A stretch of DNA of 63,435 bases, the filler included. It is 4 parts of 4 records of this genome, joined end to end, with 100 filler letters (N's around TTAATTAATTAA, not from the genome) between each part and the next. Parts side by side here need not be neighbours in the genome. Positions count along the whole stretch, not along the records: positions 32,565 to 57,078 come from SRR31156797_28087; 3 more parts are not named here. One strand, written 5' to 3'. A program made the position numbers and the translations under genes. Positions 1 through 63,435 of the stretch are shown here, piece after piece. A model generated the notes under the pieces. The model ran no database searches and was not told the origin of the DNA. It saw nothing but the letters and a program-made list of their open reading frames with translations. Each line of letters opens with the position of its first letter. Positions within the stretch are counted from its first letter, which is position 1.

Positions 1-289
1 GAAGCGACTTAAGCGTATATAGCGACTTAAGGGAACGAGGAGATTAGGCGAAGTATTTGACCATCAATAACGGGTAGCAAATGACAACAAATGACGACAA
101 ATTACACGCGAGTGCAACGAGCGCAAATTACGCTGAACAAAGTGAAGCCAAGGACGAACGACCGCGTGCGCTAAAGCTTTAGCGGTGGCGCAAGTGCAAA
201 TGACTATCAATGACCATAAATGACATTCTTTAAACATCAACCATTTTAGATTCGGGTTGTTTAATAACATTACTTAAATATATAGCGTT

Positions 290-1546
290 TTGACATTTGA
301 AGAATTAGATTTTTACGATGAAATACTGGAAGGTATCGATGCAATAGGCTACGACAAGCCTACACCAATCCAGGAACAAGCCATTCCGGTAATCATGGAC
401 CAAAAGGACCTGATTGCCTGTGCGCAGACCGGAACAGGAAAAACCGCAGCCTATGTGCTGCCACTGTTGCATAACATGTTGGCAATTGCCGAAAACAACA
501 ATAAAATCAAAGCACTGATCATTGCTCCTACCCGGGAACTTGCCATCCAGATCGATCAGCAACTGGAGGGATTTTCTTATTATTCGGGGGTGAGTTCCAT
601 TGCTGTGTATGGCGGCGGAACAGGCACAGCTTTCGACACCGAGCGAAAAGCGATCCGTGAAGGCGCTGACATAATTGTTGCTACACCGGGCCGACTCATC
701 TCCCACCTGAACATGGGATATGTGAATCTGGATAACCTGAACACGCTCATTCTTGACGAGGCTGACCGCATGCTCGATATGGGTTTTTTGCCGGATATCA
801 AAAAAATCATCAGCTTCCTGCCCGCAAAAAGGCAAACCCTTATGTTTTCGGCAACCATGCCCCACGAGATACGCAAACTTGCAATATCGGTGATGCAGAA
901 CCCGGAAGAGATTAACCTTGCGGTTTCAAAGCCCGCTGAAAATGTTCTGCAGGCAGCTTATCTCGCCTATGATAATCAAAAAACAAAACTCATCGGTCAC
1001 CTTATTAAAGGCAAGGAAGACCTGGATTCAATCCTGATGTTTTCGGCCACAAAAGCCAGTGTGAAAGATCTTGAACATGAATTGAAACGCATGAAGTTCA
1101 ACATAAAGGCCATCCACTCCGACCTCGACCAGGCACAACGAAATGAGGTGTTGCAGGATTTTAAAAGCCGAAAAACACAGATTCTTGTTGCTACCGATAT
1201 TGTTTCCAGAGGAATCGACATCGACAACATCAGCCTGGTGATCAATTACAACGTGCCTCAGGATGCTGAAGACTACGTGCACAGGGTTGGCCGAACTGCC
1301 CGCGCCGAGAAAACCGGCGTTGCCATCACCCTGATCAACCAGAAAGAGATCAGGAGTTTTCAACGCATCGAAAGCTTTATCGGTTCTGAAGTTAAAAAGC
1401 TGCCATTGCCAAAAGAACTGGGAGACGGCCCGTCTTACGAACTCCCCGGAAGGCAGGCAAACAAAGGCCGTGGATCATACAATAAAAAGCGTAAAGGGAA
1501 CTTCAACAAAAGGCGTAAACCTCCCGGAAAACCAAGAGGAAAATAG
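290..1546 (+). CDS. DEAD-box ATP-dependent RNA helicase (RhlE-like)
   Basis: Q motif (PTPIQ), AQTGTGKT, PTRELA, DEAD, SAT, HRVGRTAR, basic C-terminal tail; TTG start. Confidence 0.95.
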   Translation: MTFEELDFYDEILEGIDAIGYDKPTPIQEQAIPVIMDQKDLIACAQTGTGKTAAYVLPLLHNMLAIAENNNKIKALIIAPTRELAIQIDQQLEGFSYYSGVSSIAVYGGGTGTAFDTERKAIREGADIIVATPGRLISHLNMGYVNLDNLNTLILDEADRMLDMGFLPDIKKIISFLPAKRQTLMFSATMPHEIRKLAISVMQNPEEINLAVSKPAENVLQAAYLAYDNQKTKLIGHLIKGKEDLDSILMFSATKASVKDLEHELKRMKFNIKAIHSDLDQAQRNEVLQDFKSRKTQILVATDIVSRGIDIDNISLVINYNVPQDAEDYVHRVGRTARAEKTGVAITLINQKEIRSFQRIESFIGSEVKKLPLPKELGDGPSYELPGRQANKGRGSYNKKRKGNFNKRRKPPGKPRGK

Positions 1547-1614
1547 TGTTTCACTTTCTGAGCGTTTTAATTACGTATTGTTTTTTGTGATAAACACTTT
1601 GAACAGAAAAAGCG

Positions 1615-1622
1615 TAATTTTG
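1615..1622 (+). promoter_or_regulatory. Bacteroidota primary-sigma -7 element (TAATTTTG)
   Basis: Matches TAnnTTTG 24 bp upstream of the ATG at 1647, supporting that start over the ORF-track start at 1470. Confidence 0.5.
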
Positions 1623-1646
1623 CGCCGCCAAAAAAGCATAAAACTG

Positions 1647-2585
1647 ATGAGTGTACCTATTAAAGAGCTGAACTACGAGGAGATAAACAATATCCTCAAG
1701 GAAAAAGACCACCGGGTAATTTTTAGAAAAACCAATATTATCCCCGACGATGAGGACCTGTTCAAGGAGCTAACTACTTATGTAGACTACGACAATATCC
1801 CACACAAATCGGTTTTGGGTATCGATATATATCAGTACAGTACCGGATACAGCCATCTTGAGCAATCACTCATCCCATTTCTGTTTCGCAGGTTTATGGA
1901 AACTGCCATCGAGCAGTGTTTCGTGAATCATCGTTATATTTTCCAGAAATATGATAAACAAAAAATAAACGACCACTTTATCAGTACCGGTGATGGTGGT
2001 TTTTTCATTTTTGATACGCCATTGCACTCCCTGCTTTTTGCCATTAATTTTGCAATTGTCCTCAGGGTTTACAACGCATTTCATTTTTACCCCAAGCTGC
2101 GTCGGATCATCGGCAGCATCAACATGCGCTATGCTGTTACTTACGACAACATCTATAAATTCGGATATAATTATTTTGGCAGGGCCATTATCAACAACGC
2201 TCGTATCCTGCAGCGTGATAACCTGAACCGATGCCTGTTTGATCAAAACGTAAATAAATGGTTCCTGGTCAACCTTGGTGGCATCGAAAACCTACAGGTG
2301 ATCACGATGACAGAAATTTCGAACATCGAAGAATTCCTTAACGATTACGATTGCAGCATCCTGGACGATTACCCGGATGAAATTTTTGGAATCATCGAAA
2401 AACGTACTTACGGTATCATCAACTCCGACATCCTGAAAATCGGATTTATCCAGTCGAAATCAACCGAGTTAAATATTTATCTCTTACACCTTCAGGTGGC
2501 ACTCAAGCTCATCAATGATGACGATCCTGATCAGACCAAAGTGTTCACCATCAGCCTGGGCAATCTGAACACTACCGGTATTTAG
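1647..2585 (+). CDS. Divergent class III nucleotidyl cyclase-like protein
   Basis: Ordered motifs VLGIDIYQYS, ISTGDGGFFIF, MRYAVTY and YFGRAIINNARIL follow the class III cyclase pattern; start moved to ATG 1647. Confidence 0.7.
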   Translation: MSVPIKELNYEEINNILKEKDHRVIFRKTNIIPDDEDLFKELTTYVDYDNIPHKSVLGIDIYQYSTGYSHLEQSLIPFLFRRFMETAIEQCFVNHRYIFQKYDKQKINDHFISTGDGGFFIFDTPLHSLLFAINFAIVLRVYNAFHFYPKLRRIIGSINMRYAVTYDNIYKFGYNYFGRAIINNARILQRDNLNRCLFDQNVNKWFLVNLGGIENLQVITMTEISNIEEFLNDYDCSILDDYPDEIFGIIEKRTYGIINSDILKIGFIQSKSTELNIYLLHLQVALKLINDDDPDQTKVFTISLGNLNTTGI

Positions 2586-2638
2586 CGGTTGATATACCAT
2601 ACCAGCGCGAGCAGTATTCGCGCAAAAATATCAGGATT

Positions 2639-3205
2639 ATGGAAACTTTGTTGACCTCGCTGGCCAGTGCAACAGTGGTTGGAGCCATTGTTACCGCATT
2701 ACTCAATTTGTTGTTTAAATCGAAGCTCGAAAAGATCACCAACGACATAAAAAATCAATCCGAACAAATCTCTACAATTTTCAAATCCAGGTATTCCTGG
2801 AAGGAACAATCTATCGCAGAGCTTTTAGGTCCGGTAAACATTCTGCTAAACAGAACTGAAATTGCATTTAAAAGGTTAAAGGAGGAAAACAAATACCTGG
2901 AAGCCAAAATTTTGAAGGAAAGCAACGAAAAAATCAGGGATTTGATTTTACAAAAAAGCCACCTCATCCCGGCAGCATTAATGGACGATGCGAACAAACT
3001 GGTAGAACATTATGACCGGTATCTGGAAGAATTTGAAAAAAAACGTGGAGGTCAAAACCCCGATCTGCAGGCAAAATTCATTTTTGTCGGTCCCCATGGG
3101 TTTCCATTTCCAAAAGGTTCAGCAGACCGGTTTCAGGAAAAATATGCAGAATTGTGGGCTGAAGTTTATGGCTCAGATGAAACAACAAATACAAAACCTT
3201 TATAA
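2639..3205 (+). CDS. Hypothetical protein with one N-terminal TM helix and a helical/coiled-coil body
   Basis: Hydrophobic LLTSLASATVVGAIVTALLNLLF followed by charged helical sequence; 188 aa. Confidence 0.75.
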   Translation: METLLTSLASATVVGAIVTALLNLLFKSKLEKITNDIKNQSEQISTIFKSRYSWKEQSIAELLGPVNILLNRTEIAFKRLKEENKYLEAKILKESNEKIRDLILQKSHLIPAALMDDANKLVEHYDRYLEEFEKKRGGQNPDLQAKFIFVGPHGFPFPKGSADRFQEKYAELWAEVYGSDETTNTKPL

Positions 3206-3237
3206 AAAATCACCAGAACTACTTTAAAAAATAAAAT

Positions 3238-4014
3238 ATGGATTTACAACTCAAAGACCAACTTTTTCTGGTAGGCGGAGCAACTGCCGGATTTGGAAAT
3301 GCAGTAGCCAGATCGCTGATTGCTGAAGGAGCAACAGTTATTGCTGTAGCGCGAAATGCAGAAAATCTCAGTGAGTTTGCCTCACAGTTTCCTGAACAAA
3401 TCGAAGCCATCAATGGAGATATCGCTGATGGTGAAATCATCGATCAGATTATTGATTTTATTGGTGACAGACGCCTGGATGGGATGCTCATCAATGCGGG
3501 TGGGCCTCCTGCAAAACCGGCTTTGGAAACTACAATGGAAGACTGGGACCTGGGCTGGTTTACAGTGGTTAGATGGAAAATTGACCTGGTGATGAAACTG
3601 ATGCCCAAATTTAAAATGCAAAAATATGGCCGTATCCTGTTCGTGGAAAGCGTATCCGTAAAACAGCCCATCGAAAACCTTGTGCTGAGTAACTCACTCC
3701 GGATGGCTGTGGTTGGATTTGCAAAAACCTTGTCGCAAGAGGTGGGGAAAGAAGGCATTACCTTAAATATTATGGCGCCGGGATACCATGAAACCCAGGC
3801 GGTAAAACGTGTGTTGAACAAAAAAGCCGAAACCTCCGGAACCACATACGAGCAAGTGCAGCAAAACCTTGAAAAAAGCATTCCGGTTGGTAGGATGGGC
3901 AACCCTGCCGATTTCGGTTCGCTGGCAGCCTGGCTGCTTTCCCCCCACTCCGGATACATCACCGGCCAAACTATCAGCGTGGATGGAGGGATTATGGGCG
4001 GAAGTTTTGGGTAG
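3238..4014 (+). CDS. SDR family oxidoreductase
   Basis: GGATAGFG Rossmann motif, INAGGPP, atypical SNSLR active site, YITGQTISVDGG. Confidence 0.9.
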   Translation: MDLQLKDQLFLVGGATAGFGNAVARSLIAEGATVIAVARNAENLSEFASQFPEQIEAINGDIADGEIIDQIIDFIGDRRLDGMLINAGGPPAKPALETTMEDWDLGWFTVVRWKIDLVMKLMPKFKMQKYGRILFVESVSVKQPIENLVLSNSLRMAVVGFAKTLSQEVGKEGITLNIMAPGYHETQAVKRVLNKKAETSGTTYEQVQQNLEKSIPVGRMGNPADFGSLAAWLLSPHSGYITGQTISVDGGIMGGSFG

Positions 4015-4109
4015 GAGGTTGTTGGTAACTGGTTATTAGTTATTGGTTTCGGAAATTCTGAAGGCATTAATTTTACTGACTAACATGGGTTCTTGCATAT
4101 ACCTGACTC

Positions 4110-4470
4110 TCAACGTTTCACCTGATTTTCCCCGAGGGGATGCCTGTGGCAGATCGTCTGATACCGATAGCTATCAGTAATCGAAACGACAAAAAGCCGG
4201 GAAGTATAATTTTGGAGATTCTGAGCTCCCGGGTTTAATTCATTTTGACGCTTGAAGGTGCTCCTTCGTCGCACGCTTCAAGGTAAGTGAAGCGCATGAC
4301 TTTCTTCCGAAGCCCCAGTCCCTATGGGAGAATGCCAATGGGAGATCGTCCGAAGGACATCGAAACGTCTAAATAGAAAAACAAACGGCCAAGTCACCGG
4401 GTGAGCAAAAGCAAGTCATGAACGACTCACCCGGTGACTATTGGCCATGAACGATTCATCCGGTGACATT
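4110..4470. repeat. Cluster of REP-like palindromes and duplicated motifs
   Basis: Perfect 14-bp inverted repeat 4392-4405/4426-4439; direct repeat CATGAACGAYTCAYCCGGTGAC at 4417 and 4446; two copies of AGATCGTC...ATCGAAACG; CTTGAAG...CTTCAAG hairpin. Confidence 0.75.
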
Positions 4471-4522
4471 CACAAATATTGGAAACCTTGATTAACTTTG
4501 CAACTCATCAAAATCTGATATA

Positions 4523-6166
4523 ATGCAAAGATTCTTCCGATTACTTATCCTCACAGCAATTATCCAACTAACTGCCTGCACTCCGATGGAAAAAGCCGAT
4601 CTGATCATTAAAAACGCAAAGATCTACACGGTAGATTCCGAATTCAGCAAAGCCGAAGCAATAGCCATCAGGGACGGAAAAATCCTGGCCGTTGGAAATT
4701 CGGATGAAATTGAATCAAAATATGAAGCCGGCCGGGTTTATGACCTCGATGGAAAACCGGTTTACCCCGGCTTAATTGATGCACATTGCCATTTCCTGGG
4801 TTATGGCACCGGATTGCTCCGCAGGGCTGATCTTGTGGGAACTACCAGCTTTGACGAGGTGATCGGTAGAGTAAAGGCTCATCATGAAAAATTCCCGGAA
4901 GCCTTTTGGATTGAAGGCCGCGGCTGGGACCAAAACGATTGGGAAGTCAAGAAATTCCCCACCAAAGAAAAACTGGATGAAGCTTTTCCGGACAATCCTG
5001 TTTACCTTACCCGCATAGACGGCCACGCTGCGCTGGCCAACAGTAAGTCGCTGGAACTTGCTGGAATTGATGCCAAAACAAAAATTGATGGTGGTGATGT
5101 AATCCTCAAAAATGGCAAACCCACCGGCATTTTAATCGACAATGCCATGGGACTGGTGAGCAACGTCATCCCGGAGCCGAGTGATGAAGCTGTATCTGCC
5201 GCCCTGAAAGCTGCCGAGAAAAACTGTTTTGAAGTGGGCCTCACCGGAGTGCACGATGCCGGGCTGCCTACCCGTGAAGTAAAAGTGATTGACTCCTTGC
5301 AAGCATCCGGCGAACTCAGCATGCCGATGTACGTGATGCTTTCACCTTCAAAGGAAAACCTGGAAACCTTTGTAAAAAACGGCCCATACAAAACGGACAA
5401 ACTTAATGTGCGCTCCATTAAACTGTACGCTGATGGCGCCCTGGGTTCGCGTGGCGCCAAAATGATCGAGGATTACAGCGACGACCATGGCAATTCAGGC
5501 CTGATACTCACCCCACCCGACACCATCCGGATGATCTGTGAAAAGGCAAATGACAATGGCTATCAGATCAACACCCACGCGATTGGCGACTCGGCCAACA
5601 GGCTGATGCTGGAGCTTTACGGAGAGTTCCTCGAAGGCCAAAACGACAAACGCTGGCGCATCGAGCATGTGCAGATTATAGCTCCTGAAGATTTCAGGAA
5701 ATTCAATGCATACAGCATAGTGCCATCGGCGCAGCCCACACACGCCACCTCCGACATGTACTGGGCCGAAAACCGTGTAGGCCCGGAACGTATTAAAGGT
5801 GGATACGCCTACAGCGACCTGCTGGATCAAACCGGCTGGATTCCACTGGGCACCGACTTCCCCATCGAAAGCATCAACCCAATGTATACTTTTTATGCCG
5901 CCGTGATTCGCAAAGACCAGGAAGGCTGGCCTGAGGGTGGCTTCAACGCTGAAAATGCACTTACCCGTGAAGAAGCACTCCGTGGCATGACCATCTGGGC
6001 CGCCAAAGCCGCCTTTGAAGAAAACGAAAAAGGGAGCCTCGAACCCGGAAAATACGCCGACTTTGTGGTATTGGAAAAAGACATCATGGAAATTCCGGGA
6101 AATGAATTACATGATGTAAAAGTGATGAAAACCTTTTTGAGGGGAGAAGAAGTTTTTAGCAGGTAG
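4523..6166 (+). CDS. Amidohydrolase family 3 (YtcJ-like) lipoprotein
   Basis: PGLIDAHCH, KLYADGALGSRGA, THAIGD, RIEH, LGTDFP; lipobox LTAC; TAACTTTG promoter element at 4493-4500. Confidence 0.9.
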   Translation: MQRFFRLLILTAIIQLTACTPMEKADLIIKNAKIYTVDSEFSKAEAIAIRDGKILAVGNSDEIESKYEAGRVYDLDGKPVYPGLIDAHCHFLGYGTGLLRRADLVGTTSFDEVIGRVKAHHEKFPEAFWIEGRGWDQNDWEVKKFPTKEKLDEAFPDNPVYLTRIDGHAALANSKSLELAGIDAKTKIDGGDVILKNGKPTGILIDNAMGLVSNVIPEPSDEAVSAALKAAEKNCFEVGLTGVHDAGLPTREVKVIDSLQASGELSMPMYVMLSPSKENLETFVKNGPYKTDKLNVRSIKLYADGALGSRGAKMIEDYSDDHGNSGLILTPPDTIRMICEKANDNGYQINTHAIGDSANRLMLELYGEFLEGQNDKRWRIEHVQIIAPEDFRKFNAYSIVPSAQPTHATSDMYWAENRVGPERIKGGYAYSDLLDQTGWIPLGTDFPIESINPMYTFYAAVIRKDQEGWPEGGFNAENALTREEALRGMTIWAAKAAFEENEKGSLEPGKYADFVVLEKDIMEIPGNELHDVKVMKTFLRGEEVFSR

Positions 6167-6381
6167 TGATGGGAATAAGTCTCTGTGATACTACGTGGCT
6201 TCTCTGTGCAACTTTGTGGTATAGCTTACGTTGCTGTTTCACAGAGCCCCGCAACGAAGTGTCAAAGTTTCACAAAGATTTCTCAGTTTTTACAGGATAT
6301 ATTTTCACTCTAGGTTTTGATCTCTCCTTTGTACTCCATATCACAATTCAAATATCAAACATCGGACATCAGATATCATTT

Positions 6382-6417
6382 AAAAAGAAAGCCGGCCTCC
6401 TGCTGGAAACCGGCTTC
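6382..6417 (-). terminator. Intrinsic terminator downstream of pckA
   Basis: AAGCCGG...CCGGCTT stem followed by a T-rich run on the minus strand. Confidence 0.6.
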
Positions 6418-6448
6418 TGTAAAAACCTTTTGCTTCTTTAATTATTTG

Positions 6449-8104
6449 CTATTTCCCCGGACAAACCTTCACCACGCTCTCCTTGATGTTTTTATTTCCG
6501 TAGGCTTTATCAAAAGCATCGCTGAATTTTTGTGCCAGCATCTGCGCCTGTTTGTCATAGGCCAGTTTATCTTCCCAGGTGTTTTTGGCCGTCAGCATAT
6601 CTGAAGGCACTCCCGGACATGTTTTGGGTACATTCAGGTGGAAAGTTTCATCATAGGTATATTCCACATCTTTGAGTGAACCGTTTAGTGCGGCATCAAC
6701 CATTTTACGTGTAAGTTTAATATCCATGCGTTTACCAACACCATAAGCTCCACCACTCCAACCGGTGTTTACAAGGTAAACCTGCGTACCATGTTGTTCC
6801 ATTTTTTCACCCAGCATACCGGCATATACATCAGGGTTTGACGGCATAAACGGCTGGCCAAAGAAACGTGAAAACGTAGCCTGGGGCTCAGTAACGCCGG
6901 TCTCAGTTCCGGCAAGCTTGCTGGTATAACCCATCAGGAACCAAAGCATGGCCTGGTCCGGATCAAGCTTTGATACCGGAGGCAAAACACCATAGGCATC
7001 GGCGGTGAGGAAAAGAATAGTTGTCGGGTGGCCTGATGTGGATGATTCCTTGATATTTTTCAAATATGAAAGCAGGTATGATGCGCGTGAGTTTGGAGTA
7101 AACCTGTCATCGTAATAATCAAATTTCCCGTTGGGGTAGATCATCGCATTTTCGACGATAGAACCGTGGTTCAGGTAATCATCTTTGTGCATCACAGCAT
7201 CATAGATATCCGGCTCTTTTTCCGGATCGATATCAATCATTTTGGCATAGCAGCCATTCTCGAAGTTGGCAATTCCACGCTCTCCCCAGCCATGTTCGTC
7301 GTCACCAAGCAGTGCGCGGTTCGGATCGGCTGAGAGGGTAGTTTTTCCGGTTCCCGAAAGGCCAAGCAACAGCGCTGAACTTCCATCATTCCCTTCGTTT
7401 GCTGAACAGTGCAATGGTAATATTCCTTCAAAGGGCAGCAGATAATTCATCACCGTAAACAGCATCTTTTTGATACTTCCGCAATAAGCTGATCCCACAA
7501 TAACACCCAATTTGCGATCCATATCCATGGCTACCACCATATTGGAGGTACTGCCATCAGGCATTTTGCGAAGGCGGCCTTCATAATTGGCGCTTTTCAG
7601 TTTATCGTAGGGCAAAGCAAGCAGGGTATACCCATTGTTGTAAAAGCAACTTTTCCTGATATCAGCAGGAACCGGGCGAAACATATTATCCACAAATACC
7701 GAATGAAGGGCCTTGTTGGTAACAACCTTAACCGGCAAAGCATAGGTGCTGTCGGCTCCAATTACGCGATCTGTCTCATAAACTTTTTCTTTTGTTGTGA
7801 GAATTTCCAGTGCTTCTTCAAAAATGATATCAAATGTTTCTTCAGTGATCGGAACATTATTTGGTGATGACCAGTCGATGGTGTCCTGACTGGAAGCACG
7901 TTTCACGATTACGGTATCCTTGGGTGAGCGACCTGTTGACTCAGATGGCGTCCAGGTGGCCAGCGCACCTGACTCAGAAACAACGGCTTCCTTATTATCC
8001 ACCGATTCCCTGATATACTCTTTCCTGGGAATATTACTGTAAACATTTGCATGTTCTGCAACAACTTTAGCAAGCTTTTCTTTGAGAATTCCTGTATTAC
8101 TCAT
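6449..8104 (-). CDS. pckA: Phosphoenolpyruvate carboxykinase (ATP)
   Basis: TGRSPKD, GLSGTGKTTLS, LLGDDEHGW, NFENGCYAK, YLVNTGW. Confidence 0.97.
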   Translation of the reverse strand: MSNTGILKEKLAKVVAEHANVYSNIPRKEYIRESVDNKEAVVSESGALATWTPSESTGRSPKDTVIVKRASSQDTIDWSSPNNVPITEETFDIIFEEALEILTTKEKVYETDRVIGADSTYALPVKVVTNKALHSVFVDNMFRPVPADIRKSCFYNNGYTLLALPYDKLKSANYEGRLRKMPDGSTSNMVVAMDMDRKLGVIVGSAYCGSIKKMLFTVMNYLLPFEGILPLHCSANEGNDGSSALLLGLSGTGKTTLSADPNRALLGDDEHGWGERGIANFENGCYAKMIDIDPEKEPDIYDAVMHKDDYLNHGSIVENAMIYPNGKFDYYDDRFTPNSRASYLLSYLKNIKESSTSGHPTTILFLTADAYGVLPPVSKLDPDQAMLWFLMGYTSKLAGTETGVTEPQATFSRFFGQPFMPSNPDVYAGMLGEKMEQHGTQVYLVNTGWSGGAYGVGKRMDIKLTRKMVDAALNGSLKDVEYTYDETFHLNVPKTCPGVPSDMLTAKNTWEDKLAYDKQAQMLAQKFSDAFDKAYGNKNIKESVVKVCPGK

Positions 8105-8376
8105 AATGTTTTGGATTTATAATTATATCGGATAAACTAACTGACAATTAATCATTTAAAACTTCAGTTTCATTTTTAAATAAGGGGTGCAAATATCTTA
8201 ATTTTTTTAGGATTAATATCTATGTATTTAAATAAAAATTAACCAATTGATCTATTGAACGATAGCCAGCGTTTTCGATCTTTAATTTCATTTTATGCTG
8301 TCATCGTGAAAATTGGGCAAACCACCGTGATCCATCCCACCCGCTGGCTTAAGACTAAGTATTAATGGCCAGAAAC

Positions 8377-8412
8377 AAAAAAAGTACCCCGGTTATGAGG
8401 TACTTTTTTTTT
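8377..8412. terminator. Intrinsic terminator hairpin after the T9SS cargo gene
   Basis: AAAAAAAGTACC...GGTACTTTTTTT, with A/T runs on both sides. Confidence 0.7.
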
Positions 8413-8428
8413 CCAGATTATTGTATTC

Positions 8429-10549
8429 CTATTTCAGTACTACTTTTTCGACCTTTACATTATCACCGGCAACAATTTTAAGGTAATAAACACCCTTTGG
8501 ATTATGGCCAATATTTAAAGATGACCATCCTGAGTTTGTAAGCGTTTCAGTCATCAAAACCTGTCCACCGGCATTGAGCAGATAAACCTCAAATTGATCA
8601 GACCCTTCAATTGCTGCTGAAATATTGAGTAATCCATTTGTTGGATTCGGATAGATTTGAATATTGTTTTCCTTGATACCGCCAATACCTGTGGCAGATA
8701 CCTTGAATTCTTTTATCATGGAAAGGCCGTTGTTATAAAACATGCCGTCATGTTGTGGGAAGTTTACATCATAAACTGCCTGCAATTCGAATTCCTCATC
8801 TGTGTTTGCGATAAACACCCTGAAGCTGATCGATTCTCCATCCGTAAAACCGTCTTTCGCCGTGGTAACCGGTTCGTCTCCAAACAGTGTGATGGAAGTA
8901 TTCGCTCCTTCCCACATGGTTACACCATAGCAGTTGCCGTTAGTATCAAATGCTCCTACCAGATCACCCTGATTGATATGGCTTTGACCAATTGCAATTC
9001 GGGGAACACCAATCGTATGTGTGATCGGTGAGGTCCCAAAATAATCCCAGGGCATATAACCAATGGCTTCAAAGAGTGATTCTCTGCTTCCAACAGGTTC
9101 GGCTTTTGTTCCTGAACATTCAGGGAAATTGATGTTCCCCTGGCTATTCATCATTACATTGTAAGCCTTGCCCGGCTCGAGGCTGCCAAGACTGTTTATG
9201 TTCATCTCCGGCCAGTATATTCGCCATCCGGCAATCTCTTTTACGATCGCCAGGTCGGCTCCATCAAACAGACCTTCAACATCCACAACGCATTCGCTGA
9301 GTACCGGGATCATTGTCCAGCCATTACTCAGATCGAGTGAACTACTTGCCGATCTGGCACCAGCAATAGTGAGATCGGTATTCGCATCCATTTTAACGCT
9401 GTAACCTTGCAAATAATTCCAGTTGCCCATGGTATTGATGTTCTGGCCGGGCCAGAAAACTCCGGTTGCTGACTGCAGGATATCCATATCATCAAGCACT
9501 TTACCGAACATCACTTCAGGATCAGGATCCAGCGGATCAACCCAGGAAGAAATTCCGGACCATCCTGAATTCAGGGTTACATCCTGGCAGTGGTTTATGG
9601 TGAGCGTAACTGCGTCATCAGCAGCAACCGTACAAGGCCCTGCCGGCAATGCGGTGAGTGTAAGTTCCACTGTACCATTATCTATATCAGTATCTCCGGG
9701 ATGATATGTGGAAACAACTCCTGAAATATCATCAAAAGTTCCGTCTCCTGAAGTGCTCCAGAATAAGCTTGCATGGTTTTGTACAGTTCCGATAACGATG
9801 TATCCTTCATCGTGGCAAACCGATCCGTCGTCACCGGCATTTGCTTCAGGCAAAGCCTGAATGTTGATGGATACAGCTGATGATGCTTCCGACAGGCATG
9901 GTGAATTTGGTGATGCCGTCAATGAAAGCTCAACTGATCCGTTCTGAATATCACTGGCGCCTGGCGTGTATACCGGATCAAGCAATTGTACATTATCAAA
10001 TGTTCCATCCCCGTCTGTACTCCAGACTGAGGAAGCAGCATTATCAACAACTCCGGAAAGTTGAACTGTTTGGTCTTCACAGATGTTAGCATCAGCACCA
10101 GCATCGGCAGAAGGGAGGGTTGTAATAGCCAACTCCATTGTTGAACTTGCTGCAGCTAAACATGGAGCTGTTGGTTGAGCAACCAGGTTCAGTGAAACCA
10201 CCCCAGAAGCAATGTCAAAGGCACCTGGTGTGTAGATTGTGTTCAGATCATATACATCAGCAAAGTTACCATCTCCTGATGATTGCCATTCAAAATCAGT
10301 AGCATTTTCAACATATCCTGAAAGCTGATAAGTATCATCTTCACAAATTTCGGCGTCCTGGCCGGCATTTGCAATTACCGCCAGTTGAATATCCAGTTGC
10401 ATTGCATCTTCGGCGATGGCTGTGCAGGGCGCATTGGGCTGAGCGGTTAGTGTGAGTGTAACCATTCCATTTGAAATATCCTGCGATCCGGGCGTATAAA
10501 CTGCATTGGACAATCCCGGATCATTAAAGTTGCCATCTCCTGAGGATGA
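8429..10549 (-). CDS. T9SS type A sorting-domain surface protein with tandem ~85-aa Ig/PKD-like repeats; 5' end cut by contig edge
   Basis: Repeats A[ND]AG.D...C...W...GDG.F...Y.PG..DI..G.V.L.L.A.P..PC; C-terminal IYPNP...GVYYLKI...VEKVVLK; frame open into the N gap. Confidence 0.9.
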   Translation of the reverse strand, partial: SSSGDGNFNDPGLSNAVYTPGSQDISNGMVTLTLTAQPNAPCTAIAEDAMQLDIQLAVIANAGQDAEICEDDTYQLSGYVENATDFEWQSSGDGNFADVYDLNTIYTPGAFDIASGVVSLNLVAQPTAPCLAAASSTMELAITTLPSADAGADANICEDQTVQLSGVVDNAASSVWSTDGDGTFDNVQLLDPVYTPGASDIQNGSVELSLTASPNSPCLSEASSAVSINIQALPEANAGDDGSVCHDEGYIVIGTVQNHASLFWSTSGDGTFDDISGVVSTYHPGDTDIDNGTVELTLTALPAGPCTVAADDAVTLTINHCQDVTLNSGWSGISSWVDPLDPDPEVMFGKVLDDMDILQSATGVFWPGQNINTMGNWNYLQGYSVKMDANTDLTIAGARSASSSLDLSNGWTMIPVLSECVVDVEGLFDGADLAIVKEIAGWRIYWPEMNINSLGSLEPGKAYNVMMNSQGNINFPECSGTKAEPVGSRESLFEAIGYMPWDYFGTSPITHTIGVPRIAIGQSHINQGDLVGAFDTNGNCYGVTMWEGANTSITLFGDEPVTTAKDGFTDGESISFRVFIANTDEEFELQAVYDVNFPQHDGMFYNNGLSMIKEFKVSATGIGGIKENNIQIYPNPTNGLLNISAAIEGSDQFEVYLLNAGGQVLMTETLTNSGWSSLNIGHNPKGVYYLKIVAGDNVKVEKVVLK

Positions 10550-10649
10550 NNNNNNNNNNNNNNNNNNNNNNNNNNNNNNNNNNNNNNNNNNNNTTAATTA
10601 ATTAANNNNNNNNNNNNNNNNNNNNNNNNNNNNNNNNNNNNNNNNNNNN
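10550..10649. other. Artificial contig spacer
   Basis: N44-TTAATTAATTAA-N44; flanking genes are truncated. Confidence 0.99.
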
Positions 10650-12476
10650 GAAAACTATGCTTTCCCGGGTGGAATGATGATCGGAACTGACTCACACACC
10701 GTTAATGCAGGTGGCCTTGGCATGGTTGCCATTGGCGTTGGAGGAGCCGATGCAGTGGACGTGATGGCCGGCATGCCATGGGAGCTGAAGATGCCTAAAC
10801 TAATTGGTGTAAAGCTCACCGGCAAACTGAGCGGCTGGACAGCTTCAAAAGATATTATCCTAAAAGTGGCCGGAATTCTTACAGTTAAAGGTGGTACCGG
10901 CGCCATTGTTGAATATTTTGGCCCCGGAGCCGAAACACTCAGTTGCACTGGCAAAGGAACCATTTGTAATATGGGAGCGGAAATTGGCGCTACCACATCT
11001 ATCTTTAGTTATGATGAAAAAATGGCAACCTACCTGCGTGGTACCGGCCGTGAAGAAGTTGCTACAGAAGCCGATAAAATTGCAGAACATCTGATTGGCG
11101 ATGCAGAAGCGTATGCTGATCCTGAAAAATATTTTGACGAGGTAATCGAGATCGATCTCTCCAAACTCGAACCACATATCAACGGCCCTTTTACCCCCGA
11201 CCTTGCTACACCTGTATCTGAATTTGCCAAGGCAGTAAAAGAAAACGGATGGCCTTCAAAACTGGAGGTTGGCCTGATTGGTTCGTGTACAAACTCCTCT
11301 TATGAAGACATTACACGGGCCGCTTCTGTTGCCGAACAAGCGTTGGAAAACAACCTTGAGGTGAAATCCGAATATACAGTTACACCAGGCTCGGAGCAGG
11401 TACGGTATACGGTAGAAAGAGACGGCTATCTGGATACTTTTGAAAAAATTGGCGGTGTAGTGCTTGCCAATGCCTGTGGGCCATGTATCGGGCAGTGGGC
11501 GCGTCATAATGCAGATAAAGGCGAGAAAAATTCAATCATGACATCTTTCAACAGGAACTTTGCTAAGCGTAACGACGGCAACCCAAATACACATGGGTTT
11601 GTGGCTTCACCTGAGATTGTTACAGCTTATTCAATTGCGGGTACTCTCGAATTTAATCCAATGACCGACACACTTGTAAACAAAGATGGAAAGGAAATAA
11701 AACTTAAAGAACCGCAGGGTATTGAAATGCCTGTTAAAGGCTATGCAGTTGAGGACAATGGCTACCAGGCACCGGCTAAAGATGGAAGTACAGTGGAAGT
11801 GGAAGTTGCGCCGGACTCAGAGCGACTGCAAATTTTGAACCCGTTTAAACCCTGGGAAGGTGACAACCTGAAAGGCTTAAAACTGCTGATCAAAGCCAGG
11901 GGTAAATGCACAACAGACCATATTTCGATGGCAGGTCCCTGGTTGCGCTATCGTGGGCATCTCGACAATATTTCGAATAATATGCTAATTGGTGCCGACA
12001 ATTATTTTAACGGCAAAACCAACGCTGTTAAAAATCAACTGACCGGAGATTATGATGAAGTTCCGGCTGTAGCAAGAGCATACAAAGCCGAAGGCATAGG
12101 ATCAATTGTTGTAGGTGACGAAAATTACGGCGAGGGATCATCTCGCGAACATGCAGCAATGGAACCCAGGCATCTTGGTGTAAGGGTTGTGCTGGTTAGG
12201 AGTTTTGCACGTATCCACGAAACAAACCTGAAAAAACAAGGTATGTTGGCGATCACTTTTGCCGACAAGGCTGATTATGATAAAATCCAGGAAGATGACA
12301 CGTTGGACGTTGATGGCCTTCAGGATTTCGCTCCGGGAATACCTTTGACCGTTGTGGCACACCATGCCGACGGAACAAAGGATGAAATCAAGGTAAATCA
12401 TACCTACAGCCCGGTTCAGATTGGGTGGTTTAAAGCCGGATCAGCATTAAACCTGATCAAAAAGCAAAATCAATAA
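10650..12476 (+). CDS. Aconitate hydratase (mitochondrial-like type), 5' truncated
   Basis: [45 protein letters not shown]; frame open from 10650. Confidence 0.95.
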
Positions 12477-12496
12477 CAGTAGCTTTTATAAAAATG

Positions 12497-12527
12497 AAAG
12501 GCCGGGCTTGACGTCCGGCCTTTTTTT
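12497..12527 (+). terminator. Intrinsic terminator after aconitase
   Basis: AAAGGCCGG...CCGGCCTTTTTTT. Confidence 0.8.
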
Positions 12528-12732
12528 ATTTCAGAAATTCGAGCAATTTATCCGGGTCTTGTCGATTATCCCATAAAGCTGTTGCAATTAAACTACTATC
12601 GACAATTTTATAGAAAATACTAAAGTGTCCCATTGGAATTGTATAAGTTTCAGGATATTCAGTTCATTTATTCCAATTCCTGTAAATTTCATGTCGCTGC
12701 TTAACAGCAGTATATGTCCAGAAAACCTTCAA
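12526..12732 (-). pseudogene. RelE/ParE-family toxin pseudogene (not in ORF track)
   Basis: Reads MKVFWTYTAVKQRHEIYRNWNK*TEYPETYTIPMGHFSIFYKIVDSSLIATALWDNRQDPDKLLEFLK; in-frame TGA at 12664-12666; TTG start overlaps the antitoxin TGA; WDNRQDP C-terminal motif. Confidence 0.8.
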
Positions 12733-12965
12733 TTTAAAAGTTCCTGATCATGGTTATCTGCATCTGTTTCTGAATAAAATCTACCACTGATTATGTCCTC
12801 ATCACTCATCTTCAAAACCTCTTTTTGCTGTGAACTCAATGAGATTTTCCGATCTGAGATCGGGATTTCTGTAATAATCCGATCTATCACTCTCAACAAA
12901 TCTTCATTATTTAGGGACAAAATTTTATCAATCAATTCTGATTTTAAAACCTCAACATTCGACAT
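12729..12965 (-). CDS. Putative addiction-module antitoxin
   Basis: 78 aa, acidic; LKSELIDKI...LSSQQKEVL..SDEDIISGR pattern; directly upstream of the toxin remnant. Confidence 0.75.
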   Translation of the reverse strand: MSNVEVLKSELIDKILSLNNEDLLRVIDRIITEIPISDRKISLSSQQKEVLKMSDEDIISGRFYSETDADNHDQELLN

Positions 12966-13085
12966 TTTATATTCATTTTTAGTTAATACCTTAACATATG
13001 ATAAATTTTATCCTGATTCGTTGTGCATAATTTTTATGTTTCGATCACCCGATGAAACCTGCGTCACAATATCCCTGAATTTTAA

Positions 13086-13844
13086 CTAAAAATTATAACC
13101 AATCTGAATCATATACCTTAACCCCGGCCCCAATCCGGTGGTAATGCCGCTTGAATTAAACTCGCGCTTTTCCATTAAATCATCCAAAAACGGAAACTTC
13201 GATATTAAGATATCTCTGATTGCTTCCAGGTATTCGTCTTCCTCATTAATATCTATGTTTCCATCCAGTTTTATTTTAGCACTATATATAGATGCTGATG
13301 GGCCCATAAAAATCAAATCAACCGTGAATTTTTCTTTAATCACAAATTGATAGCCCAACTGGACACCCATGCTAAACACATTAAAATTACCATCGAAAGT
13401 GAGGTTTCCTGTTGAATTGGAATTGGTTGACAGGCTGAAATCATTTGTAAAACCATAGTGATGCCACGAACCGTAAGGCCCCCAATACAAGCCGTCCGGA
13501 GCAGGGTTGGTGTTCCGCTTGCTGAAATAGAAACGATAATCTCCCGAAACCGAAAAACCACCTTTTTTCCGTGCTGCATCTATTTTTAGGCTATCATAAG
13601 ATCCAAAGGACGGTAGTTCGAAGTATCCGGCATTTACTGAAAAAGTTCTGTTTGGTTTGAGTACACGCTCATACGAGATATTTATATTATTTGAACTCCA
13701 AAGCAGGAAAGGTGTCATGTTCCATTTGATCACATTTCTTTTGTGATCGCCGGGTAAGGTATCAGATATTTCCTGTGCGGAGGATGAGAGTCCGCCAAAG
13801 AAATAAAATGTCACTGCAAAAAATGCCAAGAATTTTGTTTTCAT
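13086..13844 (-). CDS. Outer-membrane beta-barrel protein (DUF3575-like)
   Basis: Signal peptide, NVIKWN, ISYER, DYRFY, GLYWGPY, C-terminal IGYNF; start placed at MKTKF. Confidence 0.75.
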   Translation of the reverse strand: MKTKFLAFFAVTFYFFGGLSSSAQEISDTLPGDHKRNVIKWNMTPFLLWSSNNINISYERVLKPNRTFSVNAGYFELPSFGSYDSLKIDAARKKGGFSVSGDYRFYFSKRNTNPAPDGLYWGPYGSWHHYGFTNDFSLSTNSNSTGNLTFDGNFNVFSMGVQLGYQFVIKEKFTVDLIFMGPSASIYSAKIKLDGNIDINEEDEYLEAIRDILISKFPFLDDLMEKREFNSSGITTGLGPGLRYMIQIGYNF

Positions 13845-13909
13845 AGTCCCTGTATTATTTCGCATAAAAGTAAGCTAAGAATTCTGGCATGTAAACACGT
13901 TAGCAATTT

Positions 13910-14851
13910 TTAACGGATTACCCTTCTATTGTATAAATCATATCGCTGACCTGCTTTGAGCAAATAAAACTTCCTGCTCCCTTTAGGTAATCGTGTTATT
14001 TTGCCTTCCACATGACTCCAGTCGTCTTTGTCACGGACTTCTTTATAAAATGTGCCATCATATACGGCCACATAGCTTTCACCCAAAACCTCAAATTCAT
14101 TTCCATGCACCATTATGGCTGTATTTTCATCCAGTCCAAGCCCGAGCATTCCGGGATTTGCATCAAGAATTTCAAAAATATCAAACTGCCTGTTCATGGC
14201 CAGCAGATGCTGGTCAATGGCCGTATTTGTGATAAACCCGAATCCTTCTTCATGATCTCCCATCATTACAGTATTGGTTTTGGTATCGCCCCGAACCAGG
14301 TAACCGGCCTGAATGCTTGCTCCTGCCGAACTTCCACCAATCACTCCTCCCCTCTTAAGCAGTGCCTGAAAGGCATCATAGGTTTTGGTTCCGGCATAAG
14401 CATCAACCAACCGCCACTGACGGCCACCCAAAAACCAAACAGCGTTGGCGTTTTTTATAGGATTGATGAATACTTCAGAATCAGCAATCTTACGATCACG
14501 GGTATGCGAAAAGCTGAAGTTTGTAAAACCATAGCCGTGAAAACGCTTTTCCTGATCGTGATAGAAAGCATCATTTTCAAGTTCAGCATCAGTTCTTGCA
14601 GTAGAAACAATGACCAGGGAAGCCTCCGGGCCACCTGCAAGTTCCATAAATTTTTCAAAAACAGATGTATCATTCAGACTTCCTCCTGCGACAATCAGAT
14701 AACCGTTTTCCGGGCCTGTTGAATGTGAATGATAAGCATTGTGCTTTTTTTCTAGAGGGTTACAACCCGAAATCAGCAAAACAGTAAGTGTTATAATTGG
14801 AAATGAGAAATTGAAAAAACAGTTAAACTGGTGTCGTTTAGTTGAATCCAT
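13910..14851 (-). CDS. Cyanophycinase / peptidase S51 family lipoprotein
   Basis: WFLGGRQWRL, GGSSAGA nucleophile, IDQH, GLDENTA; lipobox LISGC. Confidence 0.85.
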   Translation of the reverse strand: MDSTKRHQFNCFFNFSFPIITLTVLLISGCNPLEKKHNAYHSHSTGPENGYLIVAGGSLNDTSVFEKFMELAGGPEASLVIVSTARTDAELENDAFYHDQEKRFHGYGFTNFSFSHTRDRKIADSEVFINPIKNANAVWFLGGRQWRLVDAYAGTKTYDAFQALLKRGGVIGGSSAGASIQAGYLVRGDTKTNTVMMGDHEEGFGFITNTAIDQHLLAMNRQFDIFEILDANPGMLGLGLDENTAIMVHGNEFEVLGESYVAVYDGTFYKEVRDKDDWSHVEGKITRLPKGSRKFYLLKAGQRYDLYNRRVIR

Positions 14852-14967
14852 ACGCTAACATTTTACTACAAATGTATCAAGATTTTAACGTGAAAACACA
14901 TAGATTTTGCCCGACAACAACAAATGATTGGTTTGTTTTTTTTATTTTTGAAAACAAAAACAAAATT

Positions 14968-17109
14968 ATGAAACCGCGTATCTATGGTCTCCCTGCCATT
15001 ATTGCATTTTATCTGTTCACGCTTTTACCGCAATTTACCCTTGCGCAAAGTCTAAATGAATCTCCGTTTTATTATCTCTCACCCTTACCTGGCGCAAAGA
15101 TGATAAGGCCTGAAAATGGCATCATATTAAAAACCCATGCTGAAATCCTGCCTGAAAAAATAAACTCCGGTATTTCGATTAAAGGATCAACATCAGGACA
15201 GATTGATTTTGAGTTAAAAATATTGAGAGATGAAAATGCCATCCTCATCAGGCCATTGCGACATTTTAAGTACAACGAAGCAATTACGGTGTCAGTCGGT
15301 AATGCCATTTTCAAATCTTCATTGATCAAAAAGCCCATTGAGTATGTTTTTTACACCATGAAACATCCAGTGGATGTAAAATATAATCCAGAAGAACTTC
15401 GGATAGAAAATGCGCCCACAAATACTGACCACAATATTTCGGACAGCCTGATTGCAGCATACGATCTGCCGGCTGATTTCCCGGAGTATGAAATCACACA
15501 AAAAACAAATCCCTCATCCGGGTATTTCTTTTTTGCACCCCTGAAATGGGAAGGCAACGCCCACTATATTTTGATTATGGATAATGAAGGATTTCCGGTA
15601 TTCTACAGGAAAAACCCCGGCGCATGCTATGATTTCAAGGCACAAAACAACCTTGAACTGTCTTACTATCTGGCTACCGAACAAAAGTTTGTCCGGCTTG
15701 ATCATCGGTTCGACCAGATCGGCTTTTGGGAAATGCGCAACGGATACGCAACCGACCTGCACGAATGCAACCGGCAGATTAATAGTATTTGGATGCTCGG
15801 ATATGACCCGCAACTTGTGGATATGGATACCGTTGTTGAGGGCGGCCAGCCTGGTGCTGTCGTTACCGGACTGATCGTACAAGAGCAGGATAACCTGGGC
15901 AATGTGATTTTCCAGTGGCGCAGCTGGGATCACTATGAAATCACTGATGCATCTCCATGGGTAGACCTCACGGCTGCAACAATAGATTATGTTCATGGCA
16001 ACACCATTGAAATTGTGGACGAAAATTCCATCCTGATCTCCTGCCGTAACATGAACGAGATCACCAAAATAGACCGCAACAATGGAGAAATCATTTGGAG
16101 AATGGGCGGCCCGGCATGCAAAAACAACATGTTTACTTTTATCAATGACAGTCTACAGTTCCGAATGCAACACGATGTCCGCTACCATCCTCTGGATATG
16201 ATCACTGTTTATAACAACGGAAATGGTAATCAGCCGGACCCATATTCCTCGCCAATTATGTACGGAATTATTGAGGATAGCCTGGAAGTGTTTGAAATCA
16301 GGCGGTATCACAATGATCCTGAAGTCTATGGAGACATCATGGGAAATTTCCAGTACCATCTTCCTTCCCGAAACTTCGTTACCGGCTGGGGTCGTCCGCA
16401 CAACAACATTGTGATGACAGAATTTACATATCTTGGAGAACCTGTAATGCAGGTTAAAATGCCTTACACAGTTTACAGATCTTTCAAGTTCGACTGGGAA
16501 ACGAGCATATTAGTTAAAAGTACCGATACGCTGGATTTCGGAGATATTTATTACAAGGACTCGCTTTACATGAGTTTCTCAATTACCAATGACAACTGGC
16601 GTAACATCGAAATAAATGGATTACATTTGCATGGAAACAATTTTTTTCTTTTAGGTCAATCATCGCTACCGATTATCATTGAATCCCAGGAACAAAGAAC
16701 TTTTGGAGTATGGTTCAAACCAAAAGAACCAGGTGATCACAACGATATTTTATCACTGTATGAAGACATCGAAAACGACAGCGTTACTCAACGAATCGCC
16801 TGCCAGGTAAAGTTAGTTGGTTCTGCACGTGATAGCGAAGGCACCTATGAATCGGAGTCAGAAATTTTCAGCATCGCCCCTAATCCGGGCAATGGAATTT
16901 TCAACATTGAAATATCCGGCAGGCATTTGCCTGTAACAATATCTACGTATAGTGCCAGTGGCAATTTATTGCAATCCAAACAATATGATCATTCAGATAA
17001 TCTGCACATTGACCTGAATAAATACCCAGATGGCATTTTTTATGTGAGCCTTTTTGTTCACCAAACAAAAATCCATCAAACTCAAAAAGTGATAAAAATA
17101 TCCGATTAA
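14968..17109 (+). CDS. Arylsulfotransferase (ASST) family protein with Ig-like domains and T9SS C-terminal domain
   Basis: DLHE, VIFQWRSWDH, DYVHGN, ISCRN, IIWRMGG, QHD, YRSFKF; IAPNPGNG...KVIK tail; start at MKPR with TATTTTTG just upstream. Confidence 0.85.
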   Translation: MKPRIYGLPAIIAFYLFTLLPQFTLAQSLNESPFYYLSPLPGAKMIRPENGIILKTHAEILPEKINSGISIKGSTSGQIDFELKILRDENAILIRPLRHFKYNEAITVSVGNAIFKSSLIKKPIEYVFYTMKHPVDVKYNPEELRIENAPTNTDHNISDSLIAAYDLPADFPEYEITQKTNPSSGYFFFAPLKWEGNAHYILIMDNEGFPVFYRKNPGACYDFKAQNNLELSYYLATEQKFVRLDHRFDQIGFWEMRNGYATDLHECNRQINSIWMLGYDPQLVDMDTVVEGGQPGAVVTGLIVQEQDNLGNVIFQWRSWDHYEITDASPWVDLTAATIDYVHGNTIEIVDENSILISCRNMNEITKIDRNNGEIIWRMGGPACKNNMFTFINDSLQFRMQHDVRYHPLDMITVYNNGNGNQPDPYSSPIMYGIIEDSLEVFEIRRYHNDPEVYGDIMGNFQYHLPSRNFVTGWGRPHNNIVMTEFTYLGEPVMQVKMPYTVYRSFKFDWETSILVKSTDTLDFGDIYYKDSLYMSFSITNDNWRNIEINGLHLHGNNFFLLGQSSLPIIIESQEQRTFGVWFKPKEPGDHNDILSLYEDIENDSVTQRIACQVKLVGSARDSEGTYESESEIFSIAPNPGNGIFNIEISGRHLPVTISTYSASGNLLQSKQYDHSDNLHIDLNKYPDGIFYVSLFVHQTKIHQTQKVIKISD

Positions 17110-17123
17110 GAACTGTAAAACTG

Positions 17124-18503
17124 ATGAAACAAAAGCTGAAGACCTTTTCCAATTTTGTAAAAGAGCTTATGCCCGCCGAGATCGACTATCTCGCTTCGGT
17201 GGCGCAGTTTCAGGATGAAACGAATCTTGAAATCTTCAGCAGGGTCAGGAAATTCAGAGATACAGGAAAACTCAGCTTTGATCCGGAAATTGATAAACGA
17301 AAATACACTTACCTGAAAAAGTGGATATCAGACAAACTTGCCAGGGCGGATGTGGATATCATGCTCTCAAAATTGCTTACGCTTGAAAAAAAAGTTTTAA
17401 CAGATCAGCTACTCCCGGGTGACGAAAAACAAATACTCGACCTTACAAAAGATCAAGGCAGGTTACCATTCTATTTTATGCGTACTTATGAGCTGATTCG
17501 CGATTTCAGATCGTTTTTGCTTATAAGGCTTAGACACCAGTATTTGGAAAAAGCAAATAAATATCTGGATCAACATCGTGACGATTATGAAAAGTCAAGG
17601 CGGGTTTTTAATCAGCTCGAAACAGCTACACAGGAAATTACACAGCAGTATTTCAGCCCTGACGACAAACCCAAGGATTGGGAAAATTTTTTAAAGCAGG
17701 TGTTTTTTGATGATGCCCTCGATGGACAAAACCGCTACCTTGCTATAGTAAGGCTCAGTTTCCTGTACTACAACTATAATCAGCTTGATAAAATTGAAAG
17801 CCTGTACGATCATCTCGATGCACAGTTTGCTTCGGGCATGTATTATTCACGGCGGATTCTGGCAAATTACTATTCCAACCGGCTTATTCTTCATGCACGA
17901 TTGAATCAACTCGAAACGGCAGAAAAATTCGGTTGGTTATCCGTCAAAGATCGTGGGAGCGATTACATCCATTATCTCAACAACCTGGGATCGATCTTAT
18001 TAAGACAGAAAAAAAACAAAGAAGCACTATCACTGGCACAAAAATCCATTCCTGAATTAAAAAAAACAATGAGCTATCATAACCGGGTTGGCTTTGCATC
18101 ACTGCTGATTAAAACACTAAATGCCAACGGCAAGGCTGCAGAAGGCGAAAGTTATGGAAAAACATTTTTCACGGCCTATCGCGACAAAGTGCTGGAATAC
18201 CGGTGGCACAGCTTTTTCTCTTCGTGGCTGCAGTCGATGATTATGCAGGAAAAATACAATGAAGTTTTGACCATTAGTCGCAGGTACAATATCATGGAGC
18301 TGGAAGATAAATACAGTAAACGCCCTGGTTACCTCCCTACAATTTCGTGGTACTATTTTTTGGCAAAATATAAGACAGGCAAAGTTGAGCTTTCTCAAAT
18401 CCTGAAACAATTCACGGATTTCACGGCAAAAAATCCGGACCTGCATGGATTGAAAGAACTTAATACTGAGATATCCAACCATATTCCACAGTTTGGAAAA
18501 TAG
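17124..18503 (+). CDS. Hypothetical all-helical (TPR-like) cytoplasmic protein
   Basis: 459 aa, no signal or TM segment; TPR-like helices such as YLNNLGSILLRQKKNKEALSLA. Confidence 0.7.
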   Translation: MKQKLKTFSNFVKELMPAEIDYLASVAQFQDETNLEIFSRVRKFRDTGKLSFDPEIDKRKYTYLKKWISDKLARADVDIMLSKLLTLEKKVLTDQLLPGDEKQILDLTKDQGRLPFYFMRTYELIRDFRSFLLIRLRHQYLEKANKYLDQHRDDYEKSRRVFNQLETATQEITQQYFSPDDKPKDWENFLKQVFFDDALDGQNRYLAIVRLSFLYYNYNQLDKIESLYDHLDAQFASGMYYSRRILANYYSNRLILHARLNQLETAEKFGWLSVKDRGSDYIHYLNNLGSILLRQKKNKEALSLAQKSIPELKKTMSYHNRVGFASLLIKTLNANGKAAEGESYGKTFFTAYRDKVLEYRWHSFFSSWLQSMIMQEKYNEVLTISRRYNIMELEDKYSKRPGYLPTISWYYFLAKYKTGKVELSQILKQFTDFTAKNPDLHGLKELNTEISNHIPQFGK

Positions 18504-18671
18504 AAGTCAACCCACTTTATTATTATTTTAATACATTGTTTTTTAATACATTACAATATTAATTCATCTGTAAACCCTATAAGTCGATGGCACTAATTAA
18601 AATTCAACCCACCTTCATATGTAAATAGCTGACGTTATTTGCAATTCAAAATCATTCAAAATAACAACCAT

Positions 18672-19415
18672 ATGTTTCACTTTAAAGAAAAGGTAGCCAT
18701 CATTACCGGTGGTGCGGATGGAATTGGAAAATCCACTGCAATTAAATTTGCTGAAGCAGGAGCAATTGTAGCTATCTGGGATATACAAACAGAAAAGGGA
18801 GAAGTCCTTGCAAAATCGATAAACGAAAATGGAGGTACAGCCGAATTTTTCTTTGTTGACACAACCCAATTCAGCGAAGTAGAGGAAGCTACCAAAGAAG
18901 TTTTCACTAAATACCAGACCATTGATTTCCTGATCAATAATGCCGGAATTACCCGTGATGCATCATTCAAAAAAATGACAACCGAACAATGGCAACAAGT
19001 GATTGATGTAAATCTTACAGGCGTTTTTAACTGTACAAAGGCGATTGCCCCCGTGATGTTGGAAAAAGGTTTTGGGAAAATTGTGAATGCATCTTCGGTT
19101 GTGGGGCTTTACGGAAACTTTGGACAAACCAATTATGTGGCCACCAAAGCAGGCATCATCGGGATGACAAAAACATGGGCACGTGAGTTTGGAAGAAAAG
19201 GCATCAATGTAAATGCGGTTGCTCCGGGTTTTACCATGACAGAAATGGTTGCTAAAATGCCTGAAAATGTACTGGAAGGCATGAAGGCAAAAGTTCCGCT
19301 TGGCAGGCTTGCTAAGCCAGAGGAAATGGCAGACGCATACCTGTTTCTGTGTTCAGAATACGCCTCCTACATTAACGGCCACACACTAAGTGTAGATGGC
19401 GGGATGACAGTGTAG
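18672..19415 (+). CDS. FabG/PhaB-like 3-oxoacyl-(ACP/CoA) reductase
   Basis: TGGADGIG, NNAGITRD, GNFGQTNYVATK, VNAVAPGF; start at MFHF. Confidence 0.9.
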   Translation: MFHFKEKVAIITGGADGIGKSTAIKFAEAGAIVAIWDIQTEKGEVLAKSINENGGTAEFFFVDTTQFSEVEEATKEVFTKYQTIDFLINNAGITRDASFKKMTTEQWQQVIDVNLTGVFNCTKAIAPVMLEKGFGKIVNASSVVGLYGNFGQTNYVATKAGIIGMTKTWAREFGRKGINVNAVAPGFTMTEMVAKMPENVLEGMKAKVPLGRLAKPEEMADAYLFLCSEYASYINGHTLSVDGGMTV

Positions 19416-19516
19416 GCAGGATATCCGATGTCAGATATTTGATGTTTGATAATATTTAAAGCGTAATGCACGAATAATTAATTCAACAACAAGTAACCCA
19501 TTAACAAACACCCCCA

Positions 19517-20506
19517 ATGCGAAACGCTATCATTCATTCAACCGGATCATACGTCCCGGAGCGGGTAATCCCCAACAGCTATTTCAACGAACTGCTTGGG
19601 GAAGATGTAGACAGCTGGCTCAGGGAAAATGTTGAAATATTTGAACGCAGGTGGTGCAGCGAAAACGAATCCGTTGCCGACCTGGTCATCCAGGCTGCCA
19701 ATCGGGCTTTAGAAGCCGGAAATGTCAATCCTGAGGAAATCGACCTGTTGATTATCTCCACCGACACACCGGAATACATTTCACCTTCAACAGCATCGAA
19801 GGTTCAGTACAAAATGGGCATGACAAATGCCGGCTCCTTTGATGTAAACACCGCCTGTGCAGGATTCGTTACAGCCCTCGACATGGGGGCCAAATATATC
19901 CGGGGAGACGAAAATTACAATACCGTGATGGTGGTTGGGGCGTATGCCATGAGCAAATACCTCAACATGACCAATAAAAATACGGTAACCCTTTTTGCCG
20001 ATGGTGCCGGAGCTTTCATCCTCAAGGCTGAAGAAAACTCAGACCGCGGATATCTGGCTAGCCAGTTGATCACAAAAGGGCAGTATTACGATTACATGGG
20101 TATTTATGCCGGTGGAACCAATCAGCCTATAACAGATGAAGTGGTGGCAGAAAAAGGACACCTGCTTCGGTTTGTAAAGAAATTCCCCAAAACACTGAAT
20201 GCTGAAATGTGGTCGATGATGAGCCGCACGCTGTGCGACAGGATCGGGATAACCCCTGATGATGTAAACCACTTTTTCCTGACGCAAATCAACATCAACA
20301 GCATAAGGGCCACTATGGACATCCTGGAACAACCGCATGAAAAAGCGCAGACCAGTATGCACTATTATGGTTACACAGGGTCGGCATGTGTGCCGCTGGC
20401 CTTTCAGGACAGGCTGGAAGCCGGAAAAATAAAACGGGGGGATACCATGTTTTTTATCGGTTCGGGTGGAGGATTGGCATTTGCCAGTGCAGCTTTTAGG
20501 TTTTGA
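19517..20506 (+). CDS. Non-canonical ketoacyl synthase III (FabH-fold) enzyme
   Basis: GSYVPERVIPN, NTAC114AGF, LFADGAGA, GSGGGL; FabH His/Asn positions read LT256QIN and GY286TGSA. Confidence 0.9.
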   Translation: MRNAIIHSTGSYVPERVIPNSYFNELLGEDVDSWLRENVEIFERRWCSENESVADLVIQAANRALEAGNVNPEEIDLLIISTDTPEYISPSTASKVQYKMGMTNAGSFDVNTACAGFVTALDMGAKYIRGDENYNTVMVVGAYAMSKYLNMTNKNTVTLFADGAGAFILKAEENSDRGYLASQLITKGQYYDYMGIYAGGTNQPITDEVVAEKGHLLRFVKKFPKTLNAEMWSMMSRTLCDRIGITPDDVNHFFLTQININSIRATMDILEQPHEKAQTSMHYYGYTGSACVPLAFQDRLEAGKIKRGDTMFFIGSGGGLAFASAAFRF

Positions 20507-20690
20507 GCGCAGAACGCAAAGAGCATAGCGCAAAGTGCCAGGCGCAGGAACAGCCGGATTCTTTACGCACCTCAGGATCGTTAAATAAATAGGATGGCAA
20601 AGAATCCACAACGCAAAGCAAATAACTCAGTAACTTTATAACTTAATACCTTCATAACTCATTAACTATTAACAAATAACAAACCTCACT

Positions 20691-22259
20691 TTGGCAACAC
20701 AGGCACAGGTAATAGGAACTTGGATTTTGATCGGGCTTTATGCAGCCCTGATCATTTGGTTTGTGATCAGAGGTGCACTCAAGATCAAGAATATTTCTGA
20801 TTACGCCGTTGGAAACATCAGTTTTTCGCCGGTGGCAGTCGGATTGTCGCTGGCTGCTTCCATGACCAGCGCGGCAACTTTTGTAATCAACCCCGGGTTT
20901 ATCGCCAATTTCGGGCTGGCAGCATTTATTTCCTTTGGTTTGGTGTTTCCGCTGGGAGCCATCATCTCGCTGATCATCCTCACCAAAAACTTCCGCAGGT
21001 ATGGTGAATCAGTGAAAGCACTCACGCTGGCACAGTGGATTGGCAAACGTTACAACAGCAAGGGATATGCACTTTTCATGGCTTTTCTTTCGCTGTTACT
21101 GATCACCTTTATTGTGCTGATCGTGGTTGCCATCACCAAGGTTTTATCCAAGTCACTCAACATTGACGAAGTCTATATCCTTGGCGGATTGATCATTTTT
21201 GTTTTTGGCTACATGATGTTTGGCGGGGCCAACTCGATGGTTTACACCAATACCATCCAGGCGGCCATCATGCTGGTGGTTGCGGTTATTTTACTGACTT
21301 CAGGATTTGAGCATTTCAGTCAGGGTATCAGTGGTTTTTTTGACAAACTTGCGTCTATCGATCCACAGCTTTCAAAATCTACCTACCCGGCAAGTCCCCT
21401 TTTCAGGGATTTTTATGAAATTTTCTTTGCACAGTTTATTGTTGGAATAGCCGTGGTTGTGCAGCCGCATATCATCACCAAATCGCTTTTATTGAAAAAA
21501 GAAAGTGATGTCAACCGTTTCCTGTTGGTTGCCACAATAGTTGAAATTCTCTTTTTCCTGGTTGTTCTAACCGGCTTTTATGCAAGGTTAAAATTCCCTG
21601 ATTTAATTGCGGGCGGAGAGGCTTTGAAAAATGACGGGATTATTCCAGCTTATGTGGTTTCGGTTTTTGCCAACAGCAACCTGGCGGTGTTCATTGGGCT
21701 AATCGTGGTCCTTGGATTGATTTCAGCAGGTATGTCCACACTTGAAGGGTTGATCCAGTCCGTTTCTACAACCATCACATCGGATATCATTCAGCCGCTT
21801 TTTGGTTCAAAAATCCAAACCGAAAGAACCTACATCACGATCAATAAAGTTTCGATTGTCTTGCTGGCCGTCGTCACCTTCTTTGTGGCCATTGAACAAA
21901 TCATCAATCCAAAACTCAGTGTGGCAATCCTGGCACAGAATGGTGTTTACGCCTACTTTTCCGCAGCATTTATTCCGGTGATTTTCGGGATTTTCCTTAA
22001 ACAAACAAAAATGCATGCACCACTTTGGGCAACCATAATCGCCATCATTGTCCATTTTGGAATTTATTACTTTTTACCGTGGCTGGTGAATAATTTTGGC
22101 TGGAATTTTGGATGGTTCACCACCTACTTAAAAGGCACGATCAGAAACCCGGCCATTGCGGCATCATCGGCAATACTGGTTTCATCGGCAGTGGGCATCA
22201 TCATTTATTTACTGGGATCTAAACAAAAATCAAATGCATATAGCAGAAAAACACTATGA
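20691..22259 (+). CDS. Sodium:solute symporter (SSS family)
   Basis: Many TM helices, SAATF, QPHI, ISAGMST; TTG start. Confidence 0.9.
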   Translation: MATQAQVIGTWILIGLYAALIIWFVIRGALKIKNISDYAVGNISFSPVAVGLSLAASMTSAATFVINPGFIANFGLAAFISFGLVFPLGAIISLIILTKNFRRYGESVKALTLAQWIGKRYNSKGYALFMAFLSLLLITFIVLIVVAITKVLSKSLNIDEVYILGGLIIFVFGYMMFGGANSMVYTNTIQAAIMLVVAVILLTSGFEHFSQGISGFFDKLASIDPQLSKSTYPASPLFRDFYEIFFAQFIVGIAVVVQPHIITKSLLLKKESDVNRFLLVATIVEILFFLVVLTGFYARLKFPDLIAGGEALKNDGIIPAYVVSVFANSNLAVFIGLIVVLGLISAGMSTLEGLIQSVSTTITSDIIQPLFGSKIQTERTYITINKVSIVLLAVVTFFVAIEQIINPKLSVAILAQNGVYAYFSAAFIPVIFGIFLKQTKMHAPLWATIIAIIVHFGIYYFLPWLVNNFGWNFGWFTTYLKGTIRNPAIAASSAILVSSAVGIIIYLLGSKQKSNAYSRKTL

Positions 22260-23767
22260 ATACTTTCGACTGGTTTGAAAAATGGGCTACCTACAATCCG
22301 TTTAAAACTGCTTTCAAGGAGTTTGAAACCGGCCGACAATACAGTTATTCCCAGTTTGACAAACTTGGAAACCACCTGGCCGGAATCCTGAAAAATGAAC
22401 ATGGATTAACCAAAGGCGACCGGCTTGCGGTAATCTCCGAGTATTGCATCGAGTACATCGTGTTGTTTGCAGTAGCCCAGAAAACCGGGATTATACTCGT
22501 CCCGCTGAATTTTCGCCTGAGCCCGTCCGAACTTGATTTCATCATCGGTAATGCGGATGTAAAGAGCATTGTTTACGATGAAAAATTCCTGGAAAAGATC
22601 AGTGAACTTAAATCTTTCAAAGCGATTTCACTGAAAATGTCGATGGATGAGTTGGCACAATTGAACGATTCATGCATCAGGGAAAACAAAATCTACAAAC
22701 CTGCAAAAGCCATCCTTCAACCTGAAGATCCGCTGTTCATCCTTTATACTTCCGGCACAACCGCTTTTCCAAAAGGTGCCATTTACACACACAAAATGCT
22801 TTTCTGGAACAGCATCAACACCGAATTGCGCCTGAATATTACCTCACAGGATGTATCGCTGAATTGTGCCCCACCCTTCCACACCGGGGGCTGGAATGTA
22901 TTGTTAACCCCTTTTATACATCACGGGGCCTACACCCAACTCATAAAAAGTTTTGATCCCGACCTGGTACTCGAAATGCTCGATCTGGAACATGCTACAT
23001 TATGGTGGGCCGTACCCACGATGCTAAAAATGATGGCAGAATCACCAATATTTGATAAAGTAAAACTTAGCCGGCTCAGGTACCTGATCGTTGGCGGCGA
23101 AGCCATGCCGGTTCCGCTCATCGAAAAATGGCACGAAAAGGGTGTACTGATTCGTCAGGGTTATGGCCTCACCGAAGTTGGGCCAAATGTTACATCCCTT
23201 GACCACCAGGATGCCACACGCAAAAAGGGCTCAATCGGTACCCTGAATTTTTATTACGATGCGAAACTCGTAGATGAAAAAAATAACGAAGTTGACAGCG
23301 GTGAAGCCGGTGAATTTATACTTTCAGGGCCAACCGTTACGCCTGGTTACTGGCGAAATAAAAAGGAAACTGTTAACACGATTGTAGATGGTTGGTTCCA
23401 CACCGGCGACCTGATGATCAAGGATAAAGATGGTTTTTATTTTGTAGTTGACCGTATTAAAAACATGTACATTTCAGGTGGTGAAAATGTGTATCCCGCC
23501 GAGGTAGAGCATATCATTTCGAAACACCCATACGTTAACGATGTTGCCATAGTGGGTGTGCCGGATGAAAAATGGGGAGAAACAGGGAAGGCTTTCATTG
23601 TTTTGGAACCCGGCACATCACTTACCGAAAAAGAAATAATTGATTATTGCCTGGCAAAACTGGCTAAGTACAAAGTTCCGAAACACATTGAATTTATGGA
23701 AGAATTACCACACAATGATGCCGGAAAAATTGACAGAAAAAAACTCAAAAAAATAGAACTAAAATGA
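22256..23767 (+). CDS. Acyl-CoA synthetase (AMP-binding, FadD/MenE-like)
   Basis: YTSGTTAFPKG, GYGLTE, WFHTGD, ISGGENVYPAEVE, AGKID; ATG overlaps the SSS stop. Confidence 0.93.
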   Translation: MNTFDWFEKWATYNPFKTAFKEFETGRQYSYSQFDKLGNHLAGILKNEHGLTKGDRLAVISEYCIEYIVLFAVAQKTGIILVPLNFRLSPSELDFIIGNADVKSIVYDEKFLEKISELKSFKAISLKMSMDELAQLNDSCIRENKIYKPAKAILQPEDPLFILYTSGTTAFPKGAIYTHKMLFWNSINTELRLNITSQDVSLNCAPPFHTGGWNVLLTPFIHHGAYTQLIKSFDPDLVLEMLDLEHATLWWAVPTMLKMMAESPIFDKVKLSRLRYLIVGGEAMPVPLIEKWHEKGVLIRQGYGLTEVGPNVTSLDHQDATRKKGSIGTLNFYYDAKLVDEKNNEVDSGEAGEFILSGPTVTPGYWRNKKETVNTIVDGWFHTGDLMIKDKDGFYFVVDRIKNMYISGGENVYPAEVEHIISKHPYVNDVAIVGVPDEKWGETGKAFIVLEPGTSLTEKEIIDYCLAKLAKYKVPKHIEFMEELPHNDAGKIDRKKLKKIELK

Positions 23768-23854
23768 TATTGCCTGACACATTTTTGATACGTATTTTTG
23801 TATAATAACATATTCACTAAACTTCAATATTTATAAATCAAAACTTTTAAAATT

Positions 23855-24685
23855 ATGAGAACAGTAAAATTGTTAACACTGCTAATTGCAGCTTTCACAC
23901 TTACATTCGTTGCCTGTAATGACGACGATGACGACAACCCATCCCTGGCTGTAGAAATTACCGACATCCAGATCTCGGATGACAACCAAACCGTAACGAT
24001 TACTTTTAACCAGGCTGTTTACAAAAACAACGACATGACAGGTAACATAGATGCCAACAGCTTTGCCCTTACATTCGTAGCCACAAACCCGGTAAATGCG
24101 CAATTTTCGGCTGCACACACTGCCGGTGAAGAGGTGGTAACCCTGACCATCGTTTACAACGACCGCGTTGACGGCAACGAAGTACTTGATGTAACTGCAA
24201 AATCAGGAACATTCTTCGGTGCTGAGGGCAATAGCGTGGATGCTGACCTTACTGAATCAGTTGAAGTAAACGAACTTGGAATTATCGGCAAATGGTCAGC
24301 TTACGACATTTCCTTCATTCTGCAATCAACCGGTTTCGATGATTCATTGTTTGCCAATTTCTATGCTGACCAAAGCTATATGGTAACTGCCTTCCAGGGC
24401 GGAACTGCCATTGCTTTTGAAGGCTCCTATGAAATGGAAAAAAGCGAGTTTGACGATATCTGGGATATTACACTAAACCAGTCCTCACCATCAGCACTGA
24501 TCAGTGAGGGTATCTTTAAGGTATTCCCGGCTGCTCAGGACTCGATGTGGTACGAGGTTGCCCAGGTTGACCCTGCTATTGCCGGCGTTACGCCTCCAAC
24601 AGCTGAACAAGGCTTTGGAAGTACCAGTAGCGGCGCATTTGGTACAGGCAACGTTCAGAAGTATTATTGGGTAGGACAAGAATAA
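23855..24685 (+). CDS. Acidic surface lipoprotein (Ig-like plus beta-rich domain)
   Basis: Lipobox FVAC followed by NDDDDD; TATTTTTG promoter-like element at 23793-23800. Confidence 0.8.
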   Translation: MRTVKLLTLLIAAFTLTFVACNDDDDDNPSLAVEITDIQISDDNQTVTITFNQAVYKNNDMTGNIDANSFALTFVATNPVNAQFSAAHTAGEEVVTLTIVYNDRVDGNEVLDVTAKSGTFFGAEGNSVDADLTESVEVNELGIIGKWSAYDISFILQSTGFDDSLFANFYADQSYMVTAFQGGTAIAFEGSYEMEKSEFDDIWDITLNQSSPSALISEGIFKVFPAAQDSMWYEVAQVDPAIAGVTPPTAEQGFGSTSSGAFGTGNVQKYYWVGQE

Positions 24686-24699
24686 AGTAATTTGAATTC

Positions 24700-24732
24700 A
24701 TACGGGCAGGCCTGTCGCCTGCCTGTATTTTT
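24700..24732 (+). terminator. Intra-cluster hairpin with U tract
   Basis: ATACGGGCAGGC-CTGTC-GCCTGCCTGTAT-TTTT. Confidence 0.6.
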
Positions 24733-24756
24733 CAATTTCCAACCAAATTCAATATT

Positions 24757-26373
24757 ATGAAACACATTTTACGATTCATCTTTCCGGTAACCCTTTTCCT
24801 GTTTTGTACCTTTGGTAGCCTGGCACAGGATCTGAATTCAAGCATGACGAGTAATTACGTCAGCTATTTTGAGAAACAGGTTCCGCGAAAAGCAAACAAG
24901 GAATTTCAGTTCATCGCCTATTTCATAAACCAGGGTGTGAGTTCCAATTTTTATCCTGAAAATGTGTTCATGAAAGGCCAGGTAATTGGCCGTTTATTTG
25001 GCGACAATACCACGCGGACCAGCGACACGGCTACCAATTTTTATTTCGAGCAACGGATCATTCCTTTTTTCATTTACCAACCCAAGCTTTTTAACGGTAA
25101 AGCCACTTTGCGGGCCTCCTTTGAGATCGATTGGACATGGGGTGATCAGTCATACGGAACCGGCGGAAACCTGGGTGGTGCCATATCATCCGACCAGGTG
25201 AACCTGCAAACGCAAAACATTGTGGTAGAATACAGGCCTGCTCCGGGGTGGTTTATCAACCTTGGAATGCAGCGGCTATTCGACACACCTTACGACACTT
25301 ACCGCACATTTTTTGATAAAATGGCTACCACTGGTTATCGCCTTGCTTATTGGGGTACCGATGCCGTTGGTATCCGGATTCACAGGGCCAAGGACTTTTC
25401 AAGATGGACTTTCGGCTATTTCCAGCTTTATGAAAACAACATTGAAGAAAACGACGATGTTACCCTGCAATTTGCCTCATATGAAGGTGACCTTACACCT
25501 CTCTGGAAAATTGGTGGTTCGGTGTATTACCTGCGAGATCGCGGAAACGGCGAGGGCGGCATCTCAATTTATGGACAGGGTCTCAACAGCCGGCTAACCC
25601 AATACAACGGAACTTTCAGGTTTAATTTCGAGGACGATTACAAAGCTGATATTGTATGGCTGGGATCGTTCTTTAGCAGAAATGCTGATTTTATGATGGA
25701 CAGGTTCAGGCTTACCGGGTTTGCCAATTACAACATCGGAAAAGCAAAAGTTAAAAGTGGCAACAGCTTTACCACAGGAGCCGACATTGGCGGCCTTGGA
25801 GCAAACTTTCGTTTGGGTTATCGCTACGGACAAACCACAGATGATGTTTTTAGTGCCGGCGTGATATTCGCCACCGGCGATGATAATAAACTGGATGATA
25901 AAAAATACTCCGGCGTAATAACGGGCAACACCTGGGGGGCACCTGCAGGAATTTACATTACTTCCGGCAGCTACATTCTTTTCCCACATGGAAATGTTGT
26001 TAACCGTTTTACCCCGCTGGTTGCTGACCTTTCCAATATGGGCTATGGCCTTCTGGGAGGTGCCGTTAATGCCAGCCATGCCATTGTACCTTACAGACTT
26101 ACCGGAAAAATTGGAACTGCATGGGCCAAAAGCAACGTTAAACCATCAGGCGGAGGAACCAGTATGGGACTTGAAATGAACGCTTCCCTGAGCTACCAGA
26201 TTGGTGTTTATATGAGCCTTGAAATGCACGGTGCTTATGTTTGGTTGGGCGATTTTTACGATAGCAACGACAATTCCTACAGTTATTACGTAAATGGAAA
26301 CACTGAACCCGGACTCCCCAAACCATCCAACCCATGGACTGCTTTCCTGGTTTTTAAATGGCTGATGTTTTAA
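24757..26373 (+). CDS. Putative outer-membrane beta-barrel (porin-like) protein
   Basis: Signal peptide (SLA-Q), amphipathic aromatic/Gly-rich strands, C-terminal FKWLMF; 538 aa, no obvious TonB plug. Confidence 0.75.
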   Translation: MKHILRFIFPVTLFLFCTFGSLAQDLNSSMTSNYVSYFEKQVPRKANKEFQFIAYFINQGVSSNFYPENVFMKGQVIGRLFGDNTTRTSDTATNFYFEQRIIPFFIYQPKLFNGKATLRASFEIDWTWGDQSYGTGGNLGGAISSDQVNLQTQNIVVEYRPAPGWFINLGMQRLFDTPYDTYRTFFDKMATTGYRLAYWGTDAVGIRIHRAKDFSRWTFGYFQLYENNIEENDDVTLQFASYEGDLTPLWKIGGSVYYLRDRGNGEGGISIYGQGLNSRLTQYNGTFRFNFEDDYKADIVWLGSFFSRNADFMMDRFRLTGFANYNIGKAKVKSGNSFTTGADIGGLGANFRLGYRYGQTTDDVFSAGVIFATGDDNKLDDKKYSGVITGNTWGAPAGIYITSGSYILFPHGNVVNRFTPLVADLSNMGYGLLGGAVNASHAIVPYRLTGKIGTAWAKSNVKPSGGGTSMGLEMNASLSYQIGVYMSLEMHGAYVWLGDFYDSNDNSYSYYVNGNTEPGLPKPSNPWTAFLVFKWLMF

Positions 26374-26385
26374 CCCTTTAAAGTA

Positions 26386-27387
26386 ATGATGATGAAAAAC
26401 ACAATTAAAAAAAATTCATTTGCACCAGTCTTGTTTCTCACACTGGTTGTATTTTTATTAAACATCAACATGAGCCACTCCCAAAACAGCCTGAATCCTT
26501 ACCGGGATACACCACCATTAAAATCGATGCGCGATCTGCAATACCCTTTTGAAGTTAAATATCTGCAGGTGAATGATGACATCAACCTGGCCTATGTTGA
26601 TGAAGGAAGCGGCGACCAGACCATCATTTTCATTCACGGATTGGGCAGTTACCTCAAAGCATGGCACAAAAACATCAATGGCTTAAAAGACAAATATCGT
26701 TGCATAGCCATCGACCTGCCGGGATATGGGAAATCTTCCAAGAAGCCACATACAGGCCAAATGTCGTTTTATGCTAAAGTAGTAAGCCAGTTTATTGATC
26801 AGTTGAAACTGGAAAACGTTGTGTTGGCCGGCCATTCCATGGGTGGACAAATCTCCATGATGGCAGCGATAAATTATCCGGATAAAATCTATAAACTAAT
26901 ACTGGCCGACCCTGCAGGATTTGAATCGTTTACAGAAGGCCAGAAGCAGTGGTTCCGCGATGTAATGACCACTGATGGCGTGATGAAAACAACGGTAGAA
27001 CAAATCCAGACCAACCTGGCTTATAATTTTTACAATGTACCTGATGACGCAGAGTTTATGATTACGGATCGCATTGCCATGCGCTTTGCTGGCGATTTCG
27101 AAAACTATTGCTACAATGTTGTTCAGTCGGTTCACGGTATGGTGGATGAACCTGTGATCGACATCCTGGATCAGATCAAACAGCCTACACTGATTATTTT
27201 TGGGGAAAATGACAACCTGATCCCAAACCGGTTTTTAAATCCTGGGAAAACGATAAACATTGCCAAAATCGGGGATGAGGAAATTCCGAACAGTAAGTTG
27301 GTAATCATTCCAAAGGCAGGGCACTTTGTACAATTCGAAAAATCCGAGGAATTTAATCAAGCAGTTGAGTCATTTTTAGGTAAGTAA
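26386..27387 (+). CDS. Exported alpha/beta hydrolase (esterase-like)
   Basis: Signal peptide, FIHGLG, DLPGYGKS, GHSMGG, GENDNL, AGHF. Confidence 0.9.
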   Translation: MMMKNTIKKNSFAPVLFLTLVVFLLNINMSHSQNSLNPYRDTPPLKSMRDLQYPFEVKYLQVNDDINLAYVDEGSGDQTIIFIHGLGSYLKAWHKNINGLKDKYRCIAIDLPGYGKSSKKPHTGQMSFYAKVVSQFIDQLKLENVVLAGHSMGGQISMMAAINYPDKIYKLILADPAGFESFTEGQKQWFRDVMTTDGVMKTTVEQIQTNLAYNFYNVPDDAEFMITDRIAMRFAGDFENYCYNVVQSVHGMVDEPVIDILDQIKQPTLIIFGENDNLIPNRFLNPGKTINIAKIGDEEIPNSKLVIIPKAGHFVQFEKSEEFNQAVESFLGK

Positions 27388-27412
27388 ATTTAATCTGCCC
27401 AATTGTCACTCA

Positions 27413-28357
27413 CTAAAACAGTGAAAACTTAACATACTTTTTGGGATTGGCCTGGATGTCTTCCAGCAACTTTCGGAGTGCTGATGTGGAATTTTCCAGT
27501 TCGATATACAGGCTGTCGTTGGTCATAAGCTGGCCCAATGTGCCCTCCCCGTTGTTTACTTTATCCGTAATTGCATTTAGCTTGGCTACGGCATTCCTGG
27601 CCTCACGCATGGTTTCAGGAATTCCGGCATTGTTTAATGAATCGCTCAATGCAGCAAAGTTGTTCAGGATCGTTGTGATATTCTCATTATTATCTTTCAG
27701 ATTGCCCGAAATCGACTCAAGGTTGGCCATGATGGTTTTAACCCGCGGCTGGCCTTCCGTGAGGATGTTATCAATTCTTGATGTGGCATCCTCGGCATTG
27801 GAGAGGGTATTTTTAATCTTCTCAATGGTATTGGAGAGATTGTCCCGCGTATCTTCATCAAACACCGATTGAATATCTGTCATGGTTGAATCTATAGAAC
27901 TGATCAATGCCAGCGCCTTTCGCTTGAGAGGTTCTACCTGTTCGTTCACCTGCGACATGAGGCTTTGTTCGAGCTGTGCCGTGATGGTGTCATAATTTTC
28001 GGTATAATCCGGTGAATCACCAAAAATAATTTCAATCGCTTTGGTTCCCAAAAGGTCGGTGCCTTTGATGAGTGCGATGGAATTATCAGGAATATCAACA
28101 TCATTCTGTATGTATAATTCCACGAGGATCGTCGAGGTTCCCGGGATAAAGTCGAGCCTGTTAACCTTTCCGATGTTCAGCCCGTTGATCAGCACCTTGT
28201 TATCTTTCTCCAATCCATCAACCCGATCATAAACTGCATATAAAAACCTTTTACTCGAAAGGATATCAGTACCTTTCAGCAGGTTAATGCCCCAAATAAA
28301 CATGGCGATCGCAGCAATAAATACAAATCCAACTTTAAATTCTTTTGATATTTTCAA
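27413..28357 (-). CDS. MlaD/MCE family protein
   Basis: KEFKVG TM anchor, VLINGLNIGKV, LLGTKAI, GTLGQL, NPKKYVKFSLF. Confidence 0.9.
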   Translation of the reverse strand: MKISKEFKVGFVFIAAIAMFIWGINLLKGTDILSSKRFLYAVYDRVDGLEKDNKVLINGLNIGKVNRLDFIPGTSTILVELYIQNDVDIPDNSIALIKGTDLLGTKAIEIIFGDSPDYTENYDTITAQLEQSLMSQVNEQVEPLKRKALALISSIDSTMTDIQSVFDEDTRDNLSNTIEKIKNTLSNAEDATSRIDNILTEGQPRVKTIMANLESISGNLKDNNENITTILNNFAALSDSLNNAGIPETMREARNAVAKLNAITDKVNNGEGTLGQLMTNDSLYIELENSTSALRKLLEDIQANPKKYVKFSLF

Positions 28358-28556
28358 AACCCGGCGTTTTTGTGATTAAACAAAACTACTACAAATTTGG
28401 TGAAACCAATAACTTAGGTTTTACATAACAAAAATATGGTTACCCATTATCAACGATAAAACATCCGAATGCGTGTCTGGTTCTTAAAATTTTGCATGTT
28501 CCATCCTGCTTGATTTTTTTTAATCTGGAATACATACCATCGAATTTCGAAAAGTT

Positions 28557-29366
28557 TTAATCTTCCTCAATCGTTGGGGTGTTCTTATCGTGATAAATCC
28601 TGTATTCCTGAACAGCCTCAAATATGGCCTGTGAAATTTTATCCTGATTCTCAGGATCCAATAAATACTTTTCTTCGGCAGGATTGCTTATAAACCCGGT
28701 TTCAATCAACACACCCGGCATGGTTGTCAGGTACAGCACCACAAAACCGGCCTGTTTTACCCCGCGATTGTACATACTTGCAGTGTGTTCGAGTTTCTCC
28801 TGCAACATCATCGAAAAATGAATACTCTGATCCATTGTTGAACTTTGAAACATATTGAGCATAATGTAATCTTCGTCCGATTCGGGATCGAACCCATCAT
28901 AGGATTCAGAATAATTATCCTCCATCAGAATAGCTGCATTTTCGGTTTTGGCCACATTCAGGTTTTCTTCTGATTTGTGAATTCCCATTACATACGTTTC
29001 TGAGCCAAAAAACTGCGGATCTAAATTGGAGTTACAATGAATGGAAATAAACAGATCGGCCTGGCATTCGTTAGCAATGTCTGCCCGCTTATGTAAAGGC
29101 ACAAACCGGTCATCCTTCCGGGTGTAAACAACTTCAATGTCATTCATTTCAGTTTCGATAAGGCTCCCGATTTTTAATGCCAGTGTAAGTACAATTTCTT
29201 TTTCGCTGGCAACACTGCCCGGTGCACCCAGATCAATCCCGCCATGCCCCGCATCAATCACCACCTTATCAAACACGTTATGATCGTTTTGAGCCAAAAT
29301 CGTTGTATCCTGAAAAAATAAAATCAGGAAAAAAATAAAAAATATGATTTTGAAACGTTTCTGCAT
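28557..29366 (-). CDS. N-acetylmuramoyl-L-alanine amidase (Amidase_3)
   Basis: VVIDAGHGG, FISIHCN, PGVLIETGFISN; start at MQKRF. Confidence 0.93.
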   Translation of the reverse strand: MQKRFKIIFFIFFLILFFQDTTILAQNDHNVFDKVVIDAGHGGIDLGAPGSVASEKEIVLTLALKIGSLIETEMNDIEVVYTRKDDRFVPLHKRADIANECQADLFISIHCNSNLDPQFFGSETYVMGIHKSEENLNVAKTENAAILMEDNYSESYDGFDPESDEDYIMLNMFQSSTMDQSIHFSMMLQEKLEHTASMYNRGVKQAGFVVLYLTTMPGVLIETGFISNPAEEKYLLDPENQDKISQAIFEAVQEYRIYHDKNTPTIEED

Positions 29367-29590
29367 TTGATATTGGTGAATCGGGTTTTGATTTGATATT
29401 TTTAAAGGATAAATCAACACATTACAAAAATATAAAGGCAACCAAATTAAAACGGAATTCATCTGAAATATTATCGAAGTTTAGGAAATTGTATCGATTG
29501 TAGCACGAAATTTGAAATCAAAAGCCAAACACCCGCAAATTACTTTACTTTGCATAGCCAAAAGGCTTTAACAGTATTTAAAAGCTGAAT

Positions 29591-32344
29591 TTGAAAAAAG
29601 GATCAGAAAAATACATCGTTTCACCTCTCGAAATCAGGAACTTAAAAAACCGGCGCATTACATTATTCCCGGCGTTTTTAATTTTCATGTTGTTATTGCT
29701 TTTTGGCCATGTGCTTTATGCACAGGTTGACACTAAAGCCCAAACTCCTGACAGCCTCATAACGAGGTATTATCAAAACCTTGCCGACAGCCTTGAAAAA
29801 TCAGCCTTACAGGATACAACCCGGATAGTTACCGATTCAACGCAGGATGAACCTGAACAGGTTGGCCTGGAAGCCACCGTTAAATACAAATCCTACAAGC
29901 GAATCCATTTTGACATCAAAAACAGGAAAGTTTATCTGTATGAGGATGCGATTATTGAATACGGCTCGATTGAACTAAAGGCTGATTACATTGAGATTGA
30001 TTTTGTGAACAATGAAGTTTACGCTAAGGGAGTACCCGACTCTACAGGCAAAATGCAGGGTGAACCTGAATTTACCGAATCAGGCCAGAGTTTTGAATCG
30101 GAGGAGATGCGGTATAATTTCGACAGTAAAAAGGGATTGATCAGGAGTGTGATAACACAGAGTGGCGAAGGTTACCTGCACGGCGAAAAGATCAAAAAAC
30201 TGGATGATGACCGAATAAATATAGCCTACGGAAAATACACAACCTGCGACCTGAAACATCCGCACTTTGAATTCAGATATTCAAAGGCACAACTTATTCC
30301 TGATAATAAAATCGTATCAGGGCCGGCATATATGGTCATCGAAGGTGTACCAACCCCCCTGTTTATCCCGTTTGGATTGTTCCCTGACAAGTCAGGTCAA
30401 CGATCCGGGATCATTATTCCGGCATTTGGCGAATCGGCCAACCGGGGATTTTTTCTTGAACGTGGGGGTTACTACTGGGGCATTAATGAATATATGGACC
30501 TGACCGTAACCGGGGATATTTTTACGAGTGGAAGCTGGGCGGTAAGGCCAACATTCCGGTATGCCAAGCGGTATAGCTTCAGCGGTAATTTCGATTTCAG
30601 CTACGCCAAAAATATTTTGGGCGACCGGGATTCACCTGACAAGGAAGTTAAAAATGACTTTACAGTGCGCTGGACCCACACTCAGGATCCCAAAGCCAGG
30701 CCTAACAGCCGGTTCTCGGCAAACGTAAATATTGTTTCGTCCACTTTTAACGAATACAACCTGTCAAGTACCCAAGCCTATTTGTCAAATACTTTCCAGT
30801 CGAGTGTTTCTTATCAAACCAATTTTAATAATTCCATGTTCCTGTCGCTGAATGCTACCCACCAGCAAAATACACTGGACAGGTCCGTAAATATCTCACT
30901 GCCAACACTTACTTTTAATACCAAGCAATTTTACCCTTTCAGGAAACAAAAGCAGGTTGGACAGCCCAAATGGTATGAGAACATCAACATGAAATACACC
31001 TTCAATGCCGATAACCGGATCAGCACCAAGGATACGCTGCTGTTTAAACCTGGCTGGGAAGAGGATTTCAAATTTGGAGGTAAGCATACCATTCCCATTA
31101 GTTCATCACTAAAACTGCTCAAGTATTTCAACCTGACCAATTCAGTTAATTACACCGAAAAGTGGTACCCCTACTCCATCAGAAAGTCGTGGATTTCTGA
31201 TACCCTTTTTTCTGACACTGATACCATTTATGGTTACCAGGAAACTGATACAGTAAGAAAGTTTGCATCGGCACGTGAGTTTTCGTTCAGTTCCAGTCTA
31301 TCAACCAGGATGTATGGTATGTACCAATTTAACAAGGGGCCTGTAACAGCTATTCGCCATGTTATAAACCCGAGTGTTTCTTTTACCATTCGTCCTGATT
31401 TCGGATCAGATTACTGGGGCTACTACGATGAAGTACAATCCAGTTCAGAAGGCGACATGCAACGTTACTCTATTTTTGAGGGGTTACTTTACGGAGGGCC
31501 TCCCGATGGGCGGTCGGGCAGGTTGGGGCTCTCATTGGGCAACAACCTTGAGATGAAAGTCCGTTCGAAAAATGATACCATAACAGGAACCAAAAAAGTG
31601 GTGCTGATCGATAACCTGTCGTTTAGCACTGGCTATGATGTTGCAAAAGATTCGTTGAACTGGTCCTCGCTCACTATTAGCGGAAGGACGACGCTTTTTA
31701 AAAAACTCAACGTCACCTACCGGTCCTCCTGGAACCCATACGCGGTTGATTCATCCGGCAGAACGATCAACACATATGAATATGAGGTGAGTAAAAAACT
31801 ATTCCGCATGGAAAACACCTCATGGAATTTCGGTATCAACTTCAGGTTAAGTGCAGCTGATTTTACGAAAGATAAAAAAGGTGGTACACAGGGAGATCTT
31901 CCGCCTGATGAAGACCCGGAAATTCTCGGTAAATATACCGAACAGGAAATTAATGATGTGCTCGATAACCCTGATAATTATATCAACTGGAACAATCCAT
32001 GGAGTTTATCCATTCAGTACAGCCTGAATATTTCCAACAATCCACGGTATATTGGCTATGGCCAGATTGACAATCGAAAAACTGTTCAAACCCTACGATT
32101 GACCGGTGATGTGAGTATCACTCCAAAATGGAAAATTAATTTCTCATCCGGATGGGATTTTGAAGCCAATGACTTCACCTATACTACCATCGACTTTTAC
32201 CGCGATCTGCATTGCTGGGAGATGCGGTTTAGCTGGATACCCACAGGTGCCCGAAAAAGCTGGTCGTTTGGTATTAACGTGAAAGCATCCATTTTGCGTG
32301 ATTTAAAATACGACAGAAAGAAAGATTTCAGGGATTCGTATTAG
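29591..32344 (+). CDS. Putative LPS-assembly protein LptD (Bacteroidota type)
   Basis: OstA-like N-terminus, YTTCDLKHPHF, RDLHCWEM C-terminus; lptD/amidase/MCE arrangement typical of Bacteroidota; start uncertain. Confidence 0.85.
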   Translation: MKKGSEKYIVSPLEIRNLKNRRITLFPAFLIFMLLLLFGHVLYAQVDTKAQTPDSLITRYYQNLADSLEKSALQDTTRIVTDSTQDEPEQVGLEATVKYKSYKRIHFDIKNRKVYLYEDAIIEYGSIELKADYIEIDFVNNEVYAKGVPDSTGKMQGEPEFTESGQSFESEEMRYNFDSKKGLIRSVITQSGEGYLHGEKIKKLDDDRINIAYGKYTTCDLKHPHFEFRYSKAQLIPDNKIVSGPAYMVIEGVPTPLFIPFGLFPDKSGQRSGIIIPAFGESANRGFFLERGGYYWGINEYMDLTVTGDIFTSGSWAVRPTFRYAKRYSFSGNFDFSYAKNILGDRDSPDKEVKNDFTVRWTHTQDPKARPNSRFSANVNIVSSTFNEYNLSSTQAYLSNTFQSSVSYQTNFNNSMFLSLNATHQQNTLDRSVNISLPTLTFNTKQFYPFRKQKQVGQPKWYENINMKYTFNADNRISTKDTLLFKPGWEEDFKFGGKHTIPISSSLKLLKYFNLTNSVNYTEKWYPYSIRKSWISDTLFSDTDTIYGYQETDTVRKFASAREFSFSSSLSTRMYGMYQFNKGPVTAIRHVINPSVSFTIRPDFGSDYWGYYDEVQSSSEGDMQRYSIFEGLLYGGPPDGRSGRLGLSLGNNLEMKVRSKNDTITGTKKVVLIDNLSFSTGYDVAKDSLNWSSLTISGRTTLFKKLNVTYRSSWNPYAVDSSGRTINTYEYEVSKKLFRMENTSWNFGINFRLSAADFTKDKKGGTQGDLPPDEDPEILGKYTEQEINDVLDNPDNYINWNNPWSLSIQYSLNISNNPRYIGYGQIDNRKTVQTLRLTGDVSITPKWKINFSSGWDFEANDFTYTTIDFYRDLHCWEMRFSWIPTGARKSWSFGINVKASILRDLKYDRKKDFRDSY

Positions 32345-32359
32345 GAGAGAGGTAGAATT

Positions 32360-32464
32360 TAGTTTTGAGTTGTGAGTTGGGAGTTATGAGTAGTGAGTTT
32401 TAAGTTGTGAGGATAGCGAAAACCATGAGTACCGCGACAACAATGACAACCCGACAACAATGAC
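32360..32464. repeat. Degenerate heptamer tandem tract plus CGACAACAATGAC duplication
   Basis: AGTTTTG-AGTTGTG-AGTTGGG-AGTTATG-AGTAGTG-AGTTTTA-AGTTGTG; CGACAACAATGAC twice at the contig end. Confidence 0.8.
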
Positions 32465-32564
32465 NNNNNNNNNNNNNNNNNNNNNNNNNNNNNNNNNNNN
32501 NNNNNNNNTTAATTAATTAANNNNNNNNNNNNNNNNNNNNNNNNNNNNNNNNNNNNNNNNNNNN
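32465..32564. other. Artificial contig spacer
   Basis: N44-TTAATTAATTAA-N44. Confidence 0.99.
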
Positions 32565-34256
32565 ATGGACTTGACCGTTGCGATGCTGCCAGACGATGTC
32601 ATCGGTGCCGTCACCATTTATATCACCGACACCCATAAGATGCCAGTCACCACCCACCGGGCTATGGATGTTGATCCCGCCTTGGCGTTTGCCGTTTTTT
32701 ATTGGCCAGTAGTGGACTTGGCCGTTGCGATGCTGCCAAATAATGTCGTCGGTGCCGTCACCATTCACATCACCGGCACCCATGAGGTGCCAACTTCCGT
32801 CCACCCGGCTGTAGATATTGATCCCGCCTAGGCGTTTACCGTCCTGCATCGGCCAAAAATGGACCTGACCATTGCGATGCTGCCAGATAATATCATCGGT
32901 GCTGGTGAAAGCATTGATCGCTTTCCAAAGCGTCTGGTTACGAAAACTGGTGCCAGCATTTGCTCCGCTACCACTGCTTGAGCAACCACCATTGGTATGG
33001 ATACCTATGGCGAGATTGTTGTTCCCCGCTACAATTACCGGGCCGCCAGAATTGCCGCCCTGGCTATCGACTTTGTAGCGCAATTTCGCCAAACTTGATC
33101 CTGTTACTGTGTTTTCAGTCAAATTGCCGCTATTGGTTTGCAGGGTCTGGTTGTCAGCATTCCGAGGGGGCGGGTTGCCATAACTTCCGTCTGGGGGGGC
33201 TGGTCCATCAACCCCATATCCCGTAATCCGTACCTTGCTGGGATTTGCTGTATTAGAAAGCTTGAAATTGCCACCTTGAGCAGTGCTCGGCATCAATCCG
33301 GTCTCAGTATTCGGGAGGACCCGAAACATAGCCCAATCATTTCCAATGCCTGTATAGCCCTTTACAATCGAGCTGGTGATCACCTTGTACTGGTTACGAA
33401 CTGCAGGGGAGACAGTGGTGCCGTTTGGCTTGGAAGCGGGAACGTTAAATTCGACTGTCTTGGTGGACGAGCTTATGCAGTGACCGGCAGTCAAGATCGC
33501 TCCCCCTTGAATAATCCAGCCAGTACAGCCGATCGGCATAATACGCCCGACAAGTGGATGATTGGCTGAAACACGGTTGTCAGAGCCGCAAATTGTATCT
33601 ACAACTTCATCTTCCTCCAAAGATGCTTCGCCGCTGTTATCGAAAGGTACCGGCGGATCTGACGGAATATATCGTTTCAAGTCATCGCCAAAGAGATTGT
33701 GGAGTGGCTGCGGTCCGTCAAATGCACCGTCTTCCATTTCGGCGGTAGATAAACCAATAATGATTTCTCCAATCGTCGCTGAAATTTTTTCGCTTTCACC
33801 GGGAGTGGTTTCGTCGGAAATAAGGGAAATCGTGAGTTTTGAGCTGTTGAAAACAGCGGTCAGCCCTTCCCAGTCTTGAAGCTGATTCTGAGTAAAGGTT
33901 TGTGACTGCCCTGCGGTATCGCTAATAACCAGTATGCCATTGTTTCCAAGTTGGAAATCTACGAATTGGAGTTGGAGCCACTCTGCACCATCGATACTCA
34001 CAAAGTTCTCACCCAATTGAAGTGGGGTGAGCATATCCGACATTGCTTCGGGTGCTGCACCAGTAGAGACTACAGCGCGGGGGACAGGAGCTGTTTGCGC
34101 CTGCACACTGCCTAATAGAAATATGCTGGCCAGTGCAATCATAAGTACCAGGCAGACAATGTTTTTCGTAATAAGGACTATTCCCCTCATCTCCATCTCA
34201 CTTGTCTTTCGGATTTTTTTGATCCAACTTTTTTTTGGAGATATGTGCCTTTCCAT
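32565..34256 (-). CDS. Secreted trypsin-like (S1) serine protease with C-terminal 49-aa FG-GAP/VCBS-type repeats; 3' truncated
   Basis: TAGHC, NDWAMF, GGNSGGPV triad; signal ending VQAQ; repeats DDIIWQHRNGQVH.WP...GDVNGDGT; RBS GAGGAG. Confidence 0.9.
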
Positions 34257-34363
34257 AATGGCGCTCCTCAGTTGAAGTTACGTGTGCCCCTCTTCTCGCA
34301 ATGACTAAGCCTGTCAGGGGCAGACAGGGTGAGTCAGTCAATCGAATAGAGTGTTGCTTCCCC

Positions 34364-36487
34364 CTATAAGGTTACCCGGGTTTGAGTATACCTGTACCCA
34401 GGAGCAGAGACGCATACATAGAAGTAACGTCGTAACGCTGGACGCCGTGATGGAGTGAGCCGTAAATCGCCTATTGGTATACTGATACGCCTTGAAGAAA
34501 GGGCCGCGCGTTTTACCAGCTTTCCTTGGTACCAGATAGTGATCACACCGTCTGCAGGGGCAGGATTAACATGGATGTTTAAAGTATTGCGTAGAACACT
34601 GGCGCTGAGCCTGATTGGTGTTGGTTCCTCTGCCCACAATTGTAAAGTAGGATCGCCCACAACATGGTAAATTTCGAAATGGTCTTTAACCCCCGAATTG
34701 GTACCATGTGCAACCAGGAGGTAGGATTTTGCATAGTTAAGGATGTCGCCAAGGCGGTTGTATTTGATCGCATAGCTGGCATTGGTGCCAGGGAACCCCT
34801 CTATAACACCTGGCCACATTGCATCAAATAACCCTTTCATGAGGCTGTCATTTCGCCATGTGCCAGATAATTCTGTGGCCGCGACCAGGGATGGTGCACC
34901 GCCTTTCATTTCCATGATATCCTCAGCGAAACTGTCACTGGAATTGTAATCAAAGCGTCCGGTCAGGCAGTTTATGCTATAGAAAATGGATGGGTAAGAA
35001 CTGACGATAGATTGCAGGTGCTCTTTCCGGAAAGCAGGATGGGCCCAGCCCACCTCGTTACCATGATCCCGGTGGCCCATCAAAAGTTGCCCCGCCGAGG
35101 TCTCAGATATCAGCATATCTGTGGCATCATCACCTTCAACAATAGCATTGCGGACTGCTGCCGGTACACTGGTACCGTCTTTATATTTTTGTGGATTGGG
35201 ATTATTGGAAACATATACTCGCTCAACGGAAAAGCCGATGGAGGTCATATGATTGCGGATACTTTCCATGGTTTTCATATAGGCACGATTGGCACGTCCG
35301 TCTTGGGGCCAGTCATCCTGGAAATATGCGGCAAAGGTCATACGTCGATAATAGTCGGGATCGTTGGGTGGCTTTTGCTCATAATCAATAATCTGCTGGA
35401 CGACTGCTTTTGCATCGGCCAGTGAACTGACAGGAATGCGACCACCAGTGATCCACGGCAGGACACAATCATTGGCGTTGGCTGCCTCTCTTTTTGTGAA
35501 AAAATAGTGATCGGTTGTGTTTTCCGAAATTTCTTCCGTGGCAATAGCAGCTATATCGCCAAAAAGTAGCACATAGCGTAGACGGGAAAGGAAGAACTTT
35601 CGCCGATCCCGGATGTGGTTTTTTATTTTTGCCACAGAGTTGCCCACGGTTACGATGGATACGGTTTCGGTGATAAGACCGTTGCGGTTTTTCCAATTGG
35701 CCAATTCCTCGGCGGCATTTTTTAGTTTGTCATCATAAATAATGAGGAACTCGGGACCTCGAGGGCGAGGTGTGATAGGTCCCGATACAGGGTTAACCGG
35801 CATCCGTTCAGCTATGCGACGACGTGGATTGAGGATCAGGTTTCCGTACCCCTCGCGGTTGACAGCAGGGTCAGTCAATGAAAATTCCTCCATCTCCTCC
35901 TCCCCCCCATCCATTGCACTGAACTTGATTGTTATTTTGATATTGCTATAACCAACCAACTGTCGTTTACCCGGACTGAACTGGAGCGGGCGGACATGAA
36001 TCGCCAATACTTTATAATCATCCAGGTTCTGAGGATCACCAACCTGTACGATATTCTCTGGGTACAACGCTTCGTTTTTATAGGCATTTTTGTCATACTC
36101 AAATACTGCAATTTCGTCGGTCTGGTCAGTGGCCTGTTCCTGGGCCGGTGTTATCAAAATATCATCAAATTTGACAGGTTTGTTTTTTTTGCAAATGACC
36201 TCATAATCACAACCGATTGGAATTTGTATGAAACGTCCAAAAGAGGGGAGGAGAGGTTTGCCGCTTTCTGAGACAAATCCGGAGCCAGATATTCCCACTT
36301 CCTTGAATGGTAGACTCAGATCGTCTATCTGTTGTTCTCCGTCGCCCACCGTAAAGCCTGGGAAAATGTAGTTGATCTCAATGTGATCCTCCCTTTCCTC
36401 CACAGAAACCATCGGTTTTTCTGAATATAGTTCCAGATCAAATTCTTTAGGGAGTCCTGAAGGGGAGAGGGAAAAAAAATCAGCCAT
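34364..36487 (-). CDS. Gingipain-like C25 cysteine peptidase with propeptide
   Basis: Propeptide (GKPLLPSF, YPENIV, RPLQF); LRYVLLFGD, TDHYF, GRIPV, HRDHG, SINCLTG, GDPTL; start at 36487 after AGGAGG. Confidence 0.88.
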   Translation of the reverse strand: MADFFSLSPSGLPKEFDLELYSEKPMVSVEEREDHIEINYIFPGFTVGDGEQQIDDLSLPFKEVGISGSGFVSESGKPLLPSFGRFIQIPIGCDYEVICKKNKPVKFDDILITPAQEQATDQTDEIAVFEYDKNAYKNEALYPENIVQVGDPQNLDDYKVLAIHVRPLQFSPGKRQLVGYSNIKITIKFSAMDGGEEEMEEFSLTDPAVNREGYGNLILNPRRRIAERMPVNPVSGPITPRPRGPEFLIIYDDKLKNAAEELANWKNRNGLITETVSIVTVGNSVAKIKNHIRDRRKFFLSRLRYVLLFGDIAAIATEEISENTTDHYFFTKREAANANDCVLPWITGGRIPVSSLADAKAVVQQIIDYEQKPPNDPDYYRRMTFAAYFQDDWPQDGRANRAYMKTMESIRNHMTSIGFSVERVYVSNNPNPQKYKDGTSVPAAVRNAIVEGDDATDMLISETSAGQLLMGHRDHGNEVGWAHPAFRKEHLQSIVSSYPSIFYSINCLTGRFDYNSSDSFAEDIMEMKGGAPSLVAATELSGTWRNDSLMKGLFDAMWPGVIEGFPGTNASYAIKYNRLGDILNYAKSYLLVAHGTNSGVKDHFEIYHVVGDPTLQLWAEEPTPIRLSASVLRNTLNIHVNPAPADGVITIWYQGKLVKRAALSSRRISIPIGDLRLTPSRRPALRRYFYVCVSAPGYRYTQTRVTL

Positions 36488-36599
36488 GATATTTCCTCCT
36501 AACTTGATAATACGTTGTGGCGTAACTGACGCAGGGGACCTCACAGCATGGATACGGCCCCTGGCTTTTTTTTCGCCTCGGTACATATATGCAACAACC

Positions 36600-36615
36600 T
36601 GCTAGTTTAGTGCCA
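36600..36615 (-). promoter_or_regulatory. Putative sigma54 (-24/-12) promoter
   Basis: Minus strand TGGCACTAAACTAGCA (GG-N10-GC) about 110 bp upstream of the C25 start. Confidence 0.6.
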
Positions 36616-37367
36616 TTCGCTGACAAAAAAACTTAGTCCTTGCAAATTGTTTAGTTACAGAGGGGGGATGGTTGGCACAGATAAAAAACGAGAAGACAAA
36701 CTGGTTCATATAAACCAATTTGCACCACCAGAGTTGTTGCATATGCACCACTTGTAGGTATTTGCAACGTGATTTTGCTGTATGCCAATGTGTCGACAAA
36801 AAATGGGGTTTTCAGGGAAGTGTTTGCTTGAAAAATGACCAGGTTAAGGGCGGTGCTGCTGGGTGGGTGCAGGAAGAGGGGAGTAGTGCATGCCTCCTGG
36901 TTTTTGTAGCCTTGACTCTATCAAACACCTTGGGCCTGATGGAAAGTTTGGTGTTCAGTTTAAGGTGCCCACGATAGTTCTTCGCTCATGAACCACCAGT
37001 TTGGATGGGCATAGATCAAAAATTCTTCATTATCATTCACCTGTTACACTCTAAACCTTTCCTGTTGCTTGAAAAATCTTTGGTAAGCATTTGCGGATTA
37101 TGTGGCGCTGATTTTGCACTAAAATATGTGGAGAGACTTGCGGGATCGACTACGCAACCTGCAGGGCAAGCCGGGTGGCAGTTTGTAAGCTGTTTTCTTG
37201 GGAGCGTCCCAAGCCCGTACCTGAATGTCACAGCACGCTGCACACAATAATGAATTTGTGAAAATTTTATCTGCAGGTTAGTCGAATATTCTTCTTTGCT
37301 TAAAAAAAGACAGGAGAGTGTGAGGAAAAGTGACTTATTTATCAACGACACCAGAGGGGGGTTAACT

Positions 37368-37967
37368 ATGAATAGAACAGAGATTATCCATACTCAGGAC
37401 CGTGTAGGTACAGTGGCAGATGGATTTTGGGGCCCTAAAAGTATTGCAGCATGCCAAAACCACCTTAAAAATATGATGCCAGTAACACATCCTTTTCCCG
37501 CTGAAGGTTCATCCCAATTCCTGGACTTTTTTGGACCCCATGGCGAAGAGAAGGGATACACCCCGCCTAGCAAGAGGATCGTACTCCCGTTTACAATTTA
37601 TTATGATCAAACACCGGTAACCTCGTTGCGAGTACATGAAAAATGTGCTGACAGTTTACAGCGTGTATTTCAGAAGTTGGCGATAATTTACCCAGATGCT
37701 GCTTCGCGAGAGGAAGCGGGGGTGTTGGTATATAATGGCATCTATAATCCACGAATGAAACGAGGGAGTTTGAATTCTTGGTCTATGCACGCATGGATGA
37801 ACGCTATTGATATCAACGCCGGCAAAAATGGAAATAAAACTTCCTGGCCGGTTAATGCAAAAATGCCAATAGAGGTGATGGAGTGTTTTGCACAAGAAGG
37901 GTGGTTGGCAGCTGGAGCATTTTGGGGACGCGATGCAATGCATTTTCAAGCTACTAGTCCCATATAA
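37368..37967 (+). CDS. M15-family zinc peptidoglycan peptidase (endolysin-like)
   Basis: YNPR...SMHAWMNAIDIN and DAMHFQ motifs; N-terminal DGFWGPKS resembles a PG-binding motif; start after GAGGGGG. Confidence 0.85.
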   Translation: MNRTEIIHTQDRVGTVADGFWGPKSIAACQNHLKNMMPVTHPFPAEGSSQFLDFFGPHGEEKGYTPPSKRIVLPFTIYYDQTPVTSLRVHEKCADSLQRVFQKLAIIYPDAASREEAGVLVYNGIYNPRMKRGSLNSWSMHAWMNAIDINAGKNGNKTSWPVNAKMPIEVMECFAQEGWLAAGAFWGRDAMHFQATSPI

Positions 37968-38124
37968 AATAGTAGTATGCAACACTGCCAATACTATGAA
38001 GAACCCCAACGCCGTTACAGCGAAGATCGTTAATTCTTGTCTATCTCAAATTTGATTTTCCAACTGTAAGAAAACGAGAGTTAGGATTCATTTGTGCAAT
38101 TTGCCTGAGAGGGAGCAAGGCGCT

Positions 38125-38745
38125 TTAGAATAACGGTGCCATGTCTTTGATAAAACGTTCTTCCATATTTTCATCATCTGCGCGCACAAATTTGTTTAGG
38201 TTGATGCTGCTCATCCTGGCCGACCAGATTCGCGCGCCACTCGCTACCTCCAGTAAGACGGCCTCCATCAAGTCTAGAGTCTTATCAGTCTCTTTTCCAC
38301 CCCATACATCTGCATAAATAGTTGAGTAGTAACCAAAACCGGCTTGCCAGCTGACCATGCTTGCCCACGCATAATGCTCTTCCGGGTACTGGTAGCTTGA
38401 AGTGGACTCGCTTGTCAGGTGGATGATCAAGAGTTCACTGGCTCCGGCATTACGCAATGTTTGGTGTAGTGTCTCTTTAGTTACTTGGCTTGTACCTAAG
38501 CCATGAGCGTAGCTTGGTATGGCTTTGATCCCGATTTTTTCAAACTCCTCGACAAAGCTGTCCTCAAATATTTTGTGGGCGGTTGGGTCTGTGAATACGC
38601 CCATAATGAATACTGGCCCTTTGAGTTTGCCACGGTACTCCGGATTGATCCAGGAGTCTGTGAGCTTATTATGGGCACACCCTGTGAAAAGCAGGATAAA
38701 GGCGCACAGAGGGGCAAACAAAAAACCACGGGCATAATGCTTCAT
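38125..38745 (-). CDS. Hypothetical lipoprotein
   Basis: Lipobox FTGC; LTDSW.NPEY N-terminus and IWSA C-terminal strand. Confidence 0.75.
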   Translation of the reverse strand: MKHYARGFLFAPLCAFILLFTGCAHNKLTDSWINPEYRGKLKGPVFIMGVFTDPTAHKIFEDSFVEEFEKIGIKAIPSYAHGLGTSQVTKETLHQTLRNAGASELLIIHLTSESTSSYQYPEEHYAWASMVSWQAGFGYYSTIYADVWGGKETDKTLDLMEAVLLEVASGARIWSARMSSINLNKFVRADDENMEERFIKDMAPLF

Positions 38746-38871
38746 TGTGTCTTCCTGAAAAGTAGAGAAATCAATTGATGAGTACAAATCGTATAGGGTG
38801 TTTGCGGGTAATGCATGTAGAGTTTTTTAAACTACCTGAAATTGCATTTTTAATCGGTTTCAGGAGGTAGT

Positions 38872-39192
38872 TTAGCGTCTGCCACCGCCTCTTCCCCCTC
38901 TTGCAGGACGTCCCATGCTTGCTCCCTGGGCTCTTGCAGATTGAATTCTTTGTTGACGAGCAGGTCTGTTTTCCTGACGCTGCTGTTGTCTTCGTTCAAC
39001 GTTATCGTTGTCAACGTGGACATGAATGTCATTGTTGTAGCCGTATCTATTGTAGGGATATCGGTAACCGTCATACACACCATATCTCCTACTGCTCGAC
39101 ACATAAGTACCGTGATAGCCGCTGCAGCCAGCGAGAAACAGCATAATGCCTAACAAAAGAAGGGTGATGAACAGGGTTCTATCTTTTTTCAT
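38872..39192 (-). CDS. Small low-complexity lipoprotein (Tyr-rich, RGG tail)
   Basis: Lipobox LAGC; YRYPYNRYGY; ends ARGGRGGGRR; directly follows the upstream gene. Confidence 0.75.
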   Translation of the reverse strand: MKKDRTLFITLLLLGIMLFLAGCSGYHGTYVSSSRRYGVYDGYRYPYNRYGYNNDIHVHVDNDNVERRQQQRQENRPARQQRIQSARAQGASMGRPARGGRGGGRR

Positions 39193-39194
39193 GA

Positions 39195-40112
39195 TCAATT
39201 CCCTCCATCAGGTAATGATTGCGAGGACCATTTCTGTATCAGTAGCAGGGCACCGGTGGGATCGCTAATCAAGGCGGTGTTGCCTTTATTCGGTGCTTGA
39301 TCGGGTGTGATTAAGACGACACCTCCTAAATTTTTTGTGAGTTTTGTTGTTGCATCCGGATCAGTAACCCGGACGACCGGTACCCATAGCAATTTGTCGC
39401 TGCCGCCTTCCACGTGGCGCATTCCAGCAACCCATTTGCCTTCATCTGTGAAGACACTGTAGTCGTCCTTAATTGACAGGACTTCATCATACCCTAGTAT
39501 AGATACATAAAAGTCTTCTGTTTTCGCGGTATCGTTGGTCCAAATTTCATCCCACAGCCAGTCACCCACTGCAATCTCCGTTTCAGGCGGATCACCCCCA
39601 TTAGCATTGAGCAGTACTAGGTTTGTCCCCAGAGGATCTTTGATTAAGGCTGTCCTGCCTCGTTTGACCATATCTAAAGGGCCATTTACTATTGTTCCGC
39701 CGCTGGTTTTTACTTTTTGAGATGCACTATCCACATCCATAACTGAAATCGAAGGTACCCATACTCCTGGAGTTGTATTTTGTTGGGGCTTCATCTGAAG
39801 AATGCCTGCGATACGTTTCCCATTATTCCTGACTACTGCATAATAGTCTTGGTACTCAATTTGCCAACCGAATAATTTTTCATAAAATTCCCCGGCAGAC
39901 AGGAGGTCTGGAGTTACCAGATCATGCCAGATGAAATGTCCGGGAAAGCTCTTGCCGCTTGGATGATCTGTTATCGGAACCTGGGCTATCTCTTTTCCAC
40001 CAGCGGTTAACCTGCCGATATTGGAACAGCCACTCAGTACCATTGCAGCCGCAATGGAACCAAGTACGAAGAAGAATGTTGTATTTTTTGTAAAGAGAGA
40101 AAGAAAACGCAT
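39195..40112 (-). CDS. Two-domain VOC/glyoxalase-family lipoprotein
   Basis: Lipobox LSGC; FIWHDLVT..FYEKLFGW, GRTALIKDPLG; second domain WLWDEIWT..FY...LG. Confidence 0.85.
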   Translation of the reverse strand: MRFLSLFTKNTTFFFVLGSIAAAMVLSGCSNIGRLTAGGKEIAQVPITDHPSGKSFPGHFIWHDLVTPDLLSAGEFYEKLFGWQIEYQDYYAVVRNNGKRIAGILQMKPQQNTTPGVWVPSISVMDVDSASQKVKTSGGTIVNGPLDMVKRGRTALIKDPLGTNLVLLNANGGDPPETEIAVGDWLWDEIWTNDTAKTEDFYVSILGYDEVLSIKDDYSVFTDEGKWVAGMRHVEGGSDKLLWVPVVRVTDPDATTKLTKNLGGVVLITPDQAPNKGNTALISDPTGALLLIQKWSSQSLPDGGN

Positions 40113-40313
40113 CGATAACTCCTTGATGTGATGATAAAATAATCCTGTTGTGTGAAAGCTGTGTACCCGCGCATCCCTGGCAAGGCAAACATATCCACTG
40201 AAAGCGGTGGCGGAAGAGGTGACAACGCGTATGTATGCAGTATTTATTACCTCTGGAAAAACGGAGGAAGGCAGCAGGCAGAAATATGTTGATCCTCTTT
40301 TTTACGGTATTTG

Positions 40314-41237
40314 TTATTTAGTATTTACAACTGGAAAAAATCGATTTCTTCCATTCTCTTTAGCAGTATAAAGGTTCTGGTCGGCACTACCCAAGAGTAC
40401 ATCCGGGGAAATATTGTCATCCCGATTTAATGTAACCAACCCGATACTTATAGAAATGCAATCAGTGGCCTGAGAGTATTCATGAGGGATTTGGAGGGCT
40501 GTCACTTCATGTAGGCATCGCTCGGCAACAATCCTTGCACTGTCAAAGTCGGTTTCCGGTAAAATCACCACAAACTCTTCGCCACCGTATCTGGCAACGA
40601 AATCGGCTGGACGCAAAAGGGATTTTTCCAAGGCTTTTGCAATATTATGCAGAGCGATATCCCCCATCGCATGGCCATAGTTATCGTTATACTTTTTAAA
40701 ATAATCTACATCCAACATGGCTAAAGAAAAGGGCGTACCATTGCGGGTTGCACGTGCCCATTCCTTTTCAAAAACAATCTCAAAGCGCCGGCGATTGGGG
40801 ATCTCCGTAAGGCCATCGAGGTAAGCAAGTTGATCCAACAGTTTATATTGATGAACAATGCGCAGGTGGTTGCGAACACGAATTTTCACTATTGGCGGAG
40901 AGAAGGGTTTGGTGATATAGTCCACAGCCCCAAGCCTGAGTCCTTGTTCCTCCTCTTCTATGGAATTAAGTGCCGTAACAAATATTACAGGGATTTTTTT
41001 TGTGCTGTTGTTGTTTTTTAGAGTTTTAATGACCTCGTAACCACCCATCTCCGGCATAACGACATCAAGTAAAATCAAGTCAGGTGGAGTATCACTTAAT
41101 GCATGTTTCAATGCCTGGGCACCACTTCTTGCAAGTACCGGTGAATACTCATCTTTAAGCAGGTCAGCCAAAACTTTCAGGTTCATTTTTTCATCATCGA
41201 CAATCAGAATGCGTGCTTTCTTTTCCTCTTTCGACAT
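40314..41237 (-). CDS. Response-regulator diguanylate cyclase (REC-GGEEF)
   Basis: ILIVDD, LLDVVMP, KP; DGLT, DVDYFKKYNDNYGH, I-site RPAD, RYGGEEF. Confidence 0.95.
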   Translation of the reverse strand: MSKEEKKARILIVDDEKMNLKVLADLLKDEYSPVLARSGAQALKHALSDTPPDLILLDVVMPEMGGYEVIKTLKNNNSTKKIPVIFVTALNSIEEEEQGLRLGAVDYITKPFSPPIVKIRVRNHLRIVHQYKLLDQLAYLDGLTEIPNRRRFEIVFEKEWARATRNGTPFSLAMLDVDYFKKYNDNYGHAMGDIALHNIAKALEKSLLRPADFVARYGGEEFVVILPETDFDSARIVAERCLHEVTALQIPHEYSQATDCISISIGLVTLNRDDNISPDVLLGSADQNLYTAKENGRNRFFPVVNTK

Positions 41238-41242
41238 AGTCG

Positions 41243-44089
41243 TTACTGTTCTTTTTGTTGAATTAACGTTAAGAGTTCTTTGGTCGATGTAGCTGCCTGC
41301 TCATACTCGATATCGTCAATCTGCTCAGCAATCCCCCACAGTTGTTTTTCCACTCCCAAACTGGACATTTCTATTCTGATTTCCGCAAAAAGTTCTTCGG
41401 CAGCCAACTCTCCTTGTTCAAGTTGTATAAGGAGTTGCTGTAATTTCTTTTCCAGTTCCTGCATATCCCCTTGCTCAACCTGGTAAGAAGTTGGTTGAGC
41501 TTGCTCATCAACCTGTTCTTTAGGTGGTGGAAGCATAGAGAGAGAGGAAAGAATTCTATCTGCTTCATTAATAAAAGGTATAAGCAGGGCAGCAGCCTCT
41601 TCCCGTTGCCCGTTTTTTAATGCCTGCTCAACTACCGCAGATTTTTGCATCAAAGATGCAGCACCTATATAGCCCGAGACCCCTTTAATAGTGTGCGCAT
41701 TCTCCTGAATGAGATCCCATCGGTTGGCCTTTGATAATTCTCGCATGAGGGTCGGCAAGTTACTGTAACTTTTCTTGAAGTCATAGAGCATAGTAAGAAA
41801 AAGCTGGTACTTACCGTTTAAGGTCTTTAGCGCTTCTTCCTTATTTATACCTGGCATTGCAGGGAGTGTGTCTATATGATCGTTTGCTGAAAGGAAGGGC
41901 TGATTTGTCGACAGTGGCTCCTGCCGATTAGGGTGTTTATCGGGTATCCATTGTCGCAATGCCCGGTAAAGGGCCTCTGGATCAATCGGCTTTGTGATGT
42001 GCTCATTCATTCCGGCAGCAATACTCTTTTCGCGATCACCGGACATGGCGTGAGCGGTCATGGCAATAATTGGTAAATCCTTGTGTTGGCTCTCCTGGCG
42101 AATCCTTCTAGTAGCCTCCAGGCCATCCATCTCCGGCATTTGGATATCCATCAAAACGAGATCAAATTGTTCCTGACTAAGGGCAAGAAGGCATTCTTTA
42201 CCATTTGCGGCAGTTTGGACCTCCATACCAACATCTTCAAGAAATTCCGTTGCAACTTGGCGATTAATGCTATTATCGTCAACAAGGAGAAGCCGTGCCC
42301 CCTGAATTTTTGTGAGATCAACAGCCTGATTTTTATGTTTGATTCTTCTCGGCCCTGAAACGGTTTCAATTCCCAGGATATCAAGCAATGTGTCGTATAT
42401 AACGGATGCATATACAGGCTTTAAAAGGAAAGCGTCCATGCCCACGTTACCGGCCTCTACATATGCCTCCTCCCTGCCATTGGCAGTTACCATCAACATA
42501 GCTGGAATTTGGGAATGAGCTGTATGGGCTTTTATTCGTCTGGCCGTTTCAATGCCGTCTATTCCCGGCATTATCCAATCCAGCAGAACCACATCATAAG
42601 AACGGCCCTTTTCCATCGCCTCATCAAGCAGACTGATTGCCGATCGTCCGTCAATAGCGGTATCAACCTTTATATTAAGAGATGTAAGTATAGAAGAAAG
42701 GACATCTCTTGCCGCTTTATTGTCATCAACCACCAAAGCTCGCAAGCCTTCGGGCAGCTCCCCGACATTCGATATCTTTGGTTTCTTTTTTTCAGAGATT
42801 TGAAGTTTGGCAGTAAAAAAGAAATCCGATCCATTTCCGGGTTCACTTTTAACCCATATCCGCCCTCCCATCATCTCTGTCAGTTGTTTGCAAATGGCAA
42901 GGCCCAGCCCTGTACCACCATATTTTCGTGTAATGGAATCATCAGCCTGGCTGAATGCAGAAAAAAGCCCGGCCACCTCTTCCTTTTGTAGACCGATGCC
43001 TGTATCGCGAACGGAAAATTGAAGAGTCAGATCATCCTTATCCTGCTTCTCCAGCAAAACAGAGACTATAACTTCACCCTGGTCAGTGAACTTTACGGCA
43101 TTGCCTGCAAGATTCATCAACACCTGGCCCAAACGTAATGGGTCGCCGATAAGGCTGTAACTGATTTGGGGATCTATGTGAAAAAGAAATTCCAGTCCTT
43201 TTGCCTCTGCCTGCATTCCAACCACATTGGCAATGTTGCCGAGAACATCTTCCAGGTTGAAAGGGACCTCTTCAAGGCTGAGTTTGCCAGCATCAATCTT
43301 CGAGAAATCTAGAATGTCGTTTATGAGGTTGAGCAGCGTGTTGGCGGACAATAGAACTTTATCGACATAGTCTAACTGCTTTGGATCCAGCGGTGTGTTT
43401 TGCAGCAACGACGTCATGCCGATGATACCGTTCATCGGCGTTCGAATTTCATGGCTCATTCGTGCCAAAAAATCCCCCTTAGAAGTGTTGGCGGATTCAG
43501 CCAGCTCCTTGGAGTGTATCAATTCCTTTTCCATTTGTTTTTGGCGAGTCATGTCCATGGCTGTAAACAGATAGCCAACTACCCTTCCTTCCGGGTTGGA
43601 GAGACTCGTGATGGAAAGGCTTACGGGGAGATGTTCACCCTCTTTGCATACGTAAATCCATTCACGCACTCGGCTATGCTTTTGCTTGACAAATTGATCA
43701 AAGACCTTCATGCTGTGACGATCCGACTCAGGAAGCGTACTTATTTCTTTACCGTAATGATCCAATTCATCTGAAAGATGAAGGGAAAGGATATTACGTT
43801 TACCGACCATCTCATCGGTATAATATCCTAAAAGGGTTGAAGCACCTTTACTGAATAGTTGAATAGTCCCGTCGGGATCGGTTGCGATTATGGAAAGCTG
43901 GGTTGCAGCATCAAGTACGGCCTGTCTCTCGGCATCGGCAGCTTGTGCACGATGCAGCATACTTTCAGTTTGCTCAAACTGTTTAACTACAAATTCGGCG
44001 GTTATTTCTGCTGCTTCCCTTGCGACTTTGATTTCACTCCGGAGCATGTCAATTTCTACCTGGAGTTCGTGCCTACTTTTTTCCATCAT
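41243..44089 (-). CDS. Soluble hybrid histidine kinase: coiled coil-PAS-HisKA-HATPase-REC-REC-Hpt
   Basis: MSHEIRTPMNG, NLAGNAVKFT, DTGIG, GGTGLGL, two REC domains, AHTIKG Hpt; no TM; ATG overlaps the protease stop (ATGA). Confidence 0.95.
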   Translation of the reverse strand: MMEKSRHELQVEIDMLRSEIKVAREAAEITAEFVVKQFEQTESMLHRAQAADAERQAVLDAATQLSIIATDPDGTIQLFSKGASTLLGYYTDEMVGKRNILSLHLSDELDHYGKEISTLPESDRHSMKVFDQFVKQKHSRVREWIYVCKEGEHLPVSLSITSLSNPEGRVVGYLFTAMDMTRQKQMEKELIHSKELAESANTSKGDFLARMSHEIRTPMNGIIGMTSLLQNTPLDPKQLDYVDKVLLSANTLLNLINDILDFSKIDAGKLSLEEVPFNLEDVLGNIANVVGMQAEAKGLEFLFHIDPQISYSLIGDPLRLGQVLMNLAGNAVKFTDQGEVIVSVLLEKQDKDDLTLQFSVRDTGIGLQKEEVAGLFSAFSQADDSITRKYGGTGLGLAICKQLTEMMGGRIWVKSEPGNGSDFFFTAKLQISEKKKPKISNVGELPEGLRALVVDDNKAARDVLSSILTSLNIKVDTAIDGRSAISLLDEAMEKGRSYDVVLLDWIMPGIDGIETARRIKAHTAHSQIPAMLMVTANGREEAYVEAGNVGMDAFLLKPVYASVIYDTLLDILGIETVSGPRRIKHKNQAVDLTKIQGARLLLVDDNSINRQVATEFLEDVGMEVQTAANGKECLLALSQEQFDLVLMDIQMPEMDGLEATRRIRQESQHKDLPIIAMTAHAMSGDREKSIAAGMNEHITKPIDPEALYRALRQWIPDKHPNRQEPLSTNQPFLSANDHIDTLPAMPGINKEEALKTLNGKYQLFLTMLYDFKKSYSNLPTLMRELSKANRWDLIQENAHTIKGVSGYIGAASLMQKSAVVEQALKNGQREEAAALLIPFINEADRILSSLSMLPPPKEQVDEQAQPTSYQVEQGDMQELEKKLQQLLIQLEQGELAAEELFAEIRIEMSSLGVEKQLWGIAEQIDDIEYEQAATSTKELLTLIQQKEQ

Positions 44090-44532
44090 GCGCAGTCCTT
44101 CACACCGTTGAGCGCTAAAGAAAGACACAAATCGGCTGCAGTCTCAACCGTATCTGCGGTGTACTCCCCTTCAACACCTACAAGCAGTATTTCTTCCGGT
44201 AATTCGCCCTCGCAGACATTGGGAAGCACTGAAAGTAAATAGGGCAAACCCGCCTCATGTCCGAAATGCTTCTGTGAGAGTGTGGCTATAATGTCTTTAG
44301 CCGATAATATTACAACCTCTCCAAGAGCACCTATATCTTGGACCGCATCGACAAAAACAACCCTTCCTCCCTGCTCCAGAAAAGACAATAGGTTTAGACC
44401 GCCTATCCCACCTTCAACGATATCTATTTCGGTTTCAAAAGGTTGCATCGCCTTTAACCTGTCGTAAACAGCAAGACCAACAGAATCATCAGCAATGAAA
44501 CGATTGCCGATACAGATTATAAAACGCTTCAT
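44086..44532 (-). CDS. Hydrogenase maturation endopeptidase (HupD/HycI family)
   Basis: IGNRFIADDSVG, VEGG..GL, VFVDAV, GHEAGL. Confidence 0.92.
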   Translation of the reverse strand: MKRFIICIGNRFIADDSVGLAVYDRLKAMQPFETEIDIVEGGIGGLNLLSFLEQGGRVVFVDAVQDIGALGEVVILSAKDIIATLSQKHFGHEAGLPYLLSVLPNVCEGELPEEILLVGVEGEYTADTVETAADLCLSLALNGVKDCA

Positions 44533-44535
44533 CTT

Positions 44536-46080
44536 CTATAATCCAATCGGTAAAATTTTATTCTTAGTGCCTCCTTGGATGCAATGGACGGCACATACAA
44601 GGCATGGATCAAAAGATCGGACAACATGACCAGCTTCAATGGGATTGTGTATGTCTTTGATCGGGGTACCGACCAATGCCTCTTCCCATCCACCTCGGAC
44701 GCCATTACTATCACGCGGAGATCCATTCCATGCAGTTGGCGTAATAATTTGATAATGGGCAATTTTATTATTTTTCACTTTAACCCAGTGGCCAAGAGCA
44801 CCTCGCGCGGCCTGAATCAACCCTGCACCCTTACCATCGGGAATGGTGCTCACAGGATGATAGAAGGTATCATTTCGTCTCTCTTGAAGCTCTTCCAGCC
44901 ATGTACCCATTGCTCCCAGCAGAGAGACAGGACGAACAAGGCGTGCAAGTTCTCTGGAAAAAACCGAGGGGCCATTATCCCTAACCATTTCCCGGAAAAG
45001 AGGATGTGCGTTGGTAACCATCTCGGCCAAGGGACCGGTTTCTACAGCATGACCGTCATACCTTGGAGCCTTAATCCATGAATACTGCTTGCCGCTCTGG
45101 CCGGAGGCATATGGCTTTGTCTCACCCACAAAAGGGTGCATCTCTTTATCTTTTTGTTCAAACCAGGCGTGGGAAACATCTTCCGTAATAACAGAGGAGT
45201 CAAATGTATCCGACGCAGCACCAATGGAAAACCCTGCTCCGGTCAACCTGCCATCGACCCCTTGTACAGATGTCTCCTCGGGCAGTGGATAATTTCCGTA
45301 GCAGAGAAATCGGTTGGTACCTCTCCCCACTGAGTCGAGGCCAGCCTCACGAGAAAAACGCAGAAAAAAGCCAACCTCACTCTCACGATGGGAACTACTT
45401 TCAGCAAGCCAAGCCTCAAGATCTTTCATGCTGGTTATGATATTCCAGCGCTCGAGACTGCAGCCGAGGATATGTTGTTCGTACCATTGACAAAACCGTT
45501 CAAGGATTAATTTACATTGCTGAATCTTAGCTATCTCTGGAATCGATGTTACTCCACCTGGAACCATGAACGATGTATGCGGCCACTGTCCACCGATAAT
45601 GGCGACAATTTGCAGCAGTCGCTTGGTTTCCCGGATGACCTGAATGGCACTTTCTCCCTCCAGTGGTCTGTACCTGCGACGCGCCTCCTCACCCAATGAG
45701 TGACTCTGATAGCCAGCGTGGTTGGCAAAATCAACCATAAACATCAGCACAGCCTGGCGGATATCGCTCTGGATAGTTTCTACCATCAACGCGAGGTTAC
45801 GAAGACGTCGAGCATTGTCTGGAGGAGTAATTCCGGCAATTTCATCTAGTGCCTCAACTGCTGCAGTGAGATGAGTGAGACTACAGATACCGCAAATGCG
45901 CGGAGTCACAACTAAGCCGTCCCGTGCTCCCCTCCCCATCATCATTGCTTCGAAACCACGGTACATGGTGCCTGCGCTCCAAGCATCAATGATTGTGTTG
46001 TCTTTGATCTCTACCCTAATCTCAAGATCCCCCTCGGCTCTATTGAGAGGAATATTGATGTTTTTTGCTATATTTACCAT
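44536..46080 (-). CDS. [NiFe]-hydrogenase large subunit, group 2 (2c-like)
   Basis: NRAEGDL, L1 PRICGICSLTH, L2 SFDPCLVCAVH followed by a 15-aa C-terminal extension. Confidence 0.95.
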   Translation of the reverse strand: MVNIAKNINIPLNRAEGDLEIRVEIKDNTIIDAWSAGTMYRGFEAMMMGRGARDGLVVTPRICGICSLTHLTAAVEALDEIAGITPPDNARRLRNLALMVETIQSDIRQAVLMFMVDFANHAGYQSHSLGEEARRRYRPLEGESAIQVIRETKRLLQIVAIIGGQWPHTSFMVPGGVTSIPEIAKIQQCKLILERFCQWYEQHILGCSLERWNIITSMKDLEAWLAESSSHRESEVGFFLRFSREAGLDSVGRGTNRFLCYGNYPLPEETSVQGVDGRLTGAGFSIGAASDTFDSSVITEDVSHAWFEQKDKEMHPFVGETKPYASGQSGKQYSWIKAPRYDGHAVETGPLAEMVTNAHPLFREMVRDNGPSVFSRELARLVRPVSLLGAMGTWLEELQERRNDTFYHPVSTIPDGKGAGLIQAARGALGHWVKVKNNKIAHYQIITPTAWNGSPRDSNGVRGGWEEALVGTPIKDIHNPIEAGHVVRSFDPCLVCAVHCIQGGTKNKILPIGL

Positions 46081-46102
46081 GCCGCCCTTTGTCGTGTTCA
46101 GT

Positions 46103-47038
46103 TTATACTTTGGAAGTTCTATTTTTAAGGTGCTCAGGGGCTGCAGCCGCCGCCATACCTTTATACACCATGTAATGAGCGCGGTTTACTCCCATGGGAA
46201 GTGAGAGTGGTATGCCTTCAATATTGGGAGTTTCGAAAAAAGGTGACGCTTTTGGGAATTCCGGGTCCGTACAACCGAAGCAGGGAATCCCAGCTCTGGG
46301 TTTAGATGATTGCTGGTTCCATAGTAATTTATTGCATGGTCCTGGCACAAGCGGCCCTGCACAGCCCATGTGAAAGAACAAGCACCCCATTTCTCCGAAG
46401 TCTGACTCTTCTACCCTGTATTCATGATACTCATTGCGGGTGCAACCCTGATGTATTGTTGTGCCGTACCATTCAAGGGGACGTTGATATTTATCGAGTT
46501 CCAATCGAACACCATTAGCAACAGAAGCAATGGCTCCGGCAATCACATCGTGATGGCAGGGACAGCCCGCAAGATTAATAACCGGTTGTCCAGATTGAGT
46601 GGTAAAGTCAATCCCGAGAAAGCCTCCTCTTTCCCGTTTGTCAAACTGCAACCCTTTGGCTTCAATAATGGAATCCGAGCCAAACCCTCCAAAAGAAGCA
46701 CACGTACCAACAGCGAGAATATTTTGAGCTTTCGATGCGAGCCTGTATATAATTTCTTTCTTGGGTTGGCCATTTTTTGTATGGAACATTCCAGTTCCTG
46801 CCGGTCCACAGATAATTGAGCCTTCCACCAGTAGAATATCCAGAGGCTGATCACCGGCAATAATCCGTTTGAAGAGCTGTTCATGTTCAGGTGGTGAAAT
46901 ATGAGAAAAAGAAGGATGCCAGAGAAGTTTAATGTTTAATGAACGTAATAATTCTACAATATTTGGAAATTCGCTGCTCAAAAAAGAAAAGGTGTCGCCT
47001 CCACATCCCCCTCCTTGCAGCCAATATGCTGTCTTCAA
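46103..47038 (-). CDS. [NiFe]-hydrogenase small subunit, group 2, no Tat signal
   Basis: Starts at WLQGGGCGGD; VGTCASFGG, GCP, HQGC...GCL...GC, PCFGC; HoxB-like C-terminal tail; TTG start. Confidence 0.95.
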   Translation of the reverse strand: MKTAYWLQGGGCGGDTFSFLSSEFPNIVELLRSLNIKLLWHPSFSHISPPEHEQLFKRIIAGDQPLDILLVEGSIICGPAGTGMFHTKNGQPKKEIIYRLASKAQNILAVGTCASFGGFGSDSIIEAKGLQFDKRERGGFLGIDFTTQSGQPVINLAGCPCHHDVIAGAIASVANGVRLELDKYQRPLEWYGTTIHQGCTRNEYHEYRVEESDFGEMGCLFFHMGCAGPLVPGPCNKLLWNQQSSKPRAGIPCFGCTDPEFPKASPFFETPNIEGIPLSLPMGVNRAHYMVYKGMAAAAAPEHLKNRTSKV

Positions 47039-47108
47039 AAAAGCTTCCCCCCCATGTTAAGCTTAAACTTCGATCGTGATCAATCGAGTTATGTCACGAT
47101 TAGTATGT

Positions 47109-47137
47109 ATTATCGGGAAAACGATGATAAGAGTCAA
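47109..47137 (-). promoter_or_regulatory. Putative sigma70 promoter of the hydrogenase operon
   Basis: TTGACT-N17-GATAAT on the minus strand, about 70 bp upstream of the start. Confidence 0.5.
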
Positions 47138-47240
47138 TAACAGATGTTAAATCTATAAAAACGTGCAGCCATTGGCAGGGCCCGTGATAGTTAAAAAATT
47201 GCCATAATTCCACATCTTTTTTTTTCTTTTTGTACACTTG

Positions 47241-47307
47241 TGCTCATTTGAGCATTTTAATCATTGCCATAAGATTGATTTGTACTTAAAATATGCTCAT
47301 ATGAGCA
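47241..47307 (+). promoter_or_regulatory. Sigma70-like promoter flanked by two TGCTCATWTGAGCA operators
   Basis: Palindromes at 47241-47254 and 47294-47307 flank TTGCCA-N17-TAAAAT (47264-47292). Confidence 0.75.
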
Positions 47308-47322
47308 AAATGGAGATAACCT

Positions 47323-47664
47323 ATGCCACGCCCGACTAAACCGAGATTTGTTTCAGCCTACCCTGTTATGGCAGCTTTTGTGCCTCGAGGAATTGCAGTA
47401 ACAGGGGAGGTGCTCATTAGTGTGGAGGAATTTGAAGCCATACGGCTGAGTGATTTTGAACATTTAGATCAGGAAAGTGCAGCTACCATGATGGGAGTTT
47501 CCCGTCATACTTTCGGTAGACTGCTCGCCAAGGCCAGAACAACTGTTGCCGATGCCCTGGTTACCGGAAAAGAGTTGAGAATTGAAGGTGGTAATTACGA
47601 GATTAGAGGCAGGGGGATGAAACGTCGGAGGCGCGGAGGAGGCGGGTGCGGCAATAAGAGATAA
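47323..47664 (+). CDS. DUF134 family HTH protein
   Basis: MPRP.K.R, EEFEAIRLSDFE.LDQE.AA..MGVSR.TF.R.L..AR..VADALV.GK.LRIEGG. Confidence 0.92.
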   Translation: MPRPTKPRFVSAYPVMAAFVPRGIAVTGEVLISVEEFEAIRLSDFEHLDQESAATMMGVSRHTFGRLLAKARTTVADALVTGKELRIEGGNYEIRGRGMKRRRRGGGGCGNKR

Positions 47665-47707
47665 GCAGTAGTTTTTAGATAACCGATTAACCCAAGGAGC
47701 TTATAAC

Positions 47708-47884
47708 ATGCCTAAAAGAAACGAGACAGGACCACAAGGTCAGGGAGCAGGAACAGGAAGAGGACTTGGTAACTGCGGAGTTTGTAAGGGGAGTTCGTCG
47801 CAGCGCCAACAAAGCGTCGAGACAAGCGGTAATAGAAAGACAAACAGGGGAAGCGGCGGCGGTCGTGGACGCGGCACCCGCTGA
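47708..47884 (+). CDS. Small DUF5320-like Gly/Arg-rich protein (58 aa, below the ORF-track cutoff)
   Basis: MPKRNETGPQGQGAGTGRGLGNCGVC...GGGRGRGTR; RBS AAGGAG. Confidence 0.8.
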   Translation: MPKRNETGPQGQGAGTGRGLGNCGVCKGSSSQRQQSVETSGNRKTNRGSGGGRGRGTR

Positions 47885-47917
47885 AATCTTCAATATAAAA
47901 AACTATGAGGTGATATT

Positions 47918-48244
47918 ATGCCAGGATTTGACAGATCAGGCCCTATGGGACAGGGCTCCCAGAGCGGTAGGAGCATGGGGAAGTGCAACCCGGATGCTCA
48001 ATCATCGGATCAATACAACGATTTTAGCAGGGGCATGGGCTGCCGTCGGGGATTTGGTGGCGGCATTGGCGGCGCGGGACGCGGCAGGGGGCGGGGAGTG
48101 AATTTTTCAGGCCAACCTGCAGGCAACCGCCAACCAATTGTCCCTGTAGATGAACACGACACGTTAAGAACCCAAGCCAACCAGTTAAAGGAGTCGCTTG
48201 CATCTATACAACAGCGGCTGGATGCACTTGAAAAGAAAGAGTAA
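47918..48244 (+). CDS. DUF5320 family protein
   Basis: MPGFDRSGPMGQGSQSGRSMGKC, RG-rich middle, C-terminal coiled coil. Confidence 0.88.
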   Translation: MPGFDRSGPMGQGSQSGRSMGKCNPDAQSSDQYNDFSRGMGCRRGFGGGIGGAGRGRGRGVNFSGQPAGNRQPIVPVDEHDTLRTQANQLKESLASIQQRLDALEKKE

Positions 48245-48562
48245 CTAACTCAACAGGAAAGGGGGCGGTCGGTTTCCGAAAATTTGACCGTTCTCCTTTT
48301 CAGCCGTTACGCTCTTCAAAAACTGAGGCTCGCTCCTTTCCGCAGGGCGGGTAGAGAACATGGGGTGCAATGAGCGTAGACTTAATGGGATCGTTTTCGG
48401 TTCGGTAATCAGTGAACGCACAGCCGCAGCAGCGTTAGCAACGCAAAGTGGCGAGTGTTTCGATCTCAATTTCACTCATTTGGAAAGGGACACGTTCTAG
48501 GAAGAACTGCATAACATTGAAAGGGCACTCATAAAGAAGGCAACAAATTCGGGGAGGGCACC

Positions 48563-49324
48563 ATGCCAAGTCAAGCGATGGGGTATTATAGCGGGCACCG
48601 AGGTAAGCTTCTGAAAGACTTCGATTATACCTCCGGGCTGATGAGATCTTCTCTTGTCGCACGTTATGGGCATGAATTGGCCAGCACCTTGGAAAGAGAG
48701 GCGCGCAGAGAGTATGAAATGCTCCTTCCGGAGATCCCTTATATAAAAGGGAATCGCGCTAAAATGCTCAATACCTTTCTGCTCATTACCGCCCAGGAAC
48801 TTGCGGTCTATAAAGCGATGAAGACGTACGCTAAGCCCCCAGCAGAAGCATGGAAACTGTGCCACGAGGCGCTCCGCTGCAGACTCACTGAAATTCCCCC
48901 GTGGAAGCGGTGGTTGTTGAGGCGCTTTATGTTCTCTCCACTGGTGAGAATGATTATGGCGAGGCGAGCCAGGCTGCAACAGAAGGTTCGGTTTGGCGAT
49001 TTTGAGGTTGAGTACCTTGTTGGTGCAGGCAGCGAGTTTGATTTTGGTGTTAATTACCTTCAATGCAGCAATCAGACCTTTGTGAAAAAACACGGTGGAG
49101 AGGAGTTCGCTCCGTACATCTGCATGTCAGACATCGCGCTGAGCGAGGCGATGGGGTGGGGCCTTATCCGCACGCAAACCTTAGGCGATGGCTGTTCCCA
49201 TTGTGATTTCCGGTTCAAGGACGGAGCGGCCACACAGATTTCCTCGAAAACTCTCGAAGTGCAAGAGGCCATCGGGAAAATTTGCAGGAAAGAGGCCGAA
49301 CAAAACGCTGCATCGATTGACTGA
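48563..49324 (+). CDS. L-2-amino-thiazoline-4-carboxylic acid hydrolase family protein
   Basis: FDFGVNYLQC, YICMSD, RTQTLGDGCSHCDFRF. Confidence 0.85.
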   Translation: MPSQAMGYYSGHRGKLLKDFDYTSGLMRSSLVARYGHELASTLEREARREYEMLLPEIPYIKGNRAKMLNTFLLITAQELAVYKAMKTYAKPPAEAWKLCHEALRCRLTEIPPWKRWLLRRFMFSPLVRMIMARRARLQQKVRFGDFEVEYLVGAGSEFDFGVNYLQCSNQTFVKKHGGEEFAPYICMSDIALSEAMGWGLIRTQTLGDGCSHCDFRFKDGAATQISSKTLEVQEAIGKICRKEAEQNAASID

Positions 49325-49352
49325 CCGCCGTTGTTGCGTTTAGCTGTTAGGG
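49295..49352 (+). mobile_element. Degenerate attC-like site
   Basis: GCCGAAC...GTTAGGG, 58 bp, with internal AAACGC/GCGTTT pairing; overlaps the gene end. Confidence 0.4.
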
Positions 49353-49470
49353 AGCAAGGGGATACCTCATTATAGTAGGCAGTATATTGCTACGAGCAAA
49401 TAACTTCAGACCATCTAGTGCTTAAAATCAAACAGCAAGAGATGAAAAAGTTTATTCGAAGACCGCACTG

Positions 49471-50301
49471 TTAAAACGAGAAGGGGTCTGAGGGCGCTCC
49501 ACCATGGGTAGCAAGGAAATGTTCGACCAGCCTACGGGCAATGCTCGATTTTGGAGGGAGTATTGGCGGTAACCTCTCGCGGGTAAACCATTGAGCATCA
49601 ACTATTTCATCGTTGTCTATCTGTAGCAGGCCACCACTGAGGTGGGTGGTAAAGCCGACCATCATGGAATGGGGAAAGGGCCAAGGCTGACTGCCAAAAT
49701 AGCTGATGTCGTCCACCTTTAGATTGACTTCCTCAAAAATTTCGCGTTGGACTGCTTGTTCCATGGTTTCCCCGGGTTCGACAAATCCGGCGAGAGGACT
49801 GTACTTGCCTGCGGAAAAATGTTTGTTACGGGCGAGAAGAATCCGATCCCCATCGATGATGGACATGATAACTGCCGGCGAAATTCGGGGGTAACTGACC
49901 AGGCCGCAATTGCTGCAAAACTTGGCAATTTCAGTGCTGCTTTCGTTTACTTCTCGGCCGCACCGGCTGCAATACTGGTGGTCCCTGTTCCAACGCAGAA
50001 TTTGGAGGGCTCTTCCTGCCTGGGTTAACTGTTTGTCCGCGACATAGGGGTATAGACTGCGGAGGCTAATGAATGTCGTGTCAATCAACGTGGTGTCCTG
50101 GTTGAGGTCGACCACAATGGATGGGTATAGATCAGTATTGCTGTTTAGAAAACGATGGTATGTAACCTTGTTCTTGAGTGTTTCAGGAACTTCGCTGGGA
50201 AGGGTAAATTGATTACCATCTTGATGGATAAGAAGATTGTCGCCAAGAAAGATAAAGAACAGACACCCTGCAGGTAGTTTTTCTGGAAGAATATTTTTCA
50301 C
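49471..50301 (-). CDS. nudC: NAD(H) diphosphatase NudC
   Basis: Zn finger CSRCG...CSNCG, Nudix box, SQPWPFPHS. Confidence 0.93.
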   Translation of the reverse strand: MKNILPEKLPAGCLFFIFLGDNLLIHQDGNQFTLPSEVPETLKNKVTYHRFLNSNTDLYPSIVVDLNQDTTLIDTTFISLRSLYPYVADKQLTQAGRALQILRWNRDHQYCSRCGREVNESSTEIAKFCSNCGLVSYPRISPAVIMSIIDGDRILLARNKHFSAGKYSPLAGFVEPGETMEQAVQREIFEEVNLKVDDISYFGSQPWPFPHSMMVGFTTHLSGGLLQIDNDEIVDAQWFTRERLPPILPPKSSIARRLVEHFLATHGGAPSDPFSF

Positions 50302-50363
50302 ATTTTTTGCCCTTAACTAGCCAATCTAATGATTATGCTCTGCTGCCGTGCAAGCGAGGCCGA

Positions 50364-52139
50364 TCACATGGCAAGTCGCACTCTTTCAGGGTTAAGTTTT
50401 CGTTCCAGTCTTTTCGCATATTGGCTGAGCATGTAACAGCAAATAAAGTAAAGCACCGCGATGGTTGTGTAAATCTCAAACGGATAGAGCATGAGGCGGT
50501 TGTTGATGGAGTAGGCTGCTGTCGTCAGTTCCATTACCCCAATGATATAGGCCAGGGATGTGTCTTTAAAGGCAGCGATAAAGAGGCCGACAATGGCTGG
50601 CAGCATCTGTTTGAGTGCTTGGGGTAACACTATCCAGCGCATGGTCTGCAGGTAGCTCAGTCCGGTTGATTTGGCCGCCTCTACCTGGCCGGGTGGGATA
50701 TTATCGATCCCACCGCGTACAATTTCGGCTATATAGGCACCGAAAAAAATGGTCATTGCTACTACCGCACTCCAGAAGACATCAAGCTGGATTTTCAGCA
50801 TGGGAGGAACAAAGAAGTAGACCCAGAAAATAACCATAATAAGCGGATTACCGCGTATCAACTCGATGTAAAATATACAGGGAATTCGAGCTACCTTGTT
50901 TTTTGCCGAACGTCCAATACCGACCACCAAGCCAATGAAAAAACTTACCGTAATACAGATCAACGCCATGATTAGGGACATTGACAAGCCGCCAAGGCCC
51001 ATGAAAACCTCAGTGCTGCCGCCCTTGGGAAAACGCCAGAAAAGAAGTGCTGCCAGGTTGTCCCATATAATTTGATAGTTAAAAGACGATAAGCCTCGTC
51101 CAGCTTGGTAAATGAGGCTGATCAGAAAAAGGATAAACAGAATTTTCGCGCCATTCTTGATGGTGCGCCAACTCATTTGCCTAAATTTAACCAATGCTAC
51201 CTGGGTTTGCGAGAGGGTCTTAGTGTCTACAGGGGGACGCTGGAAAAGGCCTGCAACACGTGTAAGGGCAGTATTAAGCAGAATAAAGGGCGCAAAAAGA
51301 ACATCTGCAAACCTGCGCATGAAAGTTTTGTCTGCCTGGTTAACAATCTTGAGCTTGGCGTTAACCAGATTGAGAAACAGAGAAATGAGCAAAGAGAGGG
51401 CCAGGTATATGCCGGTTGCAGCAGCGGTAGCCTCGAAGCCGCTATAGGTAAGTGCCTCCACTTCTTGTGCCGACCAGCAGACCTCGGCGACTCCAACTGT
51501 CATTGCCAGGGAGGAGTTTTTCATGTTGTTGAGAAATTCACTGCCAAGCGGCGGCATAATTTCCCGAAAAGCCAGCGGAAGAATGATCTTTCTCAGTGAT
51601 TGGCCATAGGTCATCCCCGAGGAGTAGGAAGCTTCAAGCAGGCCTTTGGGAACAGACTGGATACCTGCCCGGATAATTTCTGCCATGAAGGAACTGGTGT
51701 AGACCCCAAGGCCAAGGGTGGCAACCCAGAACTCAAAGTCCATGTTAAAAAGCGTTAGCCGCACCTGTTCTGGCAAACCGGCAGGCAGGGCAAAGTTCCA
51801 GAAAAAGAGCTGCACCAACAGCGGGGTATTTCGAAAAAACTCAACATAGGCCGTGGCAAATCCATACACTGGCTTAAACTGAGAGAGTCTTCCCAGGCCA
51901 AAGAGGGTGCCGAGGATCAGGGCAATAACTGAAGAGTAAAGTGATATGGTGATTGTGAGTCTGAGCCCGTTAAGGAGCAGTTCTCCCATATTGCCGTATT
52001 CTGTTTCACTGTAAAGTACGGCCCAGTGAAAATCATAATCAAAGTGAAAAAAGAAGCCAAAATAGCATCCTATCAATCCCAGCAGGGTGATAAGGGCCAG
52101 GTTCTGTACCCAGGGCTTTTCGAAATAGTACTGCAGCAT
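50364..52139 (-). CDS. Polar amino-acid ABC transporter, fused double permease
   Basis: Two HisM/GlnP-type modules (FRNTPLLVQ...EAS and IRGNPLIM...EAA). Confidence 0.92.
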   Translation of the reverse strand: MLQYYFEKPWVQNLALITLLGLIGCYFGFFFHFDYDFHWAVLYSETEYGNMGELLLNGLRLTITISLYSSVIALILGTLFGLGRLSQFKPVYGFATAYVEFFRNTPLLVQLFFWNFALPAGLPEQVRLTLFNMDFEFWVATLGLGVYTSSFMAEIIRAGIQSVPKGLLEASYSSGMTYGQSLRKIILPLAFREIMPPLGSEFLNNMKNSSLAMTVGVAEVCWSAQEVEALTYSGFEATAAATGIYLALSLLISLFLNLVNAKLKIVNQADKTFMRRFADVLFAPFILLNTALTRVAGLFQRPPVDTKTLSQTQVALVKFRQMSWRTIKNGAKILFILFLISLIYQAGRGLSSFNYQIIWDNLAALLFWRFPKGGSTEVFMGLGGLSMSLIMALICITVSFFIGLVVGIGRSAKNKVARIPCIFYIELIRGNPLIMVIFWVYFFVPPMLKIQLDVFWSAVVAMTIFFGAYIAEIVRGGIDNIPPGQVEAAKSTGLSYLQTMRWIVLPQALKQMLPAIVGLFIAAFKDTSLAYIIGVMELTTAAYSINNRLMLYPFEIYTTIAVLYFICCYMLSQYAKRLERKLNPERVRLAM

Positions 52140-52255
52140 GGTCGGCCTTAAATAGTCATCCCGGAGCGGATGCTCCGGGATGTGCGCTTGTTGGATGTAT
52201 TCTGTACGGGGAAACCGTTACAGTTTATTGTCCAGTTTGCTTTTATCTCTGCGGC

Positions 52256-53083
52256 TTAAGGCCACATTTCAATTTTTTCGGTCATTGGAAAAGGTGTTTC
52301 AGTATCAGGTCCGAACCACTTGTTGTACAATTCCATGTATTTCCCATCTTTCCACATGTCCTGGATGGTGAAGTTTATAGCATCACGCCACGCAGAATCA
52401 TCCTCGGGGAGACCAACGCCGTAAGGCTCATCAGAGATGAACTCGCCAACCAATTCATATTTTCCAGGCTCTTTGGCAGCAAGGGCGATGAGCAGGGTGG
52501 AGTCAGTGCTGATTGCTTGTACACGACCGGATCGCAGTGCTTCAAACATCTCGACTTCATTTTGGTAACCAGTAACCTTAGGGTTGCTGTCGCCAAGTCT
52601 TTTCAGATAGGCTTTAGCGTTGACAATAGAAGTCGTTCCCTGCATGGAACCAACTTTTTTTCCTGCAAGATCTTTGGGATCTTTAATGGTGCCTACTGGT
52701 GCCAGAATTTTTTGGCCATCAAAAAAGTAGGTAATAGAAAAATCGATTTTTTCATCACGAACACGCTTGTGGGTCATGTTGGAAAGGACCATGTCCACTT
52801 TTGGAGGATTCGTCTGGACAAAAGAAATGCGGGTTTTATTATTGACGACTACCGGCTCAAACTTAACGCCGAGACGTTTAGCGATTTCCATGGCAACATC
52901 CATGTCAAAGCCAACCCACTCATTGTTGGCATCGATAAAACCAAATGGTTTACCCTTGTTGGTGATTCCCGCTTTGACAACTTTGTCTTTCATGACGCGG
53001 TCATAAGTTGGTCCTGCTAAAACCATGCAGGCCGATGCAAACAACAAGACTGCGGTCAACGCACTGATTTTAAAACCTTTCAT
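52256..53083 (-). CDS. Polar amino-acid ABC substrate-binding protein
   Basis: Signal peptide, PFGF, GFDMD, MTH..VRDEKIDFS.TYF, EPYGVG. Confidence 0.93.
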   Translation of the reverse strand: MKGFKISALTAVLLFASACMVLAGPTYDRVMKDKVVKAGITNKGKPFGFIDANNEWVGFDMDVAMEIAKRLGVKFEPVVVNNKTRISFVQTNPPKVDMVLSNMTHKRVRDEKIDFSITYFFDGQKILAPVGTIKDPKDLAGKKVGSMQGTTSIVNAKAYLKRLGDSNPKVTGYQNEVEMFEALRSGRVQAISTDSTLLIALAAKEPGKYELVGEFISDEPYGVGLPEDDSAWRDAINFTIQDMWKDGKYMELYNKWFGPDTETPFPMTEKIEMWP

Positions 53084-53173
53084 TGATCTCTCCTTGTGCA
53101 GAAAAGGATTTATGAGTTACTGCCGGCGGCTCCATGCTGCAAGCAGGTACTGCTTTTTTAAGGCTACCTTGAA

Positions 53174-53902
53174 TTAGTGGCTGAGAATTTTACTTAGGAA
53201 ATCCTTGGTTCGCTGGTGCTGTGGGTTATTGAAAAAGATTTCCGGATTATTCTGTTCTACCAGTTTGCCGTGGTCCATAAAAATAACCCGGTCTGCCACT
53301 TCTCTGGCAAAGCCCATTTCGTGGGTAACACAGACCATGGTCATTCCTTCCTCGGCAAGGGATTTCATGACGTCGAGTACTTCGTTGATCATCTCCGGGT
53401 CGAGCGCACTGGTTGGCTCGTCAAAGAGCATGATTTTAGGCTGCATGGCAAGACCACGGGCAATGGCAACCCGTTGTTGTTGGCCTCCTGATAATTGAGA
53501 GGGGTAAAAATCCGCCTTGTCCGGAATATCAACCTTCTCCAGCAGTTCCATGGCAACCGTAGCGGCCTTTTTGCCGGACATTTTCCTGACCATTGTCGGT
53601 GCCAGGGTGACATTTTCGAGCACGGTCATATGGGGATACAGGTTGAACTGTTGAAAAACGAAGCCGACTTCAGCCCGGAGGTGGGTCATGTTGGTGGCAG
53701 GATTGTTGACATTCATCCCGTCTACTTCAATGTCTCCTTCCTGGATTGGTTCCAATCGATTGATACAGCGGATAAGCGTGCTTTTTCCCGATCCTGAAGG
53801 TCCACAGATAACGACAACCTCACCCTTGCTGATTTCCAGGTTGATATCGTCGAGAACGTGAAAATCCCCAAACCATTTATTGACTTTGTTAAACGTAATC
53901 AC
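53174..53902 (-). CDS. Polar amino-acid ABC ATP-binding protein (GlnQ-like)
   Basis: [28 protein letters not shown]. Confidence 0.95.
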
Positions 53903-54037
53903 AGTAGCCTCAGCGACAAAATGATACGGGGAAACAATAATGCTTCACGCCATACCAGCATATTTTTTTAAAAGGATAATAGTCAGTAAACATAGTCGCA
54001 AGCCTTTGCAGGCGCAATCAAATGATGAACCAGATAC

Positions 54038-55441
54038 TTATTTTTCGTTGCTCTGCGGGGCCAGCGCCTTCTCTGTGTCGAAAAAGGTGGCATGCAACGC
54101 ATGTATCCCCTGGTGGAGCTTGTCCTTATGGAGCAGGAAATAGAGTGCGGCCTTGGAAGGGCCAAAGGAAATGAGTTCCACATTTATGTCTACGTCGGCG
54201 ATGGCAGAGAAACATCTGGCAGCTACCCCTTTGCTGGATGATATCCCTTCTCCGACAATGGCCAACAGCACCAGTTGGTCCTCTTTTTCAAGCATTCTAA
54301 AAGGGACGGGTTCAATCTGCATAAGGGCGTTGTATGCTGGCTTAAGATCATCTTGGGATAGGAGGAAGGTTATGCAGGTCTGGGTGGCAACTACAGACTT
54401 GATATTAAGCCCGGCATCTGTAATAGCTCCGGCAACTATACTTAAAATACCTGGCCGGTATCCAACACCTGAGGCATGTACCTTAAGGATGCTGATATCT
54501 TCGGTATAAGTGATACTTTTGATAATCTTGGCAGCCTGTCCTGATTTGTTGGAGATGACAGAACCCTGGCGATCAGGATTCATTGTGTTTTTGATCACAA
54601 TTCCAATGTTTCGCTGTCGGACCGGTTCCACCGTGCGTGGATGGAGGATGGTCGCTCCAAAGTAAGAAAGCTCTGCGCACTCCTCGTAGGAGAGTCGGTC
54701 TATAAATGCAGCCTCAGGGACGAGTTTGGGATCAGAGGTCATAAACCCGTCAACATCTTTCCAAATTTCCAGGATTTCGGCATCCACTGCAGCAGCAATG
54801 GCTGCTGCAGAATAGTCGCTGCCGCCTCTGCCAAAAGTGGTAATGTTACCTGACTGACTAATTCCGTAAAAACCAGGGACAAAAACGATTTCATGTTCGC
54901 TCAGATAGGGAATCAGTGTTTCCTTGACCGCCTCAGCCGTGGCTTTCAGGTCGACTGTGGCGTCGCCGAATTTACCGTCGGTATAAAGTTTAAGGTGCTG
55001 AGGGAGCAGGCAGCCACAGTTTTGGCCATATGATCGCAGGGCCCATGTCAGGAGTTGCGCTGAAAAGCGTTCGCCTATGCAGCTAATGGCATCCTTCATT
55101 TTTGGGGTGAGTTCCCCGGTGAAGTTTAAACCGAAGTAGTAGCGTTCAAGCTGTTTGAGGGTCTCGGCCAGGTCGGCTTTGTAATTCTGGATGCATTCTT
55201 CAGAATCCATGAGCTGGGAGGCGACCGAAAGGTGGAGCTTGAGAATGATTTCAAGATGAGGAAGAATCTTTTCTTCATCCTCCAGGGCTTTGCTGATGCC
55301 GCCGATCAGAATGTCGGTTACGCCGTAAAGTGCTGAAACTACGATGACATTGCCTTTTCCGTAGGTGGGGATAAGGTGTGAAATTTGACGGATAGTCTTG
55401 ATACCTTTGAGGCAGCCGCCGCCGATCTTAATGACTTTCAT
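54038..55441 (-). CDS. Aspartate kinase with two ACT domains
   Basis: KIGG, VVSA..GVTD, GERFS, TTFGRGGSDYSA, DVDG.MTSDP, ELSYFGA.ILHP. Confidence 0.93.
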   Translation of the reverse strand: MKVIKIGGGCLKGIKTIRQISHLIPTYGKGNVIVVSALYGVTDILIGGISKALEDEEKILPHLEIILKLHLSVASQLMDSEECIQNYKADLAETLKQLERYYFGLNFTGELTPKMKDAISCIGERFSAQLLTWALRSYGQNCGCLLPQHLKLYTDGKFGDATVDLKATAEAVKETLIPYLSEHEIVFVPGFYGISQSGNITTFGRGGSDYSAAAIAAAVDAEILEIWKDVDGFMTSDPKLVPEAAFIDRLSYEECAELSYFGATILHPRTVEPVRQRNIGIVIKNTMNPDRQGSVISNKSGQAAKIIKSITYTEDISILKVHASGVGYRPGILSIVAGAITDAGLNIKSVVATQTCITFLLSQDDLKPAYNALMQIEPVPFRMLEKEDQLVLLAIVGEGISSSKGVAARCFSAIADVDINVELISFGPSKAALYFLLHKDKLHQGIHALHATFFDTEKALAPQSNEK

Positions 55442-55724
55442 TTTCAGGTAGCTATTTTTGGAGTCTAGAGTAATGATGAGCTGATTTAGCTGTAACTATT
55501 CAATTTATGGACTTGTTGAATAGGCCAAAGTCCTCAAAAAATCAACATAATGTTGACGGTTCTCTGAAAAGAGCAATCCGGTGTGCAGCGCCATGCTTCT
55601 TACATTTCCCTCAAGGGACTCCCAGGGCTAGCCTTGCGGGGGAGGGCTGCAGCACGGTTTACGTTTTAAAGTGGTAAAAGTTTGTTTGTTTAAATGTTGT
55701 TTTAACTCTCACAGGAGGAGACGT

Positions 55725-56504
55725 ATGTCGTACACACATCTTATCACGGAAGTAAGCGAACGTTTTGTCGGTACTATTGTCCTTAATCGTCCTGACCAGC
55801 TGAATACTTTTAATAGTGTAATCGCAGGTGAACTTGCCTGTGCTTTGAAAGGGATGGATGATGATACTGCGGTACGGGTGATATTAATAAAAGGTGCGGG
55901 CAAGGCTTTTTGTGCGGGGATTGATGTTAATGAACTCGAAAATAAGACTGCAATGGAGTATCGCGCCTGGATCGAGCACATGGAACAACCCTTGATGACC
56001 ATTGCCAAAATGAAGAAACCCGTCATCGCTCAGGTTCAGGGAGTTGCCGCAGCAAATGGAATGGGACTGGTTGCAGCAGCAGATCTTGCCATTGGTGCAG
56101 AAAATGCCAAGATGGGATTAACTGCGATTAATGTAGGGCTCAACTGTGTTGGTCCGATTGTTCCGGTTGCCAGGTGCGTAGGACGAAAAAAAGCATTGGA
56201 ATTACTTCTTTATGGTGACCTGATAAAGGCACCGGAAGCGAAGGATCTTGGATTGTTGAACAGGATAGTACCCAAAGAAGATCTGGAAGCTGAGGCTCTT
56301 GCCTGGGCAGAGACCCTGGCTAAAAAGAGCCCGATTGCTGTCCAGATTGCCAAGCAGGGATTCTATTCCTCGGAAGATATGGAATATTTCAAACAGTTTG
56401 ATCTCATGAACGAAGCCTTTGCCCGGCTCTGCACCACCGACGATGCCAAGGAAGGGGTCAAGGCCTTTTTCGAACGGCGAAATCCAGAGTGGACGTTGAA
56501 ATAA
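55725..56504 (+). CDS. Enoyl-CoA hydratase/isomerase (crotonase) family protein
   Basis: LNRP..LN, AFCAGID, KPVIAQVQG, DAKEGVKAF; RBS AGGAGG. Confidence 0.9.
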   Translation: MSYTHLITEVSERFVGTIVLNRPDQLNTFNSVIAGELACALKGMDDDTAVRVILIKGAGKAFCAGIDVNELENKTAMEYRAWIEHMEQPLMTIAKMKKPVIAQVQGVAAANGMGLVAAADLAIGAENAKMGLTAINVGLNCVGPIVPVARCVGRKKALELLLYGDLIKAPEAKDLGLLNRIVPKEDLEAEALAWAETLAKKSPIAVQIAKQGFYSSEDMEYFKQFDLMNEAFARLCTTDDAKEGVKAFFERRNPEWTLK

Positions 56505-56552
56505 AATTTTTGACAGCTTGATTGAGAATAATTGCTGAGTATAGAAACAGCC

Positions 56553-56594
56553 GCTCCCGTTACCTGCTCATTATCAGGTAGCGGGAGCTTTTTT
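56553..56594 (+). terminator. Intrinsic terminator between convergent genes
   Basis: GCTCCCGTTACCTG...CAGGTAGCGGGAGC-TTTTTT. Confidence 0.75.
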
Positions 56595-56627
56595 ATTTTC
56601 TTTGGCCTGCTTTGCAGGATCGGCCCC

Positions 56628-57078
56628 TTACACCTTAAAACTACTTACTATATCATTGAGTTGAGTTGCGCTCTCAAGAAGATCACTCGCATTATCCTCA
56701 ACCTCTTTGCTACCAGCTGAAATATTTTGCGATGCTAAAGAAACTTCGGCAATGTCTTGGGTTATATGGGACGCAACCGAAGAACTCTGCGATACGTTTT
56801 CGTTTACCTCTTGAATACCTTGGCTTGTCTGGGCAATATTTTGTGCTATTTCGCTTGTGGTTGCAGTCTGCTCCTCCACTGCCGTAGCGATTGTACCAAC
56901 AGTCTCGTTAACCCCGCCAATAACTTCTGTAATACTGTTGATACCATGGCCGGTTTTCTCAGTTGTATTTTGAACAGCTTCAACCAATGTCTTGATCTCA
57001 AGAGTGGCCTCAGCCGTCTGCTTGGCCAATTCCTTAATTTCATTAGCAACAACAGCAAAACCCTTGCCCGCCTCTCCT
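56628..57078 (-). CDS. Methyl-accepting chemotaxis protein, C-terminal fragment
   Basis: GEAGKGFAVVANEIKELAKQT...AVEEQ...FKV; 5' end cut by contig edge. Confidence 0.92.
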
Positions 57079-57178
57079 NNNNNNNNNNNNNNNNNNNNNN
57101 NNNNNNNNNNNNNNNNNNNNNNTTAATTAATTAANNNNNNNNNNNNNNNNNNNNNNNNNNNNNNNNNNNNNNNNNNNN
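57079..57178. other. Artificial contig spacer
   Basis: N44-TTAATTAATTAA-N44; sequence is much more AT-rich after it. Confidence 0.99.
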
Positions 57179-57179
57179 A

Positions 57180-57971
57180 GCGGCAACTGCTGGAGAAGCA
57201 GGGAAAGGATTTGCGGTAGTTGCAGGGGAAGTAAGAAACCTTGCAAGTAGGAGTGCTGAGGCTGCTAGTGAGATTAAAGCACTTGTTGAAAATGCTACAA
57301 ATAAAGCAAATGCAGGGAAACAAGTTGCTACCAATATGATCGATGGATATAAACAACTCAATCTTAATATTAACGATACAACTACTCTTATTAGTGAAGT
57401 TGCACAATCTTCACAAGATCAACAAAATGCGATTATCCAAATCAATGACGCTATTACTGACCTTGATCAAACAACACAAAAGAACTCTTCAGTTGCAGGA
57501 GAGATATCATCACTATCAAATAATATTGAGCAAATGTCAAATAATCTTGTAAGTGCGGCAGCAAAAGCTAGCTTTTTACAAGAGACGAGAAAACAAGTAT
57601 GTGATGTAGATCTTATCTATGAGATCGCTGATCTTAAAGTTGCATTATTTAACTATAAAGATGATGTATATTCAAGACTTGCAAATCATACAGATAATCA
57701 AGTAGTTCCATTTAAACAACTTGATACTTGGTTAGAAAATTTTCACAAAAAATACCCTGAACTTGACAACTCTACAGTGAAAAATTTAAAATCTATGAAC
57801 CAAAGTCTTTACCAAAATCTTAAAAATCTTATGGATTCTTGTGCAAAAAACGAGACAAATAATGTAATTAATGATTTTGCAAAGAATGTTGAGATAGAAT
57901 CTATGAGGATTTTTGGAACTCTTAACCATATTAAAGAGATCAAATGTATAAACGAAGGGGTAAAAGCTTAA
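57180..57971 (+). CDS. Methyl-accepting chemotaxis protein, C-terminal fragment with CZB-like terminal domain
   Basis: AATAGEAGKGFAVVAGEVRNLASRSAEAA; about 115 extra helical residues after the signalling domain; 5' truncated. Confidence 0.9.
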   Translation, partial: AATAGEAGKGFAVVAGEVRNLASRSAEAASEIKALVENATNKANAGKQVATNMIDGYKQLNLNINDTTTLISEVAQSSQDQQNAIIQINDAITDLDQTTQKNSSVAGEISSLSNNIEQMSNNLVSAAAKASFLQETRKQVCDVDLIYEIADLKVALFNYKDDVYSRLANHTDNQVVPFKQLDTWLENFHKKYPELDNSTVKNLKSMNQSLYQNLKNLMDSCAKNETNNVINDFAKNVEIESMRIFGTLNHIKEIKCINEGVKA

Positions 57972-58324
57972 TGGAAAAACAAGAAATAATTGGACAACTA
58001 TGTGAAATCATTGAAGAATCTGAAAAAATGACAAATGAAGTTATGGATCATCTTGACATTGTTTTAGACAAATTAGGTGAATTAACTGAAAGTAAAAATT
58101 TACAAAGTGATATTGACTCTATAAAAAACAATATCTTTGTAACACTAGAATCGATGCAAGCACAAGATGCACATAGACAAAAAATGGAGCGTGTTGTCAA
58201 CACTTTAGATCCAGAAAATGGGAAGTTTGCATCAAGTGCAAAACATATCACAGGAGATAAAGATGATGGTGATCTTGTATCTGCTGATGAGTTAGAAGCA
58301 CTTATTGCAGCTGCAAATGCTTAA
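57971..58324 (+). CDS. Short CheZ-like phosphatase (Campylobacterota type)
   Basis: MQAQDAHRQKMERV (DxxxQ) and C-terminal DLVSADELEALI; TAATG coupling to the MCP. Confidence 0.75.
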   Translation: MEKQEIIGQLCEIIEESEKMTNEVMDHLDIVLDKLGELTESKNLQSDIDSIKNNIFVTLESMQAQDAHRQKMERVVNTLDPENGKFASSAKHITGDKDDGDLVSADELEALIAAANA

Positions 58325-59394
58325 ACTAGCTCCTTATGGAGTAACTCACTTATAAGCTCTGTAGCATAACTTCCTTTTGGAAGTTCAAAATTGATCTCAT
58401 ACCAATTCTTCTCTTCATTAAATATTGCATCAATATTTGAAGGGAAGATCCATGCAAATCTTCGTGAACCTTGCTCATTTACATCTACTATATATTCTTT
58501 TTCATATAAAAGTGCATCATCTATTGCATGCTTTACTTTTTTTCCATTTAAGATCCCAGTTGGAACTCTATCTCTATTGAAAAACTTTTCTGCTTCTTCG
58601 TGTAACTCCTCAGCATAAAATATTCTTCCATATGGATAGTGTGAAAAAACATCCCCTTTTAAAACTTTAAAAGGGTGTTGTTGCTGTTTTAAGTTTTTAA
58701 TAGTTTCTATGTTAAATGGAACTTGAGACTCTATCTCTCTAGCTTCAAAGCTCTCTATCATTTTACTCAGTTTGATTCTACTTGATAACCATTGATTAAA
58801 AATATGAGATTGATACGCATTGATATACATTTGTCTGAGTTTTCTATCTCTTACTTTTAACTTTCCATCAAGTAAGTCTTTCCCTTTTTGGTAATTATCT
58901 TTTTCTATTCCAAATCTCTGAAATCCAAAATAATTAGGCATTCCAAATTTTTTAATCTCTTCTAAGGCAAAATCTAACTTTTTTTTATCCACATTTTGAA
59001 CTTGCTTTAAACGGATAAAAAACTTATTCCCTTTTAAGTGCCCTATTCTTATTTTATTATTATGGTACGTTTTTTCTAATATCTTAATCTGTGGATGTTC
59101 AAAACTATCCACTTTATCTTCAAAACTCTTATGGAGTGAAATATGCTGTACTGTCATGGCATTTTTGTCTTTTAATCCTGCATAGCCGATATCTCGAGAT
59201 TTACACCCAAGGTGATTTGATAAGATATTGACCATATCCCAAGTGGAGAGATCTTTTTTACGAATCAATAAAATAAGATGTTCTCCATCTCCACTAAACT
59301 CATATAAAGGAACCTCTGTCACTACAAAATCTTCTTTACTTTGTTTAAAAAACACATCGATTGGGCTATGATTTAAATAATATAATTTTTCCAT
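58321..59394 (-). CDS. truD: tRNA pseudouridine(13) synthase
   Basis: EDFVVTE, GYAGLKDK.A.T.Q, GHLKGN.F, PNYFG.QRFG, LPKGSYAT. Confidence 0.96.
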   Translation of the reverse strand: MEKLYYLNHSPIDVFFKQSKEDFVVTEVPLYEFSGDGEHLILLIRKKDLSTWDMVNILSNHLGCKSRDIGYAGLKDKNAMTVQHISLHKSFEDKVDSFEHPQIKILEKTYHNNKIRIGHLKGNKFFIRLKQVQNVDKKKLDFALEEIKKFGMPNYFGFQRFGIEKDNYQKGKDLLDGKLKVRDRKLRQMYINAYQSHIFNQWLSSRIKLSKMIESFEAREIESQVPFNIETIKNLKQQQHPFKVLKGDVFSHYPYGRIFYAEELHEEAEKFFNRDRVPTGILNGKKVKHAIDDALLYEKEYIVDVNEQGSRRFAWIFPSNIDAIFNEEKNWYEINFELPKGSYATELISELLHKELV

Positions 59395-60236
59395 TACTTC
59401 TTTCCAAAATGGTGGGGGTTACATGGAGATGAATATGTTCCCATTTTTGCCTCTGCAAAAAAGTTGATTTTCACTCCATAATATTTTGCAATATGCTGCA
59501 CTTTTTCTTTATCCTCTTTTTTTATTGAAAAAAGGATCTCATACTCTTCTCCACTACATCCCTTTTCTTTCGAGATAAGATCAAAAAACTCAAATCCTAT
59601 ATCATTGATACTACTTAATCTTTCCAGTTCAAAAAAGAGTCCATCAGAGATATCCATAGCACTTGTTACATACGTTGAGATATCATAAAAGAACTTGTTT
59701 TTTAATACAGGTCGTATAAACTTTGAATCAGCCCCTATTGACTTATTTTTAAGTAATGCTTCAAGATCTTTTTTTACACTACCTAACTCTCCTGTGTAAC
59801 ATAGTAGATCACCCTGCTTTAAGCCTTTTCTACAAATTGGATTTTTAGTATGAGAGATAATGGTAATAGAGATATCAAGTTTTACATTTGATATAGTATC
59901 TCCACCAATGATCTCTATCCCATACTCTTTTGCTACTTCATTAAAGCCATATGCTAGCTCTTCAAGTTCCTCTTTACTAAAATCACTAGGGATCGCAACA
60001 CTTAAAAGTGCATACTTTGGAATAGCATTCATCACAACAGCATCACTTATATTTACAAGCATCGCTTTTGCTGCAATTTGTTTTAAACTCATCCACTCTC
60101 TTTTAAAATGGACATTTTCAAAAAATGCATCCATACTATAGACCATCTCGCCAATAACAGCTCCATCATCCCCTATATATTTTGAGTCAACGAATTGTTT
60201 GATAAAATAACTTTCTTTATCGAATATTTTTTCCAT
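59394..60236 (-). CDS. thiL: Thiamine-monophosphate kinase
   Basis: IGDDGA, VHF, VNISD, GGDT, MDISDGL, GEEYE. Confidence 0.93.
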
Positions 60237-60288
60237 AAAGGAGATTATAGCATTTAATAGATATAATATAGGCTATTTTTTTTTAAAG

Positions 60289-61569
60289 GTGAATTCGTTG
60301 GATTATTTAAAGGTTATTGGGAAAAACAAACTACAAGGAAGTGTAAAGATAAGCGGGGCAAAAAATGCAGCCTTACCCCTTTTAGCAGCTACTATACTTT
60401 CAAATAATAAAATCACTATTGATAATCTTCCTAATGTTGCAGATATAAATACTCTTTTAAATCTTTTAGAGATGTTAGGGTCTAGTTATTCTAACAATGA
60501 AACCTCTCTTGAGATCGACTCTACATCTATCAAAAGAACAAAAGCAACCTATGATATTGTAAAAACTATGCGTGCCTCTATCTTAGTACTTGGCCCTTTA
60601 CTTGCACGATTTGGGCATTGTGAAGTATCACTTCCTGGAGGATGTGCTATTGGACAGCGTCCTGTTGATCTTCATCTCAAAGCTCTTGAAGAGATGGGAG
60701 CAAAGATAGAGATAAAAAATGGATATATCCAAGCAACCACTGATGGCCCACTTATTGGAGCTAAGATCGTTTTTGATAAGATCACAGTCACTGGTACTGA
60801 AAATATTGTGATGGCAGCAGCCCTTGCACAGGGAACTACAACAATTATCAATGCAGCTAAAGAGCCTGAAGTGGTACAACTGTGTGAAGTACTAAAAGAT
60901 GCAGGAGTAAATATCAAAGGGATCGGTACTGATGAGATCATAGTAGAGGGGAGTGATCAAAAACTTCTTGATATGAAAGATTTTACAATTATTCCTGATA
61001 GAATTGAAGCGGGTACTTATCTATGTGCTGGAGCAATTACCAATTCAGTTTTGACTATTGAAAATGTACGGCCTGATCATTTAGAAGCAGTGATCTCAAA
61101 ACTTGAACATATGGGATTTATGTTTATGAGTGAGAAAAGTAGTATTACCATTTTACCTGCAAATAAAATTAAACCTGTTAATATAACAACCACAGAATAT
61201 CCAGGGTTCCCTACAGATATGCAAGCTCAGTTTATGGCATTAGCTACTATGGCTGATGGAGTAAGTATCATTGATGAAAAACTCTTTGAAAATCGATTTA
61301 TGCATGTGGCTGAGCTTATCCGTATGGGAGCTGATATCACTTTAAATGGTACAGTTGCAACTATAAAAGGAACCCCAAAAGCCCTTTTGGGAGCTGATGT
61401 GATGGCTACGGATCTTCGAGCAAGTAGTGCACTTGTACTTGCAGCACTTGTAGCTGAAGGGGAAACAAAAATTCATAGAATATATCATTTAGATAGAGGA
61501 TATAATAAACTAGAAGAAAAACTCACGAATCTAGGAGCATCTATTTCTAGAGGTAAGGAAAAAGCATGA
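60289..61569 (+). CDS. murA: UDP-N-acetylglucosamine 1-carboxyvinyltransferase
   Basis: [36 protein letters not shown]. Confidence 0.97.
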
Positions 61570-62489
61570 AACATTTTTTAACACTAAAAGATTTTACAAA
61601 AAAGGAATTGCAAGAGATCTTAGATCTAGCAATCACTATAAAACAAGAAACAAAACAAAAAGTATTTAAAGAATACCTTCCAAAACAAACCTTAGGGATG
61701 GTCTTTGAAAAAAGCTCAACAAGAACTCGAGTAAGTTTCGAAACAGGTATCTATCAACTTGGTGGAGTTGGACTCTTTTTAAGTTCAAACGATATACAAC
61801 TAGGACGAGGTGAGCCTATTAGAGATACTGCACGTGTAATTAGTCGTATGGTTGATATGATCATGATACGAAACGATTCACAAGAGGAACTTGCAGAGTT
61901 TGCATCATACTCAAAAGTACCAGTTATCAATGGTCTTACAGATAAATACCACCCTGTTCAACTTATGGCTGATTATCTTACTATTATGGAATATGGATTA
62001 GATAAAGATCTTAAAGTTGCTTATGTGGGTGATGGAAATAATATGGCACACTCTTGGATGATGTTAGCTGCTGTTATGGGGTTTGAGCTTAGAATTGCAA
62101 CACCTAGAGGATATGAAGTAGATAAAGAGATCTATTTTGAAGCACTCCAACTTGCTAAAAAAAGTGGCGCTACGATCATCACTACAGATGATCCAAAAGA
62201 AGCGGTAAGAGATGCAACTGTTGTTACAAGTGATACATGGATATCAATGGGTCAAGAGAAAGAGAAAGAGAGACGAATCAAAGACTTTAGAGGCTTTAAA
62301 GTTGGCTCAAACCTTATGAAACTAGCTGATGCTAAAGCTCAATATATCCACTGTCTTCCAGCTTATAGAGGATATGAAGTGAGTGAAAAAGTATTTGAGC
62401 GATATGCAGATATTATCTTTGATGAAGCAGAAAATAGACTTCATGCACAAAAAGCTATTATGGTATGGCTTGATCAACATAGAGGATAA
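61566..62489 (+). CDS. argF: Ornithine carbamoyltransferase
   Basis: [30 protein letters not shown]. Confidence 0.97.
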
Positions 62490-62491
62490 GA

Positions 62492-63435
62492 ATGGTTGAT
62501 TTTTCAAAATTTACAAAATACTCAAAACCTGGTCCTAGATATACAAGCTATCCAACAGCACCTGAATTTCATGAGAACTTTAAACAAGAGGATCTTATAA
62601 AGTTTTATAAAAATCAAAGTGATGAGAGACCGCTCTCTTTATATATCCATCTTCCCTTTTGCAGAAGTGCTTGTTATTTTTGTGGATGCAATGTTATCTT
62701 TACCTCTAAAGAGGATAAAAAAGTACGATATATCGAGTATCTAAAAAAAGAACTACAAATATTAAAACAACATCTTAATACCAATAGAATGGTCTCACAA
62801 ATGCACTTTGGTGGAGGAACTCCAACTTTTTTTAGTGCTGAGCAGTTAGATGAAGTGATCAAAGCAATTAAAGAGGTTTTTCCAAACTTTGAAAAAGATG
62901 CAGAGGTTTCATGTGAGGTTGATCCAAGATACTTTACTGCACAGCATATGGATGTATTAAAAGCTGGTGGATGTAATCGTCTAAGCTTTGGAGTGCAAGA
63001 CCTTGATCCAAAGGTTCAAGAAACAATTCATAGGATCCAGCCTTTTGAAACCACTGCAAATGTTGTAAAGATTGCACGTGAAGCTGGGATAAACTCAGTA
63101 AATATTGACCTTATCTATGGACTTCCTCATCAAACAAAAGAGAGTTTTGCTAAAACTATAAGAGAGATCATTACCCTTGATCCTGATAGACTTGCAGTAT
63201 TTAATTATGCTCATGTTCCTTGGATGATGAAGACTCAAAGAAAATTTGATGAAACAACCTTTGCACCTCCATCAACTAAACTAGAGATCTTACAAGATAC
63301 TATTGGATTCTTTACCTCAAACGGATATAAAATGGTAGGGATGGATCACTTTGCTAAACCTACAGATGAACTTTTCCAAGCAATAGAAAAAAGCGAACTT
63401 CATAGAAACTTCCAAGGATACACTACAAAAGGTGG
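62492..63435 (+). CDS. hemN: Oxygen-independent coproporphyrinogen III oxidase, 3' truncated (not in ORF track)
   Basis: MVDFSKFTKYSKPGPRYTSYPTA, YIHLPFCRSACYFCGC radical-SAM motif, HFGGGTP, GMDHFAKP, LHRNFQGYTT; open to the window end. Confidence 0.96.
   Translation, partial: MVDFSKFTKYSKPGPRYTSYPTAPEFHENFKQEDLIKFYKNQSDERPLSLYIHLPFCRSACYFCGCNVIFTSKEDKKVRYIEYLKKELQILKQHLNTNRMVSQMHFGGGTPTFFSAEQLDEVIKAIKEVFPNFEKDAEVSCEVDPRYFTAQHMDVLKAGGCNRLSFGVQDLDPKVQETIHRIQPFETTANVVKIAREAGINSVNIDLIYGLPHQTKESFAKTIREIITLDPDRLAVFNYAHVPWMMKTQRKFDETTFAPPSTKLEILQDTIGFFTSNGYKMVGMDHFAKPTDELFQAIEKSELHRNFQGYTTKG

Follow-up and report, generated by a model that had tools for sequence, protein, structure and literature searches.

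A Conserved Gene Cluster of Bacteroidota

Seven genes at positions 18672–27387 of the analyzed window, a stretch of DNA of 63,435 nucleotides, were found to form one conserved unit together with an upstream gene for a TPR-like protein, and this unit is carried by many Bacteroidota. It is probably an ACP-independent operon by which the cell acquires a nutrient, namely an ester-linked carboxylic acid; an (R)-3-hydroxy acid is the likeliest candidate. The original prediction had described a system for the uptake and catabolism of an acyl ester. The unit itself, the uptake, the export of the hydrolase, the group of the SDR and the lack of an ACP were supported, while the assignment of the cleaving enzyme and of the substrate was not. 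No description of such an arrangement had been known, and none was found in a literature search.

The cluster is located on SRR31156797_28074, which comprises positions 10,650–32,464. As predicted, all seven ORFs are co-oriented on the plus strand. The gaps between the genes are 101, 184, −4, 87, 71, and 12 bases in order, the negative value being a 4-base overlap of the start of the ligase gene with the end of the SSF gene. None of the gaps is large enough to hold an ACP gene, and genes for FabF, a dehydratase, an exporter or a SusC/D pair, which had likewise been reported to be missing, are not present within the cluster. Pfam and NCBIfam profile searches confirmed the proposed families for five of the seven gene products, and the proposed 538-aa barrel is supported by an AF2 model and its Foldseek matches.

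Conservation was analyzed in 36 loci that had been identified by means of the KSIII-like protein (first set) and in 14 loci of a phylum sample that is independent of this set. The full set was defined as the SDR, the KSIII-like protein, an inner-membrane carrier, the ligase, the exported hydrolase, and an outer-membrane component. It was complete in 29/36 and 12/14 loci, respectively, showing that the genes also co-occur elsewhere and that their grouping is far beyond chance. The lineages with the full set in the first set include Lentimicrobiaceae, Ignavibacteria, Saprospiraceae, Ekhidna, Flagellimonas, and Maribacter. The gene order varies among lineages, and several orders were observed. 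Of the 301 Bacteroidota genomes sampled, 43 contained an ortholog.

The extent of the cluster had been predicted correctly for the seven genes, but the eighth member had been missed, namely the upstream gene at positions 17124–18503 (plus strand). It encodes a cytoplasmic TPR-like protein of 459 aa with weak Pfam matches to TPR_10/TPR_12, without a signal peptide and without an NCBIfam family. The Protein Atlas yielded only Bacteroidota TPR clusters, none of them with a Pfam family. An ortholog adjoins the SDR gene or lies within the cluster in 18/36 first-set loci and 1/14 loci of the phylum sample. Loci that are devoid of this gene have a gene for a MarR-like or LytTR-type regulator at the cluster edge, and MarR-like regulators flank the cluster in 12/14 sampled loci. 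It is possible that the TPR-like protein is a ligand-sensing regulator.

Enzymes Encoded in the Cluster

The first of the seven genes (18672–19415, plus strand) encodes a classical SDR of 247 aa (adh_short_C2, 227 bits), which was found in 31/36 and 13/14 loci. The ATG at 18672 yields the same length as in the orthologs; a TTG at 18639 is likewise open. The scores with the FabG equivalog models of NCBIfam were just short of the cut-offs (291.1 versus 296 and 290.9 versus 297.75), and there was no match to the 3-beta-HSD family (PF01073). The top solved relatives were 4nbu (286 bits), 4nbw (276 bits), 2et6 (265 bits), and 4nbv (263 bits). According to its description, 4NBU is the NAD-bound FabG from Bacillus sp. 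SG-1; 2et6 is a (3R)-hydroxyacyl-CoA dehydrogenase. Strand beta2 ends in the Asp (IVAIWD) from which a preference for NAD had been predicted. In agreement with that prediction, this residue aligns with an Asp in 4nbu, 4nbw, 4nbv, and each of the two SDR domains of 2et6. This supports a placement in the NAD-binding FabG/(3R)-hydroxyacyl-CoA dehydrogenase group, and the enzyme is probably an NAD-preferring (3R)-hydroxyacyl-CoA dehydrogenase, which would act on CoA esters and not on free acids. As the scores fall so little short of the FabG models, the sequence would also allow the enzyme to work reductively.

The next gene (19517–20506, plus strand) encodes a KSIII(FabH)-fold enzyme (ACP_syn_III, 86 bits; ACP_syn_III_C, 81 bits), which scored 221.7 with TIGR00747, below the cut-off of 292.1. 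It had been called atypical, and HMMER alignments to solved FabH structures verified this. The catalytic set Cys-His-Asn is replaced by Cys114-Thr256-Tyr286, so that only the Cys is retained; compared with 8vd9 and 1zow, Thr is at the His site, Tyr at the Asn site, and Asn at the Arg of the HQANxR motif. Cys and Thr were invariant in all 36 relatives and Tyr in all 35 whose contig is not cut, and the motif was retained in 13/14 sampled loci, one of which has Ser in place of Thr. Across the family, the position of the HQANxR Arg is occupied by Asn, His or Leu, and 17 substitutions are family-specific in comparison with the five canonical FabHs of carrier genomes. A canonical FabH is encoded elsewhere in five of five carriers. 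The enzyme is predicted to be non-decarboxylative, as the residues for decarboxylation are absent. Canonical thiolases were present in all five carrier genomes tested, and a canonical thiolase gene adjoins the cluster in 6/36 loci and is beside or near it in 2/14 loci. Because all five carriers have ordinary thiolases, C-C cleavage need not fall to the KSIII-like enzyme, to which it had been ascribed.

The ligase gene (22256–23767, plus strand) encodes an AMP-forming acyl-CoA ligase of 503 aa (AMP-binding, 256 bits; AMP-binding_C, 77 bits), which was found in 33/36 and 13/14 loci and which its sequence assigns to the ANL family. The best NCBIfam matches were all below the cut-offs, e.g., PRK06187 with 437.9 versus 476. 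The nearest solved relatives were 8weu/8wev (314 bits), one sequence that was deposited both as a fatty-acyl-CoA (8weu) and as a feruloyl-CoA synthetase (8wev), followed by FadD13 (280 bits).

The last gene (26386–27387, plus strand) encodes an alpha/beta-fold Ser-hydrolase of 333 aa (Abhydrolase_1, 124 bits) with both a GHSMGG motif and an N-terminal signal-like segment. The latter was found in 31 of 32 family members, several of which have a lipobox Cys, and the motif in 29 of 32, which corroborates the proposed exported GHSMG hydrolase. The hydrolase was present in 30/36 and 12/14 loci. It did not reach the cut-off of any NCBIfam family, and all solved relatives were distant (4f0j, 92 bits; meta-cleavage-product hydrolases, about 85 bits; the PHB depolymerase 8ynv, 76 bits, limited to residues 54–188). 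In two loci (L030 and L043), the cluster encodes a further alpha/beta hydrolase that is devoid of a signal-like N-terminus, and an ORF of matching size and position is present in L052. This further hydrolase of L030 and L043 suggests that the ester may persist after import in some lineages.

Membrane Components and Direction of Transport

The inner-membrane carrier (20691–22259, plus strand, 522 aa) belongs to the sodium:solute symporter family (SSF; PF00474, 137 bits). Its NCBIfam scores were each below the respective cut-off (TIGR00813, 120.9; PanF, 90.4), and no solved relative was found at E ≤ 0.001. The symporter was present in 32/36 and 10/14 loci, and an MFS carrier stands in for it in 3/14 loci.

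The 538-aa protein (24757–26373, plus strand) has a signal peptide and a C-terminal Phe and no family match in Pfam or NCBIfam. An AF2 model, which was generated from 14 sequences and is of medium confidence (mean pLDDT 61.5; strand blocks mostly 70–86, loops low), contained 18 strands. The best Foldseek match was AlgE (3rbh, E 6e-19, TM 0.51/0.66), followed, at E 1e-12 to 1e-9, by MOMP and the OccD/OccK/OprD porins, and the nearest Atlas cluster carries the name "Alginate export domain-containing protein." The model thus predicts an outer-membrane 18-strand channel with an AlgE/OprD-like fold. AlgE is an exporter, whereas the OprD/Occ channels are carboxylate uptake channels.

In the lipoprotein (23855–24685, plus strand, 276 aa), NDDDDD comes directly after the lipobox Cys (Cys21). 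An AF2 model (mean pLDDT 84.1) contained an Ig-like domain at about residues 31–139 and a lipocalin-like beta-barrel domain at residues 140–276. An acidic run after the lipobox Cys is the export signal for lipoproteins in Bacteroidota. The gene thus named a lipoprotein gene was confirmed as such, while surface exposure of its product is suggested by this acidic run. Residues 31–139 were aligned with the SbsC Ig domain using VIA-align (Z 11.1, rmsd 2.6, 97 aligned). Residues 140–276 matched APCDD1 (Z 9.9, rmsd 2.8, 115 aligned) and, with an rmsd of 3.2 each, Tp0751 (Z 9.5, 104 aligned) and a lipocalin of Bacteroides ovatus, 4gzv (Z 9.4, 98 aligned); these Z values are only modestly above the background quoted by the alignment tool. 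The C-terminal domain is homologous to lipoproteins of 164–219 aa that are encoded directly upstream of the barrel elsewhere (BLASTP E 3e-25 and 1e-09), which was also seen in alignment A2. As in the window, a lipoprotein gene of this family lies ahead of the barrel gene in 12 of the 13 first-set loci that have a barrel.

The barrel and lipoprotein pair was present in 13/36 and 6/14 loci, and a Plug/TonB-dependent receptor in 18/36 and 6/14 loci. The barrel and the receptor never occurred in one locus, i.e., they were mutually exclusive in both sets. Because both membrane steps have been exchanged for unrelated parts in relatives, a TonB-dependent receptor and an MFS carrier, respectively, import is favored over export, as had been proposed. 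The export signal of the hydrolase, the uptake channels among the fold matches of the barrel, and the lipocalin-like domain of the lipoprotein point the same way.

Alternative Functions and Proposed Pathway

The lack of room for an ACP, the altered residues of the KSIII-like enzyme, the separate FabH, and the lack of PhaC_N in all five carriers argue against fatty acid or PHA synthesis. A further biosynthetic route appears very improbable, in which an Ole/beta-lactone-like compound or another lipid or secondary metabolite would leave the cell via the barrel. OleA, OleC, OleD, and OleB belong to the same four superfamilies as the enzymes of the cluster (thiolase-fold enzyme, ligase, SDR, and alpha/beta hydrolase), and AlgE, the top fold match, exports. 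However, an importer is found in place of the barrel in the 18/36 and 6/14 receptor loci, symporter-type carriers (SSF, MFS) are constant members, and the hydrolase is exported. Furthermore, the KSIII-like protein matched FabH with 4e-46 versus about E 1e-17 for 3row, 3s21, and 4kti, which we take to be OleA chains, the SDR is of the classical FabG type without a PF01073 match, and ACP, PKS, NRPS or efflux genes are absent. It is unlikely that the imported acid is salvaged as a CoA ester for the cell's own lipids, with the KSIII-like enzyme as acyl-CoA:ACP or acyl-CoA:acceptor transacylase and the SDR working reductively. In favor of this reading, the KSIII-like enzyme retains the fold of FabH and the Cys that accepts the acyl group, the SDR reaches 291 bits versus the FabG cut-off of 296, and the uptake modules suit scavenging no less than catabolism. 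Yet the SDR has the NAD-type Asp, the Arg of HQANxR, which is needed for ACP docking in FabH, is changed to Asn, His or Leu, and the recurrent extra neighbors are thiolase genes and neither ACP nor other lipid-synthesis genes.

An equally doubtful alternative is the uptake and degradation of aromatic, hydroxycinnamate-type esters, with the hydrolase as feruloyl/cinnamoyl esterase, the ligase as feruloyl-CoA synthetase, and a beta-oxidative shortening of the side chain by the SDR and the KSIII-like enzyme. MarR regulators are known for hydroxycinnamate genes and MarR-like ones flank most sampled loci, the fold of the barrel is similar to that of OccK/OpdK channels, among them one solved with vanillate, and a hydrophobic aromatic ligand would suit the lipocalin domain. 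The deposition of 8wev points in the same direction, but that of the identical 8weu does not, nor does FadD13 as the next relative, and the SDR is nearest to aliphatic (3R)-hydroxyacyl-CoA and acetoacetyl-CoA enzymes. In addition, the hydration of cinnamoyl-CoA requires an enoyl-CoA hydratase or a hydratase/lyase, and no family of either kind was recurrent in the 36 loci. The lack of a recurrent enoyl-CoA hydratase fits a substrate that is already 3-hydroxylated. As the best single guess, 3-hydroxybutyrate oligomers or other hydroxyalkanoates can be proposed tentatively. The PHB or 3HB substrate of the original prediction remains a guess. In the five carrier genomes, no clear extracellular PHB depolymerase (PF10503) was found; only two matches exceeded the cut-off (29 bits; 20.8 bits, or 29.3 with neighbors), both of them short and spanning 55–63 of 219 model positions each, and the cluster hydrolase did not match PF10503.

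For the favored acquisition of an ester-linked 3-hydroxy acid, we infer every step of the following path, including the reaction directions and the role of the KSIII-like enzyme, from families, conservation, signals, and motifs. Oxidative chemistry at the level of CoA esters is supported by the solved relatives of the SDR and their common Asp, by the ANL-family ligase, and by the thiolase genes next to some clusters. The lipid-anchored lipocalin-domain protein would bind an amphipathic substrate and pass it to the 18-strand channel, and in the periplasm the exported Ser-hydrolase would cut ester bonds. The SSF symporter, or the MFS carrier in some relatives, would then bring the acid or a short ester into the cytoplasm, and the AMP-forming ligase would form the CoA thioester. 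The NAD+-preferring SDR would then convert the 3-hydroxyacyl-CoA to the 3-oxoacyl-CoA, and the KSIII-fold enzyme may catalyze a covalent, non-decarboxylative acyl transfer or C-C cleavage on a CoA ester, using Cys114, Thr256, and Tyr286. The breakdown is perhaps finished by ordinary thiolases. The operon is probably controlled by the TPR-like protein, or by MarR/LytTR regulators in relatives, and in other lineages the TonB-dependent receptor would take over the capture and entry of the substrate.

The Gene Cluster and Its Surroundings

ORF calls and translation bore out the predicted row of seven co-oriented genes on the plus strand at 18672-27387, which encode a short-chain dehydrogenase (SDR), a KSIII-like enzyme, an SSF symporter, an acyl-CoA ligase, a lipoprotein, a 538-aa barrel protein and a hydrolase. 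The gaps between the genes are 101, 184, -4, 87, 71, and 12 bases long and thus leave no room for an ACP gene, the absence of which had been predicted correctly. With Pfam models, the SDR matched adh_short_C2 (227 bits), the KSIII-like protein ACP_syn_III (86 bits) and ACP_syn_III_C (81 bits), the symporter PF00474 (136.9 bits versus a gathering score of 22.8), and the hydrolase the alpha/beta hydrolase family (124 bits). The ligase matched AMP-binding (255.5 bits) and AMP-binding_C (76.9 bits), which characterizes it as an ANL acyl-CoA ligase. Among the NCBIfam models, the FabG equivalogs gave 291 bits for the SDR, slightly below their cut-offs of 296-298, the symporter reached no subfamily cut-off, and the ligase remained below every equivalog cut-off; its substrate is not assignable from these models. 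Its nearest solved relative is deposited as a feruloyl-/fatty-acyl-CoA synthetase, and the symporter had no match among the solved structures at E ≤ 0.001. With both model collections the lipoprotein yielded a sub-threshold Ig-like match only, and the 538-aa protein matched no Pfam family (E ≤ 0.01) and no NCBIfam family.

The cluster is flanked upstream by genes for an S51 peptidase and a T9SS-tailed arylsulfotransferase-like protein, and downstream, on the opposite strand, by MlaD-like, amidase and LptD-like genes. Both flanks are unrelated to the cluster. They are also common to the closest named relatives of the locus, which are Lentimicrobiaceae and Bacteroidales MAGs. A strong terminator-like hairpin with a 12-pair stem, including 7 G-C pairs, followed by TTTTCAATTT, was found at 24700-24728 (+) within the 71 bases that separate the lipoprotein gene from the barrel gene, and it could lead to different transcript levels of the two genes. 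A scan for sigma-70 promoters gave 19 sites versus 23.3 expected and is thus uninformative; the scanned consensus is not that of Bacteroidota promoters, which deviate from it.

Several further features of the window were recorded. The aconitase gene at 10650-12476 (+) covers residues 147-754 of the 755-aa ortholog of the related locus L003, and its match to the Pfam profile begins at position 124. It lacks the N-terminal part, and an ORF for a T9SS-tailed protein on the opposite strand abuts the gene; possible causes are truncation at the 5' end, rearrangement or a join made in assembly. The genes at 8429-10513 (-), 14842-17109 (+) and 34364-36586 (-) encode two proteins with T9SS C-terminal sorting domains, one of them arylsulfotransferase-like, and a C25 (gingipain-family) peptidase. 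At 41243-47038 (-) the genes for the small and large subunits of a NiFe hydrogenase adjoin those for a hybrid histidine kinase and a response-regulator diguanylate cyclase. The G+C content drops to 0.32-0.39 at 56000-62000, compared with about 0.44 elsewhere in the window, and this stretch contains TruD, AIR-synthase-related and EPSP-synthase-family genes.

Conservation of the Cluster as One Unit

A neighborhood search with one genome per species was seeded with the KSIII-like protein (gene at 19517-20506). This yielded 36 loci, which belong to Lentimicrobiaceae, other Bacteroidales, Ignavibacteria, Saprospiraceae/Lewinella, Ekhidna, Flagellimonas and Maribacter. According to tblastn the ligase was present in 33 of these, the symporter in 32, the SDR in 31, the hydrolase in 30, and the barrel in 13. 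The full set, defined as SDR, KSIII-like enzyme, carrier, ligase, hydrolase and an outer-membrane part, was found in 29 loci. Of the seven incomplete loci, L004, L014, L016 and L031 lie on contigs that stop at the cluster or close to it, L003 and L018 place the KSIII-like gene in a different context, and L029 contains a partial set.

In an independent sample of 301 evenly drawn Bacteroidota genomes, a KSIII-like ortholog was detected in 43 (E ≤ 1e-90), i.e., in about one in seven species. Fourteen of these 43 contexts, picked across the identity range with long contigs favored, were examined, and 12 contained the full set. One of the two exceptions is a contig that ends within the ligase gene, the other a 45%-identity outlier without the cluster. 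Co-occurrence of the genes elsewhere was thus verified in both samples. The gene order varies by lineage, e.g., SDR-KS-SSF-ligase-lipoprotein-barrel-hydrolase or SSF-hydrolase-receptor-(SDR)-KS-ligase, showing that the conservation is not the mere inheritance of a single block. Genome-level tests were performed with five carrier genomes reached via the loci, the closest to the window being G001, the genome of locus L001.

Two observations concern individual loci. The locus L025, assigned to a Vulcanococcus limneticus MAG, has the gene order of L022 from a Bacteroidia MAG, and its identities to the window proteins match as well; the contig in this cyanobacterial bin probably stems from an associated Bacteroidota organism. 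In the Flagellimonas loci L024, L027, L028, L031 and L034 a MerR/B12-binding regulator gene abuts the cluster downstream of the ligase gene. A gene of the flavin amine-oxidase family (phytoene-desaturase-like) abuts as well in all of them but L031, the contig of which is cut. These neighbors look like carotenoid genes, and their adjacency is probably coincidental.

The KSIII-like Enzyme Has an Altered Active Site

Annotations everywhere call the KSIII-like enzyme FabH, "ketoacyl-ACP synthase III". The enzyme shares with FabH/KAS III (EC 2.3.1.180; structures 8vd9, 1zow) the fold, the length, the two Pfam domains and the acyl-accepting Cys, and it matched solved FabH with E 4e-46. In contrast to FabH, the HMMER alignment with FabH structures revealed that, with Cys114 kept, Thr256 is found at the position of the catalytic His and Tyr286 at that of the Asn, and that the Arg of the HQANxR motif is replaced by Asn. 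The enzyme is encoded in an uptake operon and not in a fab cluster. It reached 221.7 bits with TIGR00747, below the cut-off of 292.1, and 244.6 bits with PRK09352, below 249.

The Cys and the Thr were invariant in all 36 relatives, and the Tyr in all 35 that cover it, one contig being cut. The Cys-Thr-Tyr motif was also kept in 13 of the 14 sampled loci, with Ser for Thr in one of these 13. Compared with the canonical FabHs of the five carriers, 17 positions are fixed differently, including two catalytic ones and S89 in place of a conserved Phe. All five carriers encode a canonical FabH elsewhere with 357-388 bits, above the TIGR00747 cut-off, versus 212-226 bits for their cluster orthologs. 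The conserved altered residues and the separate canonical FabH mean that the active site is a conserved and re-tooled one, and not that of a decayed FabH. Judged from the FabH mechanism, the enzyme cannot be expected to decarboxylate malonyl thioesters.

The original prediction had assigned the C-C cleavage to this enzyme. This is possible but not required, because canonical thiolases are encoded in all five carriers tested. Thiolase genes are located beside the cluster in 6/36 loci, and beside or near it in 2/14. In the Ignavibacteria-type loci L007, L008, L010 and L011 a second, different KSIII-like gene is situated between the ligase and lipoprotein genes (e.g., L007 14061-15083). It reached 450 bits with the NCBIfam model PRK06840 (cut-off 315), and its motifs are Cys/His/His-like, not Cys/Thr/Tyr, in the two of four copies covered by the alignment.

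Outer-Membrane Proteins and Carrier

The AF2 model of the barrel protein (24757-26373), based on an alignment of 14 sequences, has 18 strands and is of medium confidence, with a mean pLDDT of 61.5; the strand blocks are mostly at 70-86 and the loops are poor. The best structural match with Foldseek was AlgE (E 6e-19, TM 0.51/0.66), followed by C. jejuni MOMP and the OccD/OccK/OprD channels (E 1e-12 to 1e-9). The barrel's nearest neighbor in the Protein Atlas is the "Alginate export" cluster, in which 17% of the proteins carry PF13372; the barrel itself had no PF13372 match at E ≤ 0.01. The likeness to the AlgE/OprD/Occ porins thus lies in the monomeric 18-strand barrel. The identity is only about 13%, PF13372 is missing, a lipocalin-like lipoprotein is the partner, and the barrel is replaceable by a TonB-dependent importer. 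Furthermore, in contrast to the AlgE system, no alginate genes are present beside the window barrel.

The translated lipoprotein (23855-24685) contains a lipobox Cys21, which is followed by NDDDDD. Its AF2 model (pLDDT 84) consists of two domains. VIA-align matched the Ig-like domain to SbsC (Z 11.1, rmsd 2.6, 97 aligned). The C-terminal domain, residues 140-276, forms an eight-strand barrel in the model. Its lipocalin-type matches were APCDD1 (Z 9.9, rmsd 2.8, 115 aligned), Tp0751 (Z 9.5, rmsd 3.2, 104 aligned), the B. ovatus lipocalin 4gzv (Z 9.4, rmsd 3.2, 98 aligned) and 4qrl (Z 8.2, rmsd 2.6, 89 aligned), which agrees with a lipocalin-type barrel, although the Z scores are only modestly above the tool's background of 7-8. 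Foldseek recovered the Ig-like domain only, so that the lipocalin-like domain was seen with VIA-align alone. The C-terminal domain is homologous to lipoproteins of 164-219 aa that are encoded directly upstream of the barrel in the other loci of the barrel type (E 3e-25, 1e-09), indicating that the lipoprotein-barrel pair is conserved.

A Plug/TonB-dependent receptor was found by ORF clustering in 18 of the 36 loci, and never alongside the barrel. Likewise, an MFS carrier replaced the SSF symporter in 3/14 sampled loci. AlgE exports, whereas Occ channels import carboxylates, and a TonB-dependent receptor is an importer. Since such a receptor occupies the same step in other lineages, the outer-membrane step would have an import role. 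Taken together, two non-orthologous transporter displacements beside an unchanging set of enzymes are a strong argument for inward transport as part of the function of the cluster, and the predicted uptake role holds.

The cluster resembles SusC/SusD loci in that it combines a presumed surface lipoprotein and an outer-membrane transporter with a hydrolase of the periplasm, a carrier in the inner membrane and a linked regulator; moreover, the TonB-dependent receptor of relatives has a SusC-like CarboxypepD_reg N-terminal domain. In contrast to these loci, SusD and a glycoside hydrolase are missing, the transporter in the window is an AlgE/OprD-like 18-strand barrel that has no plug, its lipoprotein partner contains a lipocalin-like domain, and acyl-CoA chemistry makes up the cytoplasmic part. 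Pfam detected neither a SusC-type receptor nor a SusD lipoprotein in the window cluster, and the relatives with a TonB-dependent receptor have no recurring SusD-like neighbor. The putative lipid-anchored small-ligand binder and its outer-membrane channel can be regarded as a functional analog of SusD/SusC-type pairs, not as a homolog.

Cofactor and Kinship of the SDR

All classical SDR motifs are present in the translation (ITGGADGIG, NNAG, YVATK, IVAIWD). The top solved relatives were 4nbu (286 bits), 4nbw, 2et6 (265 bits) and 4nbv, within a range of 263-286 bits. 2et6 is the (3R)-hydroxyacyl-CoA dehydrogenase of yeast MFE-2. The alignment covers the full length of the NADH-dependent FabG homologs 4NBU, 4NBW and 4NBV, and most of each SDR domain of 2ET6; all of these proteins were studied outside any such operon. 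In classical SDRs a preference for NAD(H) is indicated when strand beta2 ends with an acidic residue. The Asp of IVAIWD, from which an NAD-type enzyme had been predicted, aligns with an Asp in all four relatives, and an NAD(H)-preferring SDR is thus well founded by homology. According to a figure legend of PMC5264612, 4NBU is the FabG from Bacillus sp. SG-1 with NAD bound, and Javidpour et al. (2014) is cited there for NADH-dependent FabG. With TIGR01829 the SDR reached 255.7 bits, below the cut-off of 302.1.

The Exported Hydrolase

A signal-like hydrophobic N-terminal segment was present in 31 of 32 members of the hydrolase family, some with a lipobox Cys, and GHSMGG in 29 of 32. The matches to 4f0j (92 bits) and to meta-cleavage-product hydrolases (about 85 bits) are distant and not diagnostic. 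A PHB depolymerase matched residues 54-188 only (76 bits), and the NCBIfam model for intracellular scl-PHA depolymerase gave 108 bits with partial coverage (cut-off 300). PF10503, the extracellular PHB depolymerase family, was absent among the 17 Pfam families matched by the hydrolase. The loci L030 and L043 contain second alpha/beta hydrolases without a signal-like N-terminus inside the cluster, a hint that in loci of this type the ester bond may persist after import; an ORF in L052 resembles them by size and position alone.

A Putative Regulatory Gene

Upstream of the SDR gene lies, as an eighth gene of the cluster, an ORF for a TPR-like protein of 459 aa (17124-18503), an ortholog of which is located beside the SDR gene or within the cluster in 18/36 and 1/14 loci. 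The protein has no signal peptide and no assigned family. In the Protein Atlas it belongs to unnamed Bacteroidota clusters, and RNPP-like HTH-TPR clusters were found at 0.84; the latter kinship is taken as a lead only. Loci without this gene carry other regulator genes at the cluster edge, i.e., a MarR-like gene in 5/36 (plus one ORF grouped by clustering only) and in 12/14 loci, or, in other loci, a LytTR response regulator gene with a neighboring long ORF. We infer that the TPR-like protein is probably a regulator.

Substrate and Possible Routes

The substrate is reasonably likely to be some ester-linked acid that is catabolized as its CoA ester. ORF clustering revealed no enoyl-CoA hydratase in any of the 36 loci, and the SDR is of the (3R)-hydroxyacyl type; therefore, a substrate that already carries an (R)-3-hydroxyl group would be the simplest fit. 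3-Hydroxybutyrate would be converted to two acetyl-CoA by the ligase, the SDR and a single thiolytic step, and nothing further would be needed. A crotonase gene at 55671-56504 was rejected as a member of the cluster, because it is 28 kb away and no crotonase recurs in the 36 loci. The original guess of PHB/3HB as the substrate found no clear support, and hydroxyalkanoate oligomers are a tentative and somewhat doubtful candidate. In the five carriers PF10503 yielded just two short matches above the cut-off (29 bits; 20.8 bits, or 29.3 with neighbors), which cover 55-63 of the 219 model positions, so that carriers living on PHB would depend on oligomers released by others. The label of the nearest solved ligase relative also counts against PHB. 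A role in PHA synthesis was rejected, because PhaC_N was found in 0/5 carriers, and the PhaB-like SDR would thus not serve this purpose.

The classical PHB/3HB route comprises an extracellular PhaZ, a 3HB-oligomer hydrolase, BdhA, acetoacetate activation and a PhaA-type thiolase. Common to both are extracytoplasmic ester hydrolysis, the uptake of a small hydroxy acid, the oxidation of the 3-hydroxyl group and the cleavage of a 3-oxoacyl-CoA to acetyl-CoA. In contrast, the cluster contains no PF10503 depolymerase domain, CoA activation would precede oxidation because the SDR is of the (3R)-hydroxyacyl-CoA/FabG type and not of the BdhA type, and the dedicated outer-membrane uptake parts and the KSIII-fold enzyme have no counterpart in the classical route.

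Catabolism of aromatic esters would agree with the feruloyl label of the ligase relative, the MarR-like regulators and the Occ-like barrel, but it is improbable in view of the missing hydratase. We also give little credence to a salvage of the imported acid into lipids with the KSIII-like enzyme as a transacylase: the SDR score is near the FabG cut-off, but the ACP-docking Arg is lost, the SDR has an NAD-type Asp, and thiolase genes are among the neighbors. The same four enzyme superfamilies, i.e., thiolase fold, ANL ligase, SDR and alpha/beta hydrolase, make up OleABCD. A biosynthesis of the Ole type or another one with export is highly improbable, as the importer swap, the export of the hydrolase and the family tests contradict it. 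In contrast to OleABCD, the SDR is of another class, the hydrolase is exported, and uptake transporters are integral to the cluster. The Ole-type function was rejected on the family tests, because the SDR, a classical one, had no Pfam match to PF01073 (3-beta-HSD), and because the KSIII-like enzyme is nearer to FabH (E 4e-46) than to the OleA structures (about E 1e-17).

Within the favored uptake and CoA-level catabolism, a bolder version can be formulated. The Cys-Thr-Tyr KSIII enzyme would catalyze a reaction new to its fold and, together with the front end (lipocalin and barrel, or TonB receptor), would constitute a widespread, undescribed route for the scavenging of storage-polyester fragments in Bacteroidota/Ignavibacteriota. 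We regard this as unlikely. The enzyme could act as a thiolase on a KSIII scaffold or, more daringly, use CoA to split the oxygen ester of an imported hydroxyalkanoate dimer-/oligomer-CoA by thiolysis. The latter would release hydroxyacyl-CoA units and save the ATP of repeated activation.

Biological Significance

Of the original interpretation, the uptake function, the lack of an ACP and an SDR of the NAD type have thus stood, while the substrate and the role given to the KSIII-like enzyme are conjectural. In the main texts of openly accessible papers, neither the operon nor a Cys-Thr-Tyr KSIII enzyme was found described. The combination of outer-membrane binder/transporter, periplasmic hydrolase, carrier and CoA-level catabolism is of a known kind. 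New are the AlgE/OprD-like barrel with a lipocalin partner, its interchange with a TonB-dependent receptor, and the re-tooled KSIII enzyme.

The operon occurs in about one in seven of the sampled Bacteroidota species (43/301) and in Ignavibacteria, and the existence of cultured carriers (Flagellimonas, Maribacter, Ekhidna) makes the question directly testable. If the proposed function is true, a systematic mis-annotation as FabH would be corrected, the thiolase superfamily would gain a new reaction type, and the known uptake systems would be extended by one that consists of an AlgE/OprD-like channel with a lipocalin lipoprotein and can be exchanged for a TonB-dependent receptor. In marine, sediment and wastewater communities the operon would then represent a turnover route for a pool of ester-linked carbon, which may be debris of polyhydroxyalkanoates.

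Follow-up and report, generated by a model that had tools for sequence, protein, structure and literature searches.

A portable five-gene [NiFe]-hydrogenase cassette ending in a diguanylate cyclase typifies a class of putative hydrogen sensors proposed from genome data

Introduction

In anaerobic communities, hydrogen serves as a central currency. As far as we know, H2 sensing has been proven in bacteria only for the aerobic HoxBC/HupUV systems, which activate the genes of uptake hydrogenases, and their class, group 2b, is to our knowledge the only one among the hydrogenases for which H2 sensing via a kinase is established. A Gln in place of the His of the L1 motif is diagnostic of sensors, and in the HoxJ system H2 lowers the activity of the kinase.

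In the 2b reference loci, HoxBC-HoxJ-HoxA of Cupriavidus necator and HupUV-HupT-HupR, a small subunit devoid of a Tat signal goes together with an adjoining soluble PAS histidine kinase, and the output is a sigma-54 (NtrC-type) transcription activator. Group 2c (HydDB/Greening) comprises cytosolic group 2 hydrogenases that are genetically linked to a c-di-GMP enzyme, and the HydDB paper treats it as a context-based, uncharacterised class, which is also how an earlier note on the DNA analysed here had described it. Our literature search found no experimental work on group 2c; Greening et al. 2016, which may already describe the relay, lay outside that search. A Thiomargarita paper places the group mostly in aquatic sulfate reducers and methylotrophs. 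If class 2c senses H2, the gas would be linked to the c-di-GMP network, and hence to biofilm formation, aggregation and motility, in sulfate reducers and methylotrophs. Two further systems serve for comparison, namely the group 2a hydrogenase Huc of Mycobacterium smegmatis (PDB 7UTD/7UUR/8DQV), which according to the HydDB table passes electrons to the respiratory chain, and the unorthodox kinases BarA, TorS and ArcB together with the REC-GGDEF proteins PleD and WspR.

The cassette described here is real and is an ordinary, typical member of this hydrogen-sensor class, which was predicted from genomes in 2016. We think it fairly probable that its five genes make up one self-contained H2-signalling module that sets c-di-GMP, and the interpretation offered in the earlier note, an H2-controlled multistep relay to c-di-GMP, is partly supported.

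Gene content, host and mobility of the cassette

The window, that is, the whole stretch of DNA that was analysed (63,435 nt), joins four parts of four records with N spacers in between, and positions are given along the whole stretch. All five ORFs of the cassette lie on a single piece (positions 32565-57078, record SRR31156797_28087) and on the minus strand. The gene for the small subunit of a [NiFe]-hydrogenase (46103..47038; 311 aa, TTG start; Pfam PF01058, Oxidored_q6, and PF14720, NiFe_hyd_SSU_C) is followed by those for the large subunit (44536..46080; 514 aa; PF00374, NiFeSe_Hases, 286 bits), a hydrogenase maturation endopeptidase of the HybD/HycI type (44086..44532; 148 aa; PF01750, HycI; TIGR00072, 77.9 bits with a cut-off of 47.45), a soluble hybrid histidine kinase (41243..44089; 948 aa from the ATG at 44089, the longest ORF beginning at a GTG at 44128) and a REC-GGDEF diguanylate cyclase (40314..41237; 307 aa; PF00072 and PF00990; TIGR00254, 163 bits with a cut-off of 37.4). 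The gaps between successive genes are 22, 3, -4 (an ATGA overlap) and 5 nt. The ORF positions and Pfam domains confirm the cassette as it was first observed, i.e. five minus-strand genes packed with exactly these gaps and accompanied, within the cassette, by no cytochrome b, diaphorase or transcription factor; all catalytic and phospho-acceptor residues of the five genes are intact. A match to a sigma-70-like promoter (TTGACT-17-GATAAT, 47109..47137, minus strand), which comes from a consensus scan only and agrees at 10/12 positions, precedes the start codon of the small subunit by about 70 nt; as the scan of the region returned 18 sites with 13.1 expected, the match is weak evidence for a promoter. 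The divergent DUF134 gene at 47323-47664 is part of a conserved flank and lies outside the cassette.

The host is a Desulfogranum-like bacterium of the sulfate-reducer type, an aspartate kinase being 91% identical to its Desulfogranum marinum counterpart, which bears out the expectation of a sulfur-cycling anaerobe. Genome-wide statements below are counts in D. marinum, the nearest relative. Genes for T9SS sorting domains, DUF3575 and LptD_2 in positions 1-32464 had suggested a Bacteroidota host that gained the cassette by transfer. We rejected such a host for the contig of the cassette: the N spacers separate distinct contigs, and both flanks match D. marinum with 76-85% DNA identity.

The cassette is portable. 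Window positions 38126-40231 and 47238-56615 match D. marinum (genome G001) at C88:86839-88877 and C88:89000-98280, respectively, whereas the cassette itself (40342-47051) matches C77:60486-67194. That is, junction alignments place the two regions that border the cassette in the window next to each other in D. marinum and the cassette on another contig, and the DNA comparison with this genome gives an approximate extent of the inserted unit of 40250..47240 (cassette on the minus strand). Cultured, non-pathogenic carriers, according to record titles, are D. marinum DSM 2058, D. mediterraneum DSM 13871 and Desulfofustis glycolicus DSM 9705.

Altogether 41 related loci were compared, of which 38 are of the Desulfobacterota type; 4 of these end inside the kinase gene and 34 extend past it. 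In all 34 the five-gene order is kept, with the REC-GGDEF gene after the kinase gene, so that the kinase/cyclase linkage across Desulfobacterota, for which the earlier note had called for a synteny survey, holds in every informative locus. Only the five gene families of the cassette recur across the 41 loci. The flanking families are each found in at most 7/41, and the flanks of the Desulfobacterota loci are unrelated to one another. An inactive remnant or an artefact of assembly is a very improbable explanation of the cassette. The window was stitched from several contigs with N spacers, and at two loci (L008 and L041) the cassette genes are broken into pieces, which would be in keeping with such an explanation; against it, the five ORFs are intact and on one contig piece with Desulfogranum-like DNA on both sides, every catalytic residue is conserved, and one DNA run, which may be the source sample, contains all sampled words of the stretch. 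No RNA run was listed for the stretch, and two marine-sediment runs contain small shares of it; this speaks neither for nor against expression.

Class and features of the hydrogenase

In an IQ-TREE phylogeny of 58 rows, the large subunit of the window fell in a 23-row clade (SH-aLRT 100) together with an Ideonella plasmid hydrogenase, whose gene precedes those for a protease and a PAS-GGDEF-EAL protein. The Huc-like 2a rows are the sister group of this clade (support 94); the core 2b clade, which includes HoxC and the two HupV references, is separate (support 100). FastTree phylogenies with 126 and with 65 rows concur. As anticipated in the earlier note, the enzyme thus stands apart from respiratory group 1 and groups with cyclase/phosphodiesterase-linked hydrogenases of the 2c type. 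Judged from the sequences, the placement fits HydDB group 2c, 'diguanylate cyclase-linked (putative)', the 2a, 2b and 2c labels of our references being based on gene context and record annotation, not on HydDB. The L2 motif of the window, SFDPCLVCAVH, agrees at 10/11 positions, counting the free 'x', with the 2c consensus SFDxCLVCTVH as quoted in PMC4853749. The sole difference, Ala for Thr, is common to 39 orthologues; Ideonella has Thr.

Within this clade, the PAS-GGDEF-EAL forms sit in a sublineage separate from that of the window. Unlike in those forms, the cyclase of the window is unfused to the sensor module and has no EAL domain, and between the hydrogenase and the REC-GGDEF protein comes a hybrid kinase of 948 residues, in which two REC domains are combined with an Hpt domain. 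A sister sublineage of the clade, mostly from soil metagenomes, has hyp genes or no signalling gene next to the hydrogenase; belonging to the clade is therefore not in itself an indication of sensing.

The ORF of the small subunit begins 5 residues ahead of a conserved W, its TTG codon is preceded at a distance of 21 nt by an in-frame TAA, and no twin-arginine motif (RRxF[LIV]K) was found in the protein, so that the small subunit does lack a Tat signal, as had been noted from the sequence at first. Its ligands comprise a proximal C-G-G-D motif (three Cys and an Asp), a retained distal His and a medial cluster with three Cys. These columns are kept in 38-39/39 orthologues, and the C-terminal tail is invariant in alignment A1. 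The second proximal position is Asp in 38/39 orthologues and in Ideonella, and Asp or Glu in all 28 further clade members with a readable motif; at this position, Cys is found in the 2b references and Asn in the 2a references. In the large subunit, the L1 (RICGICSLTH) and L2 (DPCLVCAVH) motifs are followed by a 15-residue C-terminal extension that the protease would cleave off. The four Ni-ligand Cys are present in 39/39 orthologues, and a gene for the protease in 37/41 loci.

The best solved relative of both subunits is Huc (E 1.4e-114 for the large and 1.5e-78 for the small subunit), which shares with the window the C-terminal extension and protease, the three-Cys medial cluster and a similar small-subunit tail. 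Huc-like small subunits differ in having Asn at the second proximal position and Gln for the distal His, where the window has Asp and His, and in Huc-like loci there are NifU, NHL-repeat and other accessory genes and no kinase or cyclase. The 2b proteins, in turn, have in common with the window an Ile at the gas-channel position of HoxC I62, where bulky residues have been linked in a review to the O2 resistance of sensors. They depart from it in several respects: their large subunits stop at the L2 His, have no protease and carry Gln for the L1 His (3/3 references), whereas the window has the 15-residue extension, the protease and the His, the last in 39/39 orthologues too; in their small subunits the proximal cluster has four Cys and the medial cluster an additional one; and their sigma-54 activator has no equivalent in the cassette of the window or in the flanks of that cassette. 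The extension, the dedicated protease and the L1 His, all unlike 2b sensors, as well as the partnerless sister sublineage, are points that had not figured in the earlier note.

These features bear on an alternative that we consider unlikely, namely that the enzyme is a metabolic hydrogenase that recycles H2 in the cytoplasm, balances redox state or oxidises H2 at a low level, its acceptor being encoded elsewhere, and that kinase and cyclase are co-expressed regulators whose PAS domain senses something else, e.g. redox state, O2 or a metabolite. The L1 His, extension and own protease are catalytic features that 2b sensors are without, the nearest solved relative is a true energy-converting enzyme, and the sister-sublineage hydrogenases have no signalling neighbour; we count all three against a sensor and in favour of a metabolic role. 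On the other side, neither the cassette nor any conserved flank encodes an electron-acceptor subunit, and the five genes remain together in all 34 informative loci amid unrelated flanks. D. marinum also has a HypD gene and at least two large subunits that are group-1-like and full-length. This means that the cassette enzyme need not be the uptake hydrogenase of the cell.

The hybrid kinase and its helix-PAS module

The kinase consists of a long helix (residues ~6-64), a PAS domain (~65-180) and then HisKA, HATPase_c, REC1, REC2 and Hpt domains, in line with the Pfam order PAS-HisKA-HATPase_c-2xResponse_reg-Hpt. No membrane segment was found in the protein (the highest 19-residue Kyte-Doolittle mean is 1.28), in accord with its initial description as a PAS hybrid kinase free of transmembrane segments, with two REC domains and an Hpt domain. 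The H-box His, N box, G boxes, Asp/Thr/Lys residues of REC1 and REC2, and Hpt His are kept in 33-35/35 orthologues, and residues 26-100 are the best-conserved part of the kinase. BarA (512 bits), TorS and ArcB are the best NCBIfam matches of the kinase, and the PleD family (257 bits) that of the cyclase, with scores under the curated cut-offs (890 and 474 bits), which indicates that the proteins are not orthologues of BarA/PleD-type families. The likeness lies in the HisKA-HATPase-REC-Hpt order and in a separate REC-GGDEF protein with GGEEF and RxxD motifs, whereas in the window kinase the Hpt domain is preceded by two REC domains, a membrane or periplasmic sensor is lacking and the input module is lineage-specific.

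This input module was traced among the partner proteins of related hydrogenases. Residues 1-186 of the kinase share 33-47% identity (E 7e-30 to 6e-47) with the N-termini of four partners of the nearest hydrogenase relatives, which differ in architecture (PAS-HK, PAS-PAS-HK and PAS-HK-REC-REC). The other 20 partners tested gave generic PAS matches (E 2e-7 or weaker). Nineteen of these, including HoxJ and HupT, come from more distant hydrogenases; the remaining one (L105), beside a close hydrogenase relative, is a late-starting ORF call with a match over 47 residues only (E 1e-4). HoxJ matches the window kinase in the kinase core only, without a specific N-terminal match. Among the partners tested, then, sequence comparison found the putative helix-PAS module only beside this hydrogenase lineage, with outputs that vary between a kinase alone, REC-PP2C and REC-GGDEF. 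Comparing profiles between the kinase alignment and the first 333 residues of the Ideonella PAS-GGDEF-EAL protein gave a probability of 0.56% and showed no common N-terminal module.

An AF2 model of kinase residues 1-200 has a helix followed by a PAS domain (pLDDT 80.9), and Foldseek retrieved with it the PAS domains of FixL, LOV and NifL (TM 0.4-0.5). The predicted structural neighbours are thus generic heme, flavin and LOV PAS domains, and no residue of this PAS domain could be assigned to cofactor binding; a heme site, for which the nearly invariant His104 and the variable His111 were considered, is unconvincing. The modelled resemblance to PAS domains that sense O2, redox state or light would suit a metabolic hydrogenase beside an unrelated sensor. 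A kinase that senses an unrelated signal would hardly account for a helix-PAS module that accompanies this hydrogenase lineage irrespective of the output. Several more distant partners begin with a Rieske-type [2Fe-2S] domain, which would point to direct electron transfer from hydrogenase to signalling protein as the sensing principle. No such domain is present at the N-terminus of the window kinase, and we count against a sensor that no electron path to the kinase was identified in its PAS domain or N-terminus. A complex prediction for the small subunit, residues 1-499 of the large subunit and kinase residues 1-186 gave a score of 0.01 (mark 0.34), the supplied alignments being unused by the tool, and this outcome weighs neither for nor against binding.

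The variable outputs also bear on the direction of signalling. It is improbable, in our judgement, that information flows the other way, with the two-component proteins controlling the activity, assembly or expression of the hydrogenase, e.g. via a c-di-GMP-responsive factor, and the hydrogenase as the output. The gene arrangement does imply co-transcription, and D. marinum has c-di-GMP-binding regulators and 17 PilZ matches. Yet the kinase has no periplasmic or membrane input, its sole input being the helix-PAS module that co-occurs with the hydrogenase, and relatives swap the output (REC-PP2C, kinase alone or GGDEF-EAL) while keeping the hydrogenase, which is the pattern expected for a conserved input with variable outputs.

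The diguanylate cyclase and the putative phosphorelay

In the cyclase, Asp58 is the phospho-acceptor, the active site reads GGEEF and, five residues upstream of it, there is an RxxD inhibitory site; all 15 of the checked columns are invariant in 34/34 orthologues. The intact active site and I-site that were read from the sequence at the outset are therefore borne out, and at the level of residues so is the multistep relay, since the H-box His, both REC Asp, the Hpt His, the cyclase REC Asp, GGEEF and RxxD are all conserved. The window thus holds all the residues for a putative His-Asp-His-Asp phosphorelay ending in REC-GGDEF, including those for Mg and GTP binding.

In the signalling module that we favour, the cytoplasmic group 2c-type [NiFe]-hydrogenase, matured by its own protease, would react with H2, and its redox state would be read by the helix-PAS module of the soluble hybrid kinase. 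This reading would alter autophosphorylation at the H-box His, and the phosphoryl group would pass from His to Asp (REC), His (Hpt) and finally Asp58 of the REC-GGEEF protein, where phosphorylation would switch c-di-GMP synthesis, limited by product inhibition at the RxxD site. We count for this module the tight gaps, the one upstream promoter-like site, the lack of Tat signal, cytochrome b and diaphorase, the class of the hydrogenase, the Asp signature of the small subunit, the linkage, the relay residues, the specificity of the helix-PAS module and the other hydrogenases of D. marinum. H2 as the input, a contact between hydrogenase and kinase, the sign of the response and the downstream c-di-GMP targets, attachment or motility, are what we infer. 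As H2 lowers the kinase activity of HoxJ, either sign may apply here. The large c-di-GMP network of D. marinum, with 33 GGDEF matches besides the PilZ matches, is a point against the sensor reading, a specific downstream effect being unreadable from the genome.

More widely, we suggest tentatively, as a possibility that we would not put first, that hydrogenase and helix-PAS together could be a portable H2-input device that evolution has connected to no fewer than three different outputs (a kinase alone; a hybrid kinase with REC-PP2C; a hybrid kinase with Hpt and REC-GGDEF), and that in marine sulfate reducers it could tie H2 availability to a lifestyle controlled by c-di-GMP. If this is true, the lifestyle choices would be, e.g., to aggregate with partners that produce H2 or to attach to surfaces that yield it. 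A compact, self-contained cassette in cultured strains makes the ten-year-old 2c prediction directly testable, and handles for such tests are provided by the carboxylate that is conserved as a ligand of the proximal cluster and by the lineage-specific helix-PAS module.

Gene content and spacing of the cassette

The cassette (40314-47038, minus strand) consists of five open reading frames, which encode a [NiFe] hydrogenase small subunit (46103-47038; Pfam Oxidored_q6 and NiFe_hyd_SSU_C), its large subunit (44536-46080; NiFeSe_Hases), a protease (44086-44532; HycI), a hybrid histidine kinase (41243-44089 when counted from its ATG; PAS-HisKA-HATPase_c-REC-REC-Hpt) and a cyclase (40314-41237; REC-GGDEF). 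The spacings of 22, 3, -4 and 5 nt are those on which the earlier note had based its description of tight packing. The longest ORF of the kinase begins with a GTG at 44128 rather than the ATG at 44089. The small subunit starts 5 residues ahead of a conserved Trp and cannot be extended upstream because of an in-frame TAA 21 nt 5′ of the start, which excludes a Tat signal. The large subunit has both Ni-binding cysteine pairs and a 15-residue tail beyond the L2 His. The kinase contains no hydrophobic stretch of membrane-spanning strength, and the GGEEF and RxxD motifs are both present in the cyclase, so that the absence of a Tat signal, the lack of transmembrane segments and the intact active site and I-site previously proposed all held. 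A sigma-70-like site lies ~70 nt upstream of the small-subunit gene, but this is weak evidence, as the sites found by the consensus scan barely exceeded those in shuffled sequences.

Phylogenetic position and ligand signatures of the hydrogenase

Among solved structures the two subunits came closest to HucL and HucS of Mycobacterium smegmatis, a group 2a enzyme (E 1.4e-114 and 1.5e-78), with group 1 enzymes far weaker, and every score against the NCBIfam equivalog models of respiratory hydrogenases was far under cut-off. As references, taken from annotated plasmids, we used HoxBC-HoxJ-HoxA of C. necator pHG1 and two HupUV loci for group 2b; four loci of Huc-like type, in which NifU and NHL proteins are encoded as accessories, as 2a-like; and an Ideonella dechloratans plasmid encoding a small subunit, a large subunit, a protease and a PAS-GGDEF-EAL protein, which is the arrangement that group 2c was named for. 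Both a FastTree phylogeny (126 rows, including 101 of 150 cluster representatives, kept at 440-640 residues, and large subunits from 16 of 41 genome loci) and a quick IQ-TREE phylogeny (58 rows) placed the window large subunit and the Ideonella enzyme in one clade (SH-aLRT 100), with the 2a-like rows as sister (94) and the 2b references apart (core clade support 100). The large subunit thus groups with a cyclase-linked enzyme, apart from 2b, and not with respiratory hydrogenases, as the earlier reading required. The Thiomargarita genome paper (PMC4853749) assigns group 2c mostly to aquatic sulfate reducers and methylotrophs and quotes an L2 consensus SFDxCLVCTVH; the window L2 is SFDPCLVCAVH.

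At the second Cys position of the small-subunit proximal motif, the window, Ideonella and 38 of 39 orthologues have Asp, the 2b references Cys and the 2a references Asn. In three sublineages of the wider clade the position is Asp or Glu in all readable motifs (4/4, 7/7 and 17/17), a count that leaves out 11 further loci for which the start of the small-subunit gene was unavailable. A proximal [4Fe-4S] cluster with three Cys and one Asp is described in a review (PMC11023054) for the group 1h enzyme of C. necator, which is O2-insensitive. The window retains the distal His, which 2b shares and 2a lacks. Its medial cluster has three Cys; this number is also found in 2a, and the 2b references have one Cys more. 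The residue following the L1 cysteines is His in the window and in 39/39 orthologues but Gln in 3/3 2b references, and the window and all 39 orthologues carry a large-subunit C-terminal extension that the 2b references lack. Two gas-channel positions, given as Ile and Phe for sensor hydrogenases in PMC11023054, are Ile/Met in the window, Ile/Phe in Ideonella and Ile plus Leu or Ile in Huc-like enzymes. The ligand, L1 and C-terminal details therefore make the window enzyme neither 2a nor 2b in detail.

Judging from its residues, the window enzyme still looks like a hydrogenase that undergoes normal maturation and is competent for catalysis. Such catalytic-type features, like the kinship to Huc, count against an H2-sensing role and in favour of the main rival, which we consider unlikely: a metabolic hydrogenase that simply shares its expression with regulators responding to a different signal.

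Conservation and genomic position of the cassette

A survey of one genome per species gave 41 loci, whose ORFs were then searched with the five window proteins; 38 of them belong to a Desulfobacterota-type lineage, the carriers being, to judge by record titles, Desulfocapsaceae, Desulfobulbaceae, Desulfobacula, 'Desulfobacterium' MAGs, Desulfohalobiaceae and Desulfonatronospira. A REC-GGDEF gene of ~305 residues directly follows the kinase in all 34 loci extending past the kinase gene (the other four of the 38 stop within it), so that the expected kinase/cyclase linkage is conserved in every informative locus of this lineage. In 33-35 of 35 kinases the H-box His, the N and G boxes, the Hpt His and the Asp, Thr and Lys residues of each receiver are kept, and 15/15 checked cyclase columns are invariant in 34/34 orthologues. 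L008 and L041, two related loci that belong to a single assembly series, have their cassette genes broken up into numerous short ORFs, which may reflect long-read indel error or else real pseudogenes or decay.

None of 16 window flanking proteins had a specific match in the 41 loci, and clustering of the flanking ORFs of these loci yielded no family in more than 7. In D. marinum the window's flanking genes (a glyoxalase-like gene and a DUF134 gene) lie ~120 bp apart on one contig, and the cassette is on a different contig; the unit that differs between the two is window ~40250-47240, promoter region included. The distribution is patchy: the kinase N-terminus was strongly matched in 19 of 301 same-order genomes (63-85% identity over 200 residues), each time inside an open frame of ~950-1060 residues, i.e. 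in about 6% of the sampled species of the order. In the D. marinum genome (G001) the cassette occupies C77:60486-67194, and a second, full-length [NiFe] large-subunit gene of group-1-like type lies ~21 kb off on the same contig (C77:88452-89990).

Exchange of output modules among relatives

A metagenome scan queried with aligned sequences from remoter parts of the clade returned 75 loci, 43 of which extended 1.5 kb or more past the large-subunit gene; 41 of these gave 103 ORFs for Pfam analysis, in counts that are not independent since several contigs are near-duplicates. A downstream signalling protein was found in 20 of the 41, a PAS-GGDEF-EAL protein in 4 and a histidine kinase in 16, and three of the latter loci also carry REC-SpoIIE (PP2C). 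The other 21 showed just hyp genes, a LuxR-type gene or nothing recognisable, and a window-type REC-GGDEF occurred in none of the 41.

A tree of 65 rows, including 36 of the 75 metagenome loci, resolved three sublineages in the clade. In the window's own, the hydrogenase genes of the nearest neighbours are followed by PAS-HK, PAS-PAS-HK, or PAS-HK-REC-REC plus REC-PP2C. In the nearest non-Desulfobacterota relatives (L108:4183-7934 and L124:2636-6373), a PAS-HK-REC-REC protein without Hpt accompanies the hydrogenase, and the place of REC-GGDEF is taken by a response regulator of REC-SpoIIE type (PP2C phosphatase); by domain content, the output module is exchanged there. The second sublineage is mostly from soil and without signalling genes, which likewise speaks against H2 sensing. 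Its loci L070, L073, L081, L085, L086, L089, L091, L093, L096, L097, L114-L116 and L119 have Glu at the proximal-cluster position and hyp genes, a LuxR-type regulator or no signalling gene downstream, and may represent an uncharacterised energy-converting type of hydrogenase.

The partners in the third, more distant sublineage are PAS-GGDEF-EAL, PAS-HK and Rieske-PAS-HK proteins. Five partners, each a kinase or GGDEF-EAL protein adjoining the hydrogenase, start with a Rieske-type [2Fe-2S] domain (L102:4577-6664, L107:3933-5993, L112:3934-5994, L120:10145-13519 and L138:3771-6032; Pfam E 6e-8 to 5e-7). Such a domain could serve as an input that accepts electrons, in which case direct electron transfer is suggested as the sensing principle.

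The kinase input module and a possible H2-responsive relay

The N-terminus is the best-conserved part of the kinase, residues 26-100 (mean identity to the window 0.81-0.84) exceeding most of the catalytic core. In an AF2 model of it (pLDDT 80.9), residues 6-64 form a long helix and residues 65-180 a PAS fold, which an exit helix follows. The structural neighbours of the model are PAS domains of the heme, flavin and LOV kinds, too generic to point to a particular cofactor. Residues 1-186 shared 33-47% identity with four partners from the window's own sublineage (E 7e-30 to 6e-47), and the remaining 20 tested partners showed generic PAS similarity only (E 2e-7 or weaker). One of these 20, L105, is an own-sublineage partner whose called ORF starts late (47-residue match, E 1e-4); the other 19 are partners of other sublineages, or HoxJ and HupT. 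Given the specificity of the 186-residue match, one helix-PAS module accompanies this hydrogenase lineage across differing outputs, which in our view is the best computational reason to take the hydrogenase for the input to the signalling protein. That no electron-accepting group was identified in the kinase tells against this.

The most likely reading, which we hold with moderate confidence, is that a hydrogenase read out for H2 acts through the helix-PAS kinase and a phosphorelay on a c-di-GMP switch. H2 would reduce the hydrogenase, whose state would be passed to the helix-PAS module and would alter kinase autophosphorylation; the phosphoryl group would then move from His to Asp, to the Hpt His and to Asp58 of the cyclase, switching c-di-GMP synthesis, with RxxD conferring product inhibition. 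D. marinum has a c-di-GMP network of 33 GGDEF and 17 PilZ matches, and at least two full-length group-1-like hydrogenase large subunits, more partial matches and one HypD.

The class and the cyclase-linkage idea are already in print (HydDB paper, 2016), so the window cassette is another member of a predicted kind. Group 2c is listed there as "Diguanylate cyclase-linked (putative)" and our literature search found no experimental study of it, in keeping with the earlier description of the group as proposed from context and uncharacterised. Relative to the literature searched, four points may go beyond published work: the relay architecture as a Desulfobacterota rule, the portability of the cassette, the clade-wide carboxylate ligand signature, and a lineage-specific input module with interchangeable outputs.

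Host and composition of the window

The suggestion of a sulfur-cycling anaerobe was upheld, the host belonging to the Desulfobulbales and resembling Desulfogranum: an aspartate kinase encoded 7 kb from the cassette has 91% identity to its Desulfogranum marinum counterpart, and the flanks on both sides share 76-85% DNA identity with D. marinum. The spacers joining the pieces (10550-10649, 32465-32564 and 57079-57178) each comprise two runs of 44 N with 12 bases between, and genes are truncated at them: an aconitase (at 10674) lacks the first ~120 profile positions, i.e. its N-terminus, and an MCP (56628-57029) is a cut fragment. At least four contigs are thus joined in the window, and the whole cassette is on the piece 32565-57078. 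Bacteroidota-like genes in window 1-32464 encode two T9SS C-terminal sorting-domain proteins, a DUF3575 protein and an LptD_2 protein, the last of which went unmatched in three genomes from Desulfogranum or Desulfocapsaceae, and these pieces may come from a different organism than the cassette contig (a mixed bin). On the cassette contig, a trypsin/FG-GAP protein and a C25 (gingipain-family) peptidase (32517-36586) have no D. marinum DNA match. A 14-bp palindrome, TGCTCAT[A/T]TGAGCA, occurs twice at an interval of ~45 bp (47240-47310) shortly before the start of the DUF134 gene (47323-47664); both copies are kept in D. marinum, and the pair looks like an operator of the putative DNA-binding DUF134 protein.
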